Source of the DNA: Escherichia phage vB_EcoM_phAPEC6
Sequence record: MK817115.1
DNA length: 64,000 bases
Direction: 5' to 3' (one strand)
Shown here: positions 1 through 64,000 of the stretch, one piece after another
Layout of the letters: every line of letters starts with the position of its first letter
Position numbering within the stretch: position 1 is the stretch's first letter
Notes under the pieces: model-generated
Databases searched by the model: none
Seen by the model: the letters and a program-made list of their open reading frames with translations, nothing else
Told to the model about the DNA's origin: nothing
Position numbers and translations under genes: made by a program

Positions 1-651
1 TTCCATTGTAACTGTATATTTTTCACGATAACCAGTACTAATCACTACTTCGGATATATCACCTTTCATGTATATGTCAATATTGTACATCATTGGTCTG
101 CCTGTGGCAATATCTTTCATGCGAAAGAATGCAGTACTACGATATACAATGCCTTCTGAAACCTGTTCTTGTATAGTGATATTTGAAACTTCACTCTCTT
201 GGAATTTGGACTCGAATGAATGAGTGTAATTTGTTTTTTCATTATCTGTGTGCATAGTACATGTGTATTTTCCAAAATCATCTCTAGATGTATATGATTT
301 ATCACTGCTAGTTTTATAGAACGAAACACCATTAATATGTTGTTCTTTATACATCATCGTGTCATGGGATTTGTAGTATGAACAATTAGGTGTTGAAAGA
401 GATTCAAACTTGTTCACGTCATGACAGTAAGAAATAGAAGAATCGCTATACATTACTACATCACGAATTGCAACTTCTTTTGTAAAACCTTTTTTGACGG
501 AAATTTGAAAGTCATTGTATGGGAAGATTGTATATCCATCGTATGCATCTGATGTACTGATACCAAATGGTGTAGTAGAATTCAGAAATTCGTTGATATG
601 TTCAAGTACTGAATACTTTTTAAAATTAAGAAAATCTGAAATATCTAACAT
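1..651 (-). CDS. hypothetical protein, 3' end beyond window start (partial)
   Basis: ATG at 651..649, frame open to position 1 (no in-frame stop on hand translation); absent from ORF track because it has no stop in window. Confidence 0.5.
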   Translation of the reverse strand, partial: MLDISDFLNFKKYSVLEHINEFLNSTTPFGISTSDAYDGYTIFPYNDFQISVKKGFTKEVAIRDVVMYSDSSISYCHDVNKFESLSTPNCSYYKSHDTMMYKEQHINGVSFYKTSSDKSYTSRDDFGKYTCTMHTDNEKTNYTHSFESKFQESEVSNITIQEQVSEGIVYRSTAFFRMKDIATGRPMMYNIDIYMKGDISEVVISTGYREKYTVTME

Positions 652-672
652 ATACAATCCTCATAAATTTAG

Positions 673-703
673 ACAAAAAATTAGTCGAGAATAAATCTCG
701 ACT
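673..703 (-). terminator. rho-independent terminator
   Basis: perfect 8-bp inverted repeat AGTCGAGA/TCTCGACT with ATAAA loop followed by T-run on minus strand. Confidence 0.5.
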
Positions 704-812
704 TGTGTTTTACTTTACCATTTTTCATTTCTTTTTTACGATCCACATGTGTGTGAGGCTTGTTAAACTCATTCATGTGTTTCTGTACGAAATTGTTTAC
801 TTTCTTAGCCAT
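681..812 (-). CDS. small lysine-rich hypothetical protein (43 aa)
   Basis: ATG with GGAG RBS upstream; stop lies inside terminator hairpin; below ORF-track size cutoff. Confidence 0.35.
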   Translation of the reverse strand: MAKKVNNFVQKHMNEFNKPHTHVDRKKEMKNGKVKHKSRFILD

Positions 813-814
813 AC

Positions 815-1288
815 TTACTCCAAACTGGGATCTTTAACTGTTAGACTTTCTATGTCACTCGCATAAAGAACTACATTGGATTGATTTTCAGACACTTTAA
901 AGTCGTGATAACTGTCTTTGACGATAAAATTATCTAATATAAACCCTTTACTACAGCACATCATAATTTTATCATCTTTGATTGTGTAGGTGTTTTTCTT
1001 TTTACGTACTTCAGATTGTGGCGTAATACTATCGTTATTACGAATAACACAATCAATATATTGTTCATTTGTACTCATAGGCATACCCATGATAAACGAG
1101 TTTTCAGTACTGATTGTTAGTATAAAAACGTTAGTATTTGGGTTGTGAAAAAAATCATGCATTGTCTTGCTACACAAAAATAGACATTGAATAATGTCCT
1201 TCACATTAAACATTATATCATGAACTTTGAATGCGTCCAACTCTAAAATGTCATCAATTTTCCCATTTTCAACAGTTTTAATCTCCAT
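815..1288 (-). CDS. hypothetical protein
   Basis: ORF-track ORF, AAGGA RBS, head of minus-strand tandem array. Confidence 0.5.
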   Translation of the reverse strand: MEIKTVENGKIDDILELDAFKVHDIMFNVKDIIQCLFLCSKTMHDFFHNPNTNVFILTISTENSFIMGMPMSTNEQYIDCVIRNNDSITPQSEVRKKKNTYTIKDDKIMMCCSKGFILDNFIVKDSYHDFKVSENQSNVVLYASDIESLTVKDPSLE

Positions 1289-1330
1289 GATCTATCCTTG
1301 ATCTTCTAATGCACTCCATGTGCGTTTTTA

Positions 1331-1828
1331 TTAAGTCACTGCATTATACTTCTCTATAGCATTAGTAATATTTAATATAGCTTCAGGAACCATTTCTTTA
1401 TTGTATTCACGTTTTAAATTTTCCATTTTCTTAATAATTTCCAAGAAAAATGGCAAAATGCATGAAGTATCTGTGAAATTACATGAGTACAAAGTACTCA
1501 TTTGAAATAATTCACCTGAATCAATATTAAGAGATTTGTATTCCTTAACAATGTTTTCGTTTGTATTGAAAATATGAAATACTGTTCCCATGTGATGAAG
1601 ATATACACCATTCTCATTTTGAATATTGCATGGTGTGATTACAATAGCAGTGTTGTCAATATTATTTACTATTGATAAACGTAGACTATGTAAACCTAAA
1701 ATAACAGTACAATCACTTGAACTGCTTTGAATTTGGTCAGCAGTTTGTGTAACACTTGTAATATTTTCCCCATCAAGACAACTCTTGATTTTATCAAATG
1801 AATTTTTCATTGATTTAGTTAGATACAT
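1331..1828 (-). CDS. FamA paralog (FQxS-motif family)
   Basis: core motif GELFQMSTLY; tandem minus-strand array. Confidence 0.6.
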   Translation of the reverse strand: MYLTKSMKNSFDKIKSCLDGENITSVTQTADQIQSSSSDCTVILGLHSLRLSIVNNIDNTAIVITPCNIQNENGVYLHHMGTVFHIFNTNENIVKEYKSLNIDSGELFQMSTLYSCNFTDTSCILPFFLEIIKKMENLKREYNKEMVPEAILNITNAIEKYNAVT

Positions 1829-2232
1829 TTATGAACACCTTCGAAATATTTGATTAATGATTTTATCTTATCGCTACTAATGCCATGTAAGTCAACACCT
1901 AAACACTCGTATTGAAAAAAATCAATATCCTCAAGCGTGTTTAGATCAATTTCCACCTTATCATGACCCAACGAATTCATAATAACGTTTTTATCATTAA
2001 TTGTCAAGAAAGTTTTTTTATCTGAACCTAAAAAGATTTTTACGTGTTTTTTTGGCATTACATCATAAGATAAAGATTGTGAACCATAAATGTATATGCC
2101 TTCCATTGAACCAATATCTATAAAATATAGACGAATCCCTTTGTGGTATTTTGACTCCTTAGTGATCGCCTCTATTAGTTCATCTGTGGTTGTTAACCTT
2201 GTTTCTTTCTTCTCTAAATTGCTCAAATGCAT
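1819..2232 (-). CDS. hypothetical protein, weak FamA-like
   Basis: DFFQYE remnant of motif; tandem array; start uncertain (53-nt overlap). Confidence 0.5.
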   Translation of the reverse strand: MHLSNLEKKETRLTTTDELIEAITKESKYHKGIRLYFIDIGSMEGIYIYGSQSLSYDVMPKKHVKIFLGSDKKTFLTINDKNVIMNSLGHDKVEIDLNTLEDIDFFQYECLGVDLHGISSDKIKSLIKYFEGVHKCI

Positions 2233-2653
2233 AAAATAATACCTTGATCATTTGTAATGTTTCTGACATTACATCAGCAGAAAATTGAACATCAGTGTAT
2301 TTTACCATAGTACTTTGAGTAAAGAAAGTAGCTTCAATATCATCAAGGTCAAATGGTTCATCAAATAAATTAGTACTGAACATATCAGTTTTTTTCTTAT
2401 AAGTCAACATAAACTTAGCACTGTATCTCAATACAATTTCATCTTTACTTACTAAAATTCGTGCAATGTTCTGTCTACCCAGTGTTGTAATGTTAACATT
2501 AAACGTATTCTTTCGTGCCTCAACAATATCAACGAAATAACCATCACCTTGGTAAACGTTATGACGAACTTCTAATCCTTGTTGAACTGTATTGAACAGT
2601 GCGTCCTGGATAAAATAATTTGCAGTATCGATGTTTCCTAAAATATCTAACAT
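2180..2653 (-). CDS. FamA paralog (divergent)
   Basis: motif variant ATFFTQSTMV; tandem array. Confidence 0.5.
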   Translation of the reverse strand: MLDILGNIDTANYFIQDALFNTVQQGLEVRHNVYQGDGYFVDIVEARKNTFNVNITTLGRQNIARILVSKDEIVLRYSAKFMLTYKKKTDMFSTNLFDEPFDLDDIEATFFTQSTMVKYTDVQFSADVMSETLQMIKVLFYAFEQFREERNKVNNHR

Positions 2654-3183
2654 AACTTCTCCTTTATAGCTGTCATATTTAGAAGAAATTCAGTAAGCAA
2701 TTCCTCCGTAACATGCTCTGTATACCAGAATATCACAATATCTTTTGAAAGTCGTGTATTCATAAAAATATCTACTAACTCTTTGTAGTACTCTAGCGTT
2801 TCGAGATTTGTGAGAATTAACGAGTACTGAAAGAGTAATTCTTCAGTTAGATTAAATTCTGGATAAAGTAAATCATTGAACTCATGTGATGCAGTTTGAA
2901 CTTGAATTCGGTCAAAGTTATTGGTTATACAACCGGAATAAATATTTCGGTGCAACTCTCTGTACAACGCAGCATAATCTATGAATTTTGCTTTAGGGTT
3001 AAAATCAAGAACACTTTCACCTTTATATGACAATCGGTGGAACGCCGAGAACATAGTCACTTCCCACGGTTGCCTAATATCTAGCTCAGTGATATCAATA
3101 TTATTGGACAGAAGAACCGTAAAAATCTCACCAATCTTTAATAGTAATTTTGTACGTGCCAGTGCTACCATCGGGTCAGTCAT
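2647..3183 (-). CDS. FamA paralog
   Basis: core motif EELLFQYSLI. Confidence 0.6.
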   Translation of the reverse strand: MTDPMVALARTKLLLKIGEIFTVLLSNNIDITELDIRQPWEVTMFSAFHRLSYKGESVLDFNPKAKFIDYAALYRELHRNIYSGCITNNFDRIQVQTASHEFNDLLYPEFNLTEELLFQYSLILTNLETLEYYKELVDIFMNTRLSKDIVIFWYTEHVTEELLTEFLLNMTAIKEKLC

Positions 3184-3596
3184 TATACACCTTCATATTC
3201 ATCAAGAAAATCTTCGATAATCATTTCAGCTTCATCCATATGCATAGCATCAACTTCAATGATGCGAACTTTAGATGCATCCCAAATCATATAACTAGGA
3301 ACATTATCAGGCTCGTAGTCATTTTTGTACTGAACAGCATCGTAACCTTTCGAAATACAATGTTCAATTAGTGCACGCCACTCATCATCACTACCTAAAT
3401 CTTCACACAGAAGCACGTTATCAACATCAACTTCTAAGGTATGCAAGTATACTGTACATGCGTCTACTACGTTCAGTGGGCTTCTCAGCTTGCGTAAGGC
3501 AGCTTCCAAAGCACTGTGTTTGCCTCCCATATGAAGTCCACCATACGGGATATAAAAGTTATCAATTTTTACAGTACTCGCATGATACAGTTTCAT
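3183..3596 (-). CDS. hypothetical protein (non-family insert)
   Basis: ORF-track ORF without FamA motif; visibly GC-richer than neighbours. Confidence 0.5.
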   Translation of the reverse strand: MKLYHASTVKIDNFYIPYGGLHMGGKHSALEAALRKLRSPLNVVDACTVYLHTLEVDVDNVLLCEDLGSDDEWRALIEHCISKGYDAVQYKNDYEPDNVPSYMIWDASKVRIIEVDAMHMDEAEMIIEDFLDEYEGV

Positions 3597-3605
3597 ATTT
3601 CATTC

Positions 3606-4190
3606 CTATTTCAGTACTTTAGTCAATGCTTTCACAGCGGTTTCGAGTTGAGCATAGTCGTTAATTGTAAGGTAATGAATACCATGTGCATTCATTTCAG
3701 CATCTATTTTATTATATAAATCAAACATGTCAAGGATATGATTGTATGCATATGAAGTATTTGAAACACACAATTCTTGGAACAAACGTTCTTCCAAGTC
3801 ATTCACAACTTCTCCATGAATATCAAGTACTACACCATCTTTGTAAGTGTAGTACTCTTCACTCCACTCTTCAGAAAGTCGGAACAGTAACGGATTCCCG
3901 CCGAACACTTCCATGTCATAGGAATTTATCTCACTAAGTAGTGTTTCACCTGGTTCTGGTGTGAAGTCAAAATATGCGAGTGTTGTACCATCATAGTCCT
4001 TGAGTGATATACCAGTATGATTTAAGGTTACTTCACCATAATTATTATTCTTGAACTTGATTTTGATATTAATCTCAATGTATTTTATTGTCTCATCATC
4101 ACTGAAATTGTAATCAATTTTATACTTTTTCCAAAGAAGTTTGATATCTTTGAAGTACTTTAATTTACTTTCAATTTCTTTAAAGTCCAT
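3606..4190 (-). CDS. FamA paralog
   Basis: motif EERLFQELCVS. Confidence 0.55.
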   Translation of the reverse strand: MDFKEIESKLKYFKDIKLLWKKYKIDYNFSDDETIKYIEINIKIKFKNNNYGEVTLNHTGISLKDYDGTTLAYFDFTPEPGETLLSEINSYDMEVFGGNPLLFRLSEEWSEEYYTYKDGVVLDIHGEVVNDLEERLFQELCVSNTSYAYNHILDMFDLYNKIDAEMNAHGIHYLTINDYAQLETAVKALTKVLK

Positions 4191-4782
4191 CTGGAACCAC
4201 CATTTCTTGAATGTGCTTACATTTTATATTTGCCATATTGGTATGTAATATAATGCTGTGTTTACGCAATGATTTTACTTTGTAGCACTCATTGAGTACC
4301 GAAATAATTCCCCATAACTCTTCTACACTAATAGTGATAGGTTCACTTGTACTCAGTTGCATCAGTGCTGCTTGAACATCATCTTTGTTATTAATAGTGA
4401 ACTGGATTCCTCTTTTGAGAATTTTAGTTTTTGGATTGTACTCAGCTAATACATCACCTTCTGGATAACCCTCATGAAGTAATAATGTTGTTTCAAAATC
4501 ACCGCAGTTGAAGTTAATTTCATCATAATCAGGTACACAAATGTTCCCTTCCCCGTACTCATTAGGTTCAGATTCTAGTGTTAAAATACGCTGAGTCTCA
4601 TTGCTCAGGATGATAGAATCATTCCAGTACTGGGTAGTGAATGCTCTACGTTTCTTTTGAAAGCACATACTCGACATTGACCCATACTTCTTGTATATGG
4701 ACTTCTTGAACTCAATAGCAGCAGGAGCCACCTTGATAACTTCACGAATTAAGTCAATAGCTTCTTGATAACTTTTTCTCAT
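4180..4782 (-). CDS. FamA paralog (divergent)
   Basis: motif variant AALMQLSTSE. Confidence 0.5.
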   Translation of the reverse strand: MRKSYQEAIDLIREVIKVAPAAIEFKKSIYKKYGSMSSMCFQKKRRAFTTQYWNDSIILSNETQRILTLESEPNEYGEGNICVPDYDEINFNCGDFETTLLLHEGYPEGDVLAEYNPKTKILKRGIQFTINNKDDVQAALMQLSTSEPITISVEELWGIISVLNECYKVKSLRKHSIILHTNMANIKCKHIQEMVVPDGL

Positions 4783-5330
4783 TTATCGTATCCATATAAA
4801 ATATGATCTAGTGTACTTTGGACTTCTTCATGAAAGAATGAAGGGTAAACTTGTATTAATTTATCTTTAAGTTCAAGGGAATGGCATAGTTCTAATGTTT
4901 TGTAACAATCCTCGTACTGTGCCAGATCATGTAATGTACTTAACTGAAAATGTTGTTCTTCGGAGTACAATAAATCATAAACCATATTATCGGATAAAAG
5001 ATTAGATTTGATTGAAGGATCAAGTACTGTCTGGTGGTGACCAACCCAAAAGATAGCTTTTGAGTTAATGTTATTACAACCCCATCCTTTCCCCATCTTT
5101 TGGTGAATAGCAAATACACAGGAATCATACAAATTAATGCTCAGACGTTCTTCGTCTGCATGGATAGTTACACCATCAATAGATAGTGTATATTTGAAAT
5201 CCATAGCCCCCTCACTTCGTGCACGAGAACTAAAGACCAGATATCGATGAATTATGGTATTGATTTTATCTGTCCATCCATCAACACATTTGGATGCACA
5301 TAATGTAAAAAGATCATGATTGTAGTTCAT
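4779..5330 (-). CDS. FamA paralog
   Basis: core motif EEQHFQLSTLH; ATGA-type overlap with neighbour. Confidence 0.6.
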   Translation of the reverse strand: MNYNHDLFTLCASKCVDGWTDKINTIIHRYLVFSSRARSEGAMDFKYTLSIDGVTIHADEERLSINLYDSCVFAIHQKMGKGWGCNNINSKAIFWVGHHQTVLDPSIKSNLLSDNMVYDLLYSEEQHFQLSTLHDLAQYEDCYKTLELCHSLELKDKLIQVYPSFFHEEVQSTLDHILYGYDK

Positions 5331-5391
5331 AAAATTCTCCTTTAGGACAATGTATCATACAAAAATACCAGAGTCAACCCCTGGTACGAAT

Positions 5392-5973
5392 TTAATCCAT
5401 CATAAGTGGGATAATTGCCCATATCTTTTTCATAATCATATCTTCAGTAAAAACAAATGTTTTAGGAGCAGTATATGATATTGACACACCAAATGGAAGT
5501 TTGATTGCATCATCAATTATATTATGAATATCAAACCATGTTTTAACATAATCATACGGTGGAAGTTCATGAATTGTACTTAACTGAAAGTAATTCTCTT
5601 CACCAAAATCACTATATTCAATTTCACAAATTTTAGTGAATTGATGATTCCATTTAGATATAATACTATTTTTATTATTGTACATAGTAGTTCTATGCAT
5701 AAAACCATTTTTGCTAGTATGATTTGATATTACGTTTTCTTCAATGTCAGTATCTATTTTAAAATTCATATCAAAGTTGTAGTACGGACTTGACGATTCT
5801 TTGAATTTTAAATGTAAATTGCGATTGTTATTAATTTCAATTTCAATACAAAACACATCTGAATCAAAACGATTAAACTTGTAATCGTTATCTTCCGGTA
5901 GATTCTGTATTTTTTTCATAATACTAAGCATAGGGTGTACTACACTTTTAATAAAATCATTTGTTATTTTCAT
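5392..5973 (-). CDS. FamA paralog
   Basis: core motif EENYFQLSTIH. Confidence 0.6.
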   Translation of the reverse strand: MKITNDFIKSVVHPMLSIMKKIQNLPEDNDYKFNRFDSDVFCIEIEINNNRNLHLKFKESSSPYYNFDMNFKIDTDIEENVISNHTSKNGFMHRTTMYNNKNSIISKWNHQFTKICEIEYSDFGEENYFQLSTIHELPPYDYVKTWFDIHNIIDDAIKLPFGVSISYTAPKTFVFTEDMIMKKIWAIIPLMMD

Positions 5974-6466
5974 AGTATTCCTTTAGAACTTTATATGATT
6001 CAACAATACTATCTTGTGTATAATTTGAACTATATACAACAGCACTTGTTTTAGTTGACCATAGATATGACATAAAGGTTATAACACTACTACATGGACT
6101 TAATGTATTGTTTTGAAATTCAATTTCTTCAATGTTATCAGTACTGGTATAGATGAATTGGAAAGTACCCATTGATTTATTGGACAGCGATACTATAGTA
6201 GAATCCGTACCAGGACTATACATGAATGTCTCATTACTAATTGAACTATCATTAGTATATGATGGTTTGGGAATATAAATCAAACGCATGATATCGCGTT
6301 CAAGACCTGACTTATTACTTTCCACCAAAGAAATCATATCTATATTTGATATATGTTCAACACTGACATGGAACTTTTTGTCGAGAATCACATCTCCATG
6401 AGAATTTTTATATGAAGACAAAATCTCATACATCTCAACTAATTCGCGTGCATTTAATAAACTCAT
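5957..6466 (-). CDS. FamA paralog (divergent)
   Basis: motif variant EEIEFQNNTLS. Confidence 0.5.
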   Translation of the reverse strand: MSLLNARELVEMYEILSSYKNSHGDVILDKKFHVSVEHISNIDMISLVESNKSGLERDIMRLIYIPKPSYTNDSSISNETFMYSPGTDSTIVSLSNKSMGTFQFIYTSTDNIEEIEFQNNTLSPCSSVITFMSYLWSTKTSAVVYSSNYTQDSIVESYKVLKEYYENNK

Positions 6467-6891
6467 GTTTTGTCTCTTAATGAAAGAATATCCTTAGTAT
6501 AAACTGAAACAGAAATATGATTATATTTCATCATTAATTTATACACATAAGAAGCTAGTACTAAATCGTAAATTAATTTAGTATTATACAGTACTTGGTA
6601 TTGTAACGCAAGTGAATCAATATCATCTTTACTTTCAATATCCAGAAATGTACCGAAAAATGTAGTACCGTAGAGATGAAAAGTGGAATTAATGCAATCA
6701 ATGCATTCATTGTCCAATAGAGTAGATGCTGATGCCCTCGGTGAATCCCAAATAGTCACTGCGTGTATGCCCTCAACGAACAAATCTATCCATATTTTGT
6801 GTCGTTGTCTTTTTTTTGTTTTATAATTTTCTGGATTTGAAAGTGTAGTTTCAATTATATCCCATATGTACAAACAATCATCTCTTGTCAT
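6463..6891 (-). CDS. hypothetical protein, weak FamA-like
   Basis: ORF in array; degenerate motif LALQYQVLY. Confidence 0.45.
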   Translation of the reverse strand: MTRDDCLYIWDIIETTLSNPENYKTKKRQRHKIWIDLFVEGIHAVTIWDSPRASASTLLDNECIDCINSTFHLYGTTFFGTFLDIESKDDIDSLALQYQVLYNTKLIYDLVLASYVYKLMMKYNHISVSVYTKDILSLRDKT

Positions 6892-7469
6892 TGTAGCACC
6901 TTATCCATTGCTGCATTTAATGCTTTTAAACGATCAACATTCAAAGTATTGAAGATGTACGTTCCTAAAATGTGGAAATCGAATTGGTTCTTTTTGTATG
7001 TATGATAAATTAAACTACAAAAAACAACAGTACTAAGAACCTCTTCAGGTATAACAGTGCTCATCTGGAACAGTTCTTCTTCAACTGTACTTGAATCTGG
7101 ATTGATAGCTTTTAACACATACTCTTCATCACCGAATAGTACTTTAATATTATATAAAACACCAATAGTACTAATATGGAATGGGTGATGTGAAAAACTT
7201 CCATCATCCTTAATTTGTATATCGGTTCTAATCTCACACTCTTCATTACTTTTACTTTTATTTTTTACAATACAAATATTTCTGGCCCCAGAAATAGTAA
7301 GAATACCGTGGTCGTAATATTCATTTGACCAACATTTAGATGAAATTGATACATCACGGATGAGATATTGTTTTTCAATTTCTTTCGCACTACCAACAAT
7401 TGATAGCATTTTTTTACTGATATCATATAATAACTGATGGCGTTCTGTCATATAACTATAAGCGTTCAT
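6888..7469 (-). CDS. FamA paralog
   Basis: core motif EEELFQMSTVI. Confidence 0.6.
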   Translation of the reverse strand: MNAYSYMTERHQLLYDISKKMLSIVGSAKEIEKQYLIRDVSISSKCWSNEYYDHGILTISGARNICIVKNKSKSNEECEIRTDIQIKDDGSFSHHPFHISTIGVLYNIKVLFGDEEYVLKAINPDSSTVEEELFQMSTVIPEEVLSTVVFCSLIYHTYKKNQFDFHILGTYIFNTLNVDRLKALNAAMDKVLQ

Positions 7470-8040
7470 ATTTTTCCTTAACAGATTCTATATTTTGAAG
7501 TAGTGTATTCAGAACATCAGTCTTGCAATTGATAAAATCATTGTACATAACTAGTTCACCACAATCAAGAATTTTTGCAGTATCGTAACAAAGCATTAAG
7601 TACTCGAATTCTTTGTAATTGTCCAACAAGGATTTCTGGAAAATGAATGCATCTCGAATATCTTCACTTTGGTCTAATTCTGGTGGAACATCCAACCCAA
7701 TAAATCCATCATCTTCACTGAAATTAGATTCTACAATTTTATTCATTTTTTCATGTAATGCATTCGCAAATACCATATTAGAAGAAATAGAACCAATACG
7801 TTCACGATTTCTGGATGTGCGAATGTACATAGTAATCGTATCCCATGAACTTTTAATTTTTTTAGAAAATTCATAAGTTTTATATACATCCAACTGAACT
7901 GATCCAAAACGATGTTTGGATTTGTTTTCAATTTTCAGTCGATAATCATCAAATTCAACAATTTCTGTAATGTCATGAATCTCTGAAAGTTCTGCAATGT
8001 CATGCATGAGTCTCAAAATTTTAGTTCTGATATGGTTCAT
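7456..8040 (-). CDS. FamA paralog
   Basis: core motif DAFIFQKSLL. Confidence 0.6.
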   Translation of the reverse strand: MNHIRTKILRLMHDIAELSEIHDITEIVEFDDYRLKIENKSKHRFGSVQLDVYKTYEFSKKIKSSWDTITMYIRTSRNRERIGSISSNMVFANALHEKMNKIVESNFSEDDGFIGLDVPPELDQSEDIRDAFIFQKSLLDNYKEFEYLMLCYDTAKILDCGELVMYNDFINCKTDVLNTLLQNIESVKEKYERL

Positions 8041-8615
8041 TGTGCATCCTCGAATTTAACAGGTACATGTTCATTAATGAAATTCTTAAGAGCCTGTACT
8101 AAATCCTCTAATTCTTTTGTACTGTATTTTAAAATAGTTTTAAAGTGAATCAAATCTTTTCTTTCCATGATCTTTGGAATTTTATATGCTAACTCTAAAC
8201 AGCGTACAGTACTGGCATCATACAAAAGGTTTGCGTTGAACATTAGAACATTGTATTCATCAGATGAAATTTTATAATTATATGTATCAATCACTTCATG
8301 TGTGTATAAATTCTTATACACAATTTTATTCTCACTGAAGTTTGAGCAAACACACAGATGATCGTTGTAAAATGAAGAACGATAATCTTGTTTACGTTGT
8401 ACATCTGCTATGATTTGTAATACTGTATATTTTTCTTCAGAATCCAACTCAATGTTAGCATAACTGCTCGCAGTTTCAGATACAAGGATATTGATGTTAT
8501 ATTTCTCATTAACTTTAATGTACTGGCGTGAGCCAGTATCAGGAATGAACTTAAAACAATGCTTCAGAAGTAATGTGACTTCTTTAATTAATTCAGTACT
8601 CATAGATTCCTCCAA
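8037..8615 (-). CDS. hypothetical protein
   Basis: ORF-track ORF in array, motif not recognisable. Confidence 0.5.
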   Translation of the reverse strand: MEESMSTELIKEVTLLLKHCFKFIPDTGSRQYIKVNEKYNINILVSETASSYANIELDSEEKYTVLQIIADVQRKQDYRSSFYNDHLCVCSNFSENKIVYKNLYTHEVIDTYNYKISSDEYNVLMFNANLLYDASTVRCLELAYKIPKIMERKDLIHFKTILKYSTKELEDLVQALKNFINEHVPVKFEDAQ

Positions 8616-8690
8616 CTCTAGTTAAAATCAAGTATAACACACCTGAATGCTCTTGTAAAGCCATAAACACAAAAAGACCCATACGGGTCT

Positions 8691-9209
8691 TTATTTTGGT
8701 AAAACACTGTCAATGTACGCTAGAACCTCATCTCGAAGGTACGTTCCATCTATAGTTAGGTAATAGTTCATGGGAATATCACTCCCAACCTTCTCATAAA
8801 TTTTCATACATGATATCACATCTTCATCACAAATGGTACTCAATTGAAAAAGAACTTCATCGGTTAACGGTACGATATCATGTTTAGATAGGGGATTTGT
8901 ATTTTCATTCAACACAATATTAATCAAGTTAGGAGTATTCTTTGACGAAATATAACGATGCTTACTACGAATTACCATTCTCGATAGTGAAATACTGGAA
9001 CTCCATCTTGGATCAACATCTTCATATGATAACGATATTAACATCTCGTGAAAATCTTGAAATTTCATTGACGCATAATATGTTTTATCCTCACCGTACA
9101 TACCAAATGATTTAAATTCAATATCCCCCACTTTGTATGTATCGACATCATTATTTGAGAACTTTATTAAACTATTAATTAGTCTAATTAGAATATCATC
9201 TTTATCCAT
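8691..9209 (-). CDS. FamA paralog
   Basis: core motif DEVLFQLSTIC; start moved to internal Met with GGAG RBS (track ORF runs to 9257). Confidence 0.55.
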   Translation of the reverse strand: MDKDDILIRLINSLIKFSNNDVDTYKVGDIEFKSFGMYGEDKTYYASMKFQDFHEMLISLSYEDVDPRWSSSISLSRMVIRSKHRYISSKNTPNLINIVLNENTNPLSKHDIVPLTDEVLFQLSTICDEDVISCMKIYEKVGSDIPMNYYLTIDGTYLRDEVLAYIDSVLPK

Positions 9210-9765
9210 TCTTAAATAACTCCAAGTGCATGTCGTATAAATCTCTGAAGTCTTCATAGAAATCTTTTTCTACCAGAATATCCTTTAAACTAGGAAACTC
9301 TTCCATAATTTCTTCTATATCCGATTCTATGAAAAACCCTGATGGTTTATCGTAGTTTTGTAACAGATAACTGAAAGTAATAATGTAAAGAAGTTCATTA
9401 GGATTGTGAATTAAACTTAGCTGGAACATAGCTGATTCTAAATCGGATTCAGTACTAAGATCAACCCAACGTGAATTTCTATAATCAATTCGTACTTGAC
9501 TTGTATTTGGATTCCATGTGAAGCAATGTGTACCAATATGACCTATACAACCAACCCTTGTACTGTCTCCGGTATCAACACTGATATCAACAAATAGTTC
9601 AACACAGATATCGGATGATGTTACACGACCTTTTTTCAGAAATAAATCATTATCCTTACGAAATTGTTTGGATGAAAGAGTGTCAATGATGCACATCAAT
9701 GTTTTTGCAAATGCAACACAATGACGAAATTCAAGCCTATGAAATTGGTAATCATTGATATTCAT
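9202..9765 (-). CDS. FamA paralog
   Basis: core motif ESAMFQLSLIH. Confidence 0.6.
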   Translation of the reverse strand: MNINDYQFHRLEFRHCVAFAKTLMCIIDTLSSKQFRKDNDLFLKKGRVTSSDICVELFVDISVDTGDSTRVGCIGHIGTHCFTWNPNTSQVRIDYRNSRWVDLSTESDLESAMFQLSLIHNPNELLYIITFSYLLQNYDKPSGFFIESDIEEIMEEFPSLKDILVEKDFYEDFRDLYDMHLELFKNG

Positions 9766-10304
9766 AATTCAACCCCCAATATTTTATCAGCAATTGATAT
9801 AACCTTATCATTGAATACATTACCAATCTCAATCCTTATATACATAGCAGGTGGAATCTTTCCTTGTAGTGAATAATATGTTTGTATACCTAAGTACTCA
9901 TTATCTGATAATGAAAATTTGATTCTCTCCATATCAATGTCTGTTACTGGTAAATCAATCATTTCATAATGGTAGTCAACGTTTTCAGTGTATATTTTAT
10001 CGAAGTAATTTGAATAATCACTACTAATATAGATGCTATCATCACGAATAATCACTTTATAATCAGAAGGTTCAAATTTATCTTTAGAAGAAAAGAATGC
10101 ATCATCTATCTTCTCTTCTCTTATACCGAATAACATTTTACCATCATATTTTACATCAAGAATACTACCTAGTATATTAATGGTACAATGCTCATCAATA
10201 TTATGACGTAAAGAACGAGTCTTGTATTTTGGGTTAATGAAAATTTTCATTAATTTTATACAAATGTCAGTAATGCATTTTACATTCTCATTTTCTATGT
10301 ACAT
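9762..10304 (-). CDS. hypothetical protein
   Basis: ORF in array; motif degenerate. Confidence 0.5.
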   Translation of the reverse strand: MYIENENVKCITDICIKLMKIFINPKYKTRSLRHNIDEHCTINILGSILDVKYDGKMLFGIREEKIDDAFFSSKDKFEPSDYKVIIRDDSIYISSDYSNYFDKIYTENVDYHYEMIDLPVTDIDMERIKFSLSDNEYLGIQTYYSLQGKIPPAMYIRIEIGNVFNDKVISIADKILGVEL

Positions 10305-10791
10305 TAAAAGCCCTCTTTAATTCTTTTACATTTTTAATGAATACTTTCATTGCAGAAATCTCAAAAGATAATGTATTAAATTTGCAGTACTTTTTAAAGT
10401 ACGACATTATGAATAACATTTTGAGTTCTTTTTCTGTATAAATTAAACTGTTTTGAAAGTAACTTTCTTCGGAAATGTCCGTAAGAAAAGAATAAAATGT
10501 ATTTTGCTTGTGCACAATTTTAATACTATCAGACCAAGATTTGTATGAAACGTAATCAGTACGTGCAAAATCATATAGTGAATTAGATGTATCTGTGTAT
10601 GTTTCCGAGAACACAATCTTATATATCTTATCTTGAATTCGAGAACATATGTACCTATGGTCATCTGTCTCACTGATTGCAATGTATCTATGGAGTAAAT
10701 CTTTATGAGCATTGATGAACTCAAACACTTCTAAACACTCCTTAGCGAACTTCATAGTTTCTCTGTACTTTCGGTTCATTAGTCTCTCCAA
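10288..10791 (-). CDS. FamA paralog
   Basis: core motif EESYFQNSLIY. Confidence 0.6.
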   Translation of the reverse strand: MERLMNRKYRETMKFAKECLEVFEFINAHKDLLHRYIAISETDDHRYICSRIQDKIYKIVFSETYTDTSNSLYDFARTDYVSYKSWSDSIKIVHKQNTFYSFLTDISEESYFQNSLIYTEKELKMLFIMSYFKKYCKFNTLSFEISAMKVFIKNVKELKRAFNVHRK

Positions 10792-11192
10792 ACTTTACCA
10801 GGGAAGTGTTTCTCGTAGTACTCATCATCACTTAACATATAATCAGGAGTTTCTACTTCTATGGTTTTGAAGATTGTTTCTGGAATGTGTGTGACTTTAT
10901 TGGGTTGTACTTTATGTTCGCGTAAAACCTTCTGTATCGCTCCTAGACGTTGTAAATCGATACATGTAGGAAAGACTAAGCTGTACTGAAATAACTCATC
11001 AGGGGTCATTATAGACACATCTTTAGCTTGTTTGATTTGATAATTAGTACTAATGAATATATCAAATCCTTGTACAGCATTATAGCTTACATAGGTTGTT
11101 TTATTTTTGTCAATAGGAGCACTTAAACGATATCCATATATCCCGTGTTGGTCAACAAGACAGCGTTGCATAATTTTAATCATTTCTAACAT
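10779..11192 (-). CDS. FamA paralog
   Basis: core motif DELFQYSLVF. Confidence 0.6.
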   Translation of the reverse strand: MLEMIKIMQRCLVDQHGIYGYRLSAPIDKNKTTYVSYNAVQGFDIFISTNYQIKQAKDVSIMTPDELFQYSLVFPTCIDLQRLGAIQKVLREHKVQPNKVTHIPETIFKTIEVETPDYMLSDDEYYEKHFPGKVWRD

Positions 11193-11538
11193 AATTTACC
11201 TCATATGTATTGTAACACCACGGTTTAACAATATCGATTTGTATATCATTTGCTTCATGAAAATGTTTAAGTACCTTCTGGTATTCCATTATTTCGTACA
11301 CATCTTCAGTACTTATAGTGCTCTCCTGAAATAATTCCTCTTCTGATAAAGTACTATAATCAGGGATTTTTATTTCTGAATATATATCATTTATCTTTCC
11401 ATTATATTGATAAATCTGGATATAAAATTGATTGTATTCTGGAATATAGGTTACATAATGGTTGTGGTTGATTACATATCTTGAAACAAAGTATTCAGTA
11501 CCATCAGTCATGTACTGAATTGTTGTCGTATTTTGCAT
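11176..11538 (-). CDS. FamA paralog
   Basis: core motif EEELFQESTIS. Confidence 0.6.
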   Translation of the reverse strand: MQNTTTIQYMTDGTEYFVSRYVINHNHYVTYIPEYNQFYIQIYQYNGKINDIYSEIKIPDYSTLSEEELFQESTISTEDVYEIMEYQKVLKHFHEANDIQIDIVKPWCYNTYEVNYVRND

Positions 11539-11998
11539 TCAAATAATCCACGCATTTATAGTATACTGCTAAATCTAAAAAGAATCGTTGTTTGTATTTG
11601 TAATGATGAAGTAGTGCACCATAAAATAACATAGCATTAAGTACTTTTGTATCATTAATCAATGATTTCTGAAAGTACATTTCCTCTGACATGAATACTA
11701 AATCATTATATGGAACTTGTACTGCTTCTCTAAATGTATCAATATTAATCTTCAAATCAGACCCAGGGCAATATGAAATGTATTCTGCTTTGTAATGAAA
11801 GTCATTATTATCAAAGTACTCCGCGTAGATTTGATTACCTCTACCATTAGTAAATGCTAGTCTTCCTTTAGATGAACTGAACTCATCGTATTGAAACATA
11901 CCACCAAAAGGTTTAGGACTTCTGAACTCCTTTGCAATGCGATAGATATTTTCTGCAAATTCTAAAACACCATCGTAATCATATTCTGTAGTAATCAT
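11504..11998 (-). CDS. FamA paralog
   Basis: core motif EEMYFQKSLIN. Confidence 0.6.
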   Translation of the reverse strand: MITTEYDYDGVLEFAENIYRIAKEFRSPKPFGGMFQYDEFSSSKGRLAFTNGRGNQIYAEYFDNNDFHYKAEYISYCPGSDLKINIDTFREAVQVPYNDLVFMSEEMYFQKSLINDTKVLNAMLFYGALLHHYKYKQRFFLDLAVYYKCVDYLNAKYDNNSVHD

Positions 11999-12471
11999 AA
12001 ACCATTTTTCTCCAGGTACTCAATAATACAATCGACATTGTTCAGGTCCAAGTAGAAATGATCACTATCGGAATTTAGTTCATTTTTAAGGGCTGTTAAA
12101 ATCACTGAACTGAAAACAATCCTCTCTGGATACACAGTACTGTACTGGAAGAACTCTTCTTCAGTGTTAATTACAATCGTATCAAATGCTTCATTTATAA
12201 GAAGATGATTGTAGTATTTGAAATTATCTGAACTTGGGAAATGGTATGAAATAAAATCACCACTTGGTACTTCATCAAGCACTCTAATACTACAAGTTGA
12301 TTCATCTGAGCTATAGAGTAACCCATCCATAAAGGAAAGATATCCATTTCGTTTAATAACTTTATTTTTATCAATTAAAAAATCTTCAGTAACATTCGCA
12401 AGGAATTTATAAACCCTGATAATGTCTTTTGCTATTTTTTGTGCATTGCTAAATGATAGGTCTTTGGACAT
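11995..12471 (-). CDS. FamA paralog
   Basis: core motif EEEFFQYSTVY (verified by hand translation). Confidence 0.6.
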   Translation of the reverse strand: MSKDLSFSNAQKIAKDIIRVYKFLANVTEDFLIDKNKVIKRNGYLSFMDGLLYSSDESTCSIRVLDEVPSGDFISYHFPSSDNFKYYNHLLINEAFDTIVINTEEEFFQYSTVYPERIVFSSVILTALKNELNSDSDHFYLDLNNVDCIIEYLEKNGL

Positions 12472-12530
12472 TGTGTTATAACCCTTTACAATTAATATAA
12501 AGGGATTATATCACAAAAAATCGGTGGGTG

Positions 12531-13067
12531 TCAAGAGTGGTTGCGAAGTTCTACCATTTCTTCCCAAACTAATTGGTAATCTTCTAAGTCCAGATAGAAG
12601 TCTTCATTCCAGTGCTCATGAAAGTACTTATACATGAATAGAACTCCTAAATCGTATGCAGGAAACAATAATGATAGTTGAAAGTAGTATTCCTGATTTA
12701 AAACTATATCAATAAACTCTAATGTACGTATGCCACCTTTCGATGAACGTATCTCAATGTGTGAGGTATCCTTCATACTGTAACACATGAAACCACCTCT
12801 AAATTCTGGATCATATTCACATTCGAACTGCTCACTGTTGTTATAGAAATCTCTCCCACTTTCTTGATCTTTCGGTCTACGTACTGATACATGAATATTT
12901 TTATCACGGTACATTGAACGATTTAGTATTTTCAAACATTTGAACTTATCTTCTTTAATGAACTTGATAATATCAATTATATCTTGTGCTGTACTGATAG
13001 CTGATTCGAATGTATCCAACTTAAGATGATTATATTGGGTTCCAGAGTTCATTTTTTTATCTAACAT
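12531..13067 (-). CDS. FamA paralog
   Basis: core motif QEYYFQLSLLF; start moved to Met17 with GAGG RBS (track ORF to 13115). Confidence 0.55.
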   Translation of the reverse strand: MLDKKMNSGTQYNHLKLDTFESAISTAQDIIDIIKFIKEDKFKCLKILNRSMYRDKNIHVSVRRPKDQESGRDFYNNSEQFECEYDPEFRGGFMCYSMKDTSHIEIRSSKGGIRTLEFIDIVLNQEYYFQLSLLFPAYDLGVLFMYKYFHEHWNEDFYLDLEDYQLVWEEMVELRNHS

Positions 13068-13074
13068 ATAAACC

Positions 13075-13416
13075 TCATAATTCATACATTTTTGATTTGA
13101 ACTGCATATGACCACCTATTTCACATGGATAACAATTCATAATTTTGTTCAATAGAATCTGGTATTTTTTAATAACTTCTATATCAATTTTTATATTACT
13201 ATTAAAAACTAATGATTCTTGAAATAATTCCCCCTCGTCAAGTGAAGTAAAATCATTTATCTTCAAGGGTATATTGTTGCATCGCAAGGAGAATGTATTT
13301 TCATCACGAATTAAAGTATAGAAATCATTATGTTTTTTATTATAATCAAATTTAACAAGTAGTAGTTTAATATGAGTAGCGTACATTACTTTAACTAATT
13401 CAGATTCACGTCGCAT
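13075..13416 (-). CDS. FamA paralog
   Basis: core motif GELFQESLVF. Confidence 0.6.
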   Translation of the reverse strand: MRRESELVKVMYATHIKLLLVKFDYNKKHNDFYTLIRDENTFSLRCNNIPLKINDFTSLDEGELFQESLVFNSNIKIDIEVIKKYQILLNKIMNCYPCEIGGHMQFKSKMYEL

Positions 13417-13838
13417 ACAATACCTCTCTTATGATGCAAACATTCTTGCATAATGTGTTGTATTTTTCGTAACAGAAACACATCCAGTTCATTAAAAACA
13501 GTACTGTACTGGAACATCTCTTCTTCCCCGTACTCAGTTAAATCATCAATTTCATCTCTAGAAACAGCTACAATATTAAAACCACGTGTACTACAATAAC
13601 CCTTAGTAAGATAATATATGTACTTGTACTCTCCGTTGATATCTAAGAGATCTTGTGTGATACAGAAGCTTTTGGGTGACAGTTTATCATCAGGAACCAT
13701 ATGCCTTGCTTGTACATAGCAACGGATACCATCACCTATACTATATGTAATAACTTCAAATTCAATCTTCATAGGTGAATATAATCCTTTTATATTGCTC
13801 AGGTGCAGTACTGAAACGTTTGATTGGATAATTATCAA
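13395..13838 (-). CDS. FamA paralog
   Basis: core motif EEEMFQYSTVF; start uncertain (possible internal Met near 13772). Confidence 0.55.
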   Translation of the reverse strand: MIIIQSNVSVLHLSNIKGLYSPMKIEFEVITYSIGDGIRCYVQARHMVPDDKLSPKSFCITQDLLDINGEYKYIYYLTKGYCSTRGFNIVAVSRDEIDDLTEYGEEEMFQYSTVFNELDVFLLRKIQHIMQECLHHKRGIVCDVNLN

Positions 13839-14124
13839 AGATTCTTTTCATTTCTTTCTGGATTAAACATAAGAAATCAAAGTTACAATCGTACTTATTA
13901 TCCCATACTAAACTTTCTTGGAATAACTCATCCTCTTGCATTAGTGTAGTGTCAATTACATCTTCACGGACATAGCTATATACTTCATAGCTCTTGAAGC
14001 CATCTTCTGATAATTCTAATTCATATGCAGCCATATCAAACATATCATCATGGTTTGTCTTCAAAGATATTAAACAAGTAACTAATTTTTTAGTTGTATA
14101 GTATGTAATACTTAATGTGTTCAT
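13762..14124 (-). CDS. FamA paralog (FDKKY subfamily)
   Basis: motif DELFQESLVWDNKYDC. Confidence 0.6.
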   Translation of the reverse strand: MNTLSITYYTTKKLVTCLISLKTNHDDMFDMAAYELELSEDGFKSYEVYSYVREDVIDTTLMQEDELFQESLVWDNKYDCNFDFLCLIQKEMKRIFDNYPIKRFSTAPEQYKRIIFTYED

Positions 14125-14129
14125 TTGTT

Positions 14130-14732
14130 TTATACCTCAGTATATAGCTTACAATAGCTTTCATCGAAATTACAAACACTTCTCAAGTACTGACACAGGT
14201 CATTGAAAATATTTACATTTGATATATATACATTATCAAATTCTGTTCGTTGAAAGAATGTATACATAGAATTTGTAATATATCGCATTGCATCTTCACG
14301 TCCCATAGTTATATCATTTGTGAACATTGCATCTTCATCAGTACTGATGTGTTCTATTTTAAATGATTTCATAAATGGAATACTCTTTCCTAGGGCATAA
14401 CCATCACCATATGATGCTTCTACTGCACCTTTGGAATAAAGGAATTGATATAAGTCCGAATCACGATTATAAAAAGTACGACATACGGAGGAACATAATT
14501 TATTATCTATATGAAATAAAAATCTTTTAGCATTTTTGTCTAATACTATTCGCAATGCATCACTCTCTAGAAATATATCACCATCAAGCATAAATGAGAA
14601 CTGTACTAATGCTTTTTCTAAATCCGCTCGTTTGTGATAAATCATTTCCTGCATATATATAATATCATTTGCTAATTTCTTAAAAAACAAATGCACATCT
14701 GCACTACAACATTTATTTGCATTTATTGACAT
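14130..14732 (-). CDS. FamA paralog (divergent)
   Basis: motif variant DEDAMFTNDITM. Confidence 0.5.
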   Translation of the reverse strand: MSINANKCCSADVHLFFKKLANDIIYMQEMIYHKRADLEKALVQFSFMLDGDIFLESDALRIVLDKNAKRFLFHIDNKLCSSVCRTFYNRDSDLYQFLYSKGAVEASYGDGYALGKSIPFMKSFKIEHISTDEDAMFTNDITMGREDAMRYITNSMYTFFQRTEFDNVYISNVNIFNDLCQYLRSVCNFDESYCKLYTEV

Positions 14733-15283
14733 AATAGTTCCTTATACATATGATGTACTTTACAAATCTCATTATAGTATTTCATATCAATGTCATTTGT
14801 ATTAAAAACGGAAACAGACAATACTGCTAACTTATCAATTAAGTAATTATTATCGGCGTACTGTTTTAACTTATTGAACATATAGATGCATTTTATACTT
14901 AATTCATCATGCAACACACTGTTCTGAAAAATATTCTCTTCAGTATTAGGAGATAAGTAATCTTCAATTATATACGATAAACTACTATCGCAATCTTTAT
15001 AGATTGAAATTGATGGATGTAATGTGTCATACATTACACTAAACAGATCACCGTCATATGTGGATATTAAACTATTATTGGAAACAGTAGGATGATAATA
15101 TTTCAGTACTGAAAACTTTGAACAATCAGTGCAGTAAAAATGATCCATCCCTCGACGACTTTCGTATGAGAATAGTTTACTTGTATATTCAATCCCTTTG
15201 GTGCGACGGATTGTTTCATGCATTTCTGCACATTGCATTAAAATTACCATACGTTCAAACGCAAGATCTAAATCATCGTACAT
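14723..15283 (-). CDS. FamA paralog
   Basis: core motif EENIFQNSVLH. Confidence 0.6.
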   Translation of the reverse strand: MYDDLDLAFERMVILMQCAEMHETIRRTKGIEYTSKLFSYESRRGMDHFYCTDCSKFSVLKYYHPTVSNNSLISTYDGDLFSVMYDTLHPSISIYKDCDSSLSYIIEDYLSPNTEENIFQNSVLHDELSIKCIYMFNKLKQYADNNYLIDKLAVLSVSVFNTNDIDMKYYNEICKVHHMYKELLCQ

Positions 15284-15464
15284 AACGGATATCCTTCTTC
15301 AACGAATTAATATATTCCAAAATAACTTGTTCCTGATATTGGGTTCCCAAGTACATCAGTACTTTCAACTCTTTGAATTCAGTACTATATGAGTCTGTTT
15401 GCATCATTCTAGTAGAATATATATTGAATAGTTTAGCAATATCATCTTGGTCTATTATTTTCAT
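15273..15464 (-). CDS. FamB-like small protein
   Basis: C-terminal YLGTQYQEQVILEYI motif; dispersed copy inside FamA array. Confidence 0.55.
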   Translation of the reverse strand: MKIIDQDDIAKLFNIYSTRMMQTDSYSTEFKELKVLMYLGTQYQEQVILEYINSLKKDIRYVR

Positions 15465-15660
15465 TAACCCTCTTCTGTATTAGTTCCTGTAAGTGCTGAA
15501 TATAACCCTTCATTGCAACATCCTGTTTGTTAGAGCCAACGAAGAACAAGAGCTTAAAGTCATGGTAATCCATTTTTGGTTTAGTAGTGAACCATATGTC
15601 CCACACTGCACTCACAGTTCTCATGTATTCAATTCGATTAAATGTTTTTGAATACTTCAT
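15442..15660 (-). CDS. FamB-like small protein (divergent)
   Basis: FVGSNKQDVAMKGYI variant of FamB motif. Confidence 0.5.
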   Translation of the reverse strand: MKYSKTFNRIEYMRTVSAVWDIWFTTKPKMDYHDFKLLFFVGSNKQDVAMKGYIQHLQELIQKRVNENNRPR

Positions 15661-16174
15661 CGATGTTCATTGCCAATAAGTTAATATACAAATTACTGTT
15701 AAATGCTATCTGCAATTCCATATAGAACTGAATGATTGCATAGTCAGGGTCAGTACACGATAGTTGAAAACACTGTTCGTCGAATGCATTGTAATTGTAC
15801 TTAGGGATGTGAATTTCACGCTTCAAATCAGGTTGCCCCCACTTCATCGCGTACACACCAATGTTATTGTTCTTTTTCCTTTTCTTAAATGTTAATTGTT
15901 GAATATTTCCTGCGTTATCCAGGAAAATAGAATTATTCGACACAGGTGCACCAATAGAAAACAATGATGTATCAATTACGTGTTTCTCACGTACATCACA
16001 CTTCTGAAATGCACCTGTACCCTGTAATACACGATGAAAATTGTACTTCTCATTAACAACAGTACTAGGATCAATTAAACCAGTACTGCATTTTTTGAGT
16101 ACTGGTACGATGATACGAATCTTTTTTGATAAATCTTGTAATGCATCAAAGTCATTGATGTTAACTTTCATCAC
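15638..16174 (-). CDS. FamA paralog
   Basis: motif DEQCFQLSCTD. Confidence 0.55.
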   Translation of the reverse strand: MMKVNINDFDALQDLSKKIRIIVPVLKKCSTGLIDPSTVVNEKYNFHRVLQGTGAFQKCDVREKHVIDTSLFSIGAPVSNNSIFLDNAGNIQQLTFKKRKKNNNIGVYAMKWGQPDLKREIHIPKYNYNAFDEQCFQLSCTDPDYAIIQFYMELQIAFNSNLYINLLAMNIDEVFKNI

Positions 16175-16620
16175 TCAAATGTGGCCTCTTCAGTAGTAAC
16201 AAAATTGATTAGTGTATCCAGTTCAGCAGTGTCAAGATAAAATACATCCAGTACTGATTTCTGATATATTACACTGAATGTGCATAGATTGTCAAGCGTT
16301 CCTTGTTCATAAACAGTACTACCCTGGAAGTACCCTTCTTCAGTACTCAGGGATAAAATGTCTGAAATTTTAAAAGATTCTTCAGTCGCATGTCTTTCTA
16401 TATTAACTAAATGTCCGTTTCGGTTCAATGAAATATAATCGTATGCTAACTCAATTAGACTATAATTATCCGCATTAGTGTCAAATAAAGCGACAATTTT
16501 TCGTCTCAATCTCTCATCGTGATCATGGTTTTCATCAGCTAAGTATTCAGGATTTTCTTTGAAGAACTTAACAACTTTTAGAATATCATTTGCTTTCTTG
16601 ATTGCACTTTCGTAACTCAT
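16171..16620 (-). CDS. FamA paralog
   Basis: core motif EEGYFQGSTVY. Confidence 0.6.
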   Translation of the reverse strand: MSYESAIKKANDILKVVKFFKENPEYLADENHDHDERLRRKIVALFDTNADNYSLIELAYDYISLNRNGHLVNIERHATEESFKISDILSLSTEEGYFQGSTVYEQGTLDNLCTFSVIYQKSVLDVFYLDTAELDTLINFVTTEEATFE

Positions 16621-16925
16621 AATAATTCAACCACTCCATCTCTAAAGTACATATAACTACCACCATTGGATACTGTGAATTCTATTGTCCCCAATAATAT
16701 ATTATATTTTTTTATTTCACATGTAGTACTTGTAGTGTAAGGCTCACCATCTCCTAAGTACATTGACATATGACATAGAACTTTTCTACCAGCATATTTC
16801 TCTTCAAACGATTGTTCAAAACTATGCATAATTTGATTTAAAGCTGAAATGTAATTAATAAAGTCAGGTATTTCTGTCAATGAATTATAAACCGTACAAA
16901 GTGAATCAAATTCATTTTTAGTCAT
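16617..16925 (-). CDS. hypothetical protein
   Basis: ORF in array, no family motif. Confidence 0.5.
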   Translation of the reverse strand: MTKNEFDSLCTVYNSLTEIPDFINYISALNQIMHSFEQSFEEKYAGRKVLCHMSMYLGDGEPYTTSTTCEIKKYNILLGTIEFTVSNGGSYMYFRDGVVELL

Positions 16926-17239
16926 TATATTTCTATCTCAATGTAATCCTGTGTGATTAAGTAATCCCAATGATACTTCACCTGCTTTTGTAATTCAATT
17001 AACGTAAAGAAGTTGATCGATTTATCCCATACGAGCGATTCCTGGAAAATAAATGATTCATGTTCATCGTAATAATCACACTCTAAAAAATCAGGTATAT
17101 ATTCACTATCGTGAATGTATTCAACAAACGAACTAGCTTGGCATTTCTTTACTACTAGTAATAATGAATTATCATGATCAAACAGATACAATAAACTAAT
17201 TTCACCAGGGACGTACTGAACACTGAATAAGTTTTTCAT
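16925..17239 (-). CDS. FamA paralog
   Basis: core motif ESFIFQESLVW. Confidence 0.6.
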   Translation of the reverse strand: MKNLFSVQYVPGEISLLYLFDHDNSLLLVVKKCQASSFVEYIHDSEYIPDFLECDYYDEHESFIFQESLVWDKSINFFTLIELQKQVKYHWDYLITQDYIEIEI

Positions 17240-17688
17240 TCTATACCTTCTGGATCTTTACGAAGTTCTTCGAAATCCAAATAAAATCGAGGACAGTTAA
17301 CACTCTTTAAATACCACATAATAACTAATGCTTCAAGTACTTCATCATCGTAAACAGTACTGTTTTGGAAGTAATACTCTTCACTATCCCACGGACCATC
17401 CAGTACTTCATAATTCAAAATTAATGGTTTTTTGCGATTAATAAAACGAATGCTACCATTTTCAACATAACTAATAAATTCTGCATCTCTATTGTATTCA
17501 GAAAACGATATAGGACTATTGGAATTCAACCCAAGAATAACCCTTACACCAACGGAGTTATTATACATTTCATCTTTGTAGTAGTTGCCGTTCTCGGCTT
17601 TGTACACTTCTTTGAACTTTCCTGCCTTTATATCGTCAAAGTATCCATGTAGTTCTTTTGCTTTTTCAAGAGCACTTTGTAATGACAT
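17236..17688 (-). CDS. FamA1 subfamily paralog
   Basis: N-term MSLQSALEKAK, LDGPWDSEEYYFQNSTVY. Confidence 0.65.
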   Translation of the reverse strand: MSLQSALEKAKELHGYFDDIKAGKFKEVYKAENGNYYKDEMYNNSVGVRVILGLNSNSPISFSEYNRDAEFISYVENGSIRFINRKKPLILNYEVLDGPWDSEEYYFQNSTVYDDEVLEALVIMWYLKSVNCPRFYLDFEELRKDPEGIE

Positions 17689-18154
17689 TACCTTCTCCTA
17701 CAGTATTCTCTACATATTCATAATCAAAATAGAAACTACTGGAGTCAATACTTTTGAAATACCACATAATCACAATAACATCCAGTTCTTCTTCATTGTA
17801 CAACGTACTATTCTGGAAGTAATACTCTTCACTATCCCACGGACCTTCTAGTACTGAATAAGGAATGATAGTGTCATCAGCATCACTATCTGTGTTGTAG
17901 ATGGTAATATCTTCATTACGGCAATAACTAATGTACTGATTGTACATATGATATTCACAGTTATCACTGTCACCAGTATCAGTGTGCAGTACTAATGTTT
18001 CTGCACATATCTCGGACTCGTCATAATCGTCACGGTCTTTTACAAAAAATTCAGTATCAGATGTTTTATATACACCTGGAACTGAACCTTCTTGTACCAT
18101 AATCATATACTCATGAATCTTCTTTGCTTCTTTCAATGCACTTTGTAACGACAT
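17666..18154 (-). CDS. FamA1 subfamily paralog
   Basis: N-term MSLQSALKEAK, LEGPWDSEEYYFQNSTLY. Confidence 0.65.
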   Translation of the reverse strand: MSLQSALKEAKKIHEYMIMVQEGSVPGVYKTSDTEFFVKDRDDYDESEICAETLVLHTDTGDSDNCEYHMYNQYISYCRNEDITIYNTDSDADDTIIPYSVLEGPWDSEEYYFQNSTLYNEEELDVIVIMWYFKSIDSSSFYFDYEYVENTVGEGNVITKCS

Positions 18155-18597
18155 TACAAATCCCCTGAACTTAAATATTCACATGCTCCCCAGTCAAGAA
18201 AGAATGGTTCAAAATTCAATTCCTTAAAGTACCACAACACAACCAAGGAATCAAGCATTTCTTGGTTAAAAATGAAACTCTGTTGGAAGTAATACTCTTC
18301 AGTACCCCACGGGCCATCAAGTACCCCGAAGTCAACAGGTGCATTTGATGTGTCAAACGTAATCTTAGTACCTGGAATATATACAAAAAAACTAGTATAT
18401 TGACTACATGAAGAGTACTGTATAGTATTGTCTTTATCCTGTCCCATAAGTAAAATATCATCAGAGTATGTCTTTATACCTGATAGATAATACTCATCAC
18501 CAAATGCACTTACTTTATCACCATAGAACCCACTTTTTATGTTATCGTGGAAGTGATGTATTCTGTGTGCTAGTTCAAGTGCACTTGCTAAACTCAT
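18154..18597 (-). CDS. FamA1 subfamily paralog
   Basis: N-term MSLASALELAH, LDGPWGTEEYYFQQSFIF. Confidence 0.65.
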   Translation of the reverse strand: MSLASALELAHRIHHFHDNIKSGFYGDKVSAFGDEYYLSGIKTYSDDILLMGQDKDNTIQYSSCSQYTSFFVYIPGTKITFDTSNAPVDFGVLDGPWGTEEYYFQQSFIFNQEMLDSLVVLWYFKELNFEPFFLDWGACEYLSSGDL

Positions 18598-19064
18598 ATA
18601 TCCTCTTTAATAACTCGTAGTAGATCCAAGTCCAAATAGAAGCTAGGACAATCTGTATTATTAAAGTACCACAGAATGACAAGCTTGTCAAGTACATCTT
18701 CCTCGTAGATAGTATTCTGCTGGAAGTAGTACTCTTCACTTCCCCAGTCATTATCCAGTACTGAATACGGAAGATGTTTCTCTGCTGCACCAGATATAAT
18801 GTCAGAATCTTGTATTAAAATATCAGCATCACGACAGAAGTACATGTAATTATCTTCCAAATTAACATCACACCCATTGAGTGTTGTTTCAGAAGAATCT
18901 AAGTTTTCTTCATACATGTGAATGTACTCACTACTGTCATCGTATCTCATTCGACAATAAGATTTACCTTCCTTGAATAGATATCCATTGAGACAATTTG
19001 CTACAATTTCTTTGCTGCATAAATCAATTAACTTCGCAATCTCTAATGCTCTTTCTAAACTCAT
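18594..19064 (-). CDS. FamA1 subfamily paralog
   Basis: N-term MSLERALEIAK, LDNDWGSEEYYFQQNTIY. Confidence 0.65.
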   Translation of the reverse strand: MSLERALEIAKLIDLCSKEIVANCLNGYLFKEGKSYCRMRYDDSSEYIHMYEENLDSSETTLNGCDVNLEDNYMYFCRDADILIQDSDIISGAAEKHLPYSVLDNDWGSEEYYFQQNTIYEEDVLDKLVILWYFNNTDCPSFYLDLDLLRVIKEDI

Positions 19065-19065
19065 T

Positions 19066-19557
19066 TTAACCCCTGTTAATACCGTTATCTACAGTTTTCT
19101 TTACGTATTTGTAATCGAAATAGAAGTTCCCAGAACCAATACTTTTAAAGTACCACATAATTATAATAACATCAAGTACTTCATTATCGTATACAGTACT
19201 TTGTTGGAAGTAATACTCTTCACTATCCCACGGACCTTCCAGTACTTCACTCGGAATTATAATGTCATCGGAATCGCTATCAGTACTGTAGATGGTATCT
19301 GTATCATTAATATAGACCATGTACTCATTATGCATATTAATGAAGCATTCATAATCATTAGGGTCGGTATCCAGTACACACGTTTCTGTATCCAGTACGC
19401 ACGTTTCTGTATCTGAGCAGTCATTATAAAGGAGGTTATCCGGTACATAATATTGAGTACTTGTGTCTTTGAAAACACCGTAAACTGAACCTTCTTTTGC
19501 CATATTCATGTACTCATGAATCTTCTTTGCTTTTTCCAATGAACTCTGTAATGTCAT
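19066..19557 (-). CDS. FamA1 subfamily paralog
   Basis: N-term MTLQSSLEKAK, LEGPWDSEEYYFQQSTVY. Confidence 0.65.
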   Translation of the reverse strand: MTLQSSLEKAKKIHEYMNMAKEGSVYGVFKDTSTQYYVPDNLLYNDCSDTETCVLDTETCVLDTDPNDYECFINMHNEYMVYINDTDTIYSTDSDSDDIIIPSEVLEGPWDSEEYYFQQSTVYDNEVLDVIIIMWYFKSIGSGNFYFDYKYVKKTVDNGINRG

Positions 19558-19566
19558 TTTATAATC

Positions 19567-19926
19567 TCATATATTGAAATAATAATTATTCGTTCTTGAT
19601 GGGGATGGATTAAATACGTTTTCTTTTTCAAATCTCTTCATTTCATTTTGCAAAGAAACCATTTCTTCAAATGTACAGGAGTACTTATTCTTATCAAACA
19701 CTAATGCAGCCTGAAATAGTTCACCATCGTCCAGTACTGTATAATCTATAAGACTCTCAGATTCATAGTCATAGTCGTCATGTGATACATGAATAAATTT
19801 AAAACAAGAATCTTTGTAATGCATATATAAACTCAACTCATGTTCCGAGTCGCCCTTAATAAGATTACAGCACAAGTCCCATCCTTTAGGTAACTTATAA
19901 TAGTACATAGAATAATCATATGTCAT
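19567..19926 (-). CDS. FamA paralog (FDKKY subfamily)
   Basis: motif GELFQAALVFDKNKYSC. Confidence 0.6.
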   Translation of the reverse strand: MTYDYSMYYYKLPKGWDLCCNLIKGDSEHELSLYMHYKDSCFKFIHVSHDDYDYESESLIDYTVLDDGELFQAALVFDKNKYSCTFEEMVSLQNEMKRFEKENVFNPSPSRTNNYYFNI

Positions 19927-20279
19927 TCTTGAATTCCTAAATTGAATTTGTATTCTTGATTAATACTTGCATTGGGTTTATGCAAAGCAGCATACTCTTT
20001 CATTTCATTTTGTATTGCAATAACTTCTTCAAATGTACACAAGTACTTCTTATCAAATACTAATGATTCTTGGAATAGTTCTGCGGTATCCATTAATGTA
20101 TAGTCCGGCATATCTTGGTGTGGATACTGTAATGAACTGTAATCAATGAATGTAAATTTACCCTGAGTGTAATGAATATACTCATTTGCACTGTGCATTA
20201 AATCACCTTTGTTTAAATTACAAAAGTACTGATAACTGTGCTTGAAAGTATGTACTGATATTAAAAAATCAAATTCCAT
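19923..20279 (-). CDS. FamA paralog (FDKKY subfamily)
   Basis: motif AELFQESLVFDKKYLC. Confidence 0.6.
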   Translation of the reverse strand: MEFDFLISVHTFKHSYQYFCNLNKGDLMHSANEYIHYTQGKFTFIDYSSLQYPHQDMPDYTLMDTAELFQESLVFDKKYLCTFEEVIAIQNEMKEYAALHKPNASINQEYKFNLGIQE

Positions 20280-20650
20280 CAGTACTCAACCTCTACATAA
20301 ATAGATTCAGGAAACTTAGTCATATAATCTTCTGGATAGTTCTGCATTACTTTGATCATTTCTGCCTGTGTAGCACGGACGTATTCAATTGGTGCTCCTG
20401 GTAAATTCCAGACAGTACTTTCCTGAAAGAATTCCTCTTCTGACAGTACTGTCAGATTTACAAAATCATTACGGTAATTTTTTGAATCATCATATGTGAA
20501 GATTTTAAAAGACCCATTTTCATATAGTACAAGAACAAAATGGGAGAATTTTTGTAATGCACCACCAAGGCTTTCCACGACCGCATGATTCAGTGTACAG
20601 ATGACCTCTTTTTTCCTCATACCGAATTGAATTCTAATTTCTTTTTTCAT
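20279..20650 (-). CDS. FamA paralog
   Basis: core motif EEEFFQESTVW. Confidence 0.6.
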   Translation of the reverse strand: MKKEIRIQFGMRKKEVICTLNHAVVESLGGALQKFSHFVLVLYENGSFKIFTYDDSKNYRNDFVNLTVLSEEEFFQESTVWNLPGAPIEYVRATQAEMIKVMQNYPEDYMTKFPESIYVEVEY

Positions 20651-20808
20651 AAAATCTCCTTCAGATTAGTACTGAATTTGTACAGAATATTAGAACTGTA
20701 TACAGCCTCTGTATCTGTATCCATAATCAAATCACCTTTGTTTAAATTACAAAAGTACTGATAACTGTGCTTAAAAGAATGTACTGATATTAAAAAATCA
20801 AATTCCAT
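20647..20808 (-). pseudogene. truncated duplicate of the 5' end of FamA gene 19923..20279
   Basis: 53-codon ORF; first ~27 aa (MEFDFLISVHSFKHSYQYFCNLNKGDL) and ~85 nt of DNA near-identical to start of 19923..20279, then diverges; no FQxS motif. Confidence 0.45.
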
Positions 20809-21185
20809 CACTCTTCCCCTAGATTGAAATGATTACAAAAATCATCTTCACCAGTACTGCACCAGATATCTATACATTCCCTGTGAATACATTTAATTCT
20901 ACGCTGTAATTCAATCATCTCTTCTAATGTACAGATGTACTTCTTATCAAATACTAATGCCGCCTGAAACAGTGCAGCATCATCAAGTACTGTATAGTCC
21001 AACATCTCGGTTGCTTTACCCCTAAACCCAGTACTAAAATCCATCAAATAAAAGTCAGCATTCCAGTACTTTAAAATCTTGTCCCTAGCGTAGTTTAAAT
21101 CACCCTTGTATAAGTTAGAGTGCGTAACTAACTCACCAGTGTACATCCATGTCCTTGCACAAAATTCATTATATTTTATTTCCAT
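20808..21185 (-). CDS. FamA paralog (FDKKY subfamily)
   Basis: motif AALFQAALVFDKKYIC; start moved to Met37 (MEIKYNEF), track ORF to 21293 reads through intergenic DNA. Confidence 0.55.
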   Translation of the reverse strand: MEIKYNEFCARTWMYTGELVTHSNLYKGDLNYARDKILKYWNADFYLMDFSTGFRGKATEMLDYTVLDDAALFQAALVFDKKYICTLEEMIELQRRIKCIHRECIDIWCSTGEDDFCNHFNLGEE

Positions 21186-21381
21186 CTTAATCTCTACTAT
21201 AATTAATAAGGTAAACTCCAATATAAGGAGCACGTTGCGGGGGCGGGGTATTTTTTGTTTCAGGAAACATGAACTGTACTCTGAAAAACACAATATAAAA
21301 CTTTATATTAAACATATACCTTAGCATGTTTTTCAGCGGAAATTTTTTTGACCCCCTGCGGCCTGTCAAAACGAAACGTCT

Positions 21382-21606
21382 CTATTTATTCAGCCTAGAA
21401 ACCTTGATTTCTTCAATCCTTTTCATTGCACAAAGCCTTCGACTCGTCCTCTCGTATATATTCAATACTCGCTGTAATGCATTATCTGTATTATCTGCAA
21501 CTGCAATCTGAACCAAATATGTATCCTTCAAAATAGAATCCATCATGAATTCAAAACCTTTCACACTAAAGCAATATGCCACTTCCGGCTCTTCAAACGT
21601 AATCAT
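21382..21606 (-). CDS. hypothetical protein
   Basis: ORF-track ORF, same strand, no family motif. Confidence 0.45.
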   Translation of the reverse strand: MITFEEPEVAYCFSVKGFEFMMDSILKDTYLVQIAVADNTDNALQRVLNIYERTSRRLCAMKRIEEIKVSRLNK

Positions 21607-21796
21607 AATTCCAATCCCCTATTCCCTCTAACCTTCTAAGATATCTTGCGTAAATTATTTCGAAATATCTGTGCAACGAAATTACGGATTGCTCATAATC
21701 ATCATTCCTGTACATTGTGCATGTCAGAAAATCATTTAACCCAAAATCTAAACTGCACTTGAACTTCTCCTTAGCAACATCTCTAAAATTATTCAT
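21593..21796 (-). CDS. hypothetical protein
   Basis: ORF-track ORF, same strand. Confidence 0.45.
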   Translation of the reverse strand: MNNFRDVAKEKFKCSLDFGLNDFLTCTMYRNDDYEQSVISLHRYFEIIYARYLRRLEGIGDWNYDYV

Positions 21797-21950
21797 AATA
21801 TGTCCTCTGTACAGCGTAGGTGTACTGTGAACTCAGCACCACTAATAGGTAATCTATATTGTAAGCACGATTTCCTCGTTGACTAGCACGGCTGGAATAA
21901 AGAATATTATCCACATATGTATTGAACTGATCTTCAAATAACTCTTTCAT
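21789..21950 (-). CDS. small hypothetical protein (53 aa)
   Basis: hand-translated ORF, no internal stops, overlaps start of downstream gene. Confidence 0.35.
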   Translation of the reverse strand: MKELFEDQFNTYVDNILYSSRASQRGNRAYNIDYLLVVLSSQYTYAVQRTYYE

Positions 21951-21978
21951 CAGCATTATACCATCACATAATCATACA

Positions 21979-22530
21979 TCATACATTAACAACTTTATCG
22001 ATGTAATCTTCTAACATATCAATATATCTGGTATTGGTTCTAACTAAAAGGTATGCAAATCCAGAGAACTCCTGTGTATAATGCTTTACAGCGTACATAC
22101 AACGAAGCTTATCATTGTCATACATTGTACTGTACTGAAACAAACTCTCGTCTGATAGCTCTAATAACGCTTGGGCTTCACTTCTCGTGAACTTCATAGG
22201 GTCATGTACTGCATCACAAAAACAAACCTGTGTCTCGCTATTGAAACCCTGTGATAGATATATACCTTCACACTCTGAACGCACCGATACTGCATTATAA
22301 CTATGTGTTGCCCCCATCATATCTGAACTCAAAACTAAAATCAACCCATTTTTATTTTTAATCAACAAATCTGACTTAAGGGATTTGATCTCCGTATGGG
22401 AAATATCACCAAATCTTCCTGGGACTTCAAACTTATCAACGTTGTATACAATCTTTTGTACTTGCTCTTTTAAACGCTTAATTGCACTTCTGTCTTTTTC
22501 TAATGTATCTAATAAACTCATTGAACTCAT
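21979..22530 (-). CDS. FamA paralog
   Basis: core motif DESLFQYSTMY; start at Met25 behind AAGGAAAG RBS (track ORF to 22602). Confidence 0.55.
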   Translation of the reverse strand: MSSMSLLDTLEKDRSAIKRLKEQVQKIVYNVDKFEVPGRFGDISHTEIKSLKSDLLIKNKNGLILVLSSDMMGATHSYNAVSVRSECEGIYLSQGFNSETQVCFCDAVHDPMKFTRSEAQALLELSDESLFQYSTMYDNDKLRCMYAVKHYTQEFSGFAYLLVRTNTRYIDMLEDYIDKVVNV

Positions 22531-22540
22531 TGTACTTTCC

Positions 22541-22882
22541 TTACATATTTGTACCGAACAAAACGGAACTGCGAACGTCATTGATCGACAATTCATGTAC
22601 ATATATATTTTGTCTGAACAAAGGAACTAATTGAACTAAACTTTGTTGCATAACAATATGCATATGTAAATTGTCATATGCCGTTTCGTATTGGAAACGT
22701 GCTGCTTCATCTTCTATGAAATTAGGAACTTGGACTGGATTTTCAAAATTTGTTCTTGAACTGAACTGCACATCATTATCCTGTACTTTAATACCATATG
22801 CATTATCATCATCATATACATCTAATTCAATTAAACTACCATCACTTTTTATGTTTACCACACAAACCGAAAATCGACTCAT
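22541..22882 (-). CDS. FamA paralog (divergent)
   Basis: motif variant EAARFQYETAY. Confidence 0.5.
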   Translation of the reverse strand: MSRFSVCVVNIKSDGSLIELDVYDDDNAYGIKVQDNDVQFSSRTNFENPVQVPNFIEDEAARFQYETAYDNLHMHIVMQQSLVQLVPLFRQNIYVHELSINDVRSSVLFGTNM

Positions 22883-23394
22883 AAACCTATTTCCTCTAAA
22901 TCTTTGACAAATGTATCATAATCCGATAATGACAAAAATATGTCTGTACTGATGTTTTGACGTAATGTATTAAACAAATTATGTACCTGTAATAAATCAG
23001 GTGCATAAATCAGGGATTGCTGGAAATACGATTCTTCTGTATCTAATATATCCCTGCACTCAATTTCACGAACTCGTTGGTATATTGAATTTAATAATAC
23101 ATTTTCATCTTTGAGCATTGGAAGGTATCTGATGTACATGTGCTCCATCAACTCATCCTGGATTGAACCCCTGAACTGCAACACGTATTCAAAACACATC
23201 ACTACATCTTGTAGGTAATTGGCACTGTAATTATTGCTGTAAACAATCTTATGACTTCTGAACTCATCATCATTTCTGAACCAATCGTCACCCACTTTGG
23301 TGTACTTATGACTAAGCTTCCCATCCTCCAACGCTCGAATGAACTTCATAATGTTAATTGCAAAATCATATGAATGATGCTTGTGTTGATGCAT
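22879..23394 (-). CDS. FamA paralog
   Basis: core motif EESYFQQSLIY. Confidence 0.6.
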   Translation of the reverse strand: MHQHKHHSYDFAINIMKFIRALEDGKLSHKYTKVGDDWFRNDDEFRSHKIVYSNNYSANYLQDVVMCFEYVLQFRGSIQDELMEHMYIRYLPMLKDENVLLNSIYQRVREIECRDILDTEESYFQQSLIYAPDLLQVHNLFNTLRQNISTDIFLSLSDYDTFVKDLEEIGL

Positions 23395-23402
23395 TTTTTA
23401 CC

Positions 23403-23597
23403 TCAATTCTGTCCGAAAAAATAACCAAAATGTTTAAAACAAGAAAGCATTACTATGTTCATCACTCTATCATCAAATTCATCTTGTGTTTCTGCACATA
23501 ATGTTTCACAGATATTCAAATGTAATAATTCAAGCTGGAAACTGTCGGTGAACCAATCAAACTTACGGTATTTTTGTTTAACATCAACTGTAAGCAT
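23403..23597 (-). CDS. hypothetical protein
   Basis: ORF-track ORF in array. Confidence 0.4.
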   Translation of the reverse strand: MLTVDVKQKYRKFDWFTDSFQLELLHLNICETLCAETQDEFDDRVMNIVMLSCFKHFGYFFGQN

Positions 23598-23598
23598 A

Positions 23599-24222
23599 CT
23601 ATATATCCAACCCTTTTACAACATCTACGAAATGTTCAAACACTTCTTTTGAAAAATAACCACCTTCACAAAAAAGCATACTAAACGGTGGCAGCATGTC
23701 CGATAACTCTTTAGCTAAATTGATTTCTGCTCTTAACTCTTGAACATCAATGATATCATGTACTAACGATAATTGAAACATGAATGCATCTACATCTTCA
23801 TTCATTTCTGAATTGTAATATAACTCTTCAGGGAATTTGTCGGTTTCGTAATAATAAAAAACTTTATTGTTGAACACACCACTAATAGGAACATCATTTT
23901 CATCTTTCTTTGAAATGTTTGTTTCCCATGACTCTATATTATTAGGAACAAAAAAATCATAGGCTGATTTTGAACCCTGTACTGAATCCAACTTTATTCC
24001 ATAATATTCCGTATCCATGTATTTCTGCTGTAATGTAATACCACGTGTACTGACATTCACTTGGAATATATCATCTTTATCTGGAACACTAAATGGAATA
24101 CATAACACTGAATTCTCAGGGTATTTGGCAATGAATGCATCCAGCACTTTATTAAGCACCGGAATGGCAATTTTACTGTACTGCATCAAATCATACATTT
24201 TAATTCTGGTCATATCATTCAC
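23599..24222 (-). CDS. FamA paralog
   Basis: core motif DAFMFQLSLVH. Confidence 0.6.
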   Translation of the reverse strand: MNDMTRIKMYDLMQYSKIAIPVLNKVLDAFIAKYPENSVLCIPFSVPDKDDIFQVNVSTRGITLQQKYMDTEYYGIKLDSVQGSKSAYDFFVPNNIESWETNISKKDENDVPISGVFNNKVFYYYETDKFPEELYYNSEMNEDVDAFMFQLSLVHDIIDVQELRAEINLAKELSDMLPPFSMLFCEGGYFSKEVFEHFVDVVKGLDI

Positions 24223-24742
24223 CTGTGTATGTTTTCACCCTTAGCGATTCAAAATCCCATACATCACTGATTGTACCATTGTGCCTGTAATCATAATATT
24301 CTACTAATACATTATACAATAACTTCAACGATACAAATTCATGATTCCACGGAGCTTTATTCTCATGAACACATTTGGTGATATAAGGTATAATATATAA
24401 ACTAAACAACACTAATGGTGAATGTATACATTGCATTTGAAAATATTCTTCTTCTTGCATACAATGCTCAGGAATAATCAATTCCGTATGTGACCCTAAG
24501 CTATACGAACCTGCTGTGTATTTTTTCGTATCACATGCGTACCATATTGTACTATCCGAAATAAATGGAATGATACCATTATTGTTTGCAATGTACATCA
24601 TATGGTAAGAGCGATTTGTCTTGTTAAATATCTCAATACTTTCGATATTACTACAAATCATGTATTCAATGCAATCAATAATCTTATCTTTAAATGCACC
24701 AATTTCATTGAATGTCATTGATTTCTGCACTTCACTGCTCAT
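24215..24742 (-). CDS. FamA paralog
   Basis: motif EEEYFQMQCIH. Confidence 0.55.
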   Translation of the reverse strand: MSSEVQKSMTFNEIGAFKDKIIDCIEYMICSNIESIEIFNKTNRSYHMMYIANNNGIIPFISDSTIWYACDTKKYTAGSYSLGSHTELIIPEHCMQEEEYFQMQCIHSPLVLFSLYIIPYITKCVHENKAPWNHEFVSLKLLYNVLVEYYDYRHNGTISDVWDFESLRVKTYTGE

Positions 24743-25281
24743 ATGTTCTCCTTAAAAAAATTCAAATACTCTTCATTGAAAGCATATGTATCATCTTTTT
24801 TGTTATGCACCACATAATCATAAAGAGCTATGAATGCAGGGATTATGATCTTACATGATTTATTATTGTATTTGTACTGCTCCAAATCAACGGTGTTCAA
24901 TTTAGCAATAAGCATAGCAGCAAAGATATCTTCATGGCGGTGTACTGTGCTGTACTGAAAATATTCATCCTCTCCAATATCGGGATGATATAACGGTATA
25001 ACCAAATTATTACGAATTGACATCTTATATTTTTGTAATGCAGCTAAATGTATGAACCACAATCTATCTTCATTGAAATATGGAAAAATAATTTTGTCTG
25101 TGCTAATAAAAATTTCTTCATTTCGATTATTTGTCACAAGAGGTGCATACATTTTAATTTTTGCAGATTTAATAATTAAATTAAAAATATAATGAATCTT
25201 ATGAACTGCACTTGATGCATCTTCGTATGTACTTGGGATTATGAAACTCACTATATGTTCTCCTTTAAAATGAATACACAT
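24739..25281 (-). CDS. FamA paralog
   Basis: core motif EDEYFQYSTVH. Confidence 0.6.
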   Translation of the reverse strand: MCIHFKGEHIVSFIIPSTYEDASSAVHKIHYIFNLIIKSAKIKMYAPLVTNNRNEEIFISTDKIIFPYFNEDRLWFIHLAALQKYKMSIRNNLVIPLYHPDIGEDEYFQYSTVHRHEDIFAAMLIAKLNTVDLEQYKYNNKSCKIIIPAFIALYDYVVHNKKDDTYAFNEEYLNFFKENI

Positions 25282-25333
25282 GATAACAGCTTTGGTCTTC
25301 TATGTCAATACCAAAACGAAAAAAGCCCATATC

Positions 25334-25840
25334 TTACGATACAGGCGTTCTGGGCATGTTGATTTGAATTTCATTGTACAAATCATCAATATATAGACAT
25401 GAAAAAAATACACTATCTTGTACTATATTGTTGTGATAAAGCATTTTAAATACTACATAAAAAAATAAATCAATATCATCGTGGACTAAATTCTGCTGGA
25501 ACCACCACTCGTCTGTTAAATCTTGTGCATTAAAATCATCAGGAACTTCAATGAACGACATATCACAATCTTCTTTGTACTCAAACCACATGTCGTCATT
25601 CGGATAACGTTCATGCTTCTCTGGGTAACAATTGCTGGGATTAAATGTTAAAATATTAAACCCCGTAGAGCAACGTTCTTTATTTAAAAATGTATTATTC
25701 CATACCTGATATTTTTCACCAACATCAAGCTCTTCTGTTACTGATTTTATTGCACATAATGTACTGTATATTGTTTCTATCTTGTGAACATATTTAAATG
25801 CAGCATCTAAGCTGAACTCTAAATCATACATGTACTGCAT
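25334..25840 (-). CDS. FamA paralog
   Basis: motif DEWWFQQNLVH. Confidence 0.55.
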   Translation of the reverse strand: MQYMYDLEFSLDAAFKYVHKIETIYSTLCAIKSVTEELDVGEKYQVWNNTFLNKERCSTGFNILTFNPSNCYPEKHERYPNDDMWFEYKEDCDMSFIEVPDDFNAQDLTDEWWFQQNLVHDDIDLFFYVVFKMLYHNNIVQDSVFFSCLYIDDLYNEIQINMPRTPVS

Positions 25841-26160
25841 AAAATTACCTCAACTAAAGCAAGGACTGTATTGAATTCCACTATACTTGTAATTCCTTGA
25901 AGGTACATATACTTTGCTACTACATATTTCTGTACTAAATTATAATTATTAAATTCCTCAAAATTGTAATTTAGAACAAAATCTGTACTCAAAAATATCT
26001 TATGCATCTCTAATGCACTTTGATAATACGCGTACAACTCACTGATATCAATACTGGTTAAATTATATTGTTCATATCTATGATACGGGATGGCTTCAAT
26101 TTCAATACTATAAAACCATTCTCTTAACTTATTAATATCAAATGTATTATTCAGCTTCAT
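25819..26160 (-). CDS. hypothetical protein
   Basis: ORF in array, no motif. Confidence 0.5.
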   Translation of the reverse strand: MKLNNTFDINKLREWFYSIEIEAIPYHRYEQYNLTSIDISELYAYYQSALEMHKIFLSTDFVLNYNFEEFNNYNLVQKYVVAKYMYLQGITSIVEFNTVLALVEVILCSTCMI

Positions 26161-26713
26161 AACTCAATACCTCCATTAAACACTCATACACACCATCAAT
26201 CGCATAAGCACAAAAATTGAAATTAATTTTGTGATTCTTGTGTAATGGACTATTGTGTACTGTACTCATTATGACATTATAAAATAACAAACGCACTGGT
26301 ACAAGCATTGAACCTTGGAAAAATTCTTCCTCTGATTTATATGTATTGTACTCTATTGTTTTGTTCGTTTCTTTATCATATGTTACCATTACTAATGGGG
26401 CATTTTTATTATACCATGCGTACTCTAAATCATTCTTTCCAATAACAGCACCAGGTGCGAAATCCAAAAGACCAATAACACTACGGGAATTTGGGGTATC
26501 AGGTGTATTGAATCGTTTATCAAAATGACTCGTGCACGCAATATATGTATTGTACTTCGATGGAATAATACCAATACATTTGTGGAAATGACGCTTGTGA
26601 TATTTCTGGGCATTATATAAGGCTGCAACAATACAAGCTAACTTTTGTCCCATAAGGATTGCATTAGCGTAGGTGTACTGAATTTCATTGCTGGTACGGT
26701 ACTTCGAGGTCAT
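26147..26713 (-). CDS. FamA paralog
   Basis: core motif EEEFFQGSMLV. Confidence 0.6.
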   Translation of the reverse strand: MTSKYRTSNEIQYTYANAILMGQKLACIVAALYNAQKYHKRHFHKCIGIIPSKYNTYIACTSHFDKRFNTPDTPNSRSVIGLLDFAPGAVIGKNDLEYAWYNKNAPLVMVTYDKETNKTIEYNTYKSEEEFFQGSMLVPVRLLFYNVIMSTVHNSPLHKNHKINFNFCAYAIDGVYECLMEVLSYEAE

Positions 26714-26996
26714 AATATTTCCTTTGCCATATCATGGGCTTAAAATCAATAACAGCTTTCTGTATCTTTTTTAATAATAAGACATCATAACCACCCGTGT
26801 CAATCACTAATTGCTGTTGGAACAATTCTTCATCGGATAATGTATTGAAATCTACAAAATAATCTGTAACTATCGAATCATTTAAATGTGCCATGTACCA
26901 ACCTGAACTTCTTGAATAAATCAAATTCCACCCATCGTCATCATCTTCTAATTCAACATAAATCATATCTGGGGTATACATCATTTTATACTTCAT
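26685..26996 (-). CDS. FamA paralog
   Basis: motif DEELFQQQLVI. Confidence 0.55.
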   Translation of the reverse strand: MKYKMMYTPDMIYVELEDDDDGWNLIYSRSSGWYMAHLNDSIVTDYFVDFNTLSDEELFQQQLVIDTGGYDVLLLKKIQKAVIDFKPMIWQRKYYDLEVPYQQ

Positions 26997-27534
26997 AACT
27001 ATATCCTTGCATTAATAAATCATAAACTACATGGACTAAATTTAATTGAATATAAAATTTTAAACCTTTAATTAATGGATTCAAATGCATTGTACTGAAT
27101 AACATTAGATACATCATCTCATGCGGTTTTGTGATTAATGATTTTTGAAATACTTCAGCTTCATCATAAGGGTCTATGAACTGAAATTTGTCTTCATCAT
27201 AATTTGTATTGGAATGCTGATATATAAAATAATCATCATTGGTATTGTACCACAAATATCCTTCGAATCCTGTACTAACATCTTTGGTCAATGGGGATGC
27301 TGATACTGGATTTGAACTGATTAATGCACCTACATCAACAATCCCCGTTGTATCATATTCGATTTCAACATCAATATCAATGTATTTCCTTGCGATATCC
27401 GCGTTTATGGACAAATATAAACTACCACCTGTCCTCTGACTCAGGATTCCATCTATATGCGATATAGGATGGTTGTTATTGAGGATAAGCATTATTGTAC
27501 TTATCTTGTGTGCTAATAACTCTATCTCATTCAT
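26986..27534 (-). CDS. FamA paralog
   Basis: core motif EAEVFQKSLIT. Confidence 0.6.
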   Translation of the reverse strand: MNEIELLAHKISTIMLILNNNHPISHIDGILSQRTGGSLYLSINADIARKYIDIDVEIEYDTTGIVDVGALISSNPVSASPLTKDVSTGFEGYLWYNTNDDYFIYQHSNTNYDEDKFQFIDPYDEAEVFQKSLITKPHEMMYLMLFSTMHLNPLIKGLKFYIQLNLVHVVYDLLMQGYSYEV

Positions 27535-27734
27535 AATTTACCTATCGATGGATACCTAGGATTTGTAGGATGTAAAATCCTGTCCTGTACTGAAAGGTGC
27601 TCAAATGTAATTAAACTCAAATAATAATCGTAATTATCAATACCACCCTTCAAATGTATATTGTAATACATCTTAATACTATCTAATAATGAATCCTGTA
27701 ATGCATTTAATGTTATCGTATTAATCTTTTGCAT
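27531..27734 (-). CDS. hypothetical protein
   Basis: ORF-track ORF. Confidence 0.45.
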   Translation of the reverse strand: MQKINTITLNALQDSLLDSIKMYYNIHLKGGIDNYDYYLSLITFEHLSVQDRILHPTNPRYPSIGKL

Positions 27735-27882
27735 TAATGTTCTTCTCTTAAAAATCGTTTGATAGCATAATCTAAATAAAATTCATAACACATGCTATCT
27801 CTGTTCTTTATCCATATTTTGTAATCGGATTTTATATTACGCAACAAATAATTTGTATTAATTGTGTAATAATCTAATCGCC

Positions 27883-28275
27883 CTAATCTTTCCATTTAAT
27901 AGGATACTCCTTTCCTTGTACTATATATGACAAAATCCATCCGTAATGAATAGGATGATTTTTGTCTGAATCAGGAATAAAATATAAAGCTGTACTTGGA
28001 TTATGACTGAATAAATCTTTATTGTCAAATGTAAAATGTGATAATATAATTTTCCTTGCACTTGGACGAATAACATTCTTAACACTGAACTCTGAACCTT
28101 TGTATTTCTCCGATAATTCAAATAATGCATCTGTAATTAAATCACTGATCTCTTGGATTACAAAATTCTGATAAAATGCATTAATCTCTTTTAACTCTGT
28201 ATACAATTCACTTCTGGTATTCAAAAGAAATATTACTTTTTTAAGATCCTGAACTATTTCTGGATTCATATTCAT
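27883..28275 (-). CDS. hypothetical protein
   Basis: ORF-track ORF; weak INAFYQNFVIQ motif. Confidence 0.5.
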   Translation of the reverse strand: MNMNPEIVQDLKKVIFLLNTRSELYTELKEINAFYQNFVIQEISDLITDALFELSEKYKGSEFSVKNVIRPSARKIILSHFTFDNKDLFSHNPSTALYFIPDSDKNHPIHYGWILSYIVQGKEYPIKWKD

Positions 28276-28507
28276 TTATCTCATTCTGTATCTTAAGCAT
28301 CAAAATTTGCATATTAATTTTTTGTACAAGGTGCTTGATAAATTTCTGTGCCATTTCTTCTTGTTCTTTTGTACCAAGATAAAATAACAGATTAAATTCT
28401 GATAATCGCAAAGAAAAATCTTCATCACCACCCTTTAAACAAAAATCCCTGTACTTTGTAGCGTACAAATATTGGTTTACCTTTTTATAATACCCTGTGT
28501 TTTGCAT
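28241..28507 (-). CDS. FamB-like small protein
   Basis: YLGTKEQEEMAQKFI motif. Confidence 0.5.
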   Translation of the reverse strand: MQNTGYYKKVNQYLYATKYRDFCLKGGDEDFSLRLSEFNLLFYLGTKEQEEMAQKFIKHLVQKINMQILMLKIQNEINEYESRNSSGS

Positions 28508-28695
28508 ACTATCTCCGTTCGCAACGAATTTATATAATAATGAACAAATTGTTCTTGTGAACGTGTTCCAAGAAAAATAAACATATCAAACTCTGTTGTT
28601 TTTAAATTCAATGCATCTTTTGTAAAATTCCTGTTGAATTCCCTGTACTTTTGGGTCTTCCATTCTTGATTAATTGTCTTGTATATCGATTTCAA
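28477..28695 (-). CDS. FamB-like small protein
   Basis: FLGTRSQEQFVHYYI motif. Confidence 0.5.
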   Translation of the reverse strand: MKSIYKTINQEWKTQKYREFNRNFTKDALNLKTTEFDMFIFLGTRSQEQFVHYYINSLRTEIVCKTQGIIKR

Positions 28696-28996
28696 TGATT
28701 CTCCCTGATGTACCTTGTATTAGCTTATCATACATATCGAGCATCACTTTTTGAATACTAATTAGTACTGGCATCGTGCAAATATCAATGTCGTATACTA
28801 AGCTGTACTGGAATAATTCATCTTCCTGCATTTGTACTAAATTAGGTAAAGGATAATTGTCTGCCTCTTCATCCTGGTACTTGAAATGCATAACACCATC
28901 CTTTTTGTACAAAAGAATGTCAATATCACCTAACTCATCAGCATAACCAAAAATACATATACTCGATGTTTTTGCTATATTAAATTTCATCTCCAC
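28670..28996 (-). CDS. FamA paralog
   Basis: core motif EDELFQYSLVY. Confidence 0.6.
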   Translation of the reverse strand: MEMKFNIAKTSSICIFGYADELGDIDILLYKKDGVMHFKYQDEEADNYPLPNLVQMQEDELFQYSLVYDIDICTMPVLISIQKVMLDMYDKLIQGTSGRIIEIDIQDN

Positions 28997-29232
28997 CTCT
29001 CTCCGTCAGCACAAGAGTACTGGTACGTTGTCGTTAGGGTAGGGACCATGTTTGTAATGGGCATGTTGTTAACAATAACCGTAACAGGCATAAGAATCGT
29101 CTCTACTCTACTCTGTCCTGTCCTTGTGCAATTCATCTTCTGCATTTCATCTGAATCCATGAAATACAATACAAATGGTGCAATCCCAAGAACAATACAC
29201 AAGACGATAAGGAAATTTAAAAAATTTAACAT
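28987..29232 (-). CDS. putative small membrane protein
   Basis: N-terminal hydrophobic stretch FLNFLIVLCIVLGIAPFVLYF; syntenic strand; weak RBS. Confidence 0.4.
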   Translation of the reverse strand: MLNFLNFLIVLCIVLGIAPFVLYFMDSDEMQKMNCTRTGQSRVETILMPVTVIVNNMPITNMVPTLTTTYQYSCADGERWR

Positions 29233-29291
29233 AATTTTTACCCTATGATTAACGTTAGTGTACTATATCAGTAATGAAAAGTACTGTCAAG

Positions 29292-29696
29292 CTAGTATTG
29301 CACTGTTCTAATGAAAGTACCTTTACTCATGGATTTAAGCTTATGAACCTCTTCCTGCATACCCTTAATTAACCCTAAAGGTATAGGTAAATCATGTACT
29401 AAGCTGTACTGAAAGTATTCTTCTTCAGATAAAGTACTAACATCTGGAACGCCAATTTTAGTTATATAATCTTGATGTGTTGACCAATAAATTATATCTT
29501 CAGTACTATTGTACTCCCCATATACTGAACAATATTGATGAATATCTTTCCTGTACCCTTGAGCAATAAAGAACTTATCTAATGCATTACCAGCATTAAT
29601 AGAATTTACTTCGATTGTCACAGTACTTGAGCTTGTATAACTCTTAATATTATCAGTACTCTTAATACTCAACGATGTGTTCTTCATAATCACCAT
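29292..29696 (-). CDS. FamA paralog
   Basis: core motif EEEYFQYSLVH. Confidence 0.6.
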   Translation of the reverse strand: MVIMKNTSLSIKSTDNIKSYTSSSTVTIEVNSINAGNALDKFFIAQGYRKDIHQYCSVYGEYNSTEDIIYWSTHQDYITKIGVPDVSTLSEEEYFQYSLVHDLPIPLGLIKGMQEEVHKLKSMSKGTFIRTVQY

Positions 29697-30006
29697 TAGG
29701 CTCCTGTTTAGATTCTTTCATTAGTACTATCATCTTATGTACTAATGGCATAGGAAACTCTAAATCCCATACTAATGATTCCTGAAAGTATTCCTCTGGT
29801 GATAAAGTACTTAAATCTTTAATATCAACGTGCTTGTATATTTTATTTTCGTAATTAACAAATGATATATATAAATCACTAACATAAGAATCATAGGTAA
29901 TTGTGAATGGTTTACCCTTGTAATCCATTACATCTCTACATAGACTACTTTTGATATATGTATGTTCAAATGATTTATATACCTTGAGTTGTATATTAGT
30001 TTTCAT
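29662..30006 (-). CDS. FamA paralog
   Basis: core motif PEEYFQESLVW. Confidence 0.6.
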   Translation of the reverse strand: MKTNIQLKVYKSFEHTYIKSSLCRDVMDYKGKPFTITYDSYVSDLYISFVNYENKIYKHVDIKDLSTLSPEEYFQESLVWDLEFPMPLVHKMIVLMKESKQEPNGDYEEHIVEY

Positions 30007-30256
30007 ATTTCTCTTTATTAGCTTGTTTGGTTTTATAGTGAATTAAATCTATTAATGTAATCAAGTACAACGTCAAATAGTACTCTTGTTGATCTGTACC
30101 TAATGATACAAAGAACTTGTGCTCATAGATTAAAACCTGTTTCTCTTCAAATGGACATTTAATCCTCTGTATAGGCTTAAGTAAATGATAGTACTTATTA
30201 AATCTATGATACATTTCTAGTTCTGTCAGTACTTTCATATTAAACACATACTCCAT
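29996..30256 (-). CDS. FamB small protein
   Basis: motif SLGTDQQEYY; start of 28-gene tandem array. Confidence 0.55.
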   Translation of the reverse strand: MEYVFNMKVLTELEMYHRFNKYYHLLKPIQRIKCPFEEKQVLIYEHKFFVSLGTDQQEYYLTLYLITLIDLIHYKTKQANKEKYEN

Positions 30257-30461
30257 TAGCAGTAGCAGTACTTAAAGCACTCAAATACCTCTGTACGGCT
30301 TGCTCTTGATGATCTGTACCTAAAAGTATATACACCCATAATTCATTGTAGTGTACATCTTCTGTATAAGGGTTGTTGTAACTTTTTGATAATATAGCAT
30401 CAAATTCAGATGCATAATCCCTTGTGAACTTAAACATATCTTGTTGTGTTATGATTCTCAT
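30240..30461 (-). CDS. FamB small protein
   Basis: motif LLGTDHQEQAV. Confidence 0.6.
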   Translation of the reverse strand: MRIITQQDMFKFTRDYASEFDAILSKSYNNPYTEDVHYNELWVYILLGTDHQEQAVQRYLSALSTATANGVCV

Positions 30462-30673
30462 AACTTTTCCTGTATAAGCTTCTTAAGTATTTCTATGTGT
30501 GAATTAACAGTTCTTTCTTGATGCTGTGTTCCTAAGAGTGTCAGTACTATCATCTCTGAACGCAAAAGATTTTTTTCAAGTTCACTTATATCAGTTCTTG
30601 AATCAAGTGCCATATATTTGTGATTATTCTTCCTGAATAGTGCCAAGTACTCTTGATTTGATATTTCCTTCAT
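30458..30673 (-). CDS. FamB small protein
   Basis: motif LLGTQHQERTV. Confidence 0.6.
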   Translation of the reverse strand: MKEISNQEYLALFRKNNHKYMALDSRTDISELEKNLLRSEMIVLTLLGTQHQERTVNSHIEILKKLIQEKL

Positions 30674-30900
30674 AGTTTATTCCTGATGCCATTTAAAAGT
30701 GCTCTAATATGCTCATTGACAAATCGCTCTTGGGAATCTGTTCCTAGAGTGAGTAGCAATCTTAAATCTGAACTTTTGATGTGATATTCTAAATCATTCT
30801 TTGATTCTTGCATCAGTTTCTTAAAGGATGAGAAGTTTGCAGCCATTAGTTCAATGTATTCTGCTGTTCCTAGGGGTTTGTGTGTGTGCTGTCTGTGCAT
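30670..30900 (-). CDS. FamB small protein
   Basis: motif TLGTDSQERFV. Confidence 0.6.
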   Translation of the reverse strand: MHRQHTHKPLGTAEYIELMAANFSSFKKLMQESKNDLEYHIKSSDLRLLLTLGTDSQERFVNEHIRALLNGIRNKL

Positions 30901-31112
30901 TTTAATTGTATTACCCTTTTGAGTGTATTAATGTAATTATACACATTGGCTTCTTGATAGTTTGTTCCTAGAGTAGCTTGAACGTAGATTTCATTTAACT
31001 TAATAATTTTATCAGAATCTGGAAGTTTTGATGTGTTAATGGCAAATAACTTCGAAAACAGTCCATTTATGATTGTTAGGTATTCTACTTCGGTAATGAT
31101 TCGCATTTGCAT
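30870..31112 (-). CDS. FamB small protein
   Basis: motif TLGTNYQEANV. Confidence 0.6.
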   Translation of the reverse strand: MQMRIITEVEYLTIINGLFSKLFAINTSKLPDSDKIIKLNEIYVQATLGTNYQEANVYNYINTLKRVIQLKCTDSTHTNP

Positions 31113-31324
31113 TGGATAAACCTTTTTAGTTCATTGATGTAATCATTAATATTGCATTCTTGATAGTTAGTCCCTAGTGTAGCTTGAACATAGATTTCAC
31201 TTACTAGAATACTTATTTCATCATCTGGTAATTTCATGCTTTTTGTTATAAACAGCTTTAGAATTAAACTACTTAATAGTTGGTTGTATTCTGTGGGTGA
31301 AATGATTTTCATTTGCATTTGCAT
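31085..31324 (-). CDS. FamB small protein
   Basis: motif TLGTNYQECNI. Confidence 0.6.
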   Translation of the reverse strand: MQMQMKIISPTEYNQLLSSLILKLFITKSMKLPDDEISILVSEIYVQATLGTNYQECNINDYINELKRFIQCKCESLPK

Positions 31325-31530
31325 TTTCTCAGTACTGATTCTTTAAGTTCATTAATGTAGCACTCTACATATTCTTCTTGTAGGTTTGTTCCGATATGTA
31401 ACAGTACTCTTAAATCTGCTCTCAGTACTTCTTTATCATCTTCATCTATATCAGACAGTGTTATGTTTAAGAATTTACTTGAACTCTCTATAAGTAATAT
31501 TACTGAATCACCTTTGCTTAAAATTTTCAT
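31309..31530 (-). CDS. FamB small protein
   Basis: motif HIGTNLQEEYV. Confidence 0.6.
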   Translation of the reverse strand: MKILSKGDSVILLIESSSKFLNITLSDIDEDDKEVLRADLRVLLHIGTNLQEEYVECYINELKESVLRKCKCK

Positions 31531-31738
31531 AATCTCTTTTTGCTTTCCTCGCCAAAAGGTACATATACGATTCTTCGTATTGTGCTTGGTAGTTTGTGTT
31601 TAAGAGTCGAAACAACTTCTGTTCTGCTAGAACGAGTTGCTTATCTTCATAACAACGATAGCGTATCAACTTTTTGTATTCGATGTTGATTACATCCATT
31701 ACTATAAGCCCATGTTCATCATCTGTCAAGTGTTTCAT
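31508..31738 (-). CDS. FamB small protein
   Basis: motif LLNTNYQAQYE. Confidence 0.55.
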   Translation of the reverse strand: MKHLTDDEHGLIVMDVINIEYKKLIRYRCYEDKQLVLAEQKLFRLLNTNYQAQYEESYMYLLARKAKRDYENFKQR

Positions 31739-31977
31739 GCATTTTTTCTTTTTCTTATATGTTTAGTTAAAAGGTATATTAGTTTTCTATTGTATTCTTC
31801 CTGATAGTTTGTTCCTAATAGTGCAAGAAGTTTTGCTTCAACTAAAGCTAATTGACGTTCTTCAAATGTGTGTTCCAGTATGTACTTGGGGTTTGATTTT
31901 TTAGCGTAAGCACTATTAGTCTTCATTACAATCTTATGATATTCATTAGCAGTTAGGATTTTTAAATACTTGATCAT
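31735..31977 (-). CDS. FamB small protein
   Basis: motif LLGTNYQEEYN. Confidence 0.6.
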   Translation of the reverse strand: MIKYLKILTANEYHKIVMKTNSAYAKKSNPKYILEHTFEERQLALVEAKLLALLGTNYQEEYNRKLIYLLTKHIRKRKNA

Positions 31978-32197
31978 GTATCTTTTCCTTTATAGAGAAT
32001 TTAAGATATCGAAGCATACTTTCAATGTAATACTCTTGTCTGTCAGTGCCAAGAAAGTACATGAGTTGAATGTATAAAACTTCTGCACTCCTTTCCGCTG
32101 GAGACTTGTTTGTGTCGTTTGGAAGTTGATTTGTATGTTTTCTTGATTTAATTAGTCGTTCTTTTAACTCATCGTCTGTTAAGTATTTCATTTGCAT
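31946..32197 (-). CDS. FamB small protein
   Basis: motif FLGTDRQEYYI. Confidence 0.6.
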   Translation of the reverse strand: MQMKYLTDDELKERLIKSRKHTNQLPNDTNKSPAERSAEVLYIQLMYFLGTDRQEYYIESMLRYLKFSIKEKIHDQVFKNPNC

Positions 32198-32423
32198 TTA
32201 CTTTTTCCTTAATAGTGATTTTAAGATATCTAATCATACGTGCAACATATTCCTCTTGTCTATCAGTTCCCAGAAGATATGGTAGTGATTGGAATAATAC
32301 TTCTGCACTCCTTTCTGCTGGGGTTTGGTTTAGGTCAATTGGACGTTTATTGGTATATCTCTTGGCACGAACTAATCTCTCGACGTATTCATTATAGGTT
32401 AAGTATATCATTTCATTTTGCAT
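32169..32423 (-). CDS. FamB small protein
   Basis: motif LLGTDRQEEYV. Confidence 0.6.
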   Translation of the reverse strand: MQNEMIYLTYNEYVERLVRAKRYTNKRPIDLNQTPAERSAEVLFQSLPYLLGTDRQEEYVARMIRYLKITIKEKVNANEILNRR

Positions 32424-32643
32424 TTACTTTTTCCTTAATACTCATTATAAGATGTTCAATCATATTTTGAACCATAAATTCTTGTTTATCAGTTCCAAGA
32501 ACGTATGGTAGCTTCTGAAACAATACATTTGCAGATACTTCAGATATTGATTGATTTGGACCGAACTTAAGAGTAATGTTTTTGGTTTTTAACATCTTCT
32601 CTTGAAATTCTTCATTCGTTAAGTATATCATTTCATTTTGCAT
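32413..32643 (-). CDS. FamB small protein
   Basis: motif VLGTDKQEFMV. Confidence 0.6.
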   Translation of the reverse strand: MQNEMIYLTNEEFQEKMLKTKNITLKFGPNQSISEVSANVLFQKLPYVLGTDKQEFMVQNMIEHLIMSIKEKVNAK

Positions 32644-32859
32644 TTACATTCTCTCATATATATTTTGGGTTAAAAGGTCAATCCAGATTTCCACATATCG
32701 TTGTTGGTGTTGCGTCCCTAACAGTACACCCAACTTAGCTTCACACTCTAATAACAATCTGGTTTTGTATGGTAGACTTTGGAATCCTATAGTAGCATCT
32801 AATTTGGTAATTGCATAGTTGATTCGGATGAATCTTTCTTGCAATGTGATGTTGATCAT
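32644..32859 (-). CDS. FamB small protein
   Basis: motif LLGTQHQQRYV. Confidence 0.6.
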   Translation of the reverse strand: MINITLQERFIRINYAITKLDATIGFQSLPYKTRLLLECEAKLGVLLGTQHQQRYVEIWIDLLTQNIYERM

Positions 32860-33119
32860 TTCTTAGTACACCTCAGTGGTTGGGTCATTTGATGAAAGTA
32901 CAGCTTACCTCTGATTTCCAGTAGCAACTCCGCGATTAAGCGATTTACTTCTGTATCTTGATAGTTTGTTCCTAAGAATACACCCATCTTTAACTCACGC
33001 ATCATAATCATTTTCTTACTGTGTTGAATTTCTGGGTTGTGATAGATTGTATTACGTTTGTGCGTAATTTTTGTCATACGCTCGGTATATTCATCTTTAC
33101 TTAAATTGATCATTTGCAT
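32856..33119 (-). CDS. FamB small protein
   Basis: motif FLGTNYQDTEV; start at Met10 (MQMINLSKDEY) behind GAGG RBS, track ORF to 33146. Confidence 0.55.
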   Translation of the reverse strand: MQMINLSKDEYTERMTKITHKRNTIYHNPEIQHSKKMIMMRELKMGVFLGTNYQDTEVNRLIAELLLEIRGKLYFHQMTQPLRCTKK

Positions 33120-33148
33120 GTTCATCAACCTCACATTTATTTTCAATA

Positions 33149-33388
33149 CTATTCTTTAGTTTGTAGATATAGTTTTCTTCCAATATATCTCTTAAGTGCG
33201 ATTATGTATTCATCTACATAATACTCCTGATAGTTTGTTCCTATGAATGCACCCACCTTTAACTCAAGTTTCATAATCATCTTATTTCCGTGTTTAATGA
33301 CTTCTCCGTGATGGATTTCATTAAGTCCAGGTGCAATTTTTACCAGGCGTTCTTTATATTTTGCTTGAGATAATTTAATCATTTTCAT
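33149..33388 (-). CDS. FamB small protein
   Basis: motif FIGTNYQEYYV; start at Met10 (MKMIKLSQ) behind AAGGG RBS, track ORF to 33415. Confidence 0.55.
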   Translation of the reverse strand: MKMIKLSQAKYKERLVKIAPGLNEIHHGEVIKHGNKMIMKLELKVGAFIGTNYQEYYVDEYIIALKRYIGRKLYLQTKE

Positions 33389-33389
33389 G

Positions 33390-33620
33390 TTAATTACCCT
33401 TACATTTATTTTCAATACTATTCATGAGTTCTATAAGATAGTTTTCTACCTTACCTTCCTGATAGTTAGTCCCTAGGAAGTTGCACAACACGGCTTCTAT
33501 GATTTTGATTTTCCTGATATCAGGCTTCAATCTTTTGTTATTGAATATTTGAATCCTTATATCTCTGGATGCATTTAAACGTTTTTGATATTCATGGTAA
33601 GTTAAATTAATCATTTTCAT
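33390..33620 (-). CDS. FamB small protein
   Basis: motif FLGTNYQEGKV. Confidence 0.6.
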   Translation of the reverse strand: MKMINLTYHEYQKRLNASRDIRIQIFNNKRLKPDIRKIKIIEAVLCNFLGTNYQEGKVENYLIELMNSIENKCKGN

Positions 33621-33835
33621 TTACGTTTAACCTCTCGCTGGAGGGCATCAATTAACATCAGTACAGCATTCTCTTGATAGTTTGTTCCTAAGACTGAAAG
33701 CATCTTTATCTCATTTACTAAAATCAACTTCTTTGAGGGTTCAATAATGTGACTATCATAAACGGCCTTACGTGCTGGATAAGTTTTCGCCAGTATAACA
33801 TAAAATTCGTCTTTACTTAAATTAATCATTTGCAT
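33617..33835 (-). CDS. FamB small protein
   Basis: motif VLGTNYQENAV; AAGAGG RBS 9 nt upstream of ATG. Confidence 0.6.
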   Translation of the reverse strand: MQMINLSKDEFYVILAKTYPARKAVYDSHIIEPSKKLILVNEIKMLSVLGTNYQENAVLMLIDALQREVKRK

Positions 33836-34044
33836 TTACTTTTAACCTCTTTCTGTAGAGCGTCAATCCATAGATCCACATACATTTGTTGATAGTTTGT
33901 GCCTAAGAGTGCACCTACATAGAGTTCAGTTACTAGTGCGTGCTTAAGGTTAGCTTGGATGCTCTTATCGCTTGATAAGATTTTCCTTCTGCTGGTGCAT
34001 GTTTTCAGGAGTCTGATGTATTCAAAGCCTTGTAAATTTCTCAT
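33826..34044 (-). CDS. FamB small protein
   Basis: motif LLGTNYQQMYV. Confidence 0.6.
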   Translation of the reverse strand: MRNLQGFEYIRLLKTCTSRRKILSSDKSIQANLKHALVTELYVGALLGTNYQQMYVDLWIDALQKEVKSKCK

Positions 34045-34256
34045 ATTTTGGATACCACCTTGTTACGTAAGGCACTTAACAATACGTCAGTGTAGATGTT
34101 TTGATAGTTTGTCCCTACGAAAGCACCCAACTTCATTTCAGCTATTATAACACATTTGTCCTCTTGTGCAATAGATTTGTTTAACACAATACTATACACT
34201 TTTGATTTGATAGTTTGTAACCTCCAATGATACTGAAACTCATTTAGTGTTATCAT
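34041..34256 (-). CDS. FamB small protein
   Basis: motif FVGTNYQNIYT. Confidence 0.6.
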   Translation of the reverse strand: MITLNEFQYHWRLQTIKSKVYSIVLNKSIAQEDKCVIIAEMKLGAFVGTNYQNIYTDVLLSALRNKVVSKI

Positions 34257-34491
34257 TCTCTCGTCTCCATATCTCGGTTCTAATGTGTTGACATTGTGCT
34301 TCGATGAACATATCTATTGATTTGGCAATTGCTTTTTTATCAGTGCCTGTCATCAGTACAAGCATCTCTGCCTCACTATGAATTAAACGCATGATATCAT
34401 AGGGTAATATTTCAGATACAGTGTCATAGTGTTTCTGTGCCAGTGTCTGTAATAGTTTACAATACATTTTGTGATTTAGTCTGTGTCGCAT
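34240..34491 (-). CDS. FamB small protein (divergent)
   Basis: motif variant LMTGTDKKAIA. Confidence 0.5.
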   Translation of the reverse strand: MRHRLNHKMYCKLLQTLAQKHYDTVSEILPYDIMRLIHSEAEMLVLMTGTDKKAIAKSIDMFIEAQCQHIRTEIWRRENDNTK

Positions 34492-34748
34492 TGTTTATTC
34501 CATTCTCTTCTGGCTTGACGGGTTTTATCTGATATTTCGTTTCTCAATGCAGCGATATATCGTAGAGTGAACAGTTCTTGATAGTTAGTCCCTATGAATT
34601 TATTAAGATATACATCAGCGTTGACGATATCAGCTTCACGGGAATTATAAAGTTTATTGTTCGTGCGGAGGGTGTTTAGAAGAGAGAAGAGGGCAGTCTG
34701 ATACTCCACTCCTGATAAAATCTTCATGTTTTGTGAGCAAATAATCAT
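34476..34748 (-). CDS. FamB small protein
   Basis: motif FIGTNYQELFT; true start probably Met8 near 34727. Confidence 0.55.
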   Translation of the reverse strand: MIICSQNMKILSGVEYQTALFSLLNTLRTNNKLYNSREADIVNADVYLNKFIGTNYQELFTLRYIAALRNEISDKTRQARREWNKQCDTD

Positions 34749-34968
34749 CTAGTTTATCCTGTATAACATTCGTTAATTGTTCGATATATTCTGTGCAAAA
34801 CTTATCTTGATATTGAGTCCCCATAAAGTACAGCAACCATAGCTCATTAACTTTAGCTCGCATTTGGTTCCATGTAAGGCTGGGGTCACCGTAGACTATC
34901 CTTGTGATGGGGGTTAGTTTACGAATTATAGTTTCAAATTCATCATCAGTTAAGTGTTTCATTTGCAT
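34654..34968 (-). CDS. FamB small protein with 3' extension
   Basis: motif FMGTQYQDKFC; ORF continues ~30 codons past the usual family C-terminus and overlaps downstream gene out of frame. Confidence 0.5.
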   Translation of the reverse strand: MQMKHLTDDEFETIIRKLTPITRIVYGDPSLTWNQMRAKVNELWLLYFMGTQYQDKFCTEYIEQLTNVIQDKLDDYLLTKHEDFIRSGVSDCPLLSSKHPPHEQ

Positions 34969-35177
34969 TTGTCCCTTATTAAATCAGTGAGGGCAACTAT
35001 GTGTGCAACAACATACTCTTCCTGAAAGTTCGTCCCCAGTACAGCCATCATGCGTATATCGGTGGTGTTTATCCTGTGTTCCCTTACACATAAACCTTCT
35101 GTGTGAGGAAGTGTAAAATATTTGTTTATTGCAGCAACGATAATTTTATTCTTCTCGGAGTTACTTAAATGTTTCAT
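34959..35177 (-). CDS. FamB small protein
   Basis: motif VLGTNFQEEYV. Confidence 0.6.
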   Translation of the reverse strand: MKHLSNSEKNKIIVAAINKYFTLPHTEGLCVREHRINTTDIRMMAVLGTNFQEEYVVAHIVALTDLIRDKCK

Positions 35178-35386
35178 AGTTTACTCCTGATATAATTCTG
35201 AAGTGCAATTAAGTATTCCCCTACATAATACACCTGAAAGTCTGTATCAAGGAATGCACCCATAAGTAAATCTTTTTCTAATACCCTTGATAAGTTAAGG
35301 TCTGCATTTGAAAGGTATATAAGTAAGATTTCACCCTGTGCGGAATTGAAACGTTTCTTATATTCTTCTGGTGTTAAAAAAATCAT
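35174..35386 (-). CDS. FamB small protein
   Basis: motif FLDTDFQVYYV. Confidence 0.55.
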   Translation of the reverse strand: MIFLTPEEYKKRFNSAQGEILLIYLSNADLNLSRVLEKDLLMGAFLDTDFQVYYVGEYLIALQNYIRSKL

Positions 35387-35598
35387 AATTTGCTCCTGAT
35401 ATATTTCTCAAGAGATGACAAATACTTTTCCTCATAATACTTCTGATAGTCTGTTCCTAAGAATGCACCCAATAGTATATCATTTTCCAATACCTCGGCT
35501 AAGTTTAAATCAGAAGTCTCTTCGTATATTATGAGGATTTCAAGTTGTCTGGCAGCGATGCGTTCAGTATATTGATATGAGTTTTCTATAATAATCAT
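35383..35598 (-). CDS. FamB small protein
   Basis: motif FLGTDYQKYYE. Confidence 0.6.
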   Translation of the reverse strand: MIIIENSYQYTERIAARQLEILIIYEETSDLNLAEVLENDILLGAFLGTDYQKYYEEKYLSSLEKYIRSKL

Positions 35599-35804
35599 AA
35601 TTTACTCTTTATATCTTGAATTAAAAATCGAATCCATTCTTCAACATAATCTTCCTGATGGTTTGTGTTCAGTACAGCCAACATGCGGATCTCTGCTCTT
35701 GCAACTTCAATTTCAGTTTTAGGAAGGTCTTTGCTGATATCCACCATTAAGTCCATGTATTTCAAGATAAGACCGTATGATTGGGTTCGTGTTATAGTTT
35801 TCAT
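35595..35804 (-). CDS. FamB small protein
   Basis: motif VLNTNHQEDYV. Confidence 0.55.
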   Translation of the reverse strand: MKTITRTQSYGLILKYMDLMVDISKDLPKTEIEVARAEIRMLAVLNTNHQEDYVEEWIRFLIQDIKSKL

Positions 35805-36001
35805 TGTTTCCTCGTGGACAATATTTTATTTTTCAATGTATCCATATATTGAATCACCCATCTTTCCTGATAGTTAGTTCCCAAAGTAATCAAAAGGTAT
35901 AACTCCATTCGTTCTACGTGTGTGTCTGTATTATAAATCTTTGTGAAGTTTTTACGTAACAGTGATTGATATTCTTCTTTATTTAAAATACGCATTTTCA
36001 T
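35801..36001 (-). CDS. FamB small protein
   Basis: motif TLGTNYQERWV. Confidence 0.6.
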   Translation of the reverse strand: MKMRILNKEEYQSLLRKNFTKIYNTDTHVERMELYLLITLGTNYQERWVIQYMDTLKNKILSTRKQ

Positions 36002-36195
36002 AGTTTACTCGTTATATCTTCAATTAAATACCAAATCCAATCGTTGACATACCTTTCCTGAAAGTTAGTTCCAATGAATAGTGCCATAATTAATTCACGC
36101 TTATAGGCAATACCACGGTCATGGGACTTATACATTATCATAGCCATGTTATTGATAAGTCTTTCGTGGTGCTGTTCTTTAGTTAAAATACGCAT
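35998..36195 (-). CDS. FamB small protein (first gene of array)
   Basis: motif FIGTNFQERYV; start at Met11 behind AAGGGAG RBS (track ORF to 36225). Confidence 0.55.
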   Translation of the reverse strand: MRILTKEQHHERLINNMAMIMYKSHDRGIAYKRELIMALFIGTNFQERYVNDWIWYLIEDITSKL

Positions 36196-36225
36196 AGGGA
36201 CTCCCTTAAAATTATTATCGATCAT

Positions 36226-36444
36226 ATTTTATACGATTCATATAAAAAGTCAATAACATTTTATTCGTAATACCCCTTTATCGAAGTCGCTAAGGTTACC
36301 CGCCCTTTAGCCCCCTACGCATTTTGCCATAGTCCAATCCCTTTTATTTCAAAAAAGTCAAGGGATTACCTATGCATTTTTTTAACGCATAATTTTAAAA
36401 ACGCCTTGACTTTTTTCTGAATCAGTACTAGATCCCTTTACGCA
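36226..36444 (-). promoter_or_regulatory. intergenic control region upstream of FamB array
   Basis: noncoding ~220 bp with minus-strand TTGACT-16-TAAAAT promoter-like site and repeated AAAAAGTCAA, TACGCATT and CCCTTTA words. Confidence 0.4.
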
Positions 36445-36654
36445 TTAATCCTTCGTTACGCTAACGATTATCTGTGTATCCCCGTAGTCCTGCCATACTT
36501 CCACGCCATCGGTCGCCCTGGTTAGTCGTGCTGTCATCTGCTTAATGGTCTTAGGCTTTAGTGGAACCTGTTGCAGTACTGTACGCATAGCATCATTGAC
36601 GTTATCATGTACGCCTGCAATAGTACCTAGAACGCTGTATACTGTATAGAACAT
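36445..36654 (-). CDS. hypothetical protein
   Basis: ORF-track ORF; AGGAG RBS; hairpin AGGCCGC/GCGGCCT immediately upstream. Confidence 0.5.
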   Translation of the reverse strand: MFYTVYSVLGTIAGVHDNVNDAMRTVLQQVPLKPKTIKQMTARLTRATDGVEVWQDYGDTQIIVSVTKD

Positions 36655-36722
36655 ATGTATGTACTCCTGATATAGTTAAGGCCGCTACAAGGCGGCCTAT
36701 GATGTTTGGTGATGTGTAACGC

Positions 36723-37124
36723 TTACAGTCCTAAGATAGTGCGTGCTTCGTTACGTTCCGTACACAGCTGCATGATGTGAGCAAGTAAGTCCTTGCTAAT
36801 GTATCCGTTGTCCATAGCTTCACGGATAGATACATCATAAGCACCGAACCCCGTGCGAACGATACGCACATCATTCAGGTTAGTATTATAGATACCGCCG
36901 AGATCAACGGCTTCGAATACTACATCAACAGAATATTCATTGTTGCCATCGTGGAAGTTTTCCAGTGCAATAGTATTGGATACCGCCCAACGTTTGCAGT
37001 TTCCAATGATGCGGCACTGTTCCGGTTGGATAGTGCCATTACTTACAGCGTACTCCAGTGCATCTTTACCGAAAGTCCGAGCCAGTACTAAAACGTCAGC
37101 GAAGGAATTGATTGAGAAGGTCAT
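36723..37124 (-). CDS. hypothetical protein
   Basis: start at Met12 behind AAGGAG RBS; track ORF to 37157 reads into 5' hairpin of cassette. Confidence 0.55.
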   Translation of the reverse strand: MTFSINSFADVLVLARTFGKDALEYAVSNGTIQPEQCRIIGNCKRWAVSNTIALENFHDGNNEYSVDVVFEAVDLGGIYNTNLNDVRIVRTGFGAYDVSIREAMDNGYISKDLLAHIMQLCTERNEARTILGL

Positions 37125-37213
37125 GATAAAACTCCTTAATTTAGGAGGGAGAACCATTTCCCCCTCTCTATGTAAAACATTATACTTGATTCTAAGTACT
37201 ATGCAAGTACTTT
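37125..37213 (-). promoter_or_regulatory. promoter / 5' stem-loop / RBS cassette
   Basis: TTGCAT -35, TATAAT -10, GTTTTACAT, GGGGG..CCC hairpin, AAGGAG RBS (minus-strand reading). Confidence 0.6.
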
Positions 37214-37546
37214 TTACATTTTAATACCTGGATTCAGGTAGCGGTGAGATCCATATTCTGGATCGGTTTCGGTCCAGTACTGTAAATCTATAGTACCTTT
37301 AGCGTTAATCTTGTCTACCAGCTTATTCATCTTAGCGTATACTACATCAGCATCGATGCGTTTAAAGCCAGTAGCTTTAGTGAAGTAGTAGTGATTTGCT
37401 TCACTATCATTAAGGATATACCGAGCACCGTTTGCAGTCTGTGCGATAATGATTGAGTATTCTACTTCCCGATCCAGACCGTCGATGAATACAGATGAAA
37501 CATTGGTACGGATGAAAGCTTTAACGATAGCGATTGAAGTACTCAT
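37214..37546 (-). CDS. hypothetical protein
   Basis: ORF-track ORF; TTGACA-17-AATAAT promoter and AGGAGA RBS upstream. Confidence 0.55.
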   Translation of the reverse strand: MSTSIAIVKAFIRTNVSSVFIDGLDREVEYSIIIAQTANGARYILNDSEANHYYFTKATGFKRIDADVVYAKMNKLVDKINAKGTIDLQYWTETDPEYGSHRYLNPGIKM

Positions 37547-37649
37547 TTTGAATCTCCTAACTTTGTGGGCCGTCGCACCATTGCCGCCCTACGAGATACA
37601 TTATTGCAGTACTGATATACTTTGTCAATACTTTTTTATTAATAGTTTT

Positions 37650-37790
37650 AGTTCCACCAGCAGATAGTTACTCACCGTTATTAACTATATATTTTGGATA
37701 CACTCCTGCACCCAGTGGGCTAGTTTTTGTCTATGCGTATATAATAGCAAAGGGACTGACCGGAGTCAATCCCTTTTTTATTCTTTTTTG
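37650..37790 (+). ncRNA. conserved intergenic element, candidate small RNA with bidirectional terminator (copy 1)
   Basis: GATACAC..GCACCCAGTGGGC core, TATAATAG box, GGGACTGACCGGAGTCAATCCC hairpin flanked by A-run and T-run. Confidence 0.3.
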
Positions 37791-37991
37791 TTAGATGATT
37801 CTCCAATCTTCTACGATCATGGTAAGATAACGGACCATCGATTCAAGTGATTCGAATTCCCGATAGTCTGCCGCTCCACCAGCGGTACAAGTACAGCCGA
37901 TTAAACCATTTTGCAATTCCTTAATCTGTACATCGATAAGGTTGGCTTTAGCTTCTTTCAGTACTTCAACCAGGGCGATAGCGATAGACAT
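37791..37991 (-). CDS. hypothetical protein
   Basis: ORF-track ORF; cassette upstream. Confidence 0.55.
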   Translation of the reverse strand: MSIAIALVEVLKEAKANLIDVQIKELQNGLIGCTCTAGGAADYREFESLESMVRYLTMIVEDWRII

Positions 37992-38081
37992 AATGTTTTA
38001 CTCCAAACTATTAGCGGGAGAACTATTCCCCCGCTCTATGTAAAACATTATACATTACTGGTTAGTACTGTCAAATAGTTT
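37992..38081 (-). promoter_or_regulatory. promoter / 5' stem-loop / RBS cassette
   Basis: GCGGGGGAATAGTTCTCCCGC hairpin between TATAAT and GGAG RBS. Confidence 0.6.
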
Positions 38082-38339
38082 TTATGAAATATCTTCGATG
38101 TAGTCGGCCCATTTCATTTTTTCAGTACTGTCAATGGCTACCGGATTATTTGGATCAAACCATTCACCATTACCGCAGTACATACCAACGGCTACGGTTT
38201 TATAGCCATCCTGGGCCGTACTCCACGACATTGCACGATAGATATGGCCTTTAACTGGTTGCAGTACTGGTAATGTTTTATGGTCTTCTACGTAGGCCAT
38301 AGCTTGAGGATTTACCCGATATTGTGTGAACTGTTCCAT
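38082..38339 (-). CDS. hypothetical protein
   Basis: ORF-track ORF; TTGACA-17 promoter-like site upstream. Confidence 0.5.
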   Translation of the reverse strand: MEQFTQYRVNPQAMAYVEDHKTLPVLQPVKGHIYRAMSWSTAQDGYKTVAVGMYCGNGEWFDPNNPVAIDSTEKMKWADYIEDIS

Positions 38340-38415
38340 TATGTTTCCCCTTGTAGTTAGTAAAGTTATTACATCAGTACTATCAAGCTATGTCAATAGT
38401 ACTGAAATAAAACTT

Positions 38416-38640
38416 TTAGATTAGATTATTGATGCCTGAAATGGTAGACTCACTTTCTTCTTTCTCCCATTGGCGGTAGTACTTCCACGCTTCATGATAG
38501 GTGGCGATCAGTTCATCTTTTTGATCCTGAGTACATGCCAGTACTGAATCACTGTAAGCGGTGTTATAGATAGAATCGAATGATTTCTTCTCTTCTGCCA
38601 GGTTAGCTACTTCCCGCATCAGTTCATCAAAGTTAGCCAT
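38416..38640 (-). CDS. hypothetical protein
   Basis: start at Met16 (MANFDELM) after cassette; track ORF to 38685. Confidence 0.55.
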   Translation of the reverse strand: MANFDELMREVANLAEEKKSFDSIYNTAYSDSVLACTQDQKDELIATYHEAWKYYRQWEKEESESTISGINNLI

Positions 38641-38708
38641 TTTAGTACTCCTTATTAGTGGGGGAGGATATCTCCCCCTATGCAAAACATTATACTTTGT
38701 TTTAGTTA

Positions 38709-38972
38709 TTATGCAAGTACTTTTTTCATATAAACATTAAATTCTACACCGCCGTAACCTTCTACGATGATATGTTTTGCGTTATCACGTTTGCACATAG
38801 TGAAACCGTTGTTGATGTGTTCTGCATTTTCCAGGGCGACATCACCGATAGCGGCACATACGGCACTAATAACAGTATTCCGCAAAGTACTGGTATCATT
38901 AGCGGTCATAGTAGTTTGCAGTACTACGTTGTCGTATACGTGTGCATTGATAGTGATTTCGATAGTGTTCAT
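38709..38972 (-). CDS. hypothetical protein
   Basis: ORF-track ORF; cassette with AGGAGA RBS upstream. Confidence 0.55.
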   Translation of the reverse strand: MNTIEITINAHVYDNVVLQTTMTANDTSTLRNTVISAVCAAIGDVALENAEHINNGFTMCKRDNAKHIIVEGYGGVEFNVYMKKVLA

Positions 38973-39058
38973 GGTGTATCTCCTGCACAGTCGGGAGAAC
39001 TATTCCCCCGCTCTATGTAAAACATTATACGTTAATCTAACTACAATGCAAGTACTTT
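38973..39058 (-). promoter_or_regulatory. promoter / 5' stem-loop / RBS cassette
   Basis: TTGCAT-16-TATAAT, then CGGGGGAATAGTTCTCCCG hairpin, AGGAGA RBS. Confidence 0.6.
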
Positions 39059-39250
39059 TTAAATTTTATTTCCGATATAGTCCGGTCTATTCTTTTCGGT
39101 CATACGCTTTGCTAATGTTTGCATATGGCTTATTGCGTTTAATGTGTCTTCCTCCAGGGATGAATCAACATAATCAGGATCATTCTTCACCTTGCAATGA
39201 TTATGATAGCGTAGTACTGCCAGTACTTTTTTAACTTCTTCTACTGTCAT
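39059..39250 (-). CDS. hypothetical protein
   Basis: ORF-track ORF; overlaps start of upstream gene (operon). Confidence 0.5.
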   Translation of the reverse strand: MTVEEVKKVLAVLRYHNHCKVKNDPDYVDSSLEEDTLNAISHMQTLAKRMTEKNRPDYIGNKI

Positions 39251-39519
39251 AATAAGTACCCCACTTCGTTAGCTTTCAGGTTAGTATCAATCATCAGTGG
39301 ATTTTTGTAGTTCACAAAACGATTAGTTTTCTCGATAGCGAATCCCATATAATCCAGCTTACTAACAGTACATTCATTCTTAAAAACTTCTTTCGCTGCA
39401 TTGATGGCTGATTCAATTGATAACCGACCATCTAAGTTAATGTTTCCAAATGATCCACCAGCAGAAGTAGGATTACCGTTCATATCTTTAATGATCATAG
39501 TAGCGGAGTAGCTAGACAT
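39247..39519 (-). CDS. hypothetical protein
   Basis: ORF-track ORF; cassette upstream. Confidence 0.55.
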   Translation of the reverse strand: MSSYSATMIIKDMNGNPTSAGGSFGNINLDGRLSIESAINAAKEVFKNECTVSKLDYMGFAIEKTNRFVNYKNPLMIDTNLKANEVGYLL

Positions 39520-39603
39520 AATTTTGTTTCCTTTTAGTATCGGGGAGAACTATTCTCCCCTTGATGTAAACTATTATACAGTACTAAGATACTTTGTCAA
39601 TAC
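39520..39603 (-). promoter_or_regulatory. promoter / 5' stem-loop / RBS cassette
   Basis: TTGACA-16-TATAAT variant, GGGGAGAA..TTCTCCCC hairpin. Confidence 0.6.
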
Positions 39604-39825
39604 TTAATTACGTTTAAAATGATATGTGCCTTTATCATCCTGTACGCCCCATACTGATTTACCATCAACACCAGTGAAACCGGATTGTAATTCAATATGG
39701 AAACCATTATTATCAACTACAAAAACTTTTTTATTTTCATCCCGATAACATTGATATTCTGAATCAACATTAAAGGCCGCATCATTCAGAAGATTGGAAG
39801 CGTAAATGCAAGTCATTGTAGTCAT
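39604..39825 (-). CDS. hypothetical protein
   Basis: start at Met26 (MTTMTCIY); track ORF to 39900 reads through leader hairpin. Confidence 0.5.
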   Translation of the reverse strand: MTTMTCIYASNLLNDAAFNVDSEYQCYRDENKKVFVVDNNGFHIELQSGFTGVDGKSVWGVQDDKGTYHFKRN

Positions 39826-39914
39826 GATTTTATTCCTTATTGCCAGGGAGAACCATTTCCCCCTCTCGATATAAAACATTATACTTGATTCTAAGTACAA
39901 TGCAAGTACTTTTT

Positions 39915-40056
39915 ATCAAATACTTTAAAATAGTTTTCAGTACTGAATACTTATATAATAGATACACTTATGCACCCTGTGGGTCAGTGAGTTATCTCTC
40001 AATGAATATATATTAGCAAAGGGACTGACCGGAGTCAATCCCTTTTTTAATCTTTT
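39915..40056 (+). ncRNA. conserved intergenic element, candidate small RNA with bidirectional terminator (copy 2)
   Basis: near-identical to copy 1: TATAATAGATACACTTATGCACCCTGTGGG ... GGGACTGACCGGAGTCAATCCC T-run. Confidence 0.3.
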
Positions 40057-40641
40057 TTATCGTGTTATAGTTACGGCTTTTACATCACGCTTTTTATAGT
40101 ACTGATTCCAGATATTGCGGGTTAAACCGTAATCAAGTACTTTAATAAGTCCATTACGATCCTGGCCGATATTCTGTTTTCTGATATCTCTTATCGTTAG
40201 TGTTGATAATGTATCATCGACGTGTTGTAGTGCATCAGCAAAGCGGTGCTGGCGTTCAATGGCATTACGTTTAATATTGTACTTTAATTCGTTGCACGCG
40301 TTAACGTGCTTCACACTGCCTTTACTTGCAGTACTCAACCGATCCATAACGATAAACATATTATCAGGATCGCATAAATGCATATGCACCTTTGCAAAGT
40401 ACTGTTTCAATTGAGGGCGGTCATAGTCTAAAAAATTCCATACCTTACATTCAGTTTCATTTTGTTCTACACCCGCATCACAATTGGCGACCTTAATCAC
40501 TAACCGATCATTTAAAGCGAATACGATACGGGAAGAACCCGCCCCGATGATCTCCAGGCCAGCTAACCGACAAGCTGAAAGGATCTCTTTGTTGGTTTCC
40601 ATTTCTGACAGTGTACGGATGAATTTAGTATAATTACGCAT
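40057..40641 (-). CDS. putative protein kinase (Hanks-type catalytic motifs)
   Basis: Gly-rich loop IGAGSSRIVF, VIKV lysine, catalytic loop RDIRKQN, DFG-like LDYG; start at Met20 behind AAGGAGA RBS. Confidence 0.6.
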   Translation of the reverse strand: MRNYTKFIRTLSEMETNKEILSACRLAGLEIIGAGSSRIVFALNDRLVIKVANCDAGVEQNETECKVWNFLDYDRPQLKQYFAKVHMHLCDPDNMFIVMDRLSTASKGSVKHVNACNELKYNIKRNAIERQHRFADALQHVDDTLSTLTIRDIRKQNIGQDRNGLIKVLDYGLTRNIWNQYYKKRDVKAVTITR

Positions 40642-40672
40642 TGCATGTTCTCCTTGAGTTAATGAAACTATC

Positions 40673-40915
40673 TTACAGTACTTTACTATCAATGGCAACC
40701 ACTTTTTTCACACTAACCGCGTGAATCACTTCCTTAGTGTTTTTAGTACTGAATACTTTCGCTGTTCCTTGTTCTACTGCAATGCGATAACGACCGTTAA
40801 CATCAACCATATTAATAAAGTCCGGTGTACTAAACCGAGTAGTACGGCATTTCAGTACTGTTAACAATTCCACCAGCGATGTAGTTTCTTTGATACGTTT
40901 TTCTAAAGTAATCAT
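40673..40915 (-). CDS. hypothetical protein
   Basis: ORF-track ORF; TTGACA promoter-like site upstream. Confidence 0.5.
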   Translation of the reverse strand: MITLEKRIKETTSLVELLTVLKCRTTRFSTPDFINMVDVNGRYRIAVEQGTAKVFSTKNTKEVIHAVSVKKVVAIDSKVL

Positions 40916-40973
40916 TTTGTTTTCCCCCGTGTTGGTATGTACATATAGTACTAAAACATTTGAGTACTGTCAA

Positions 40974-41192
40974 TTAGATAATAGAATATTTCTTTAGTGA
41001 TAATGCGTCTTCTGTCGGTTGATATTCTACACCGTTCCCGTTATCAACCTTAGTGAGTAAACCTTTATCAATGAGTTTTTTGATGGTACGGTTTCCCTGT
41101 TGAAAACTGGTGAAGTGTGAATCATTACGAAAGGTATAACCGTGCTTCACTGCTTCATCAATAGTTTTCTTTTCGATTTTAGATAATTTCAT
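40974..41192 (-). CDS. hypothetical protein, possible winged-helix DNA-binding
   Basis: start at Met21 (MKLSKIEKK); TTGACA-17-TATTAT promoter; weak HTH-like pattern only. Confidence 0.45.
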   Translation of the reverse strand: MKLSKIEKKTIDEAVKHGYTFRNDSHFTSFQQGNRTIKKLIDKGLLTKVDNGNGVEYQPTEDALSLKKYSII

Positions 41193-41248
41193 TTTGTTTC
41201 TCTCTCTGTGTTGGTATAGATACATAATACTAAAACAATTGAGTACTG

Positions 41249-41503
41249 TCAACGTGATATTAGTTTTATTTTTTTATTGTATTGTTGGTGTTCATATAGA
41301 TTAATTTTTCCAGTACTCTCAATTACTATTCTATTGTTAGTGTCTACATCGATAACACGTAGTTTCCCGTTGCTTAACTTCCTGGGTAATAGACTACCAT
41401 TAATAAACTCATTAGCAAGCTGTACGGCCTTTGTGATGATTCTCTGTGGTGCTTTATAGTGTACCCGCAAGATATTATCTTTAGATAGTTGTACCTTCAT
41501 CAT
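41249..41503 (-). CDS. hypothetical protein
   Basis: ORF-track ORF downstream of terminator. Confidence 0.45.
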   Translation of the reverse strand: MMKVQLSKDNILRVHYKAPQRIITKAVQLANEFINGSLLPRKLSNGKLRVIDVDTNNRIVIESTGKINLYEHQQYNKKIKLISR

Positions 41504-41512
41504 TTTAGTTTA

Positions 41513-41545
41513 TCCTATAAAAAAAGGCGGGAACTGAACCCGCCG
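41513..41545 (-). terminator. rho-independent terminator
   Basis: GGCGGG..CCCGCC hairpin followed by T7 on minus strand. Confidence 0.6.
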
Positions 41546-41567
41546 TGTTGTTAGTACTGCAAAGTTA

Positions 41568-41963
41568 TTAGATAACCTGGCGGCGTTTACTGTATACTGT
41601 TACACGGTTTCCTTTACGGTCATGACGGATCTCTTTCTGGTTACGAATCAGTTCACTTGGACGCTTAAGGTTTGCCAGGTGATCCGCGTGAGTCCATGCA
41701 TTTGCGTTAACTGTAACTTCAATATCAGAACCTTTCAAAAAGTCATCTTGAGCGTTCAGTACTTCAGCCAGTTCTTGAGCTTGCTTTAGTTCTGCTTCAG
41801 TAAGTACAGGCTCAGGTGAATTCACAATATCAGAGATCTCTTTGAACTGTACCGCCCAGCGTTGTCCTTTCGGTGCATCTTTGCCCATGTCTTTAAATGT
41901 TTCACCTTCTTCACGAGCAACGATGCGAGCTTGTTCACGGGTAGCGAAGAATTTAGTAATCAT
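41568..41963 (-). CDS. hypothetical protein (FATREQAR paralog 1)
   Basis: paralog of 53585..53851 (KYFATREQARIAAR, DRKGNRVTVY); consensus TTGACA-17-TATAAT promoter; start by analogy at Met4. Confidence 0.55.
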   Translation of the reverse strand: MITKFFATREQARIVAREEGETFKDMGKDAPKGQRWAVQFKEISDIVNSPEPVLTEAELKQAQELAEVLNAQDDFLKGSDIEVTVNANAWTHADHLANLKRPSELIRNQKEIRHDRKGNRVTVYSKRRQVI

Positions 41964-42062
41964 GGTGTACATCCTATTAGTTAAGTTAATTAGTACTACA
42001 AGTTAGAGTCTATTATAAAGTACTATCTGGGCAATGTCAAATAGTACTTTAAATGGATTCTA

Positions 42063-42386
42063 TTACATGTCTTTTTTACGTTTTACATCGTAGTAACGAA
42101 CTGTAATTTCTTTGTTGATCTCATCCTCAATTCTGTGTAGTACTTTCTCTTTCGGGTTGAAACCTATTACAGTTTCTTTAATGATCTCCAAGCCCGTGTA
42201 TTCGCCTTGTGTACCGTAACCGTAAGTAAAGGTTTCATGTCCCAGGTCTTCCCAGCGGTCACCAATCAATGCAGACACGTAGCATGAGTGGTAAGTATTG
42301 CCGTGGCTATCAGTCCACCGATTAACTTTAATGTCAAAGGAAGTTACAATTTTCATTTCTACTTTCTGGGCAAGGATCATAGTCAT
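42063..42386 (-). CDS. hypothetical protein (YGYG/DVKRKKD paralog 1)
   Basis: paralog of 48255..48599; cassette upstream. Confidence 0.55.
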   Translation of the reverse strand: MTMILAQKVEMKIVTSFDIKVNRWTDSHGNTYHSCYVSALIGDRWEDLGHETFTYGYGTQGEYTGLEIIKETVIGFNPKEKVLHRIEDEINKEITVRYYDVKRKKDM

Positions 42387-42473
42387 TTTAATTTCTCTCT
42401 TTTTGTTAGGAAGGGAACCATTCCCCTCACTTGATGTAAACTATTATACAGTACTAAGATACTTTGTCAATAC
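42387..42473 (-). promoter_or_regulatory. promoter / 5' stem-loop / RBS cassette
   Basis: TTGACA-16-TATAAT and GGGAACCATTCCC hairpin. Confidence 0.6.
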
Positions 42474-42749
42474 TTAAGTATTGTAAATGTCGTGAATAGT
42501 GATAAAGTTTTTACGACCGTAAACATGTAAATCAGTATCAATGTAGTGCTTATCAAGTACATCCTCGACGCTTAAAGCCGTGTCGTGAATATCTTCATAG
42601 AATTGTGGATCTACAATCTTACTTAAATCATCCGGCGTTAACTTATCATTGAGCCATTGCACCGCCTGGATATCTGCATCACGTTTCCAGTCTTCCAGGT
42701 TAGTAGTCAGTACTTGCTCGATTTCGTTAGCTGTCAGTAGAATCCGCAT
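42474..42749 (-). CDS. hypothetical protein
   Basis: ORF-track ORF; cassette upstream. Confidence 0.55.
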   Translation of the reverse strand: MRILLTANEIEQVLTTNLEDWKRDADIQAVQWLNDKLTPDDLSKIVDPQFYEDIHDTALSVEDVLDKHYIDTDLHVYGRKNFITIHDIYNT

Positions 42750-42838
42750 TTTAATTTCTCTCTTTGTTAGGTGGGGAACTATTCCCCACTTGATGTAAAA
42801 TATTATACAGTACTAAAAACTATTGTCAAACTATTTTA

Positions 42839-43039
42839 TCAAATTGTTTCCCATTTCATGTTACCCGCTTTACGCTGTGAAACAGGAATAAACATGTTAT
42901 TAATGTTACTAATATAACCGACCTGTAAGTCACGCTGTGAACCATACGCCCGACTTGCTGCATTTTTAGCACCGCGTTCTGATTTATAAACGCCGCTGGA
43001 TACTGTAAAGCCTACTACACCGAAAGTAAAATGTTTCAT
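42839..43039 (-). CDS. hypothetical protein
   Basis: ORF-track ORF behind tandem promoters. Confidence 0.5.
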   Translation of the reverse strand: MKHFTFGVVGFTVSSGVYKSERGAKNAASRAYGSQRDLQVGYISNINNMFIPVSQRKAGNMKWETI

Positions 43040-43250
43040 TTTGTATTCCTCTTTGTGGTTGATGTAAGTATTATACTCGTTTAATTTCTATTGTCAAACT
43101 ATTTTATCAGGGGAGGTTTTCGTATGTCTTACTCCTGGACTACTTAACGGGGTTACTTATTTCGTTCCCCGTCCTGATGTAAAACATTATACTTGATTCT
43201 AAGTACAATGCAAGTACTTTTTAAAAATAGTTTTCAGTACTTGATAGTAC
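43040..43250 (-). promoter_or_regulatory. tandem promoters separated by ~80-nt structured leader element
   Basis: two -35/-10 pairs; between them ACGGGG..CCCCGT and CAGGAG..CTCCCCTG stems; element recurs near 49950 and 52910. Confidence 0.5.
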
Positions 43251-43356
43251 TAGCCACCAGCATATAATAGATACATTTATGCACCCTGTGGGTTAGATTG
43301 TTTCTATGCATATATAATAGCAAAGGGACTGACCGGAGTCAATCCCTTTTTTAAAT
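43245..43356 (+). ncRNA. conserved intergenic element, candidate small RNA with bidirectional terminator (copy 3)
   Basis: same core and terminator hairpin as copies 1 and 2. Confidence 0.3.
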
Positions 43357-43360
43357 CTTT

Positions 43361-43510
43361 TTAAACTTGTTTTGGGTTGCGATATGTGATAGCGTTCGGG
43401 TACATTTGTTTAATGTTATTCCATGCCTGGTTAACATTGTAACCACTTGATCGAATCAGTTGGTTACTTCCTACGCCCTGAAACACTACTTCGAATAAGA
43501 ATTCTTTCAT
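43361..43510 (-). CDS. small hypothetical protein (49 aa)
   Basis: hand-translated ORF, ATGA overlap with upstream gene; below track cutoff. Confidence 0.35.
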   Translation of the reverse strand: MKEFLFEVVFQGVGSNQLIRSSGYNVNQAWNNIKQMYPNAITYRNPKQV

Positions 43511-43677
43511 GCTGCAATCCCCTCTGATTTACCTTTACGCCAGGCGTTAGCCAGTTCATTACGTTGCCATACATCCAATGCAATGTATAGTTTAGCAGTA
43601 TCCCCTTTAGGGTATTCGCCAGTAGTGCCTAACCGATAAAACAGATCTTTCAGTACTGATAATTCTACTTGGATCAT
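43507..43677 (-). CDS. small hypothetical protein (56 aa)
   Basis: hand-translated ORF in operon. Confidence 0.35.
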   Translation of the reverse strand: MIQVELSVLKDLFYRLGTTGEYPKGDTAKLYIALDVWQRNELANAWRKGKSEGIAA

Positions 43678-43766
43678 TGTATTACTCCTGATTGTGTTAG
43701 TACTTCTACGATGGCATGAATGATCATAAGTACAGCTAACACAACAATCATCGGATTCATTTGCAT
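43674..43766 (-). CDS. small hydrophobic peptide (30 aa)
   Basis: MQMNPMIVVLAVLMIIHAIVEVL; AAGGAG RBS; overlapping stop/start with next ORF. Confidence 0.35.
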   Translation of the reverse strand: MQMNPMIVVLAVLMIIHAIVEVLTQSGVIQ

Positions 43767-43783
43767 AAGCTGTACTCCTTCTA

Positions 43784-43996
43784 TTAATCTTTCAGCCAAT
43801 GATCTTGAATGAATTTTTCACAGAATCCCTGTTTCATAGATTCTAACAGGCGTTCACGGTGAGCGGCGGCATATTGCTCAGTACTATGCGTTACGCCAGG
43901 TTGATAACGTGAAACACCGTCCGGTCCGATATATTGAACATCCCACGGTTTTTCGTTAGTATCAGACCATTTACGAACGATTAGTTGACCTTGCAT
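43784..43996 (-). CDS. hypothetical protein
   Basis: ORF-track ORF; cassette upstream. Confidence 0.55.
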   Translation of the reverse strand: MQGQLIVRKWSDTNEKPWDVQYIGPDGVSRYQPGVTHSTEQYAAAHRERLLESMKQGFCEKFIQDHWLKD

Positions 43997-44081
43997 GTTT
44001 CTTTCCTCTTAGTGGGGAGAATCATTTCTCCCCTTCATGTAAACTATTATACAGTACTATAATCTATTGTCCAGTACTTTT

Positions 44082-44270
44082 TTACAGTTTATGAATCAAT
44101 TCTTTATCTAAGCGATAGCGTACATTATTAATGGTAACAGCATTATTTTTAATGCTACGCTGTACTGGCCCACCAGCAATAACAAACGTTGCTTTATTAC
44201 CCCGAACAATGATAGCACTACCAGGATTGCCAAAATCATCTTGTACTAAAATACTTGATAAGTTTTCCAT
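44082..44270 (-). CDS. hypothetical protein
   Basis: start at Met3 behind AAGAGG RBS (track ORF to 44276). Confidence 0.5.
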   Translation of the reverse strand: MENLSSILVQDDFGNPGSAIIVRGNKATFVIAGGPVQRSIKNNAVTINNVRYRLDKELIHKL

Positions 44271-44348
44271 TTTCATTTCCTCTTAGTAGGGGAAGACGTT
44301 TCCCCTTGATGTAAGTACTATAACAGTACTGGAAACTAAATGCAAGTA

Positions 44349-44705
44349 CTACGATAAAATCATGATAGGATATTCACTATCGATCAGTACTTCAAATCCA
44401 AAACTTTCATACCATTCTTTAAGATTAAAGGCGTTATCTTCTCCCGTATCGCATTCTAAAATGATACAATCTGAATCATCGGCGGCATCAATAAAGGCGT
44501 TCATCAATTCCGTACCTTCACCATTACCCCGACTAGCAGGATCAACATAAAGAGAATCAATAAACGCTACACGGTCATAATCAAGATCCGGTGCAATGAT
44601 TCCACGTTTAACAAACCAGTACTGCAATTGTGCTACTTTGCCCTGTACTTGATAGCCAGTGATCTCGCCATTGTCAGTAGTACGCGTGGTATGTTGTATT
44701 CCCAT
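44349..44705 (-). CDS. GNAT-family N-acetyltransferase
   Basis: motif A-like RGNGEGTELMNAF; consensus TTGACA-16-TATAAT promoter and GAGGA RBS. Confidence 0.55.
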   Translation of the reverse strand: MGIQHTTRTTDNGEITGYQVQGKVAQLQYWFVKRGIIAPDLDYDRVAFIDSLYVDPASRGNGEGTELMNAFIDAADDSDCIILECDTGEDNAFNLKEWYESFGFEVLIDSEYPIMILS

Positions 44706-44768
44706 GATTTCTATCCTCAGTTAAGATATAAAATATTATACACTATCTTTCAGTACTGTCAATACTTT

Positions 44769-45026
44769 TTATCTCATAGATCTATGCCAACAATTACGCG
44801 GATCTCTTTTAAAAGTACTATCATGATCCTCCTGGCAAGTTATGCAATACTTACATCCCTTAACAGCCTGGCGGCGATTCTCAGGGATTTTATCGCCACA
44901 GTCGAGGCAATGTATCAGTGATTCTATTTGTGCGTTAATTTGCTTTCTAGCGTGGTTTACGGCGGCCTGAATCACTGCGTTAATCTCGTCTTGCTCGGCC
45001 CCGTCTTTCGCGAATCCTACAGCCAT
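44769..45026 (-). CDS. TraR/DksA-family C4 zinc-finger protein
   Basis: CLDC-x17-CITC with IPENRR between cysteines. Confidence 0.6.
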   Translation of the reverse strand: MAVGFAKDGAEQDEINAVIQAAVNHARKQINAQIESLIHCLDCGDKIPENRRQAVKGCKYCITCQEDHDSTFKRDPRNCWHRSMR

Positions 45027-45223
45027 TATTTTAACTTTTTTCTGTCATTGATTAATGCTTTCAGTACTATACTAATGATTTGCAATGATTCATCAATAAC
45101 TATAAAATTATTTTCTTTCATTAGATGATAGTTACCATTGATATTATATTCTAACGAGTACTGTTTACGTTTAATTTTTGATAATGTTTCTATTTGTTTT
45201 TGTACTGATTTCATGCTAATCAT
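45026..45223 (-). CDS. hypothetical protein
   Basis: ORF-track ORF; stop overlaps start of the zinc-finger gene. Confidence 0.45.
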   Translation of the reverse strand: MISMKSVQKQIETLSKIKRKQYSLEYNINGNYHLMKENNFIVIDESLQIISIVLKALINDRKKLK

Positions 45224-45328
45224 TGTTAAACGTCCTGTAACGCATTCTAACGAGATAAACGGTTTAGTACTGGCATTGTATAGGGTAATGGATTAAAGCC
45301 CACCAGCGTTAACCAGTGGGCTATAATC

Positions 45329-45472
45329 TTACATCTTGCGGATAATCTTAACAGTATCTTTCACCGATTTACCGTTTTGCTGACATTGTTCGATCATCGC
45401 GTATTGTTCTGCGGTCAGATCCTCGCCAGTTTTTGCCAGTACTGCATCGATGAATGAATCTAGTGCGATCAT
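45329..45472 (-). CDS. small hypothetical protein (47 aa)
   Basis: hand-translated ORF between cassette and terminator hairpin AGCCCAC..GTGGGCT. Confidence 0.4.
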   Translation of the reverse strand: MIALDSFIDAVLAKTGEDLTAEQYAMIEQCQQNGKSVKDTVKIIRKM

Positions 45473-45570
45473 TTTGTTTCTCTCTTAGGTTAAGTTAACT
45501 ACTGTTTATAAAACTTATTATACAGTACTATCAAACTATGTCAATATCTTTAATAGTACTGGTAATATAT

Positions 45571-45741
45571 TTTAGCGGTAGTCGTCGTATGCTTTATTCA
45601 CCTGGCGAATGTAACTTTCAAAGGCTTCGTCTACCGTTTCATACTCCCGAACATAATCACCATAGGAAACTACATACATCCCTTTTTGATCTTCAAACGT
45701 CATGATGATAGAATCCAGGCCGATGATTTCAGTTTTTGCGA
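45571..45741 (-). CDS. small hypothetical protein (56 aa)
   Basis: hand-translated ORF preceded by cassette. Confidence 0.4.
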
Positions 45742-45832
45742 TGATAGCCATTTTTAATTCCTTAGTAGTGTAGTTGATAAAACTTATTATACAGTACTAT
45801 CAAACTATGTCAATAGTACTGTGATAATATTT

Positions 45833-46045
45833 TTAGTTAATGATAGTCAGTGTAAAATTGTAATCCCCTGCCTGGTATAGTACTTTGTCGCCGAACGTAC
45901 CAACACGTTTCATATTGCAATAGATACCCATAACACTTTTTACATCTTTGATATTCCGAACGCCTGTGATATCCTTGTTGAAATTTTCATGATCAGAAAA
46001 TAAAACTTGTTTTGCATTTTTCAGTACAGTGCAGATATTAGCCAT
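45833..46045 (-). CDS. hypothetical protein
   Basis: ORF-track ORF; cassette upstream. Confidence 0.55.
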   Translation of the reverse strand: MANICTVLKNAKQVLFSDHENFNKDITGVRNIKDVKSVMGIYCNMKRVGTFGDKVLYQAGDYNFTLTIIN

Positions 46046-46138
46046 TTTGATTTCTCTTTGTTAGTGGGGAGAACTATTCTCCCCTTGATGTAACTTATTA
46101 TACAGTACTATAATCTATTGTCAAACTATTTTTTAATA
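46046..46138 (-). promoter_or_regulatory. promoter / 5' stem-loop / RBS cassette
   Basis: TTGACA variant, GGGGAGAACTATTCTCCCC hairpin, AAAGAGAAA RBS. Confidence 0.6.
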
Positions 46139-46480
46139 TTATTCAAAATCTTCTGGACCGGACTGATAATCATCTTCACCGTATGCACTTTCTAACTTCT
46201 CGCCAGTGTGATCATCAGTTAGTGAGTCATCCTCATAGTTCACGTCTACGCCCGTGATGTAAAACTGGCTATCGTCTGGATCATTGAAATTAATTTTCTG
46301 AATGTTTACAATAACGGTATTGATGCCCAGGACACCGCCATCAGCAGTTACAAAGTACTGATAGTTTTCACAACCGCCTGTATTGAAACCGTAATTAATT
46401 TCGGCCCGACCATCATTTAAACGCAGTGCCTGGGCGATGATTTCGTTTTCAAAGTTAGATTGAGCAATTGAGATAGTCAT
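46139..46480 (-). CDS. hypothetical acidic protein
   Basis: start at Met22 (MTISIAQ); track ORF begins at TTG inside leader. Confidence 0.55.
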   Translation of the reverse strand: MTISIAQSNFENEIIAQALRLNDGRAEINYGFNTGGCENYQYFVTADGGVLGINTVIVNIQKINFNDPDDSQFYITGVDVNYEDDSLTDDHTGEKLESAYGEDDYQSGPEDFE

Positions 46481-46564
46481 GATTCGTTTCCTTATTACCA
46501 GGGGAAACCGTTTCCCCTCTCGATGTAAAACATTATACGCCAATTGAGATAGTTTGCAAGTACT

Positions 46565-46690
46565 TTTTAAAAATAGTTTTCAGTACTCAATACTTATATA
46601 ATAGATACACTTATGCACCCGGTGGGCTAGTGAGCTATCTCTCAATGAATATATAATAGCAAAATGGCTGACCGAAGTCAACCACTTTTT
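46565..46690 (+). ncRNA. conserved intergenic element, candidate small RNA with bidirectional terminator (copy 4)
   Basis: same architecture, hairpin variant GGCTGACCGAAGTCAACC. Confidence 0.3.
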
Positions 46691-46694
46691 TCAT

Positions 46695-46829
46695 TTATTT
46701 TTTAGCTTTCAGTACTGCCGCCTTTCGCGTCATGCCTTGCTTAATGTACTCCTTTACTTTCGCTTTACGTGCTTTCGCTTTATCTGCTTTCGTTTTAGGA
46801 GTACTGTAAATTAAACCGTTAGGATTCAT
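46695..46829 (-). CDS. small lysine-rich hypothetical protein (44 aa)
   Basis: hand-translated ORF. Confidence 0.35.
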   Translation of the reverse strand: MNPNGLIYSTPKTKADKAKARKAKVKEYIKQGMTRKAAVLKAKK

Positions 46830-46919
46830 TTAAATCACCATAAAGAATAGATAGGTTACTAACAATGCCGCGATCAATGCACCGATCACCGCTGAACTGT
46901 AATAAGCTAATGATTTCAT
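46830..46919 (-). CDS. small hydrophobic peptide (29 aa)
   Basis: MKSLAYYSSAVIGALIAALLVTYLFFMVI. Confidence 0.3.
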   Translation of the reverse strand: MKSLAYYSSAVIGALIAALLVTYLFFMVI

Positions 46920-47068
46920 TTTTTAGCCTGGAAGTAATGTTTAATTTGTGCGGCGGTCAGTGCACAATTACGCAGGAAGTTTTCTGTATAACTGCGGCGA
47001 GTACTGAAAGAGAATTGACCTTTGCCGTTACCGATAGTAACATCAAACCGAGCGTTGTATTGTTTCAT
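46916..47068 (-). CDS. hypothetical protein
   Basis: start at Met11 (MKQYNARF) after cassette; track ORF to 47098. Confidence 0.5.
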   Translation of the reverse strand: MKQYNARFDVTIGNGKGQFSFSTRRSYTENFLRNCALTAAQIKHYFQAKK

Positions 47069-47149
47069 TTTGTTTCTCCTGTTATTGGGGAGAATCATTT
47101 CTCCCCTTCATGTAAAACATTATACAGTACTAAAAACTAATTGCAAGTA
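47069..47149 (-). promoter_or_regulatory. promoter / 5' stem-loop / RBS cassette
   Basis: TTGCAA -35, TATAAT, GGGGAGAATCATTTCTCCCC hairpin. Confidence 0.6.
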
Positions 47150-47296
47150 CTATTTTTTAGATTTACGCAAACTTTCTACCATCTCAGGAGTAAGGCCAGG
47201 CGGGTAGGAAACCACTTCATCAACGAAACGTAAAGGGAATACCCCAGCGAAAGGTGAACATGCTTTCTTAGTATTACTCTTTTTTGATGCTTTCAT
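47150..47296 (-). CDS. small hypothetical protein (48 aa)
   Basis: hand-translated ORF with cassette upstream. Confidence 0.35.
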   Translation of the reverse strand: MKASKKSNTKKACSPFAGVFPLRFVDEVVSYPPGLTPEMVESLRKSKK

Positions 47297-47365
47297 TTCA
47301 TATTCCTTAATTAGTGGAGAGAATCATTTCTCCCCTTCATGTAAAACATTATACGCGTTTAAAAA

Positions 47366-47575
47366 CTAATTGCAAGTATTATTTGAAAGTAAATGCTCAT
47401 ACGCTGCATTAACTACGTTTTCAATAACCGACTGTACAGAAAGATCCCCCACGTCCTGGCTATAGTAGAAATCGCTTACAGTACTATCATCGTATGCAAA
47501 TACTTTACCAGGATCTGCATCAATCACATACATATTAACCTTTAAGATGTCGATCTTATCCTGTACAGTAAGCAT
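47366..47575 (-). CDS. hypothetical protein
   Basis: ORF-track ORF; AAGG RBS. Confidence 0.5.
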   Translation of the reverse strand: MLTVQDKIDILKVNMYVIDADPGKVFAYDDSTVSDFYYSQDVGDLSVQSVIENVVNAAYEHLLSNNTCN

Positions 47576-47580
47576 ATTAA

Positions 47581-47853
47581 TTAACCTTTTAAGTACTGGC
47601 TTAAGTAGTCTTGTTGATCTTCGGTGATTGCAGCCATCTTCCCTAGTACTGGATTGATGATATAATCCCCTGTAACGTCCTGTAACGCATTCTCAGGCGG
47701 TTTAACGGCTGGGGTAGCCATAGCCATTGCCTGGACTTGTTCGACGCTGTAACGCTCATAAAGGCGGCATTCTTCCGGTGTTAACATAGCATCAGTACGC
47801 TTCATCGGTTTAATGATGCTTTCGATCTCATTCAGTACTTGATTAACGTTCAT
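47581..47853 (-). CDS. hypothetical protein
   Basis: ORF-track ORF. Confidence 0.5.
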   Translation of the reverse strand: MNVNQVLNEIESIIKPMKRTDAMLTPEECRLYERYSVEQVQAMAMATPAVKPPENALQDVTGDYIINPVLGKMAAITEDQQDYLSQYLKG

Positions 47854-47904
47854 GGTATAATCCCCAATATAAGCGGCCTAAATCGACCGCTAACGATGTT
47901 TTGA

Positions 47905-48174
47905 TTAATAGGTGTATGGTTGACGCTCAAACAATGAATAGACGTTATACGCCCCGCTTATGGGCTTCGCTGGTAAATCAATTTTATATTGTTCACGCTT
48001 AAAGATAATAAAACGGCAATTGTTTTTAACATCAAAATTGATTGAACGTTCCAGGAGTTTACCATCGTGCACAAATACAAGATAACCGCTCGCTACTTGT
48101 TTTGTAGTACTGGTTGCAACCATAGACCGCCGAACATGTGTACCTGCATCAATTAAAGTACTGATATTTTTCAT
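47905..48174 (-). CDS. hypothetical protein
   Basis: ORF-track ORF. Confidence 0.5.
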   Translation of the reverse strand: MKNISTLIDAGTHVRRSMVATSTTKQVASGYLVFVHDGKLLERSINFDVKNNCRFIIFKREQYKIDLPAKPISGAYNVYSLFERQPYTY

Positions 48175-48254
48175 TATACTATCTTCTTAAGTTAATTTAA
48201 TTTCTTTCCCCTATGCAGACACTATATCAAAGTATCTGCATAAAGTAAAGCTAA

Positions 48255-48599
48255 TTAAAGATCTTTTTTGCGTTTAACATCAGTTACCGAACTGTAAACA
48301 GTGATATTATTGTCACGGCAAAAACGGGAAAGATAAGAACCGCGTAAAAACTCTTTATCTTCCATATTAATAACCTTGCTAAATTCTTCCATTGCTACAG
48401 TGTCAAAGTGATCCCCGTATCCATATTGGAACGGCACGTTTACTACTTCAATAAAATTACCATCAATTTCTACGTCTACACTTAAAGAGAAATAAGTGTT
48501 ACCATATGAAGCCTGGAACCAACGCCGAGCGGCAATATGTACAACTTCAACAGAAGACAGGTTGATATTTTGTTTTGCGATAGTGTTGATATTAGCCAT
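48255..48599 (-). CDS. hypothetical protein (YGYG/DVKRKKD paralog 2)
   Basis: paralog of 42063..42386 (GNTY, YGYG, C-terminal DVKRKKD). Confidence 0.55.
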   Translation of the reverse strand: MANINTIAKQNINLSSVEVVHIAARRWFQASYGNTYFSLSVDVEIDGNFIEVVNVPFQYGYGDHFDTVAMEEFSKVINMEDKEFLRGSYLSRFCRDNNITVYSSVTDVKRKKDL

Positions 48600-48680
48600 T
48601 TTAATTTCCTCTTAGTTGTCTTGATAAAATCTATTATGCCAGTACTATCAAACTATGTCAATAGTACTGTGATAATATTT

Positions 48681-48824
48681 TTACTTACTTTTTGCTTTCT
48701 TTGCTGCTTCCACCTGGTCGGCCCATTCTTTACCCCATACTTGTAAATTATAATGGTACTGGCAAAGTGCAACGCCCCGCTTTAAACCAGTAATAGATTT
48801 TTTACCACATTGACAAGTTTTCAT
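48681..48824 (-). CDS. small Cys-rich protein (47 aa), possible zinc ribbon
   Basis: CQCG...CQYH spacing; cassette upstream; hand-translated. Confidence 0.35.
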   Translation of the reverse strand: MKTCQCGKKSITGLKRGVALCQYHYNLQVWGKEWADQVEAAKKAKSK

Positions 48825-48910
48825 ATTAGTTTCCTCATTATCAGGGAGAACCATTTCTCCCCTTGATGTAATGTATTATACTTTATCTGATTTACTTTGC
48901 AAGTACTTTT

Positions 48911-49138
48911 TTAATTTAATTCATCCAGGCAAAGGATACGCTCAACGCCCAAATCAGTTAAACTAATCGACGGCACTTGATAGGTTTCAATGTATGCTAC
49001 ACTTGCCCACTGACCGAACTCATTAACGGCCCATTTATCCATTGCAAAATGCAATTCCGCACCTTTCTTATTAGTAATTACAGCAACAGTAGAAGAATTG
49101 CCAGTAGTACCAGTTACGCGAGTGATTACGATAGCCAT
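48911..49138 (-). CDS. hypothetical protein
   Basis: start at Met20 (MAIVITRV); track ORF to 49195 reads through leader. Confidence 0.5.
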   Translation of the reverse strand: MAIVITRVTGTTGNSSTVAVITNKKGAELHFAMDKWAVNEFGQWASVAYIETYQVPSISLTDLGVERILCLDELN

Positions 49139-49422
49139 TGTTTTAATTCCTTTGATTTGGAAGGAGAACCGTTTCCCCCTCTCGATGTAAAACATTATAC
49201 GCTAATCTCTTAATCGTGCAAGTACTTTTTATTACTTTTTGCAAAATACTTTAAACGCACTCAATCGCGTTCTTACAGCCTTAACGCCACCAGCTAGGGC
49301 AATGCATCAGATAATCAGTTTAATGCGTTAGAATCGATTCTAGGCGGTGCTGGTGGCCTGGTAAACGTTAAACACAAAAAAGCCCACTTATGCAGTGGGC
49401 TAGTGATTCAGTACTTTAATTG

Positions 49423-49905
49423 TTATGCTTCCACTTTGCGATGAGCTTCGATCCATTCCTCGCGAGTCATACCGCTGGAGTTAATCGCATCCAGTACTAC
49501 CGCAATGCAGTTACCACGCACCGGAATCAGATATTCTTCCCCGTTGTCCAGTACTACCGCTACACGTTTTTGAATCCATTTTTTAGGCTTAGATTCCGGC
49601 TTATCTTCCCCATACTTAACCGCCAGGGCTTTTTGTGCCATCTCTGTAACTACTTCCAGATCCAATCCAACTACTGCCGCCTGAATACTTTCAATTGTTG
49701 CTTGTAGTTCTGCTTCACGGGCCGCCTTTGCCGCTTCAATTTCTGCCGCTTTATTTGCTTGTAGTTCTTTCGCAGTACTATAAGCGATGTTAAAATTATT
49801 GCGTACCGCTTTCATGGTATCGTTATCCAGATCAGCCAGGATCTCTGCCGCGACGTTAGTTTCATTTGCTACCAGTGCTTTGATGAATGATTTTACATTA
49901 GCCAT
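49423..49905 (-). CDS. hypothetical Ala-rich coiled-coil protein
   Basis: start at Met6 behind GAGGA RBS; tandem promoters with structured leader upstream. Confidence 0.5.
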   Translation of the reverse strand: MANVKSFIKALVANETNVAAEILADLDNDTMKAVRNNFNIAYSTAKELQANKAAEIEAAKAAREAELQATIESIQAAVVGLDLEVVTEMAQKALAVKYGEDKPESKPKKWIQKRVAVVLDNGEEYLIPVRGNCIAVVLDAINSSGMTREEWIEAHRKVEA

Positions 49906-50103
49906 TTTATAAATCCTCAATTAAAGTTTAGTTTACGTTGGTTAGTGTATCAAAGTTTTCTCGACGTGTCCAGTTTTTCGTTCGACTTACTGGCGGTCTA
50001 CTTAGTGCTCCCCGTCTTGATGTAATATATTCTACGCCTTTTTGCGGTAATGTCAACTATTTTTTAAAACTATTTTCAAAGTATCTCAGTACTACGATAC
50101 TAC

Positions 50104-50132
50104 AAAAACAAAAAAAGCCCACCAGGTGGGCT
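50104..50132 (-). terminator. rho-independent terminator
   Basis: AGCCCACC..GGTGGGCT hairpin followed by T-run on minus strand. Confidence 0.6.
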
Positions 50133-50138
50133 ATGTAC

Positions 50139-50369
50139 TTAATCAGTAATTAAAACATTAAACACTTTATCATTTAACGTTATGGGTGTACTGCTACCAG
50201 GCTTGAGATCAGTTAGTACACCTGCAATAGCTTTTTCATTGGCGACCTTTCCAGTGTCCAACAGTACTACAGTACTGATAAGATTAACGCTCGTTTCAAT
50301 ATCATAATGCACGGCGTTAAGTAGTTGTGTAGTACTGCTTTCGTTAAGTAAAACAATTCGCTTAGTCAT
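50139..50369 (-). CDS. hypothetical protein
   Basis: ORF-track ORF. Confidence 0.5.
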   Translation of the reverse strand: MTKRIVLLNESSTTQLLNAVHYDIETSVNLISTVVLLDTGKVANEKAIAGVLTDLKPGSSTPITLNDKVFNVLITD

Positions 50370-50390
50370 GATGTTACCCCGTAGTATCTA

Positions 50391-50690
50391 TCAACGGCAA
50401 TTAATAACGCCAGTATGAGTTACTTTCTCAGTATCCATAACAGTGACCGAACCGCGTTTAGTACTTGCATCGTAATAAATTGTCGTGCTACCGTTTTCGT
50501 CTTCTTCATGGAACGGGCCGTTTTTAAATGCTTCCGGCTGGATCTCTAAATCCTTTAAAACAATCTCGCCAGTACTTTCATCGGTCATTGCAACAGTGCA
50601 CTGAATGAATTTTTCACTACTTACATCTAATGACGCATTAACAGCGAAAGAGGAAACAGATAAAGCCAGGGCGATGATTGCAATTTTCAT
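50391..50690 (-). CDS. secreted/periplasmic hypothetical protein
   Basis: classical signal peptide MKIAIIALALSVSSFAVNA with AXA site; two Cys; cassette upstream. Confidence 0.55.
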   Translation of the reverse strand: MKIAIIALALSVSSFAVNASLDVSSEKFIQCTVAMTDESTGEIVLKDLEIQPEAFKNGPFHEEDENGSTTIYYDASTKRGSVTVMDTEKVTHTGVINCR

Positions 50691-50775
50691 TTGATTATCC
50701 TTAGTTACCAGGGGGAACCGCTCCCCCCTTGCGATGTAAAATATTATACAGTACTAAAAACTAATTGCAAGTACT
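50691..50775 (-). promoter_or_regulatory. promoter / 5' stem-loop / RBS cassette
   Basis: TTGCAA, TATAAT, GGGGGAACCGCTCCCCCC hairpin. Confidence 0.6.
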
Positions 50776-51012
50776 TTATGATTTTTTATAAAACATTTCG
50801 GCAGTGATATTTTTACCCGTTGGTTGTACTTTATCCAGAATTTTTTGATGTCCAGGGCGACCAAATGAATAAGATCCGTAAACCGTAAACCAGTAGTTAC
50901 CCTCAGTGTTTACATGTACAGCACAATAGGGAACGCCCCGCGATTCATCACTAGTAAAGTGTGATACCGTACCCGTTACATTCGCAGACGTTGATTTGAT
51001 TTGTTCGACCAT
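50776..51012 (-). CDS. hypothetical protein
   Basis: ORF-track ORF; cassette upstream. Confidence 0.5.
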   Translation of the reverse strand: MVEQIKSTSANVTGTVSHFTSDESRGVPYCAVHVNTEGNYWFTVYGSYSFGRPGHQKILDKVQPTGKNITAEMFYKKS

Positions 51013-51120
51013 TTTCTTATTCCTTAGTTACCAGGGGAACCGCTCCCCCTATGCAAAACATTATACGCGTTTAAAAACTAATAGCAAGTATTTTAATAAA
51101 AAGTATTTGGAAAATAATTG

Positions 51121-51149
51121 TTGACAAGTGCATCCAGTACTGGCATAAT
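51121..51149 (+). promoter_or_regulatory. plus-strand sigma70-like promoter
   Basis: TTGACA-17-CATAAT; followed by CCCACCGGGTGC-containing ~100 nt and a terminator hairpin. Confidence 0.45.
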
Positions 51150-51262
51150 TACTACATCAAGACGAAACAGTCACTAACCCACCGGGTGCCGAGATCCGTC
51201 TATTAAATGATTCAGTACTAAAAAAAGAAAGGGGATCAATTGATCCCCTCGTTGTTATTTTG
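51150..51262 (+). ncRNA. candidate small RNA
   Basis: bounded by promoter above and GGGGATCAATTGATCCCC hairpin plus T-run; no ORF. Confidence 0.3.
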
Positions 51263-51476
51263 TAAGGTATAAACAGAAGTCACCTTTATTTGCTACGCCG
51301 CCAGTGTAACGCGAGGAATAGTTAGAAACGTCCTGGACTTCTGCTATTACCAGGGTATCATCATTCAATTCGTCGCAGAAGCAAACGGCTGGATCTTGTA
51401 CGCCGATATTGTCGGCATGTTCCCGCATAGATTTAACCAGTGCTTCAAGTTGGGAAAGAGTAGTGATATTAGCCAT
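51255..51476 (-). CDS. hypothetical protein
   Basis: start at Met11 (MANITTLSQ); track ORF to 51506. Confidence 0.5.
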   Translation of the reverse strand: MANITTLSQLEALVKSMREHADNIGVQDPAVCFCDELNDDTLVIAEVQDVSNYSSRYTGGVANKGDFCLYLTK

Positions 51477-51559
51477 TTTATTTTCCTCATTACCAGGGAG
51501 AACCATTTCTCCCCTTGATGTAAACTATTATACAGTACTAAAAACTAATTGCAAGTACT

Positions 51560-51841
51560 TTAACTGTAAGATCCGCAACGGTCGCAGTAGTGCCCCTCGT
51601 CATCGTCAACGAATTGACCAACGAAATTATCTACTTTCGCTTTCAGGTTATTATAATCGTTTTCTACTTCATTTAAACGCTTCTGGTAGTATTCCAGTGC
51701 TTTAAGATATGCCGCATCAGCAGTTTTCTCCTGCATAGCTAAATTCATGCCACGCGTTTCATCGTACAGCCAAAAACCATCGGTGCACTGGCTAATAGAT
51801 AATGACTTGCTTAGTACTGTATAGTTAATTACTTTACTCAT
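51560..51841 (-). CDS. hypothetical protein
   Basis: start at Met28 behind GAGGG RBS; track ORF to 51922 reads through GGCGGGG..CCCGCC hairpin. Confidence 0.5.
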   Translation of the reverse strand: MSKVINYTVLSKSLSISQCTDGFWLYDETRGMNLAMQEKTADAAYLKALEYYQKRLNEVENDYNNLKAKVDNFVGQFVDDDEGHYCDRCGSYS

Positions 51842-51899
51842 TAGATAAACCCTCAATAAAGGCGGGAACCATTCCCCGCCATTGTTACAGTACTGAATA

Positions 51900-52139
51900 T
51901 TACATTCCAACCATTGCAGCACGGATCGCAGTAGTGCTATACTTAAAGCCGTCCGGCGTTGTAGTAGTACCGTTGGCTTTTAATCTGCGGTACATGCATT
52001 CCGCTGCAATATCTTTAGTTCTACTTTGTGCGATACAACTTTGTGCAAGCCGATACAATGACTCACCGTTATTAATCCATAAGGAAACATTCCAATGAGT
52101 TTTGTTTTTGTGCCCGTTGTAAGTTTTAGTACTAGCCAT
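51900..52139 (-). CDS. hypothetical protein (THWNVSLWINN paralog 1)
   Basis: paralog of 53937..54176 (GHKNKTHWNVSLWINN, TPDGFKYSTTAIRAAMVGM). Confidence 0.55.
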   Translation of the reverse strand: MASTKTYNGHKNKTHWNVSLWINNGESLYRLAQSCIAQSRTKDIAAECMYRRLKANGTTTTPDGFKYSTTAIRAAMVGM

Positions 52140-52231
52140 TTTTTTTAATCCTCGTTTGAGCGGGGAACCACTCCCCGCCTCGATATAAAGTATTATACGC
52201 TTTTAAACTTAGTTTGCAAGTACTTTTTAAA
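52140..52231 (-). promoter_or_regulatory. promoter / 5' stem-loop / RBS cassette
   Basis: TTGCAA, TATAAT, GCGGGGAACCACTCCCCGC hairpin. Confidence 0.6.
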
Positions 52232-52843
52232 TTAATATTCGATTGATTCTACTACGCCATCAATAACATTGAATTGATATTCGTTACCCTCAATCAGTGC
52301 TGTAATGTTTTCAGTAGTGAATTGATCCTCATATGCATTCTCTAAATCACGGTACAACTTGCGGGATAATTCACGAATAGTTTCAGTGAGTAGTTCCTCA
52401 AGCTCATTAACTAACGTTTCTTGTTTTGCGGTTAAATCAGTGTAAGCCGATTCAATGTACCCGCTTACAGTGTTTTCATGCGAGTAGTGGGAGTGAGAAC
52501 GCTTTACACTCATCGCCAAATCATCTTCATTCAGCAGGTGACGGATTGAGCGATACTTAGTTAATGCTCTTACCTTGCGTAAAAACTTCACTGCGTCAAC
52601 GTGGTCAGTACTGATTGATGCACCGTCACCCTGGGACCAAAAACCACTGAATTGTATTTCAGCGTCATTAATGCCATATTCCGGCAATACTGTTTCTTTA
52701 TAGTGTTCAATTTCACTTTCAGAAAAATAATCGTCGTTTGAGTTTTTTTCACGTTCCCGAACCAGTTCGATAGCTGACGTTTTTTGTTCTGCGTTCAATT
52801 CAGAAAAATCCATAACATAAGTAGTAGTAGTGATAGTTTTCAT
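52232..52843 (-). CDS. hypothetical acidic protein (203 aa)
   Basis: ORF-track ORF, strongly Asp/Glu-rich; tandem promoters with structured leader upstream. Confidence 0.55.
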   Translation of the reverse strand: MKTITTTTYVMDFSELNAEQKTSAIELVREREKNSNDDYFSESEIEHYKETVLPEYGINDAEIQFSGFWSQGDGASISTDHVDAVKFLRKVRALTKYRSIRHLLNEDDLAMSVKRSHSHYSHENTVSGYIESAYTDLTAKQETLVNELEELLTETIRELSRKLYRDLENAYEDQFTTENITALIEGNEYQFNVIDGVVESIEY

Positions 52844-53060
52844 TTTGTAACCCTCATTCAGTAGTTTATGTAAGTATTATACGCTTTTAAAAACAATTGT
52901 CAAACTATTTTATCAGGGGAGTTTTTCGTGTGCCTTACTCCTGGGCTACTTAACGGGAAGTTACTTATTTCGTTCCCCGTCCTGATGTAAAACATTATAC
53001 GCCTTTAAACATAGTTTGCAAGTACTTTTTAAAAATAGTTTTCAGTACTGAATAGTAAAA
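52844..53060 (-). promoter_or_regulatory. tandem promoters separated by ~80-nt structured leader element (copy 2)
   Basis: near-identical to 43085-43170 element with compensatory stem changes. Confidence 0.5.
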
Positions 53061-53065
53061 AGGTA

Positions 53066-53094
53066 TTGACAGCACTATCCAGTACTGGTATAAT
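53066..53094 (+). promoter_or_regulatory. plus-strand consensus sigma70 promoter
   Basis: TTGACA-17-TATAAT; downstream CCCACCGGGTGC and GATACACTCCCGCACCC elements, no ORF. Confidence 0.45.
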
Positions 53095-53268
53095 ATACCC
53101 CATGACAACAGCTAACCCACCGGGTGCACAATTGTAACTGTACTAAACTACTTTTTCTATAGATACACTCCCGCACCCTATGGGCTACGGCTTATCTGCC
53201 AATGAATACATTATGCCAGTACTGACAAAATAAGTCAATACCGGCAATTGTAAAGATTTGTAAACTAC

Positions 53269-53499
53269 TTATACTGCAATCGCGTCCAGGCTATAATAAT
53301 AATAAGTGCCGTATTGGTGTACTTTATTACCTTTTATTTCAGTACTGAATGAATCCGAACGATTGGCATATGATGTTAATTTATAGTACTTTACTTTACT
53401 AATACGTTGCCATACACCGCAGATCCGCTGTAAGTAAGTAGTTTTATTTGTGGTAGTATCTTTTACGGCTTTCAATTCGATCATATACATAGTGGTCAT
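53269..53499 (-). CDS. hypothetical protein
   Basis: ORF-track ORF; AAGGAG RBS and cassette upstream. Confidence 0.55.
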   Translation of the reverse strand: MTTMYMIELKAVKDTTTNKTTYLQRICGVWQRISKVKYYKLTSYANRSDSFSTEIKGNKVHQYGTYYYYSLDAIAV

Positions 53500-53584
53500 T
53501 TTATTACTCCTTGCTTTAGTGGGGAACTATTCCCCACCTGATATAAAGTATTATACGCGTTTAAACTTAGTTTGCAAGTACTTT

Positions 53585-53851
53585 TTATTCAAGTACTGCG
53601 ATCTTTTTAATACGGTACACGGTCACGCGGTTGCCCTTTCGGTCGAGCTTTATTTCTACCACTCGACGCGATACACTATCAGGACTTTTCAACGCCGCTA
53701 ACCAGTACTGTAATGATCTGGCGGTACTACGCTTTACAATGGCCCAACGTTTACCACGTTCCGATTGTACGCCCATATCTTTAAACGTTGCCCCGTCCTG
53801 GCGTGCGGCGATCCGAGCTTGTTCACGCGTCGCAAAATACTTAATATTCAT
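53585..53851 (-). CDS. hypothetical protein (FATREQAR paralog 2)
   Basis: start at Met13 (MNIKYFATREQ); promoter region also paralogous to that of 41568..41963. Confidence 0.55.
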   Translation of the reverse strand: MNIKYFATREQARIAARQDGATFKDMGVQSERGKRWAIVKRSTARSLQYWLAALKSPDSVSRRVVEIKLDRKGNRVTVYRIKKIAVLE

Positions 53852-53936
53852 GCTGTTGCCCTTATCGTTGGTGTATGAATAAAACACTATTATAAAGTAC
53901 TATCGCAAAAAATGATAGTACTTTAAATAAATTCTA

Positions 53937-54176
53937 TTACATTCCAACCATTGCAGCACGGATCGCAGTAGTGCTATATTTGAATCCGTCCGGTGTTTTA
54001 TCTTGTCCAGTCTGTTCTAAAAATAACATCATATGACGGGCCGCATCATTACGATTAGTATTGGCGGCAATAAAGTCCTGGGCCAACCGGTATAATGATT
54101 CATCGTTATTAATCCAAAGGCTTACATTCCAATGAGTTTTGTTTTTGTGACCTAAGAACATTTTTGATTTAGCCAT
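53937..54176 (-). CDS. hypothetical protein (THWNVSLWINN paralog 2)
   Basis: start at Met14 (MAKSKMFLGHKNKTHW) by analogy with 51900..52139. Confidence 0.55.
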   Translation of the reverse strand: MAKSKMFLGHKNKTHWNVSLWINNDESLYRLAQDFIAANTNRNDAARHMMLFLEQTGQDKTPDGFKYSTTAIRAAMVGM

Positions 54177-54269
54177 TTTTTTAATCCTCTTATATAGTGG
54201 GGAACTATTCCCCACCTGATGTAAAACATTATACGCTTTTAAACATAGTTTGCAAGTACTTTATTAAAC
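54177..54269 (-). promoter_or_regulatory. promoter / 5' stem-loop / RBS cassette
   Basis: TTGCAA, TATAAT, GGGGAACTATTCCCCAC hairpin. Confidence 0.6.
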
Positions 54270-54632
54270 TTATTCGTAAATTTTGCCACTGTCAGCCCAT
54301 ACCAGGAAACGAGGCATATTATCCCATGCATCTTGTTTTAAATTTAAACCGTGTAATACTTCTGTACTTTCCATTCCTGGTACTGGTTTACTATACACCG
54401 CAAATAGTTCACCCATATACTGATAAGCCATCGTTAAATCACTGGCGATCATCTTATGGATCATCGCATCAAGCATCACGGTAGCGGCGTATTGTTCACG
54501 CTTAAGCGGTAACATTGCAATAAGTTCCCGATAAGCTGAAATGTGAATTTTTACCGTTTCAGCCGGAAGACCTTTCATCTCTTCACGGAAGTTAACCAGG
54601 TTAGCAATAATTTTATTGATTTGAGTCGCCAT
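54270..54632 (-). CDS. hypothetical protein
   Basis: start at Met20 (MATQINKII) behind AAGAGAGA RBS; first gene after the noncoding hub. Confidence 0.5.
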   Translation of the reverse strand: MATQINKIIANLVNFREEMKGLPAETVKIHISAYRELIAMLPLKREQYAATVMLDAMIHKMIASDLTMAYQYMGELFAVYSKPVPGMESTEVLHGLNLKQDAWDNMPRFLVWADSGKIYE

Positions 54633-54746
54633 CGTTTTCATCTCTCTTACAGTGTAGCGGGAAGTGTTCCCGCTCTCGATGTAAAACATTATACGCTTTT
54701 AAACATAGTTTGCAAGTACTTTCTACATGTACTTTTAAAATAGTTT

Positions 54747-54840
54747 TCTTTCTATATAGGAGTACTATTATTCAGTACTGCAACCATCCAGGGGAACTAT
54801 CTTTCTATATAGTAGTACTATTATTCAGTACTGAATCAAT
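54747..54840. repeat. direct repeat, 2 copies of ~36 bp
   Basis: CTTTCTATATAGGAGTACTATTATTCAGTACTG repeated ~60 bp apart. Confidence 0.55.
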
Positions 54841-54995
54841 CAACCAAATCACTACTACACCCCGTAAAACGGCCTCAGACGCATTCTAACGCATTAATAC
54901 ACCCAAGCTATACATTTGCACCATTCCAATCATTCCAGGGCTTTACGGGCCGTTTAAACGCGTTAAATTATTTTCAATTATTTTGTTTTTAGGTA

Positions 54996-55023
54996 TTGAC
55001 TCAGTACAGAAAAAGCGTATAAT
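54996..55023 (+). promoter_or_regulatory. plus-strand sigma70-like promoter
   Basis: TTGACT-16-TATAAT; followed by GGGTGCGG..CCGCACCC inverted repeat. Confidence 0.45.
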
Positions 55024-55210
55024 TACTATATAGACGCGAGAAAGCGGAAACCCCAGAGGGTGCGGAATTACGCCCAAAATTCAAGATATAAAAAAAGGAT
55101 ACACTCCCGCACCCTAGCAGGTAAACGCACTTTCTCAGTACTGAAATATAGTACCATAGTCCGGCCCAGGATAGCAAGCAAATTAATTAAAACTTTTTTC
55201 ATCCAGGGTA

Positions 55211-55238
55211 TTGCTTTATTTTTCCAGTACTGTATAAT
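55211..55238 (+). promoter_or_regulatory. plus-strand sigma70-like promoter
   Basis: TTGCTT-16-TATAAT; followed by GAGAAAG..CCCACCGGGTGC..TTACGCCCAAAATTCA element shared with 55040-55100. Confidence 0.45.
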
Positions 55239-55469
55239 AGTTCCATCAAGTCGAGAAAGACTCAAGCCCACCGGGTGCATAGTTACGCCCAAAATTCAGT
55301 ACTAGATTATTTTTTAAAAATATTCATCCAGGCGGTTGACATTGCCCCCAGTTTATAAGATAATGATTCCAGATTCAGAAAAATCTAACTCCAGATACTG
55401 CGGGGAAACTATCCCCACGCGGTAGGGGAACTATTGGAAAAAACAAAATAAAATTTTGATTTAGCCGTC

Positions 55470-55600
55470 TATACTTCCAGACGTGTAACCATCTAGCCGT
55501 TTAGCCGTCCAAACGTCTAGCCATCCAGCCCTCCAGAAATCTAGCCGTTTAGCCGTCTAGATGGATAGCCATCTTTACTTCCAGACTTCTGGAGGGCTAG
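55470..55600. repeat. iteron-like repeat cluster with inverted repeat
   Basis: CTAGCCGTTTAGCCGTC twice, multiple TAGCC(G/A)T words, 11-bp inverted repeat GCCCTCCAGAA/TTCTGGAGGGC. Confidence 0.5.
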
Positions 55601-56631
55601 ACATATCTACGTCCAAAATCCACCCAGGGTAACTACGCCCAAAATCCGTCAGTACTATACCATAGATCTATCTTTTGAAAGGGAGTATTCAGTACTGCCA
55701 TCATAGCCCTCACTATGTTACCCTAGGAGGATGAAGACTATCATGTAGTACTGAATACTGTTAGAGGGAATCCACCAGCACAAGCTGGTGGCATAATGCT
55801 TTAGATTAAAATCAGTACTGACACCATTCTGTTAATATCAGTACTGTTATTACGATTTTCATATGAGGTTCAAAAAGATGTACCACCACAGGAGGAACTA
55901 TCTTTTCTGTACTGTCTCACGACAGGAGGTAGAGTAAATGAATTGTTCGCAGCAACTCATCACCCTATGTAGAACATTATACAGTACTGAATCATAATGT
56001 CAATAGCTTTCTTTCATTATTCAGTACTGATATTCTTGAGAACTACCCGACTACAAACATCATTATATCCCACAAATCATAAACGTCCCAACGTAAATTT
56101 CAACTTTCGAAGATCCAACTTTTATTTCATAGGTACTCCAAAATTTTTAGGATCGAGATTTAGGATGGAGTACTAACCAACTTTTTGCTGGAGCCTCAAG
56201 GGGTAATGGAATTTTACCCCGAAGGGTAAAGGGGTAATTGAAATTAAGGTGAAAGTAATAATTCAGTACTAATCATTGCGTGATTACTTTTGATTACATT
56301 TGATGTAATTTGAAAAATGGAAAAGGAGCTTGGAAACTACAAAGTACGGCAGACTTCCTCTGCCTACTTAGTGGCATATCAGTACTGAATCCTTCCCGTG
56401 CATTCTTGAGCATTCTTGTCTATACTAATCAGTACTGAATCATATATAATCATTCTGTGATTCTACGGTGCTCATATAAATGTTTATATATGATTACTTA
56501 TGACTACCTATGATTACGGGGTTTAGCCTGGGGAGAATCCTAGTGATCGCATTTGTCCAGGCTGAATTTTAACAATTCGCCTGTACATAAAGGTTGTTCA
56601 CTAGGAGCTTCCCCTGTCTCTATGTGTTTAA

Positions 56632-56823
56632 TTACTTTCTATATATAAGCATTAAGATATAGTAGTACTGATTATACTGTACATTCTCTTTAATATTATA
56701 AGGGTCTATAGCAATCTCGGTACATCTGTTAAATGCATATCTATTAAATGCCAGTGGAATTATAGATCTAATCCATACTTGTTCATTTTCTTTTAGTTTA
56801 CTTATATAGAAGTTTTTATACAT
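56632..56823 (-). CDS. FamC mini-protein
   Basis: N-term MYKNFY, C-term ILMLIYRK; tandem array. Confidence 0.55.
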   Translation of the reverse strand: MYKNFYISKLKENEQVWIRSIIPLAFNRYAFNRCTEIAIDPYNIKENVQYNQYYYILMLIYRK

Positions 56824-56838
56824 AGTATTCTCTATTAA

Positions 56839-57021
56839 TTAATATGATAGTACTAGTGTTAGTACTGAGCACAATTGTTCTTTATAGTTCTTAGGGTATA
56901 TAGAATCTTTTATGCACTCATTGAAGTGCCATAGGTATAATCTTGGGTCGCATTCTTTATATATTCTTACGGGGACGAATGTTAGTTTTCTTATATAGAA
57001 TTCTTTATGTTCTTTATTCAT
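56839..57021 (-). CDS. FamC mini-protein
   Basis: N-term MNKEHKEFY, C-term LTLVLSY. Confidence 0.55.
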   Translation of the reverse strand: MNKEHKEFYIRKLTFVPVRIYKECDPRLYLWHFNECIKDSIYPKNYKEQLCSVLTLVLSY

Positions 57022-57022
57022 A

Positions 57023-57211
57023 TTAGTACCTGAATATAAGTAGGATTATGTTATAGTACTGGTTAGTACTGCAATGATTCTCTATACATCGATTAACAGT
57101 TATGGAATAGCTATATCTGGCGTAAGCATTATCCAGCGGGATTTTACATTGAGCACTTAGAGAAAGTACAGTAGGTAGTGTATTCAAATAGAAGTCTTTG
57201 TAATTATTCAT
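57023..57211 (-). CDS. FamC mini-protein
   Basis: N-term MNNYKDFY, C-term ILLIFRY. Confidence 0.55.
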   Translation of the reverse strand: MNNYKDFYLNTLPTVLSLSAQCKIPLDNAYARYSYSITVNRCIENHCSTNQYYNIILLIFRY

Positions 57212-57413
57212 ACAGGAATAGTATACCTATGATACCTGAGTACAGGTTAGTACTGTTACCATCTTCGTTTGCGTTTAAAGTCATTTGAATACAATTATTG
57301 TAGCATACTCTGCCGAAAAATGTATTAGTACTTAAAGGTGGAGTAGTCCTTAGAAACATTTGTTCTGAGGGGCTTATGTATTTGGAGTAGAATTCTTTAT
57401 GTTCTTTATTCAT
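57204..57413 (-). CDS. FamC mini-protein
   Basis: N-term MNKEHKEFY; near-duplicate of 60216..60425. Confidence 0.55.
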   Translation of the reverse strand: MNKEHKEFYSKYISPSEQMFLRTTPPLSTNTFFGRVCYNNCIQMTLNANEDGNSTNLYSGIIGILFLYE

Positions 57414-57418
57414 ATTAG

Positions 57419-57604
57419 TTAGTGTCTGTATATAAGTAATAGTAAGAATACGTACTGCACATCTTCATCTTTAGTATTGAGTACTGTACGTATTGCGTCA
57501 TTAAACAAGAATATAGTACTTGGGTCATGAGAATTTAAAGGGGTTCTGGGTACGGCATGTTTGTAGTTCCCTTTAACAAATTGTGTGTAGTATTCTCTAT
57601 GCAT
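57419..57604 (-). CDS. FamC mini-protein
   Basis: N-term MHREYY, C-term LLLLIYRH. Confidence 0.55.
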   Translation of the reverse strand: MHREYYTQFVKGNYKHAVPRTPLNSHDPSTIFLFNDAIRTVLNTKDEDVQYVFLLLLIYRH

Positions 57605-57605
57605 A

Positions 57606-57791
57606 TTAGTACCTATATATTAGGGCGATAATGTAGTACAATTCATATGGAATGTAATTTGGGGTGATCGCACACTGTGTATGGTAAATGAATTGTTCGG
57701 TATTTTTCTTATCCTTGATATCTATTGGGATTAGTGGTATAAGCATTTGGGAGTTTAGATCGAGATGGCTTAAGTAGAATTCTTTATGCAT
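57606..57791 (-). CDS. FamC mini-protein
   Basis: N-term MHKEFY, C-term IALIYRY. Confidence 0.55.
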   Translation of the reverse strand: MHKEFYLSHLDLNSQMLIPLIPIDIKDKKNTEQFIYHTQCAITPNYIPYELYYIIALIYRY

Positions 57792-57800
57792 ATTGTTCTT

Positions 57801-57989
57801 TTAGAATACGAAAGCTAGGTACAGGGTATGATACAGTACTCGATGATAGCTGTCAAAATCTAGTATACATGCTTTAGTGCACATAGTAAAGTACACTTTA
57901 TCGTTTTGTGCATTGATACCGCGAGGTTTATCTAATAGATTAGTACTGAGGTACATTGGGAAATATTTTGTGTAGTATTCTTTATGCAT
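57801..57989 (-). CDS. FamC mini-protein
   Basis: start at Met16 (MHKEYYTKYF); track ORF to 58034. Confidence 0.5.
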   Translation of the reverse strand: MHKEYYTKYFPMYLSTNLLDKPRGINAQNDKVYFTMCTKACILDFDSYHRVLYHTLYLAFVF

Positions 57990-57990
57990 A

Positions 57991-58173
57991 TTAGTACCTG
58001 AATATAAGTAGGATAGTGTTATATAGCTGGTCATAACTACTACTATTTTCTATACTTCGTTCTATGCAGTTATTGAATCCCAGTACTGCCAAATCGTTAT
58101 CCATAGGGACTTTGTATCTGGCGTAGTGTTCAAAAATGCTGGGGAGAAATTGTGTGTAGTATTCTTTGTGCAT
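57991..58173 (-). CDS. FamC mini-protein
   Basis: N-term MHKEYY, C-term ILLIFRY. Confidence 0.55.
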   Translation of the reverse strand: MHKEYYTQFLPSIFEHYARYKVPMDNDLAVLGFNNCIERSIENSSSYDQLYNTILLIFRY

Positions 58174-58174
58174 A

Positions 58175-58360
58175 TTAGTACCTATATATTAGTAAAAGGA
58201 TGTGATACAGTACTCGATTATAGTCTTCAATATATATCGAGGATTTAGTGCACTGAATGAAGTAGTCTTTTTCGTAGTTTTTTTCTATACCCAATGGTTC
58301 TGTTGGTACAAGGTGTTGGAGATACATTGGGAGTTTCTCTATGTAGTATTCTTTATACAT
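58175..58360 (-). CDS. FamC mini-protein
   Basis: N-term MYKEYY, C-term LLLIYRY; AAGGA RBS. Confidence 0.55.
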   Translation of the reverse strand: MYKEYYIEKLPMYLQHLVPTEPLGIEKNYEKDYFIQCTKSSIYIEDYNRVLYHILLLIYRY

Positions 58361-58369
58361 ATATTATCC

Positions 58370-58567
58370 TTAGTACTGGAACGCAAGGTACAGGGTGTGG
58401 TAAAGTTGTACTTGATAATTGTTTTCATTAGCTTCTTCATTAAGTACTTGTTCAGTACATGTACGGAAGTAATCAGCTTCATATATACAGTCAATACCGC
58501 GAGGTTCATCTTCTAATAGATTTCCTTGTAGAAACTTTGGTAGTTCTTTTATGTAGAATTCTTTATA
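58370..58567 (-). CDS. FamC mini-protein
   Basis: start at Met23 (MYKEFYIKELP); track ORF to 58633. Confidence 0.5.
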   Translation of the reverse strand, partial: YKEFYIKELPKFLQGNLLEDEPRGIDCIYEADYFRTCTEQVLNEEANENNYQVQLYHTLYLAFQY

Positions 58568-59234
58568 CATAGTTTGTAATATACGTAATGAGGTGATGCA
58601 TTTTCTTATCAGTACTGATAATTTCCTGTACATGTTTTGTCAGATTGTACGCGTTTTTATAGAGTACTGGATTATCGATTACAGTACTGTACATGAATAG
58701 TTCTTCTTCCTGTAGTTCTTTGTGTTCTAGTTCTTTGAGGAATTCTACAATTGATTTAGTTTCTTCTGTACGTTGTGCTTGCCAGAAGTGCATATTCTCG
58801 TGTACTTTTTTTGCACCTATACTGTATATACCACCCATTTGGAATTGTGCTGTATTGACATCGTGGGAGGTGTTACAATTCCCGAAGAAGTATGTATTCC
58901 CGAAGTATAGCATTAAAGTGCACGGGGTATTATCCAACTGCATATGGATGATGAAGGATGCGTTCTTTAGTACCTTTGTGCTCGTATTAGTACTCAATAC
59001 TTTTAAATCAGTATTATAGATATTCATATAATGAACAGCTATATTATTTTTCTTCATGTACAATCCCAGGTTCTTTGATACGTTAACTCCATTTGTACTG
59101 GATTTTTCCTTTTTATTTCGTTTCTTTAGTACATTCGGGTGATACGTATATGCAGATGTAACTGATTCTGCCTGAATACTATTGAGGTACTTAAAGTGCT
59201 TAAGGTATTGTTTGCTGTGTGCATTAAGTTTCAT
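58563..59234 (-). CDS. FamA-like protein embedded in FamC array
   Basis: 223 aa with QEEELFMYSTVIDN (FQxS-type core with M for Q). Confidence 0.55.
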   Translation of the reverse strand: MKLNAHSKQYLKHFKYLNSIQAESVTSAYTYHPNVLKKRNKKEKSSTNGVNVSKNLGLYMKKNNIAVHYMNIYNTDLKVLSTNTSTKVLKNASFIIHMQLDNTPCTLMLYFGNTYFFGNCNTSHDVNTAQFQMGGIYSIGAKKVHENMHFWQAQRTEETKSIVEFLKELEHKELQEEELFMYSTVIDNPVLYKNAYNLTKHVQEIISTDKKMHHLITYITNYV

Positions 59235-59244
59235 TTGGTTTCCT

Positions 59245-59424
59245 TTATATAGATGCCAGGGCGAGGATTTCCCTGTAGGGATTATCTTGTGTTAGTACAG
59301 CATAAATGCAGTTATTGAGATTAATATTTTTAGTACTTTTTGTTCCTAGTTTGTAGTACTTCACGAAGGTGTCGTACATGAAACGGTCTTTTATGGTTAT
59401 ACGTTCTCTATAGAATTGTTGCAT
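59245..59424 (-). CDS. FamC-like mini-protein (59 aa)
   Basis: hand-translated; N-term MQQFY, C-term EILALASI; just below track cutoff. Confidence 0.4.
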   Translation of the reverse strand: MQQFYRERITIKDRFMYDTFVKYYKLGTKSTKNINLNNCIYAVLTQDNPYREILALASI

Positions 59425-59432
59425 AGTATTCC

Positions 59433-59615
59433 TTAAATAGCGATTAGTTTCATTACTTCTCTGTATGTGTACTTTTCGTTTTGTGCATCTCTTGTGACGA
59501 CATATAGGAAGGTGTGTTTATCTTTTTTGTTCCCGCAATTGTAGAAAATATTGAACTTATTGAAGTTGAATCTTTCGGCGTGTTGTAGTTTAGTTAAATA
59601 GAATTCTATGTTCAT
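59433..59615 (-). CDS. FamC mini-protein
   Basis: N-term MNIEFY, C-term KYTYREVMKLIAI. Confidence 0.5.
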   Translation of the reverse strand: MNIEFYLTKLQHAERFNFNKFNIFYNCGNKKDKHTFLYVVTRDAQNEKYTYREVMKLIAI

Positions 59616-59623
59616 TTTCTTCC

Positions 59624-59809
59624 TTACATTTCAATAAGTTTCAGTACTGCTCGGTACGTGTACTTAGTTGTCAGTGCTTCTTTAATAGAAATACAGAAGT
59701 AATGTTGTTTGTCTCTTATACTGCCGCGTTTGTAGTACCACACATGGGAGTTGTGACTGTACTTGTCTCTGTCGGATAGTTGTTGGTAGTAGTAGCTTAT
59801 ATGATTCAT
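59624..59809 (-). CDS. FamC mini-protein
   Basis: C-term TKYTYRAVLKLIEM, paralog of 59433..59615. Confidence 0.5.
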   Translation of the reverse strand: MNHISYYYQQLSDRDKYSHNSHVWYYKRGSIRDKQHYFCISIKEALTTKYTYRAVLKLIEM

Positions 59810-60018
59810 TATAATGTAATTAGCCTTACTATATTAAAGTACTCGGTCCCTGGTGTACCTTGTAGTATATTACGCACGACATTTTTTTGGTGCTGGATGA
59901 TTGCTGAAGGTGCGGTTCTTTTTAGTTTTTTTAAAGTACTGAATTCTTGTTTAAGTATGAACTGTACATCTTTAGGGAGAATATCTATGTAGTACTGATG
60001 AATGTTTGTAGTTTTCAT
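59809..60018 (-). CDS. FamC mini-protein (QYYID subtype)
   Basis: HQYYIDILP and RNILQGTPG; paralog of 60427..60630. Confidence 0.5.
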   Translation of the reverse strand: MKTTNIHQYYIDILPKDVQFILKQEFSTLKKLKRTAPSAIIQHQKNVVRNILQGTPGTEYFNIVRLITL

Positions 60019-60028
60019 ATAGCACCTT

Positions 60029-60223
60029 TTAGAACTTAAAGATGAGGTTCAGGATAGAGCGGTACTTAGTTTCAGGGAACTGATGTTCTATTGCATAACG
60101 TGTCGCCATCCTGAAATCGTAATTGTAATATAGATTATCCTTTCTCATAGGTGGTGCTAAAGAGAATGATAGCTGGTCTTGCTTGTGTAGTTTACTACCA
60201 TAGAAATCTTTATGATTATTCAT
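60029..60223 (-). CDS. FamC mini-protein
   Basis: N-term MNNHKDFY, C-term LNLIFKF. Confidence 0.5.
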   Translation of the reverse strand: MNNHKDFYGSKLHKQDQLSFSLAPPMRKDNLYYNYDFRMATRYAIEHQFPETKYRSILNLIFKF

Positions 60224-60425
60224 AGAAGTAGATTAGTCCTATTAAACCTGAGTACATAATATTTTTGTTATTGCATTCGATTGCTTCTAGAGTACTACGT
60301 ATACAATTATTAAAGCAATCTCTACCGAAGTGAGTATTGGTACTTACAGGTGATACACTCCTTAGAAACAATTGTTCTTCGTTGCTAAGGTATTTGGTGT
60401 AGAATTCTTTATGTTCAGTATTCAT
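60216..60425 (-). CDS. FamC mini-protein
   Basis: N-term MNTEHKEFYTKYLS, near-duplicate of 57204..57413. Confidence 0.55.
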   Translation of the reverse strand: MNTEHKEFYTKYLSNEEQLFLRSVSPVSTNTHFGRDCFNNCIRSTLEAIECNNKNIMYSGLIGLIYFYE

Positions 60426-60426
60426 A

Positions 60427-60630
60427 TTAGTACTCGATTAAAAGGGCAAGGATATAATAGTATTGCATACTTTCTGCCCCTTGTAAAGCATTTCTTATGA
60501 TATTATTCCTGTACGAGTTCAGGAGTTTAGGACAACGTTTGTAGTGTATAATAGTATTTTGTGTATACAGTAGGCTTTCTCGTAGACCTTTTGTTGGTAG
60601 TGCATCGATGTAGTACTGTTCGATATTCAT
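60427..60630 (-). CDS. FamC mini-protein (QYYID subtype)
   Basis: EQYYIDALP and RNALQGAES. Confidence 0.5.
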   Translation of the reverse strand: MNIEQYYIDALPTKGLRESLLYTQNTIIHYKRCPKLLNSYRNNIIRNALQGAESMQYYYILALLIEY

Positions 60631-60854
60631 ATAGATAGCAGTACTAAGATTTTTGATAATTGTTTATTGCTATCCCCGCAGATGTTGCTGTGTAAAATAC
60701 TCACAATGAGGGTATCAATTGCATTGTTCATCATAAGGGTGCATCCTGGACTATTATAATTTTTTAGCTCAATTAGCCACGAACTATCCGAGAGAAACTC
60801 CCCGTACTCTAGTTCATTTAGAGTATTGAGGTAGTACTTAAGAGTATTTGTCAT
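60627..60854 (-). CDS. FamC-like mini-protein (first gene of array)
   Basis: ORF-track ORF, C-term KILVLLSI; divergent point of transcription. Confidence 0.45.
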   Translation of the reverse strand: MTNTLKYYLNTLNELEYGEFLSDSSWLIELKNYNSPGCTLMMNNAIDTLIVSILHSNICGDSNKQLSKILVLLSI

Positions 60855-60899
60855 GTGTAGTTCTCCTTATATTCCTTCTATAGTACAACAGTACTGAAA

Positions 60900-60956
60900 G
60901 GATGTCAAGGGTTTTCTTTATGGGGTAAATATGATATAATGAATAAGGAGGGATTT
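60900..60956 (+). promoter_or_regulatory. promoter-like region and RBS for first RCC1-like gene
   Basis: TATAAT box then AAGGAGG RBS 5 nt before ATG; -35 not obvious; same block repeated before the two downstream paralogs. Confidence 0.4.
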
Positions 60957-62105
60957 ATGTTACCTTTTGCAAGAATGATTAAGTACGGGAATATTGCCCC
61001 TGGTGATGATGGACGTTTTAAAATATATTCCAGTGATTCCATGTATCTTCATGATACTTATACTGATAAGTTGTATGCATCTTCTGCGACGAATTGGGGT
61101 ACTGGTACAGGTGTAGCATCGAGTAAATTTATTCTTTGTGCGGAGAATGTTAAACGAGTTCTATTGGAAGATAACAGTAGTGATTGTCAATTGTACGAAG
61201 AGAAAGGTACGGGAAAAGTTTTTATCACTGGCAACACGAAGGCATTCACTGGTGTAACTGATAGAAAAACTTTGTGGACGGACTGTACTACATGGATAAC
61301 ATCAGGTGGTATTAATGTTTCTGATATAAAATACATGAGTAGTTTTTATGATATGAAGGTGAATTTGATAACAAACGATGGTACATTGTATTGTTGTGGA
61401 GCTAACAATATATCGAACATATCATCATTTGGTGATGGCACAAACATTAATTCTTTTAACACATTCAAAAGAGTAGATACTATAACTTCGGTTAAAAAGG
61501 CAGTTGGTAACATTTATTTGCGAGAAGATAATACTTTATGGGGTTGTGGTTTTAACTATTACTACCAGTTGGGTACGGGTAATCAAACTTCTATTACTGG
61601 GGTGACGATGATTTCTTCGGATGTTATAGATTTTAATGTAAGTTATCAGAGTACATTTTTTATCAAATCGGATAATAATTTGTACGCTTGTGGTAAACAG
61701 TTCGGTGCACAATATGGGAACGAATTTGGTACAGGTGGTACTTCTACATCTACAGATATACAATATAAAACTCCGACATTATTGAGTTCAGGAGTTTATA
61801 CTCTATATACTTGTGTTGGTAACATGGCATCACATATTGTCAAAGCAGATGAAGTTCTATATGCTTCTGGAACGAATGGGTTTGGGCAATTAGGTGTTGG
61901 TAATAATAATAATCAGTACTCCTATACTCCTTCTTATACTTCTTTTAATAGTTCGTGTGATTTGGTACGCAGTCCATCTGGATCACTTATACTTACGGAT
62001 ACTGGAAAATTATATTATTGTGGCATTGCAATAGTAGTAATGGGTGGTATTTCTGGACAGAACGTTCTTAATTATACAGAAGTAGATATGTCATTTATAC
62101 AATGA
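60957..62105 (+). CDS. RCC1-like repeat (beta-propeller) protein, FamD copy 1
   Basis: repeated LWGCGFNYYYQLGTGN, LYASGTNGFGQLGVGN blocks; start at MLPFARMIKYGN behind AAGGAGG (track ORF begins 18 nt upstream). Confidence 0.6.
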   Translation: MLPFARMIKYGNIAPGDDGRFKIYSSDSMYLHDTYTDKLYASSATNWGTGTGVASSKFILCAENVKRVLLEDNSSDCQLYEEKGTGKVFITGNTKAFTGVTDRKTLWTDCTTWITSGGINVSDIKYMSSFYDMKVNLITNDGTLYCCGANNISNISSFGDGTNINSFNTFKRVDTITSVKKAVGNIYLREDNTLWGCGFNYYYQLGTGNQTSITGVTMISSDVIDFNVSYQSTFFIKSDNNLYACGKQFGAQYGNEFGTGGTSTSTDIQYKTPTLLSSGVYTLYTCVGNMASHIVKADEVLYASGTNGFGQLGVGNNNNQYSYTPSYTSFNSSCDLVRSPSGSLILTDTGKLYYCGIAIVVMGGISGQNVLNYTEVDMSFIQ

Positions 62106-62113
62106 ATTAATAT

Positions 62114-62142
62114 GCCAGTACTTGATACTGGCTTTTCTTTTT
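62114..62142 (+). terminator. rho-independent terminator
   Basis: GCCAGTA-CTTGA-TACTGGC hairpin followed by TTTTCTTTTT. Confidence 0.6.
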
Positions 62143-62177
62143 GTATTAAATATAGTATAATGAATAAAGGAGGAATT

Positions 62178-63320
62178 ATGTTACCTTTTGCAAGAATGGT
62201 TAAGTACGGGAATATTGCACCTGCACAAATCGGTAGATATAAAATATACAGTTCATCTTCTTCACTATTTTTATTGGATACCCAAAAACACAATTTGTAC
62301 AGTACATCGAACATTAATTATACTAGTGGTACAGGTAATGTTGAGCCTAAATTTGTGTTAAGTGCAACTAATGTTAAAAGATTATTACTATCTGATAATA
62401 GTTGTGCAATGCAAATATATGAAGATATGAATGGGCGTGCAGCGATGTGTGGCACAAGAACTGCATATAGTGGGGTTGCAAATGATAATGTACTGGTATG
62501 GACGGATTGCACTACATGGTTCACAAATGTAGGGTTGAATGTATCAGATATTCAGTACATGTCTGGTTTTTATAATCTGAAACTAAACATAGTTATGAAT
62601 AATGGTGATTTGTGGTGTAGTGGGAAAAACAACACTACTACTATGTCATCATTTGGTAATAGCACAAATATCGATTCATTCAATCAGTTTACCAAAATAA
62701 CAACAATATCAAATGTTATTAAAGCCACCGGGAATATATACTTATGTGCAGATAATACTTTATGGGGATGTGGTTTTAACTCTTACTATCAGTTAGGGAC
62801 AGGTAATCAAACATCCAGTATTAATTTGATTATGATGGCTTCTAATGTTATCGACTGTAATGTTGGTCTTCAAAATACTTATTACTTGACTAATAATAAA
62901 GAACTTTATGGATGTGGTACACAATTTGGTACAACTTACGGGAATGAATTTGGAACAGGAAGGCAGGGAACATCAATACAATATAAGACTCCTACTATAA
63001 TTTTCACAAATGCAGATGGTCTGGCTGTTTGTGTCGGTAATATGTCTACTCATGTTATTCAATATGATAAAGTTTTTAGTTCTGGTAATAATGCCCTTGC
63101 ACAGTTGGGTGTAGGCAACCGTGACAATGTGTACACATATACACAATCATTTGATAATTTCAAAATGGATTCTTCTATAGTACGTGCAAACGTTGGAACA
63201 TTGATAATGACAGCGGACAATAAGTTATATTACAGTGGGAGAAATGATGTTGTTATGGGTGGAACAAGCACACAATACACGACGGTTTTCAGTGAAGTTA
63301 ATATGTCATTTATACAATGA
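62178..63320 (+). CDS. RCC1-like repeat protein, FamD copy 2
   Basis: same N-terminus MLPFARMVKYGN and C-terminus EVNMSFIQ as copy 1; LWGCGFNSYYQLGTGN; start behind AAGGAGG. Confidence 0.6.
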   Translation: MLPFARMVKYGNIAPAQIGRYKIYSSSSSLFLLDTQKHNLYSTSNINYTSGTGNVEPKFVLSATNVKRLLLSDNSCAMQIYEDMNGRAAMCGTRTAYSGVANDNVLVWTDCTTWFTNVGLNVSDIQYMSGFYNLKLNIVMNNGDLWCSGKNNTTTMSSFGNSTNIDSFNQFTKITTISNVIKATGNIYLCADNTLWGCGFNSYYQLGTGNQTSSINLIMMASNVIDCNVGLQNTYYLTNNKELYGCGTQFGTTYGNEFGTGRQGTSIQYKTPTIIFTNADGLAVCVGNMSTHVIQYDKVFSSGNNALAQLGVGNRDNVYTYTQSFDNFKMDSSIVRANVGTLIMTADNKLYYSGRNDVVMGGTSTQYTTVFSEVNMSFIQ

Positions 63321-63326
63321 ATTAAT

Positions 63327-63357
63327 GCCAGTACTTGATACTGGCTTTTCTTTTTTG
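63327..63357 (+). terminator. rho-independent terminator
   Basis: identical GCCAGTACTTGATACTGGC hairpin plus T-run. Confidence 0.6.
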
Positions 63358-63392
63358 TATTAAATATAGTATAATGAATAAAGGAGGGAATT

Positions 63393-64000
63393 ATGTTACC
63401 TTTTGCAAGAATGGTTAAGTACGGAAATGAAGCACCAGAACCAAAACCTCTATTTAAAAATAGATTACAAGCAAATTATAATACTCGTTTTTATTTGCAT
63501 GTTAATGGTGACTTGTACTGGTATGGTTCATCTTCATTTGGACAAGGTGGTAATGGTTCATTACAATCATCCACCGTATGGACCCGTGTGAATAATAATA
63601 TTGAACGTTACTGGGGTGGTGTTCTTGGTTCCATTGCCATTAAGAATGATGGAACTATTTGGTTCACAGGTGCTAGTATAGTAATGCCACAAATCGGAAC
63701 AAATACAAATGGGGTTTGGATTGATGTAACCCAGTACTTCACTGATTTTGGTGTCAGTGCTGATGATATTGATGGTATTGCTGTTGGACAGAATTTGCGT
63801 GTATTTTTGAAAAATGGAAAATGGTTCTACTGTGGTGCTGGCGAGGGTGGTGTATTTGGTAACGCATCAACAGCTAATGTCACATCGTTCAGATACAGCA
63901 CTATAGAAAATGTTAAAAGTTATGGCTGTTCTTTGCTCAGTACTGGGTTAGTTCTTGATGATGGTTCCTATTGGTATGCAGGAAATACTGTTGCTCCTGG
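63393..64000 (+). CDS. RCC1-like repeat protein, FamD copy 3 (partial, continues beyond window)
   Basis: ATG behind AAGGAGGG; frame open to window end on hand translation; N-terminus MLPFARMVKYGN; SFGQGGNG and CGAGEGGVFG glycine-rich repeats; not in ORF track (no stop). Confidence 0.55.
   Translation, partial: MLPFARMVKYGNEAPEPKPLFKNRLQANYNTRFYLHVNGDLYWYGSSSFGQGGNGSLQSSTVWTRVNNNIERYWGGVLGSIAIKNDGTIWFTGASIVMPQIGTNTNGVWIDVTQYFTDFGVSADDIDGIAVGQNLRVFLKNGKWFYCGAGEGGVFGNASTANVTSFRYSTIENVKSYGCSLLSTGLVLDDGSYWYAGNTVAP

What the first reader, a model, noticed from the sequence alone, without database searches (positions are those of the whole stretch)
43040..53060. ~80-nt structured leader between tandem promoters, three copies
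Upstream of 42839..43039, 49423..49905 and 52232..52843 two promoter units are separated by a conserved element (ACGGGG..CCCCGT stem and CAGGAG..CTCCCCTG stem on the mRNA strand). Copies 1 and 3 differ by substitutions and a small insertion that keep or extend the first stem (ACGGGGAA pairing with UUCCCGU), which suggests selection on RNA structure. Possible riboregulator or attenuator controlling three unrelated genes.
Basis: partly seen in the sequence, partly recalled or inferred. Interest (0 to 1): 0.55.

Follow-up and report, generated by a model that had tools for sequence, protein, structure and literature searches.

The report
Conserved early-leader RNA motif shared with T7
The three flagged sites are copies of a short structured RNA made from the first early promoters of this giant E. 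coli phage, and the same motif lies unannotated between promoters A1 and A2 of phage T7 and over 500 relatives, so it is probably a functional, undescribed element of unknown role.

Summary
The window is an Asteriusvirus (121Q-like) jumbo phage. Its minus strand from 36 to 56 kb is an array of sigma-70 early-promoter cassettes.

Exactly three copies of the element exist, at 43107-43147, 49965-50005 and 52913-52953.
- Copies 1 and 3 are as described: promoter, ~75-nt element, then a perfect second promoter.
- Copy 2 lacks the first stem and has only a weak second promoter.
- The shared core is a linker UAAGUAGNC followed by a 4-5 bp hairpin with a conserved 16-17 nt loop (UAAGNCNNACGAAAA).

The same core occurs in several unrelated phage groups:
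- Justusliebigvirus and Vequintavirinae phages, ahead of four further, different genes.
- Other jumbo phages of Klebsiella, Salmonella and Erwinia.
- At least 500 T7-group genomes. In T7 it lies at nt 548-590, between A1 and A2.

The hairpin covaries: 92.5% of cells are paired and 4 of 5 pairs show double changes. G·U pairs fit only the transcribed strand. Copy 2's core is 100% identical in genomes where its gene is 84-87% identical.

No match was found in Rfam or to HK022 put, and the searchable papers give the sequence no function.

An attenuator reading is not supported. There is no terminator and no consistent masking of the ribosome-binding site. Function is inferred: probably a platform for a host factor on the first early transcript.

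The parts
43186..43213 (-). Copy 1 upstream promoter P1 (-35 TTGCAT 43213-43208, -10 TATAAT 43191-43186); inferred TSS about 43180
   Evidence: Sequence; promoter list. The -35 matches only 3/6, so the consensus scan does not list it. An A/T-rich segment lies upstream.
43106..43180 (-). Copy 1 element, from the P1 start to CCUGAU
   Evidence: covariance-model hit at 43107-43147, 52.4 bits
43147..43172 (-). Copy 1 hairpin A: ACGGGG / CCCCGU with a 14-nt loop
   Evidence: Folds. It starts at about +8/+9, about where the generic 5' hairpins of the other promoter units in this array start.
43136..43146 (-). Copy 1 linker UAAGUAGUCCA (family-wide UAAGUAGNC)
   Evidence: Invariant columns in alignment A2
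43112..43135 (-). Copy 1 hairpin B: GGAG / CUCC with loop UAAGACAUACGAAAAC
   Evidence: covariation across 24 distinct sequences
43070..43097 (-). Copy 1 downstream promoter P2 (TTGACA-16-TATAAT, 12/12); inferred TSS about 43065, 115 nt after the P1 start
42839..43039 (-). 66-aa gene downstream of copy 1 (phrog_7744, unknown function)
50116..50132 (-). Intrinsic-terminator-like hairpin with T-run just upstream of copy 2's promoter
50029..50056 (-). Copy 2 promoter (TTGACA-16-TAGAAT, 11/12); inferred TSS about 50023
49965..50023 (-). Copy 2 leader core. No hairpin A. Linker UAAGUAGAC at 50004-49996. Hairpin B CCAGU/ACUGG at 49993-49970 with loop AAGUCGAACGAAAA.
   Evidence: 54.5 bits. 59/59 identical in PBECO4, JP4 and SD-6, where the CDS is 84-87% identical.
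49925..49953 (-). Weak promoter-like site (TTGATA-17-TAAACT, 9/12) where relatives carry a strong second promoter
   Evidence: comparison with Kae01 and Hallingskeid
49423..49905 (-). 160-aa gene downstream of copy 2 (phrog_27871, unknown function)
52994..53021 (-). Copy 3 upstream promoter P1 (TTGCAA-16-TATAAT, 10/12); inferred TSS about 52988
52912..52988 (-). Copy 3 element. Hairpin A ACGGGGA/UUCCCGU at 52980-52953. Linker at 52952-52942. Hairpin B GGAGU/ACUCC at 52941-52918.
   Evidence: 52.7 bits; 77/77 identical in PBECO4, JP4 and SD-6
52876..52903 (-). Copy 3 downstream promoter P2 (TTGACA-16-TATAAT, 12/12); inferred TSS about 52871, 117 nt after the P1 start
52232..52843 (-). 203-aa gene downstream of copy 3 (phrog_5162, unknown function)

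Best explanation
**Shown.** The three sites are copies of one conserved RNA motif placed at the 5' end of transcripts from sigma-70 early promoters.
- The core is the linker UAAGUAGNC followed by a short hairpin (4-5 bp) with a conserved 16-17 nt loop, UAAGNCNNACGAAAA.
- Copies 1 and 3, and most relatives, have a variable hairpin directly in front of the core.
- A second strong promoter usually follows.
- It is the same module as the A1-to-A2 interval of T7-group phages.
- It travels as a gene-less promoter cassette. The same promoter-element-promoter unit sits in front of at least six unrelated genes in four phage groups.
- The pairing is maintained on the transcribed strand only, and the core is under purifying selection.

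**Inferred.**
- The phages carrying the motif belong to unrelated groups but all infect Enterobacterales and start infection with the host RNA polymerase. The conserved unpaired nucleotides are therefore most likely a binding platform for a host component: the elongating polymerase or its factors, an RNA-binding protein, or a ribonuclease.
- The marginal stability of the hairpin on its own fits a structure that needs a partner.
- My preferred reading is that the element acts on the first, long, untranslated early transcript or on its transcription complex, giving protection or processivity of P1-initiated transcription at the onset of infection.
- I do not think it switches the adjacent gene.
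- I hold the identity and RNA-level claims at about 0.85 and this particular mechanism at about 0.3. The overall confidence of 0.45 is a blend of the two.
For: **Identity of the window.** 98.5% identical to Escherichia phage 121Q.

**Copies in the window.** Three copies and no more.

**Same layout elsewhere.**
- Justusliebigvirus: muut, EmilieFrey, outra.
- Vequintavirinae: A73, W70, A7_1, A5-4.
- These have different P1 and P2 promoters and different downstream genes.

**Link to T7.**
- Copy 2's core hits Yersinia phage phiA1122 at 553-587 with 91% identity, E = 2e-4 in 2.3 Gb.
- A pattern scan of IMG/VR returns about 30 T7-like contigs, including T7 itself.
- The 40-nt T7-type core is found in 501 phage records, 488 of them at 90% identity or more.
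- In T7 it lies between the annotated A1 (498) and A2 (626) starts and is unannotated.

**Jumbo-phage relatives** Kae01, 7t3, Hallingskeid and L054 have P1, core and P2.

**Covariation of hairpin B.**
- 24 distinct sequences: 92.5% of cells paired, 4 of 5 pairs with changes on both sides, 21 such cells, 0/500 shuffles as good, slid controls 22-46% paired.
- RNAalifold finds the same helix independently.
- Further compensatory variants exist inside Asteriusvirus (EJP2 UCCUG/CAGGA).

**Hairpin A plus B in T7-likes.** 94% paired, 5 pairs with double changes, 0/500 shuffles.

**Strand.** Ten G·U cells across hairpin B would be A·C mismatches on the other strand.

**Purifying selection.** Copy 2's core is 59/59 identical where its CDS is 84-87% and the upstream DNA 74-85% identical.

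**Variation among 13 variants of the copy-1/3 type.** Most falls in the loops, the linker and the short unpaired 5' tail. In the stems there are two C-to-U changes that give G·U, one inserted G/C pair in muut, and the A/C site that makes or breaks the innermost pair of hairpin B.

**Distance from hairpin B to the next -35** ranges from 2 to about 42 nt, and no second promoter follows in L043.
Against: - There are no transcript data. The start sites, read-through of P2 and any processing are all inferred.
- No binding partner is identified.
- A cis-protective role fits poorly with the element lying upstream of the further promoters. Transcripts from P2 (and from A2 and A3 in T7) would lack it, whereas T7's boxA lies downstream of all the early promoters (PMC3709561).
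- Copy 2's unit is monocistronic and bracketed by terminator-like hairpins, so it has little need for processivity.
- The consensus hairpin is weak, with a folding term of -2.3 kcal/mol. Single-sequence folds of copies 1 and 3 are only about 1.8 sd better than shuffles.
- Part of the apparent invariance in alignment A2 was imposed by the search pattern. Variants outside the pattern exist: 121Q copy 2 has AUGAAA, and EJP2 has CAAGUAG.
- The refactored genome T7.1 carries two substitutions inside the motif. From my own recollection of Chan, Kosuri and Endy 2005, it was viable, so the motif is probably not essential in the laboratory.
Confidence: 0.45

Rival explanations
1. A trans-acting small RNA or decoy. 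The upstream promoter exists only to make the ~75-120 nt structured RNA. That RNA is released by processing and titrates or mimics a host RNA or protein in the first minute of infection. In T7, from my own knowledge, RNase III cleaves at R0.3 and would release the leader. The downstream gene needs its own promoter because the cassette is a gene in its own right.
For: - The promoter-plus-element unit behaves as a gene-less cassette inserted ahead of at least six different promoter-gene units.
- A second promoter nearly always follows, so the downstream gene does not depend on P1.
- The conserved nucleotides are the unpaired ones.
- The element lies in the terminal repeats of the jumbo phages where these are annotated, and at the left end of T7. 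From my own knowledge of T7, that end enters the cell and is transcribed first.
Against: - No terminator or defined 3' end follows the element.
- No complementarity to a target could be tested. The E. coli genome search found nothing, but it is insensitive for short matches.
- No extra copies of the loop's complement occur in the window.
- In L043 the element runs straight into boxA and the early genes without a second promoter.
Confidence: 0.25
2. One reading: an attenuator or riboregulator. The leader folds so as to terminate transcription from the upstream promoter, or to mask the ribosome-binding site of the adjacent gene, in response to a signal.
For: - Structured leader directly downstream of a promoter.
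- In copy 3 the linker GUAGCCC can pair with GGGUUAC at the gene's ribosome-binding site, and copy 1 has the matching U/A pair.
Against: - No terminator-like hairpin with a T-run lies between P1 and the genes.
- Predicted Shine-Dalgarno accessibility is similar in P1 and P2 transcripts: 0.62 vs 0.59 for copy 1 and 0.36 vs 0.43 for copy 3. The linker-SD pairing is absent with the other four downstream genes.
- In copies 1 and 3 a consensus promoter downstream bypasses the element.
- The linker is invariant even in T7, where the first start codon is over 300 nt away.
- No Rfam riboswitch match.
Confidence: 0.08
3. A DNA-level element: an upstream activating, UP-like or spacing sequence for the downstream promoter, or a protein-binding site in the early promoter cluster.
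For: - The element nearly always lies upstream of a strong promoter.
- In most T7-likes the A-tract and the 3' arm of the hairpin end 2 nt before the -35 of A2.
- The sequence ahead of A3 resembles the 3' half of the loop (sequence).
- T7.1 annotates a 'conserved -45 base' there.
Against: - The distance to the next -35 varies from 2 to about 42 nt. Copy 2 has at most a weak second promoter, and none follows in L043.
- Compensatory changes and ten G·U cells that work only on the transcribed strand point to RNA.
- Each P2 has its own A/T-rich upstream segment.
Confidence: 0.1
4. No function of its own: a leader remnant that hitch-hikes with promoter cassettes shuffled by recombination between repeated promoters, in the manner of PeSL cassettes.
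For: - The array consists of repeated promoter plus stem-loop cassettes.
- Conserved blocks break off within the flanking promoters, and the downstream genes differ, as in PeSL-mediated shuffling (PMC2839356).
Against: - The core is far better conserved than its flanks: 59/59 against 84-87% for the CDS.
- At least 90% identity in 488 of 501 T7-group records, with unrelated surrounding leader sequence.
- Base-pair covariation.
Confidence: 0.05

Closest known systems
Early promoter cluster A1/A2/A3 of phage T7 and its untranslated leader (NC_001604, starts at 498, 626 and 750)
   Same: - Homologous. The T7 sequence at 548-590 carries the same linker and the same hairpin loop.
- The hairpin stem sits in the same alignment columns and differs from the window copies only by compensatory changes: CCUG/CAGG in T7, against CCAGU/ACUGG in copy 2 and GGAG/CUCC in copies 1 and 3.
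- Tandem strong sigma-70 promoters are spaced 115-128 nt apart.
- The initial transcribed sequence is similar: AUCGAGAGGG in T7 A1, against ACAUCGAGAGGGG in many promoters of the window.
- A hairpin directly precedes the linker.
   Different: - In T7 one long operon follows three promoters and a functional boxA antitermination site (PMC3709561).
- Here each copy heads a short unit, and no boxA is present.
- Hairpin A has an unrelated sequence.
- In most T7-likes hairpin B abuts the -35 of A2; here it ends 14 nt before the -35 of P2.
- The motif is not annotated in T7 records.
PeSL cassettes (promoter-early stem-loops) of T4-type phages (Arbiol et al. 2010, PMC2839356)
   Same: - Repeated intergenic cassettes made of an A/T-rich tract, a strong sigma-70 promoter and a GGGG...CCCC stem-loop, upstream of small genes of unknown function.
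- Conserved blocks break off within the promoters, and neighbouring genes are swapped between phages.
- Two hairpins in the window enclose a -35 box.
   Different: - PeSL stem-loops are described as terminators or attenuators for upstream transcription. Here the usual stem-loop lies after the start site, and the flagged element adds a second, sequence-conserved hairpin that PeSLs lack.
- These phages are not T4-type.
- Mini-circles were not examined.
put RNAs of phage HK022 (PMC9378689)
   Same: - About 70 nt.
- Two stem-loops.
- Encoded directly downstream of an early sigma-70 promoter.
- Acts without phage proteins, through a host component.
   Different: - No sequence or model similarity. 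The best hit of the motif model on the whole HK022 genome is 8.7 bits, E = 1.6.
- put has long, bulged stems, whereas here the stems are short and the loops large.
- Antitermination was not tested. It is unlikely to be general, because from my own knowledge T7 A1 transcripts stop at the early terminator.
5'-terminal stabilising stem-loops of bacterial mRNAs (for example the ompA leader; my own knowledge, Emory, Bouvet and Belasco 1992)
   Same: Hairpin A, and the generic GGGGAA/UUCCCC hairpins of 19 of 24 promoter units, start about 7-9 nt from the inferred 5' end.
   Different: - A stabiliser needs no conserved loop sequence.
- It does not explain the invariant linker and hairpin-B loop.
- Copy 2 and Hallingskeid lack hairpin A altogether.
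nut/rrn-type antitermination leaders (boxA, boxB)
   Same: - A small hairpin with an A-rich loop in an early leader.
- In contig L043 hairpin B lies 17 nt before a boxA-like CGCUCUUUAACAA.
- T7-likes carry boxA downstream.
   Different: - No boxA in the window beyond chance level.
- The loop is 16-17 nt, not a pentaloop.
- No N-like protein is implied.

Membership tests
T7-group A1-A2 leader motif (unnamed; defined here) | Linker UAAGUAGNC followed 3-4 nt later by a 4-5 bp hairpin whose loop reads (A)UAAGNCNNACGAAA(A/G)N | tested here: met
   All three window copies align without gaps to T7, phiA1122 and 20 other distinct sequences. They score 52-54 bits with the model, but they were part of its training alignment, so those scores are by construction.
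T7-group A1-A2 leader motif (unnamed; defined here) | Hairpin pairing kept by compensatory change | tested here: met
   GGAG/CUCC (copies 1 and 3) and CCAGU/ACUGG (copy 2) occupy the same columns as CCUG/CAGG in T7. 92.5% of cells are paired, 4 of 5 pairs have double changes, and 0/500 shuffles do as well.
T7-group A1-A2 leader motif (unnamed; defined here) | Lies 19-52 nt downstream of the start of a sigma-70 early promoter, on the transcribed strand | tested here: met
   The linker starts 34 nt (copies 1 and 3) or 19 nt (copy 2) after the inferred start. Start sites are inferred from the -10 position, not measured.
T7-group A1-A2 leader motif (unnamed; defined here) | A hairpin directly 5' of the linker, and a further promoter 3' of the motif | tested here: inconclusive
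   Met by copies 1 and 3. Copy 2 has neither a 5' hairpin nor a strong second promoter. The same is true of some relatives: Hallingskeid lacks the hairpin, and L043 lacks both.
PeSL regulatory cassettes | Strong sigma-70-like early promoter with an A/T-rich upstream tract and an adjacent GGGG...CCCC stem-loop, in an intergenic position before small genes of unknown function | tested here: met
   compared with the description in PMC2839356.
PeSL regulatory cassettes | The stem-loop acts as terminator or attenuator for upstream transcription | not testable with these tools
   The stem-loops here lie after the inferred start and lack a T-run. Function would need reporter assays.
PeSL regulatory cassettes | Cassettes mediate gene shuffling by recombination between promoters; mini-circles form | tested here: inconclusive
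   The same element precedes six different genes, and similarity ends inside P2 in most Asteriusvirus genomes. Mini-circles are not testable here.
HK022 put RNA | About 70-nt RNA of two stem-loops just downstream of an early promoter | tested here: met
   Position, size and two hairpins for copies 1 and 3, compared with the description.
HK022 put RNA | Sequence and structure similarity to putL/putR | tested here: not met
   The best hit of model R1 on the whole HK022 genome is 8.7 bits, E = 1.6, and is not at PL or PR.
HK022 put RNA | Binds the beta' zinc-binding domain of RNA polymerase and suppresses pausing and termination | not testable with these tools
   Needs in vitro transcription or structural work.
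Transcription attenuator / riboswitch | Intrinsic terminator, or a ribosome-binding-site-masking helix, alternative to the conserved structure | tested here: not met
   No terminator-like site between P1 and the genes. Shine-Dalgarno accessibility is not consistently lower in P1 transcripts.
Any Rfam family | Match to a curated covariance model | tested here: not met
   - No match at gathering score in the whole window.
- Only chance-level matches near copy 1.
- None up to E = 10 in T7 380-1000.
nut/rrn antitermination leader | boxA (GCUCUUUAACAA) near the hairpin | tested here: not met
   8 matches with up to 2 mismatches in the window against 7.9 expected, and none near the copies.

The most novel reading that the evidence does not exclude
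The motif is an undescribed host-directed RNA. It is the first product of infection in T7-group phages and in several unrelated giant and mid-sized enterobacterial phages. Its conserved unpaired nucleotides capture a specific host component before any phage protein exists. That component could be the elongating RNA polymerase, a ribonuclease, or an RNA-sensing defence or regulatory factor. The motif spreads between phage families as a gene-less promoter cassette.
Probability: 0.3. Interest if true: 0.85.

Novelty: new variant of a known kind. Interest (0 to 1): 0.62.

Why it matters
T7 is one of the best-studied genomes in biology. Yet the 40 nt between its A1 and A2 promoters appear to hold a structured RNA motif that is not annotated in the T7 records examined, is absent from Rfam, and is given no function in the searchable literature.

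- **Conservation.** The motif is at 90% identity or more across about 500 T7-group genomes.
- **Spread.** It is shared with 350-kb jumbo phages and 140-kb myoviruses that have no other evident relationship.
- **Meaning if functional.** It would point to a host interaction that many virulent enterobacterial phages need at the very start of infection.
- **Testability.** It is directly testable in T7 with existing genetics.
- **Mobility.** It also shows that promoter cassettes without a gene are exchanged between phage families.
- **Engineering.** This is relevant to phage engineering, where these promoter regions are routinely cut and refactored.

Tried and rejected
- **Rfam.** Gathering thresholds on the whole window, and permissive thresholds around copy 1 and on T7 380-1000, gave nothing.
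- **tRNA/tmRNA scan.** None found.
- **Exact-pattern scans for the copy-1/3 type.** IMG/VR returned only 121Q itself. Metagenomes returned four Asteriusvirus-type contigs plus chance hits L007 and L012.
- **Chance hits of the family pattern.** L025 and L033 lie in coding DNA and were excluded.
- **CMSTMSU.** Its copies carry many single-base indels, the record is flagged unverified, and it was excluded.
- **Coding potential.** Variants differ by 1-4 nt indels, and the SD-like AGGAG is followed by ATA or ACA, not a start codon, so I rejected a micro-ORF. Small opposite-strand CDS calls in JP4 and SD-6 overlap the element and are not credible for the same reason.
- **Closing helix AUCAGG/CCUGAU of the Y-shaped fold.** It shows no variation in 13 variants and has no counterpart in other groups, so it is unsupported.
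- **Masking of the ribosome-binding site by the linker.** Seen only with one or two of six downstream genes.
- **put homology.** Rejected.
- **boxA in the window.** Chance level.
- **Similarity or complementarity to E. coli genomes.** No match, but the search cannot see short matches.
- **Targets of the loop inside the window.** None.
- **A possible fourth copy at 56340-56371** (9 bits). It is not a copy.
- **Literature searches.** Searches on Asteriusvirus promoters, T7 leader function and the core sequence itself found no description of the motif.
- **Resemblance of the loop to the 16S rRNA 1492-1505 region.** This is recalled from memory. It involves a shared hexamer only, which is expected by chance, so I dropped it.

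Full report
**What the window is**

A 601-nt stretch around copy 1 is 98.5% identical to Escherichia phage 121Q, and related to PBECO4, G17 and other Asteriusvirus jumbo phages of about 350 kb.

On the minus strand, between about 36 and 56 kb, lie some 24 near-consensus sigma-70 promoter units of the form aaaAGTACTTGCAa-N16-TATAAT-gtttt-ACATC. Each precedes a small gene. In 19 of the 24, a hairpin GGGGAA-loop-UUCCCC starts about 7 nt after the inferred start, with compensatory variants such as GGAGAA/UUCUCC and GCGGGAA/UUCCCGC.

This arrangement resembles the promoter-early stem-loop (PeSL) cassettes described for T4-type phages (PMC2839356).

**The observation**

- A promoter, with inferred starts at 43180 and 52988.
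- A 75-77 nt element with a first hairpin: ACGGGG/CCCCGU in copy 1, and ACGGGGA/UUCCCGU in copy 3.
- A second hairpin, GGAG/CUCC, around a 14-16 nt loop.
- A 12/12 consensus promoter whose start lies 115-117 nt after the first.

Copy 2 (start about 50023) shares the first 15 nt, the linker and the second hairpin's loop. It has lost the 3' half of the first hairpin. Its second stem is CCAGU/ACUGG. Only a weak 9/12 promoter-like site follows it.

A covariance model of the core finds these three sites at 52-54 bits and nothing else above 9 bits in the window. The three sites were in the model's training alignment, so the informative part is the absence of further sites. The marginal site at 56340-56371 is not a copy. 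The three downstream genes belong to different PHROG families of unknown function.

**Relatives with the copy-1/3 form**

The 77-nt element is found in 44 phage records. Forty-four is the count for the phages collection at the sensitivity used.
- All sequenced Asteriusvirus relatives have it. There are two places per genome, and four where the terminal repeat is written twice.
- It also occurs at 87-95% identity in Justusliebigvirus phages (muut, EmilieFrey, outra).
- It occurs in some Vequintavirinae (A73, W70, A7_1, A5-4).

In every case the layout is promoter, element, promoter. The flanking promoters differ; A7_1 uses TTGACA-N17-TAAGAT promoters on both sides. The downstream genes also differ, with six different genes in all.

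Similarity to copy 1 ends inside P2 in most Asteriusvirus genomes. The unit therefore behaves like a cassette that carries no gene.

Among 13 distinct variants, most differences lie in the two loops, the linker and the short unpaired 5' tail. In the stems there are two C-to-U changes that create G·U pairs, an inserted G/C pair in muut, and the A/C site that makes or breaks the innermost pair of hairpin B. On its own this is weak evidence for structure.

**The link to T7**

A search with copy 2's leader hit T7-group Yersinia phages at 91% over 35 nt (phiA1122 553-587, E = 2e-4). It also hit jumbo phages of Klebsiella (fENko-Kae01), Salmonella (7t3, SE_PL, PHA46) and Erwinia (Hallingskeid).

In phiA1122 and T7 the match lies between the annotated starts of the host-polymerase promoters A1 (498) and A2 (626), and it ends 2 nt before the -35 of A2. 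The T7 sequence there reads ...CCGGAUAAGUAGACAGCCUGAUAAGUCGCACGAAAAACAGGUA|TTGACA.

Further searches extend the family.
- A degenerate pattern scan of IMG/VR returned about 30 T7-like contigs and one further jumbo phage.
- The 40-nt T7-type core occurs in 501 phage records, 488 at 90% identity or more. The most frequently named hosts are all enterobacteria: Escherichia, Klebsiella, Salmonella, Yersinia, Enterobacter, Shigella, Citrobacter and Serratia.
- The rest of the A1 leader differs widely between T7-like subgroups, while the core stays nearly constant.
- Kae01, L054 and Hallingskeid again show promoter, core, promoter.
- One contig, L043, has promoter and core followed by a boxA-like sequence, with no second promoter.

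**RNA-level structure**

On 24 distinct sequences, the hairpin after the linker is paired in 92.5% of cells. Four of its five pairs change on both sides: C-G/G-C, C-G/G-C/U-A, U-A/A-U/U·G and G-C/G·U/A-U. No shuffle out of 500 reaches the observed values. Sliding the partner strand by 1-3 columns drops pairing to 22-46%.

RNAalifold finds the same helix without guidance. The window's GGAG/CUCC and CCAGU/ACUGG fall in the same columns as T7's CCUG/CAGG. A further compensatory version, UCCUG/CAGGA, occurs in the Asteriusvirus EJP2.

The stems were not part of the search pattern, so this covariation is not an ascertainment artefact. The invariance of the linker and loop in that alignment is partly imposed by the pattern. 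However, the BLAST result and variants outside the pattern show that the conservation is real though not absolute.

Ten G·U cells would be A·C mismatches on the other strand, so the pairing belongs to the transcribed strand.

Directly 5' of the linker, most members have another hairpin of unrelated sequence.
- CCGG/CCGG, CCAG/CUGG, CCAC/GUGG and GCUG/CGGC in T7-likes.
- GGGAUG/CAUUCC in Kae01.
- ACGGGG/CCCCGU here.

In the T7-like subset, both helices together are 94% paired, with five pairs changed on both sides. Copy 2, Hallingskeid and L043 lack this first hairpin.

The consensus hairpin is thermodynamically weak (-2.3 kcal/mol), which suggests it needs a partner or has internal loop structure.

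**Selection**

- In PBECO4, JP4 and SD-6, copy 2's core is 59/59 identical. Its gene is 84-87% identical, its promoter 93-94% and the upstream DNA 74-85%.
- Copy 1 is 96-97% identical against 81-95% for its flanks.
- Copy 3 is 100% against 97-98%, which is not informative.

**What it is not**

- There is no Rfam match in the window or in the T7 leader, and no tRNA-like gene.
- It is not coding. Variants differ by indels of 1-4 nt, and no start codon follows the SD-like AGGAG.
- It is not a put RNA by sequence. The best hit on the whole HK022 genome is 8.7 bits, although position, size and the two-hairpin layout are analogous.
- The window has no boxA beyond chance.
- No terminator-like site lies between the upstream promoter and any of the three genes.
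- Predicted accessibility of the ribosome-binding site is essentially the same in long and short transcripts and inconsistent across 15 contexts. An attenuator or translational riboregulator of the adjacent gene is therefore not supported.
- A promoter-upstream DNA element is unlikely. The distance to the next -35 ranges from 2 to about 42 nt, some members have no second promoter, and the covariation is strand-specific.

**Most likely mechanism (inference)**

The carriers belong to unrelated phage groups. They all infect Enterobacterales and begin infection with the host polymerase. The motif sits in the first transcripts: at the left end of T7, and inside the direct terminal repeats of the jumbo phages where these are annotated.

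The conserved unpaired nucleotides are therefore best explained as a platform for a host component. I favour an action in cis on the upstream-promoter transcript or its transcription complex, giving protection or processivity of a long untranslated early leader. T7's leader is known to carry a functional boxA antitermination site downstream of the early promoters (PMC3709561).

A trans-acting decoy RNA is nearly as likely. It explains better why the element sits upstream of further promoters and moves as a gene-less cassette. I put about 0.85 on 'conserved RNA-level motif homologous to the T7 A1-A2 interval', about 0.3 on the cis reading and about 0.25 on the trans reading.

The motif is probably not essential in the laboratory. 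The refactored genome T7.1 carries two substitutions in it, one in the linker and one giving a U·G in the stem. From my own recollection, T7.1 was viable.

**Novelty**

The T7 records examined do not annotate the motif. The core sequence appears in three searchable papers, none of which, by title and abstract, concerns its function. Four further literature searches found no description. Older subscription-journal literature on T7 could not be searched, so prior notice of the conservation cannot be excluded.

I class it as a new variant of a known kind, namely promoter-proximal RNA elements of phage early transcripts. It sits inside PeSL-like promoter cassettes.

Noticed in passing
window 1-64000, both strands: AGTACT is the commonest hexamer of the whole window: 271 copies against about 21 expected from base composition. 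It occurs in coding and non-coding DNA. There are none in 24-28 kb or 32-36 kb. It is built into the promoters (aaAGTACTtgca; ttAGTACTgTATAAT).
   Followed up: partly
window 36000-56000, minus strand: 19 of 24 promoter units carry a hairpin GGGGAA-(UAG/AUGG/ACGG)-UUCCCC starting about 7 nt after the inferred start, with compensatory variants. The same kind of hairpin follows promoters in Vequintavirinae and Justusliebigvirus loci. The two P2 promoters of copies 1 and 3 lack it.
   Followed up: partly
window 43322-43349 and 46661-46688, minus strand: 12-bp hairpins that enclose a -35 box (AAAGGGATTGACTCCGGTCAGTCCCTTT followed by TATTAT), with compensatory differences between the two copies. This is the PeSL subclass in which the stem-loop overlaps the -35.
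   Followed up: no
window 43241-43342 and 53066-53238: - Upstream of copies 1 and 3 lie a third promoter-like site on the same strand (43342-43314; 53238-53210).
- There is also a near-perfect promoter on the opposite strand (43241-43268, 11/12; 53066-53094, 12/12 with TG).
- Both regions share a motif cccaYagggtgc..gtatctat. It also occurs in Klebsiella phage Kae01 (L022, about 1170-1210) in the opposite orientation.
   Followed up: no
L058 (T7.1) 251-289 against L057 (T7): The refactored genome T7.1 changed two bases inside the T7 copy of the motif to make a HindIII site (GACAGCCTG to GAAAGCTTG). One change hits the invariant C of the linker. The other turns a C-G pair into U·G.
   Followed up: partly
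L043 (IMG/VR contig 2030936005_000003), about 4080-4200: A T7-like early leader with a single promoter. The motif has no first hairpin, and a boxA-like CGCTCTTTAACAA lies 17 nt after the hairpin.
   Followed up: no
L013 (Escherichia phage CMSTMSU, MH494197): This record, flagged UNVERIFIED_ORG, differs from its relatives by many single-base deletions in homopolymer runs within the element and its flanks. This looks like sequencing error.
   Followed up: no
L021 (phiA1122) 660-700 and the T7 equivalent: The sequence just upstream of T7-group promoter A3 (CACATAAGGTGAAACAAACGG|TTGACAAC) resembles the 3' half of the motif ahead of A2. This suggests A2 and A3 arose by duplication that included part of the motif.
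   Followed up: no

What the first reader, a model, noticed from the sequence alone, without database searches (positions are those of the whole stretch)
54731..56631. Over-representation of the palindrome CAGTACTG (often TTCAGTACTGAA) across the window
AGTACT-centred palindromes appear in almost every intergenic spacer (for example 54771-54780, 54825-54836, two on the sequence line starting 55801, two on the line starting 55981) and also inside genes. In FamA the conserved FQYST codons read TTCCAGTACAGTACTG. Several promoters place AGTACTG directly against the -10 box. This density looks far above chance for an 8-mer in AT-rich DNA and suggests a binding site for a phage factor or a DNA modification or packaging signal.
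Basis: seen in the sequence. Interest (0 to 1): 0.7.

Follow-up and report, generated by a model that had tools for sequence, protein, structure and literature searches.

The report
Hyper-abundant AGTACT palindrome in jumbo phages
A giant E. coli phage that has purged many other palindromes from its DNA carries the 6-base palindrome AGTACT about nine times more often than chance, all over its genome and built into its early promoters; what reads it is unknown, and no report of it turned up in the searchable literature.

Summary
The window is an Asteriusvirus jumbo coliphage (97% to PBECO4). AGTACT occurs 271 times (18.5 expected) and CAGTACTG 58 times (0.66 expected). The FamA FQxST codons give only 7 sites. 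Coding sites use all three frames and stay about 3x above synonymous-codon shuffles.

In the relative 121Q the motif is genome-wide: 903 vs ~100 expected, present in every 5-kb bin, the only enriched 6-bp palindrome while eight others have zero copies, and more evenly spaced than random. The enrichment is shared by RaK2-, GAP32- and CBB-type phages and by phage Munch. It is absent from distant relatives, from an unrelated coliphage and from a host sample (0.06 vs 2.6 per kb).

Sites are conserved at short range but turn over at long range while density is kept. In early promoters the hexamer sits at two fixed places, abutting the -10 and overlapping the -35, 20 bp apart; Munch shows the same.

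Best reading (confidence ~0.4): the recognition site of an unidentified, probably phage-encoded, dimeric DNA-binding protein that tags phage DNA and acts as an operator at early promoters. Site-specific DNA modification is the main rival. The closest analogue is cyanobacterial HIP1. A 7.6-kb block uses AGTACA on the coding strand instead; this is unexplained.

The parts
54731..56631 (.). The finding's stretch: end of the early-promoter block plus a 1.35-kb gene-free region. It holds 18 AGTACT and 11 CAGTACTG.
36301..54700 (-). Block of about 50 small ORFs, each preceded by a sigma70-like promoter plus a 5' stem-loop cassette. AGTACT density is 11.4 per kb in spacers and 4.4 per kb in genes; 40 of 45 spacers carry it.
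55976..56003 (-). Perfect TTGACA-16-TATAAT promoter with AGTACT (55983-55988) one base upstream of the -10 hexamer (the '-7' class).
45780..45825 (-). Dual-site promoter: AGTACT-ATTGACA...AGTACT-G-TATAAT (sites at 45815-45820 and 45793-45798, 22 bp apart).
53535..53584 (-). '-27' class promoter: AAAGTAC-TTGCAA-N16-TATAAT, with the hexamer (53577-53582) overlapping the first base of the -35.
54824..54835 (.). Full 12-bp palindrome TTCAGTACTGAA, one of 5 in the window (the others start at 15102, 39936, 53041 and 53338).
1..21100 (-). Arrays of paralogous genes (FamA-like, FQxS motif) with coding AGTACT at 2.7-6.5 per kb. Sites recur at roughly homologous places but in different reading frames (ST, xVL, xY).
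21101..28700 (-). Variant block: AGTACT 0-1, but AGTACA occurs 39 times on the coding strand (frames 13/13/13; synonymous shuffle 13.9, max 25) and its reverse complement 0 times. The same block exists in 121Q and in the divergent TH47.
31501..36300 (-). Motif-free block of ~72-aa paralogues: AGTACT 0, GTAC at background (11 vs 14.5).
56632..60854 (-). Tightly packed ~60-aa genes with coding AGTACT at 7.3 per kb (30 vs 9.4 in the synonymous shuffle).
60957..63320 (+). Two RCC1-repeat genes with AGTACT at background (1 vs 1.8 in the shuffle).

Best explanation
AGTACT (extended form TTCAGTACTGAA) is a highly iterated palindrome kept up by selection across the genomes of enterobacterial Rak2-like jumbo phages. 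It is most likely the recognition site of an as yet unidentified, probably phage-encoded, symmetric (dimeric) DNA-binding protein. Shown: the enrichment, its DNA-level nature, its symmetry, its spread across the genome and the clade, its even spacing, site turnover with constant density, the 40- to 100-fold contrast with one 50-kb stretch of host DNA, and two fixed positions inside early promoters. Inferred: because the word is so rare in that host sample, a protein reading it would load almost only on phage DNA, at roughly one site per 400 bp, acting as an address tag or architectural coat. In the Asteriusvirus and Munch lineages the same site was built into early promoters at about -19..-14 and -39..-34, both inside the RNA polymerase footprint and two helical turns apart. 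There the protein would act as an operator, most simply shutting off early transcription as it accumulates.
For: DNA-level selection:
- Coding sites occur in all three frames.
- Genome-wide coding count is 746 vs 213.5 +/- 13 after synonymous shuffling.
- 100 sites lie in 31 kb of non-paralogous genes.
- In paralogues, sites sit at roughly homologous places but in different frames.

Palindromic reading:
- It is the only enriched 6-bp palindrome (9x; the next is 1.6x).
- Flanks are symmetric on both sides.

Selection rather than drift:
- 90% of sites are intact vs 75% of all hexamers between the window and 121Q (z about 5).
- Density stays constant (39-45 per 21 kb) across genera although only about 30% of sites keep their position.
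- Spacing CV is 0.72-0.85, P = 0.001-0.04 in 5 of 6 regions, and in the 200-348 kb segment (CV 0.85) lower than all 23 control hexamers.

Clade-specific, hence probably phage-encoded:
- Enriched in 121Q, RaK2 and GAP32-/CBB-size genomes (z about 9), weaker in L025, absent in distant relatives, and avoided in the coliphage A73 (0 vs 6.6) even though A73 carries two of the promoter cassettes.
- Host sample: 0.06 per kb vs 2.6 per kb in the phage.

Operator-like geometry:
- Offsets -7 (12 in the window, 18 in 121Q) and -27 (10, 13) relative to the -10 hexamer.
- A pair-distance peak at 20-23 bp.
- The neighbouring spacer positions are variable, 0.1-0.5 bits.
- Phage Munch, from another genus, shows the same geometry, with 123 sites vs 6.4 expected in 20 kb.
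Against: - No reader protein was found. Pfam detects no helix-turn-helix or other sequence-specific DNA-binding domain among 150 window proteins, and the rest of the genome was not scanned.
- A repressor with about 900 sites inside genes, including late genes, could obstruct replication and transcription.
- CBB shares the genome-wide enrichment, but its published RpoD-like promoters lack the hexamer. So the promoter role is lineage-specific and cannot be the original function.
- About two thirds of promoter-like sequences in the window lack a site at -7 or -27.
- The AGTACA-only block does not follow from a simple symmetric-dimer model.
- The host density rests on a single 50-kb sample with 3 sites.
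- There are no transcription-timing, binding or modification data for any of these phages.
Confidence: 0.4

Rival explanations
1. AGTACT is the target of a site-specific DNA modification enzyme (methylation or a bulkier adduct). More sites would mean more modified positions and better global protection of an otherwise unmodified genome against host nucleases. That would select for a high and even density, highest in the end of the genome that enters first. In promoters the modification state (virion DNA vs newly replicated DNA) could time early transcription.
For: A 6-bp palindrome is the typical target size of type II methyltransferases. It would explain a genome-wide, even and frame-independent density with site turnover. 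The highest density is in the early, terminal region (terminal repeats annotated there). RaK2 DNA was reported to be cut only by methylation-insensitive enzymes (PMC3622015). Alternate HIP palindromes in cyanobacteria co-occur with cognate methyltransferases (PMC4390886).
Against: The two recognisable phage methyltransferases are a C5 enzyme (CpG methylation reported in RaK2; a HaeIII-like annotation in Sharanji) and a Dam-family enzyme. AGTACT contains neither CpG nor GATC. No AGTACT- or GTAC-specific enzyme was identified. The symmetric preference reaching 10-12 bp and the exact -7/-27 placement in promoters are not predicted by protection alone. There are no methylome data.
Confidence: 0.25
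2. The abundance is created neutrally by a biased repair or mutation process (the methyltransferase-linked very-short-patch repair model proposed for HIP1) that converts near-matches into AGTACT. In that case the motif has no function of its own.
For: A comparable model exists for HIP1 (PMC4390886). It would explain the frame-independent, genome-wide spread and the apparent 'conservation' of sites.
Against: One-off variants are not depleted. The deamination-type deviant AGTATT/AATACT is at expectation (0.94-1.24). Spacing is more even than random, which a mutational process does not predict. The fixed promoter positions are conserved across genera. Two blocks in the same genome escape the process entirely, and one of them has a different enriched word. 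No cognate methyltransferase or Vsr-like gene was identified.
Confidence: 0.1
3. The hexamer is simply part of the early promoter (an extended -35 / UP-like element and a spacer element read by host or phage-modified RNA polymerase). It is multiplied because the promoter cassettes are repeated and mobile, and the copies inside genes are incidental.
For: AAAAGTAC-TTGACA/TTGCAA and AGTACT-N1-TATAAT recur in two genera. The cassettes are repeated 5-20 times per genome and occur in the Vequintavirinae phage A73. PeSL-type cassettes are known to spread (PMC4122927).
Against: Most copies are inside genes and far from promoters, including structural and replication modules where intergenic density is low (746 of 903 coding; 1.6-2.9 per kb coding). 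CBB-type genomes have the enrichment without the promoter motif. One palindromic word being optimal at two unrelated RNA polymerase contact regions would be a coincidence. AGTACT-G-TATAAT does not match the extended -10 (TGnTATAAT) register (sequence).
Confidence: 0.1
4. A host protein reads the motif: the nucleoid-occlusion factor SlmA (its site GTGAGTACTCAC has an AGTACT core), TrpR (GTACT half-sites) or another enterobacterial factor.
For: The SlmA consensus contains AGTACT (PMC3020112). All enriched phages with a known host infect Enterobacterales.
Against: SlmA needs G1, T2 and a purine at position 3. The phage has 0 strict matches, GAGTACTC flanks in only 3 of 903 sites, and G at -1 in only 5-9%. 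TrpR needs CTAG cores and GTACT...AGTAC 14 bp apart, and there are no pairs at 14 bp. The unrelated coliphage A73 avoids AGTACT.
Confidence: 0.03
5. It is a codon or peptide artefact of the paralogous FamA genes and of base composition.
For: FQYST is encoded as TTCCAGTACAGTACT in two genes, and sites cluster at 50-90% of gene length in the paralogue arrays.
Against: Only 7 of 271 sites come from FQxST. All frames are used. Synonymous shuffles give about 3x fewer sites. Singleton genes and intergenic DNA are also enriched. The enrichment is genome-wide.
Confidence: 0.01

Closest known systems
HIP1 (Highly Iterated Palindrome 1, GCGATCGC) of cyanobacteria
   Same: A single short palindrome is hyper-abundant across a whole genome. 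It lies inside genes in all frames as well as between them. Sites are conserved more than background. The distribution is non-random (quasi-regular). The function is still unknown, and the same two candidate explanations apply: selection for a DNA-structure role or methyltransferase-linked repair (PMC5861425, PMC4390886).
   Different: It is in a virus, not a cell. The word is AT-rich and 6 bp long. Enrichment is 9x, against 15-300x for HIP1. No cognate methyltransferase was found. The motif is built into promoters at fixed positions, whereas no gene-regulation role was found for HIP1. The genome also contains a block with a strand-specific one-base variant. Periodicity at the 10-90 kb scale was not tested.
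Stoperators of cluster A mycobacteriophages (L5 repressor gp71 sites) - from my own knowledge, not tested here
   Same: Dozens of copies of one short repressor site are scattered through a phage genome, within genes and between them, in addition to the true operator at the early promoter.
   Different: Stoperators are 13-bp asymmetric sites oriented with transcription in a temperate phage, number about 20-30 per 50 kb, and have a known repressor. AGTACT is palindromic, about 4x denser, sits in a virulent jumbo phage, and has no identified binder. Only the AGTACA block is co-oriented with transcription.
PeSL (promoter-early stem-loop) mobile cassettes of T4-like phages
   Same: The intergenic copies in 36-55 kb sit in repeated composite sigma70-promoter plus stem-loop cassettes, placed between small ORFs of a hyperplastic region. 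Near-identical cassettes occur in an unrelated coliphage (PMC4122927).
   Different: PeSLs explain how promoter copies are multiplied. They do not explain the roughly 750 copies inside genes or the enrichment in structural modules. No iterated palindrome has been described as part of PeSLs.
SlmA-binding sites (GTGAGTACTCAC) of E. coli
   Same: The same AGTACT core in a 12-bp palindrome read by a dimeric protein (PMC3020112).
   Different: The flanks required by SlmA are specifically under-represented in the phage, so the phage sites are not SlmA sites.

Membership tests
Highly iterated palindrome (HIP1-type) | One short palindrome many-fold over expectation genome-wide | tested here: met
   903 vs about 100 in 121Q. 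It is the only enriched 6-bp palindrome and the rank-1 hexamer in 200-348 kb. The window has 271 vs 18.5.
Highly iterated palindrome (HIP1-type) | Present within ORFs in all frames and between ORFs; not a peptide motif | tested here: met
   Frames 365/143/238; 746 vs 213.5 in the synonymous shuffle.
Highly iterated palindrome (HIP1-type) | Sites conserved between genomes beyond background | tested here: met
   90% vs 75% at 93% identity (z about 5). The signal is weak at 73% identity (27-41% vs about 20%).
Highly iterated palindrome (HIP1-type) | Cognate orphan methyltransferase recognising the motif or its core | tested here: inconclusive
   Only a C5 methyltransferase and a Dam-family methyltransferase are recognisable. 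RaK2 methylation was reported at CpG. Specificity cannot be read from sequence.
Highly iterated palindrome (HIP1-type) | Non-random (periodic) spacing along the chromosome | tested here: inconclusive
   Local spacing is more even than random (CV 0.72-0.85). Periodicity at 10-90 kb was not tested.
Phage repressor operator / stoperator system | Sites overlap the core elements of early promoters | tested here: met
   Fixed offsets -7 and -27/-28 relative to the -10 hexamer, 20 bp apart, in the window, in 121Q and in Munch.
Phage repressor operator / stoperator system | Many additional copies inside genes across the genome | tested here: met
Phage repressor operator / stoperator system | Asymmetric sites co-oriented with transcription | tested here: not met
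   AGTACT is a palindrome. Only the 7.6-kb AGTACA block is strand-specific.
Phage repressor operator / stoperator system | An identified cognate DNA-binding protein | tested here: inconclusive
   No DNA-binding domain among 150 window proteins. The other ~80% of the genome was not scanned, and binding cannot be tested here.
PeSL promoter/stem-loop cassettes | Composite sigma70 early promoter plus stem-loop, repeated between small ORFs of a hyperplastic region | tested here: met
   The stem-loop lies downstream of the promoter and lacks a T-run.
PeSL promoter/stem-loop cassettes | Cassettes mark points of genetic exchange between genomes | tested here: inconclusive
   Two near-identical cassettes occur in the Vequintavirinae phage A73. 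Indel junctions were not analysed.
SlmA-binding sequence | G1 T2 R3 A4 G5 Y6 palindromic 12-mer | tested here: not met
   0 strict matches; GAGTACTC in 3 of 903 sites; requirements taken from PMC3020112.
TrpR operator | GTACT...AGTAC with CTAG cores, 18-bp operator (AGTACT sites 14 bp apart) | tested here: not met
   No AGTACT pairs at 14 bp. The flanks are TGAA, not TAGT.
Ordinary phage restriction-site behaviour (palindrome avoidance) | Type II target palindromes depleted | tested here: not met
   AGTACT (the ScaI-type site) is 9x enriched, while CCATGG, CAGCTG, AGGCCT, AGCGCT and four others have zero copies. The coliphage A73 does avoid AGTACT.

The most novel reading that the evidence does not exclude
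Rak2-like jumbo phages tell their own DNA from host DNA by sequence rather than by base modification or a phage nucleus. A hyper-abundant, evenly spaced 6-bp palindrome, 40-100 times rarer in the sampled host DNA, would recruit a phage factor (a binder or a modifying enzyme) that coats, protects or organises the 350-kb genome and also times early transcription. A 7.6-kb block written in a strand-specific 'dialect' (AGTACA) would be read differently.
Probability: 0.2. Interest if true: 0.85.

Novelty: new variant of a known kind. Interest (0 to 1): 0.68.

Why it matters
Phages normally lose palindromes under restriction pressure, and this phage has lost at least eight hexamers completely. One palindrome that is instead the commonest hexamer in large parts of a 350-kb genome, conserved across several genera, therefore points to a strong unknown selective force acting on the DNA itself. 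If a protein or enzyme reads it, that factor would be a genome-wide organiser or self-marker of a kind not described for phages, and a handle on early-gene control in a poorly understood clade in which most genes have no known function. It would also give the long-standing HIP1 puzzle a small, fast, genetically tractable model. Practically, ScaI-type enzymes (which cut AGTACT) would cut these genomes about 900 times unless the sites are modified, so the first test is simple.

Tried and rejected
- **Codon or FamA artefact:** rejected by frame analysis, synonymous shuffles, singleton genes and a count of FQxST motifs.
- **Inheritance through paralogue duplication:** only partial. Sites recur at similar places but in different frames.
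- **SlmA:** flanks are incompatible.
- **TrpR:** the literature hit for TTCAGTACTGAA is a mis-predicted motif in a benchmarking table, and the geometry is wrong.
- **Known phage methyltransferases as readers:** C5/CpG and Dam family, with no match to AGTACT.
- **Repair-driven origin:** one-off variants are not depleted.
- **General coliphage or host adaptation:** A73 avoids the word.
- **An ancestral AGTACA motif in distant relatives:** the strand asymmetry there is ordinary coding bias.
- **Structured RNA or tRNA in the gene-free stretch and the early block:** no Rfam or ARAGORN hits.
- **A DNA-binding reader among the window's proteins:** Pfam finds none.
- **Relatives of the variant block outside Asteriusvirus:** none.
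- **Prior reports of the motif:** none in the searchable literature. The GAP32 paper is not in the library.
- **Tying the variant block's edges to a transcription unit:** inconclusive.
Full report
**What the window is.** The 4 kb around the finding is 97% identical to Escherichia phage PBECO4 and 92-93% identical to 121Q (genus Asteriusvirus, ~350-kb 'Rak2-like' jumbo myoviruses). Up to ~60.9 kb almost all genes lie on the minus strand. They are arrays of small paralogous genes (1-36 kb), then about 50 small ORFs each with its own promoter (36-55 kb), then a 1.35-kb gene-free stretch (55.3-56.6 kb), then ~60-aa genes. Two RCC1-repeat genes on the plus strand follow.

**The observation.**
- CAGTACTG occurs 58 times against 0.66 expected, and AGTACT 271 times against 18.5.
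- AGTACT is the most deviant 6-mer of the window, and its sub-words and extensions head the lists for k = 4 to 8.
- In 36.3-56.7 kb, 40 of 45 intergenic spacers contain the hexamer. The finding's own 1.9 kb has 18 copies.

**It is not a codon artefact.**
- Two thirds of the copies (180) are inside genes and fall in all three reading frames.
- Shuffling synonymous codons within each gene, which keeps the proteins and the codon usage, gives about one third of the observed number in every enriched block (59 vs 19.7, 43 vs 12.9, 30 vs 7.6, 30 vs 9.4).
- Genes without paralogues in the window carry 100 copies in 31 kb.
- In the paralogue families the hexamer recurs at roughly homologous places but as Ser-Thr in one gene, x-Val-Leu in the next and x-Tyr in another. 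What is kept is a DNA word, not a peptide.

**It is genome-wide.** I assembled the whole 121Q genome from seven fetches.
- AGTACT occurs 903 times against about 100 expected. Every 5-kb bin has 5-39 copies (1.4 expected), including the replication and structural modules.
- It is the only over-represented 6-bp palindrome (9x; the next is 1.6x). CCATGG (47 expected), CAGCTG (35), AGGCCT (23), AGCGCT (16) and four GC-rich palindromes are completely absent. The genome therefore shows strong classical restriction avoidance with one striking exception.
- Genome-wide, coding copies number 746 against 213.5 +/- 13 after synonymous shuffling.
- Coding density is 1.6-2.9 per kb everywhere and 4.5 per kb in the early block. 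Intergenic density is high only in the early block (11.4 per kb) and beside the RCC1 array.
- In the 200-348 kb part AGTACT is the single most frequent hexamer.

**It is clade-wide and clade-specific.**
- Around the capsid gene, the enrichment (34-45 copies vs 5-7 expected) holds in 9 of the 12 longer (>=12 kb) IMG/VR loci whose capsid protein is at least 80% identical. These include RaK2 and contigs of GAP32 and CBB size. The other three (L013, L014, L018) show 3-4.5x.
- Synonymous shuffles confirm it for 121Q, RaK2 and the GAP32-size contig (z about 9) and more weakly for a 72%-identity relative (z = 4). More distant relatives show nothing.
- Salmonella phage Munch has 123 copies vs 6.4 expected in its first 20 kb.
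- The unrelated coliphage A73 (Vequintavirinae) avoids the word in genes (0 vs 6.6), although it carries two of the promoter cassettes.
- A 50-kb sample of E. coli K-12 has 3 copies (0.06 per kb).
- So the force is tied to the phage clade and not to E. coli as a host in general. The word is 40-100 times denser in phage DNA than in that host sample.

**Conservation and spacing.**
- Between the window and 121Q (93% identity), 90% of AGTACT sites are intact against 75% of all hexamers (z about 5).
- Between genera (~73% identity) only 27-41% keep their position, against about 20% background, yet the totals stay at 39-45 per 21 kb. Sites turn over while density is held.
- Within homogeneous regions the spacing is more even than random: CV 0.72-0.85, with P = 0.001-0.04 in five of six regions. 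In the 200-348 kb segment the CV (0.85) is lower than for all 23 control hexamers.
- The flanks are symmetric (C at -1 and G at +6 in 44-47%, T/A enriched further out). G at -1 is rare, at 5-9%.

**Promoters.** Read on the coding strand, the spacers of 36-55 kb are sigma70-like promoters followed by a GC-rich 5' stem-loop.
- AGTACT sits at two sharply preferred offsets from the -10 hexamer. At -7 the form is AGTACT-N-TATAAT (12 cases in the window, 18 in 121Q). At -27 the form is AAAAGTAC-TTGCAA/TTGACA (10 and 13 cases).
- These sites span about -19..-14 and -39..-34. They are 20 bp apart, and pair distances of 20-23 bp are over-represented.
- The spacer positions next to the hexamer are variable (0.1-0.5 bits), so the hexamer is not merely carried along in identical copies.
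- Munch has the same arrangement in otherwise different promoters.
- CBB's published RpoD-like promoters lack it although its genome is enriched. So the genome-wide property is older than the promoter use.

**What reads it.** A symmetric DNA word extending to 10-12 bp, selected on the DNA itself, points to a dimeric protein or a type II-like enzyme.
- SlmA is excluded. It needs G-T-purine before AG (PMC3020112), and the phage has no strict match and almost never has G at that position.
- TrpR is excluded by geometry.
- The recognisable phage methyltransferases are a C5 enzyme and a Dam-family enzyme. RaK2 cytosine methylation was reported at CpG.
- One-off variants of the hexamer are not depleted, which gives no support to a repair-driven origin.
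- Pfam finds no sequence-specific DNA-binding domain in 150 window proteins.
- No paper in the library mentions the motif in these phages.

**Best explanation and its limits.** I favour (0.4) an unidentified, probably phage-encoded, dimeric binder. It would load on phage DNA at about one site per 400 bp and, in Asteriusvirus and Munch, double as an operator inside the polymerase footprint of early promoters. The main rival (0.25) is a site-specific modification whose protective or marking value rises with site density. Both are inferences; the steps actually shown are listed above. Neutral biased repair (0.1) and 'just a promoter element' (0.1) each explain only part of the data.

**An unexplained exception.**
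- The 21.1-28.7 kb block has no enrichment of AGTACT (0-1 copies). On the coding strand it carries AGTACA 39 times, spread 13/13/13 over the frames (shuffle mean 13.9, max 25), and its reverse complement never.
- The same block exists in 121Q and in the divergent subgroup represented by TH47 (74-89% identity), with sharp switches at both edges. AGTACA sites turn over there too, and none of the diverged positions became AGTACT.
- A second block (31.5-36.3 kb, ~72-aa paralogues) has neither word above background.

**Comparison with known systems.**
- The closest analogue is HIP1 of cyanobacteria: hyper-abundant, frame-independent, conserved, non-randomly spaced, function unknown (PMC5861425, PMC4390886).
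- The promoter cassettes match the PeSL concept of T4-like phages (PMC4122927).
- The idea of one repressor site scattered through genes recalls the L5 stoperators (my own knowledge).
- None of these fits fully; see the membership table. I therefore rate this a new variant of a known kind. It is of real interest because it is surprising for a phage and directly testable.

Noticed in passing
window 55462-55560: A tandem array of about 12 copies of the 8-mer TAGCCGTC sits inside the 1.35-kb gene-free stretch 55281-56631. G-skew changes sign at about 56 kb although the genes stay on the minus strand. Several Asteriusvirus records start, or annotate direct terminal repeats, near here. It may be the genome terminus, a terminal-repeat boundary or an origin.
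   Followed up: partly
window 36301-54700 (minus strand): Almost every promoter is followed, just after the likely start site (CATC), by a conserved GC-rich hairpin (ggggagaa-NNNN-ttctcccc) without a T-run. This is a 5'-UTR stem-loop, as in PeSL cassettes. There is no Rfam match.
   Followed up: partly
window 39826-40056, 43040-43360, 46481-46915, 37547-37790, 52844-53268, 51013-51254 (minus strand): A repeated element in the long spacers has its own TTGACT...TATTAT promoter and a conserved 'gcccacMgggtgcataagtgtatc' segment. It may be a family of small RNAs. There is no Rfam hit.
   Followed up: no
L089 (phage A73) 19685-19760 and 19995-20090: Two promoter/stem-loop cassettes nearly identical to those of the window occur in a Vequintavirinae coliphage that otherwise avoids AGTACT. 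This implies horizontal transfer of cassettes between unrelated phage groups.
   Followed up: partly
121Q whole genome (L002-L008): Eight 6-bp palindromes have zero copies: CCATGG (47 expected), CAGCTG (35), AGGCCT (23), AGCGCT (16), CCCGGG, CCGCGG, CGGCCG and CGCGCG. This is unusually complete restriction-site purging.
   Followed up: no
window 21101-28700; L005 12500-19000 (121Q); L091 4500-12000 (TH47): A block uses AGTACA on the coding strand instead of AGTACT. Its genes are 100% identical within one Asteriusvirus subgroup but only 54-56% identical to the other subgroup, so it is also a divergence hotspot.
   Followed up: yes
window 36300-64000 (exact gene not located; 121Q equivalents gp294-295, L004 46932-47609): The early block encodes a DksA/TraR-type C4 zinc-finger protein (a family that binds RNA polymerase), a GNAT acetyltransferase and a ParE-like toxin domain protein. 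These are candidate host-takeover functions.
   Followed up: no
L009-L088 capsid loci: Chi-like fragments (CTGGTG, GCTGGT, TGGTGA) are among the most over-represented hexamers in many of these phages. This could be codon usage or Chi-related; it was not examined.
   Followed up: no
window 55813-55846 (minus strand): Two CAGTACTG copies 26 bp apart can pair with each other as an 8-bp stem, and the scan called this a terminator-like hairpin. CBB's published terminator Torf26 is built the same way. Nearby copies of the palindrome can thus double as stem-loops.
   Followed up: no
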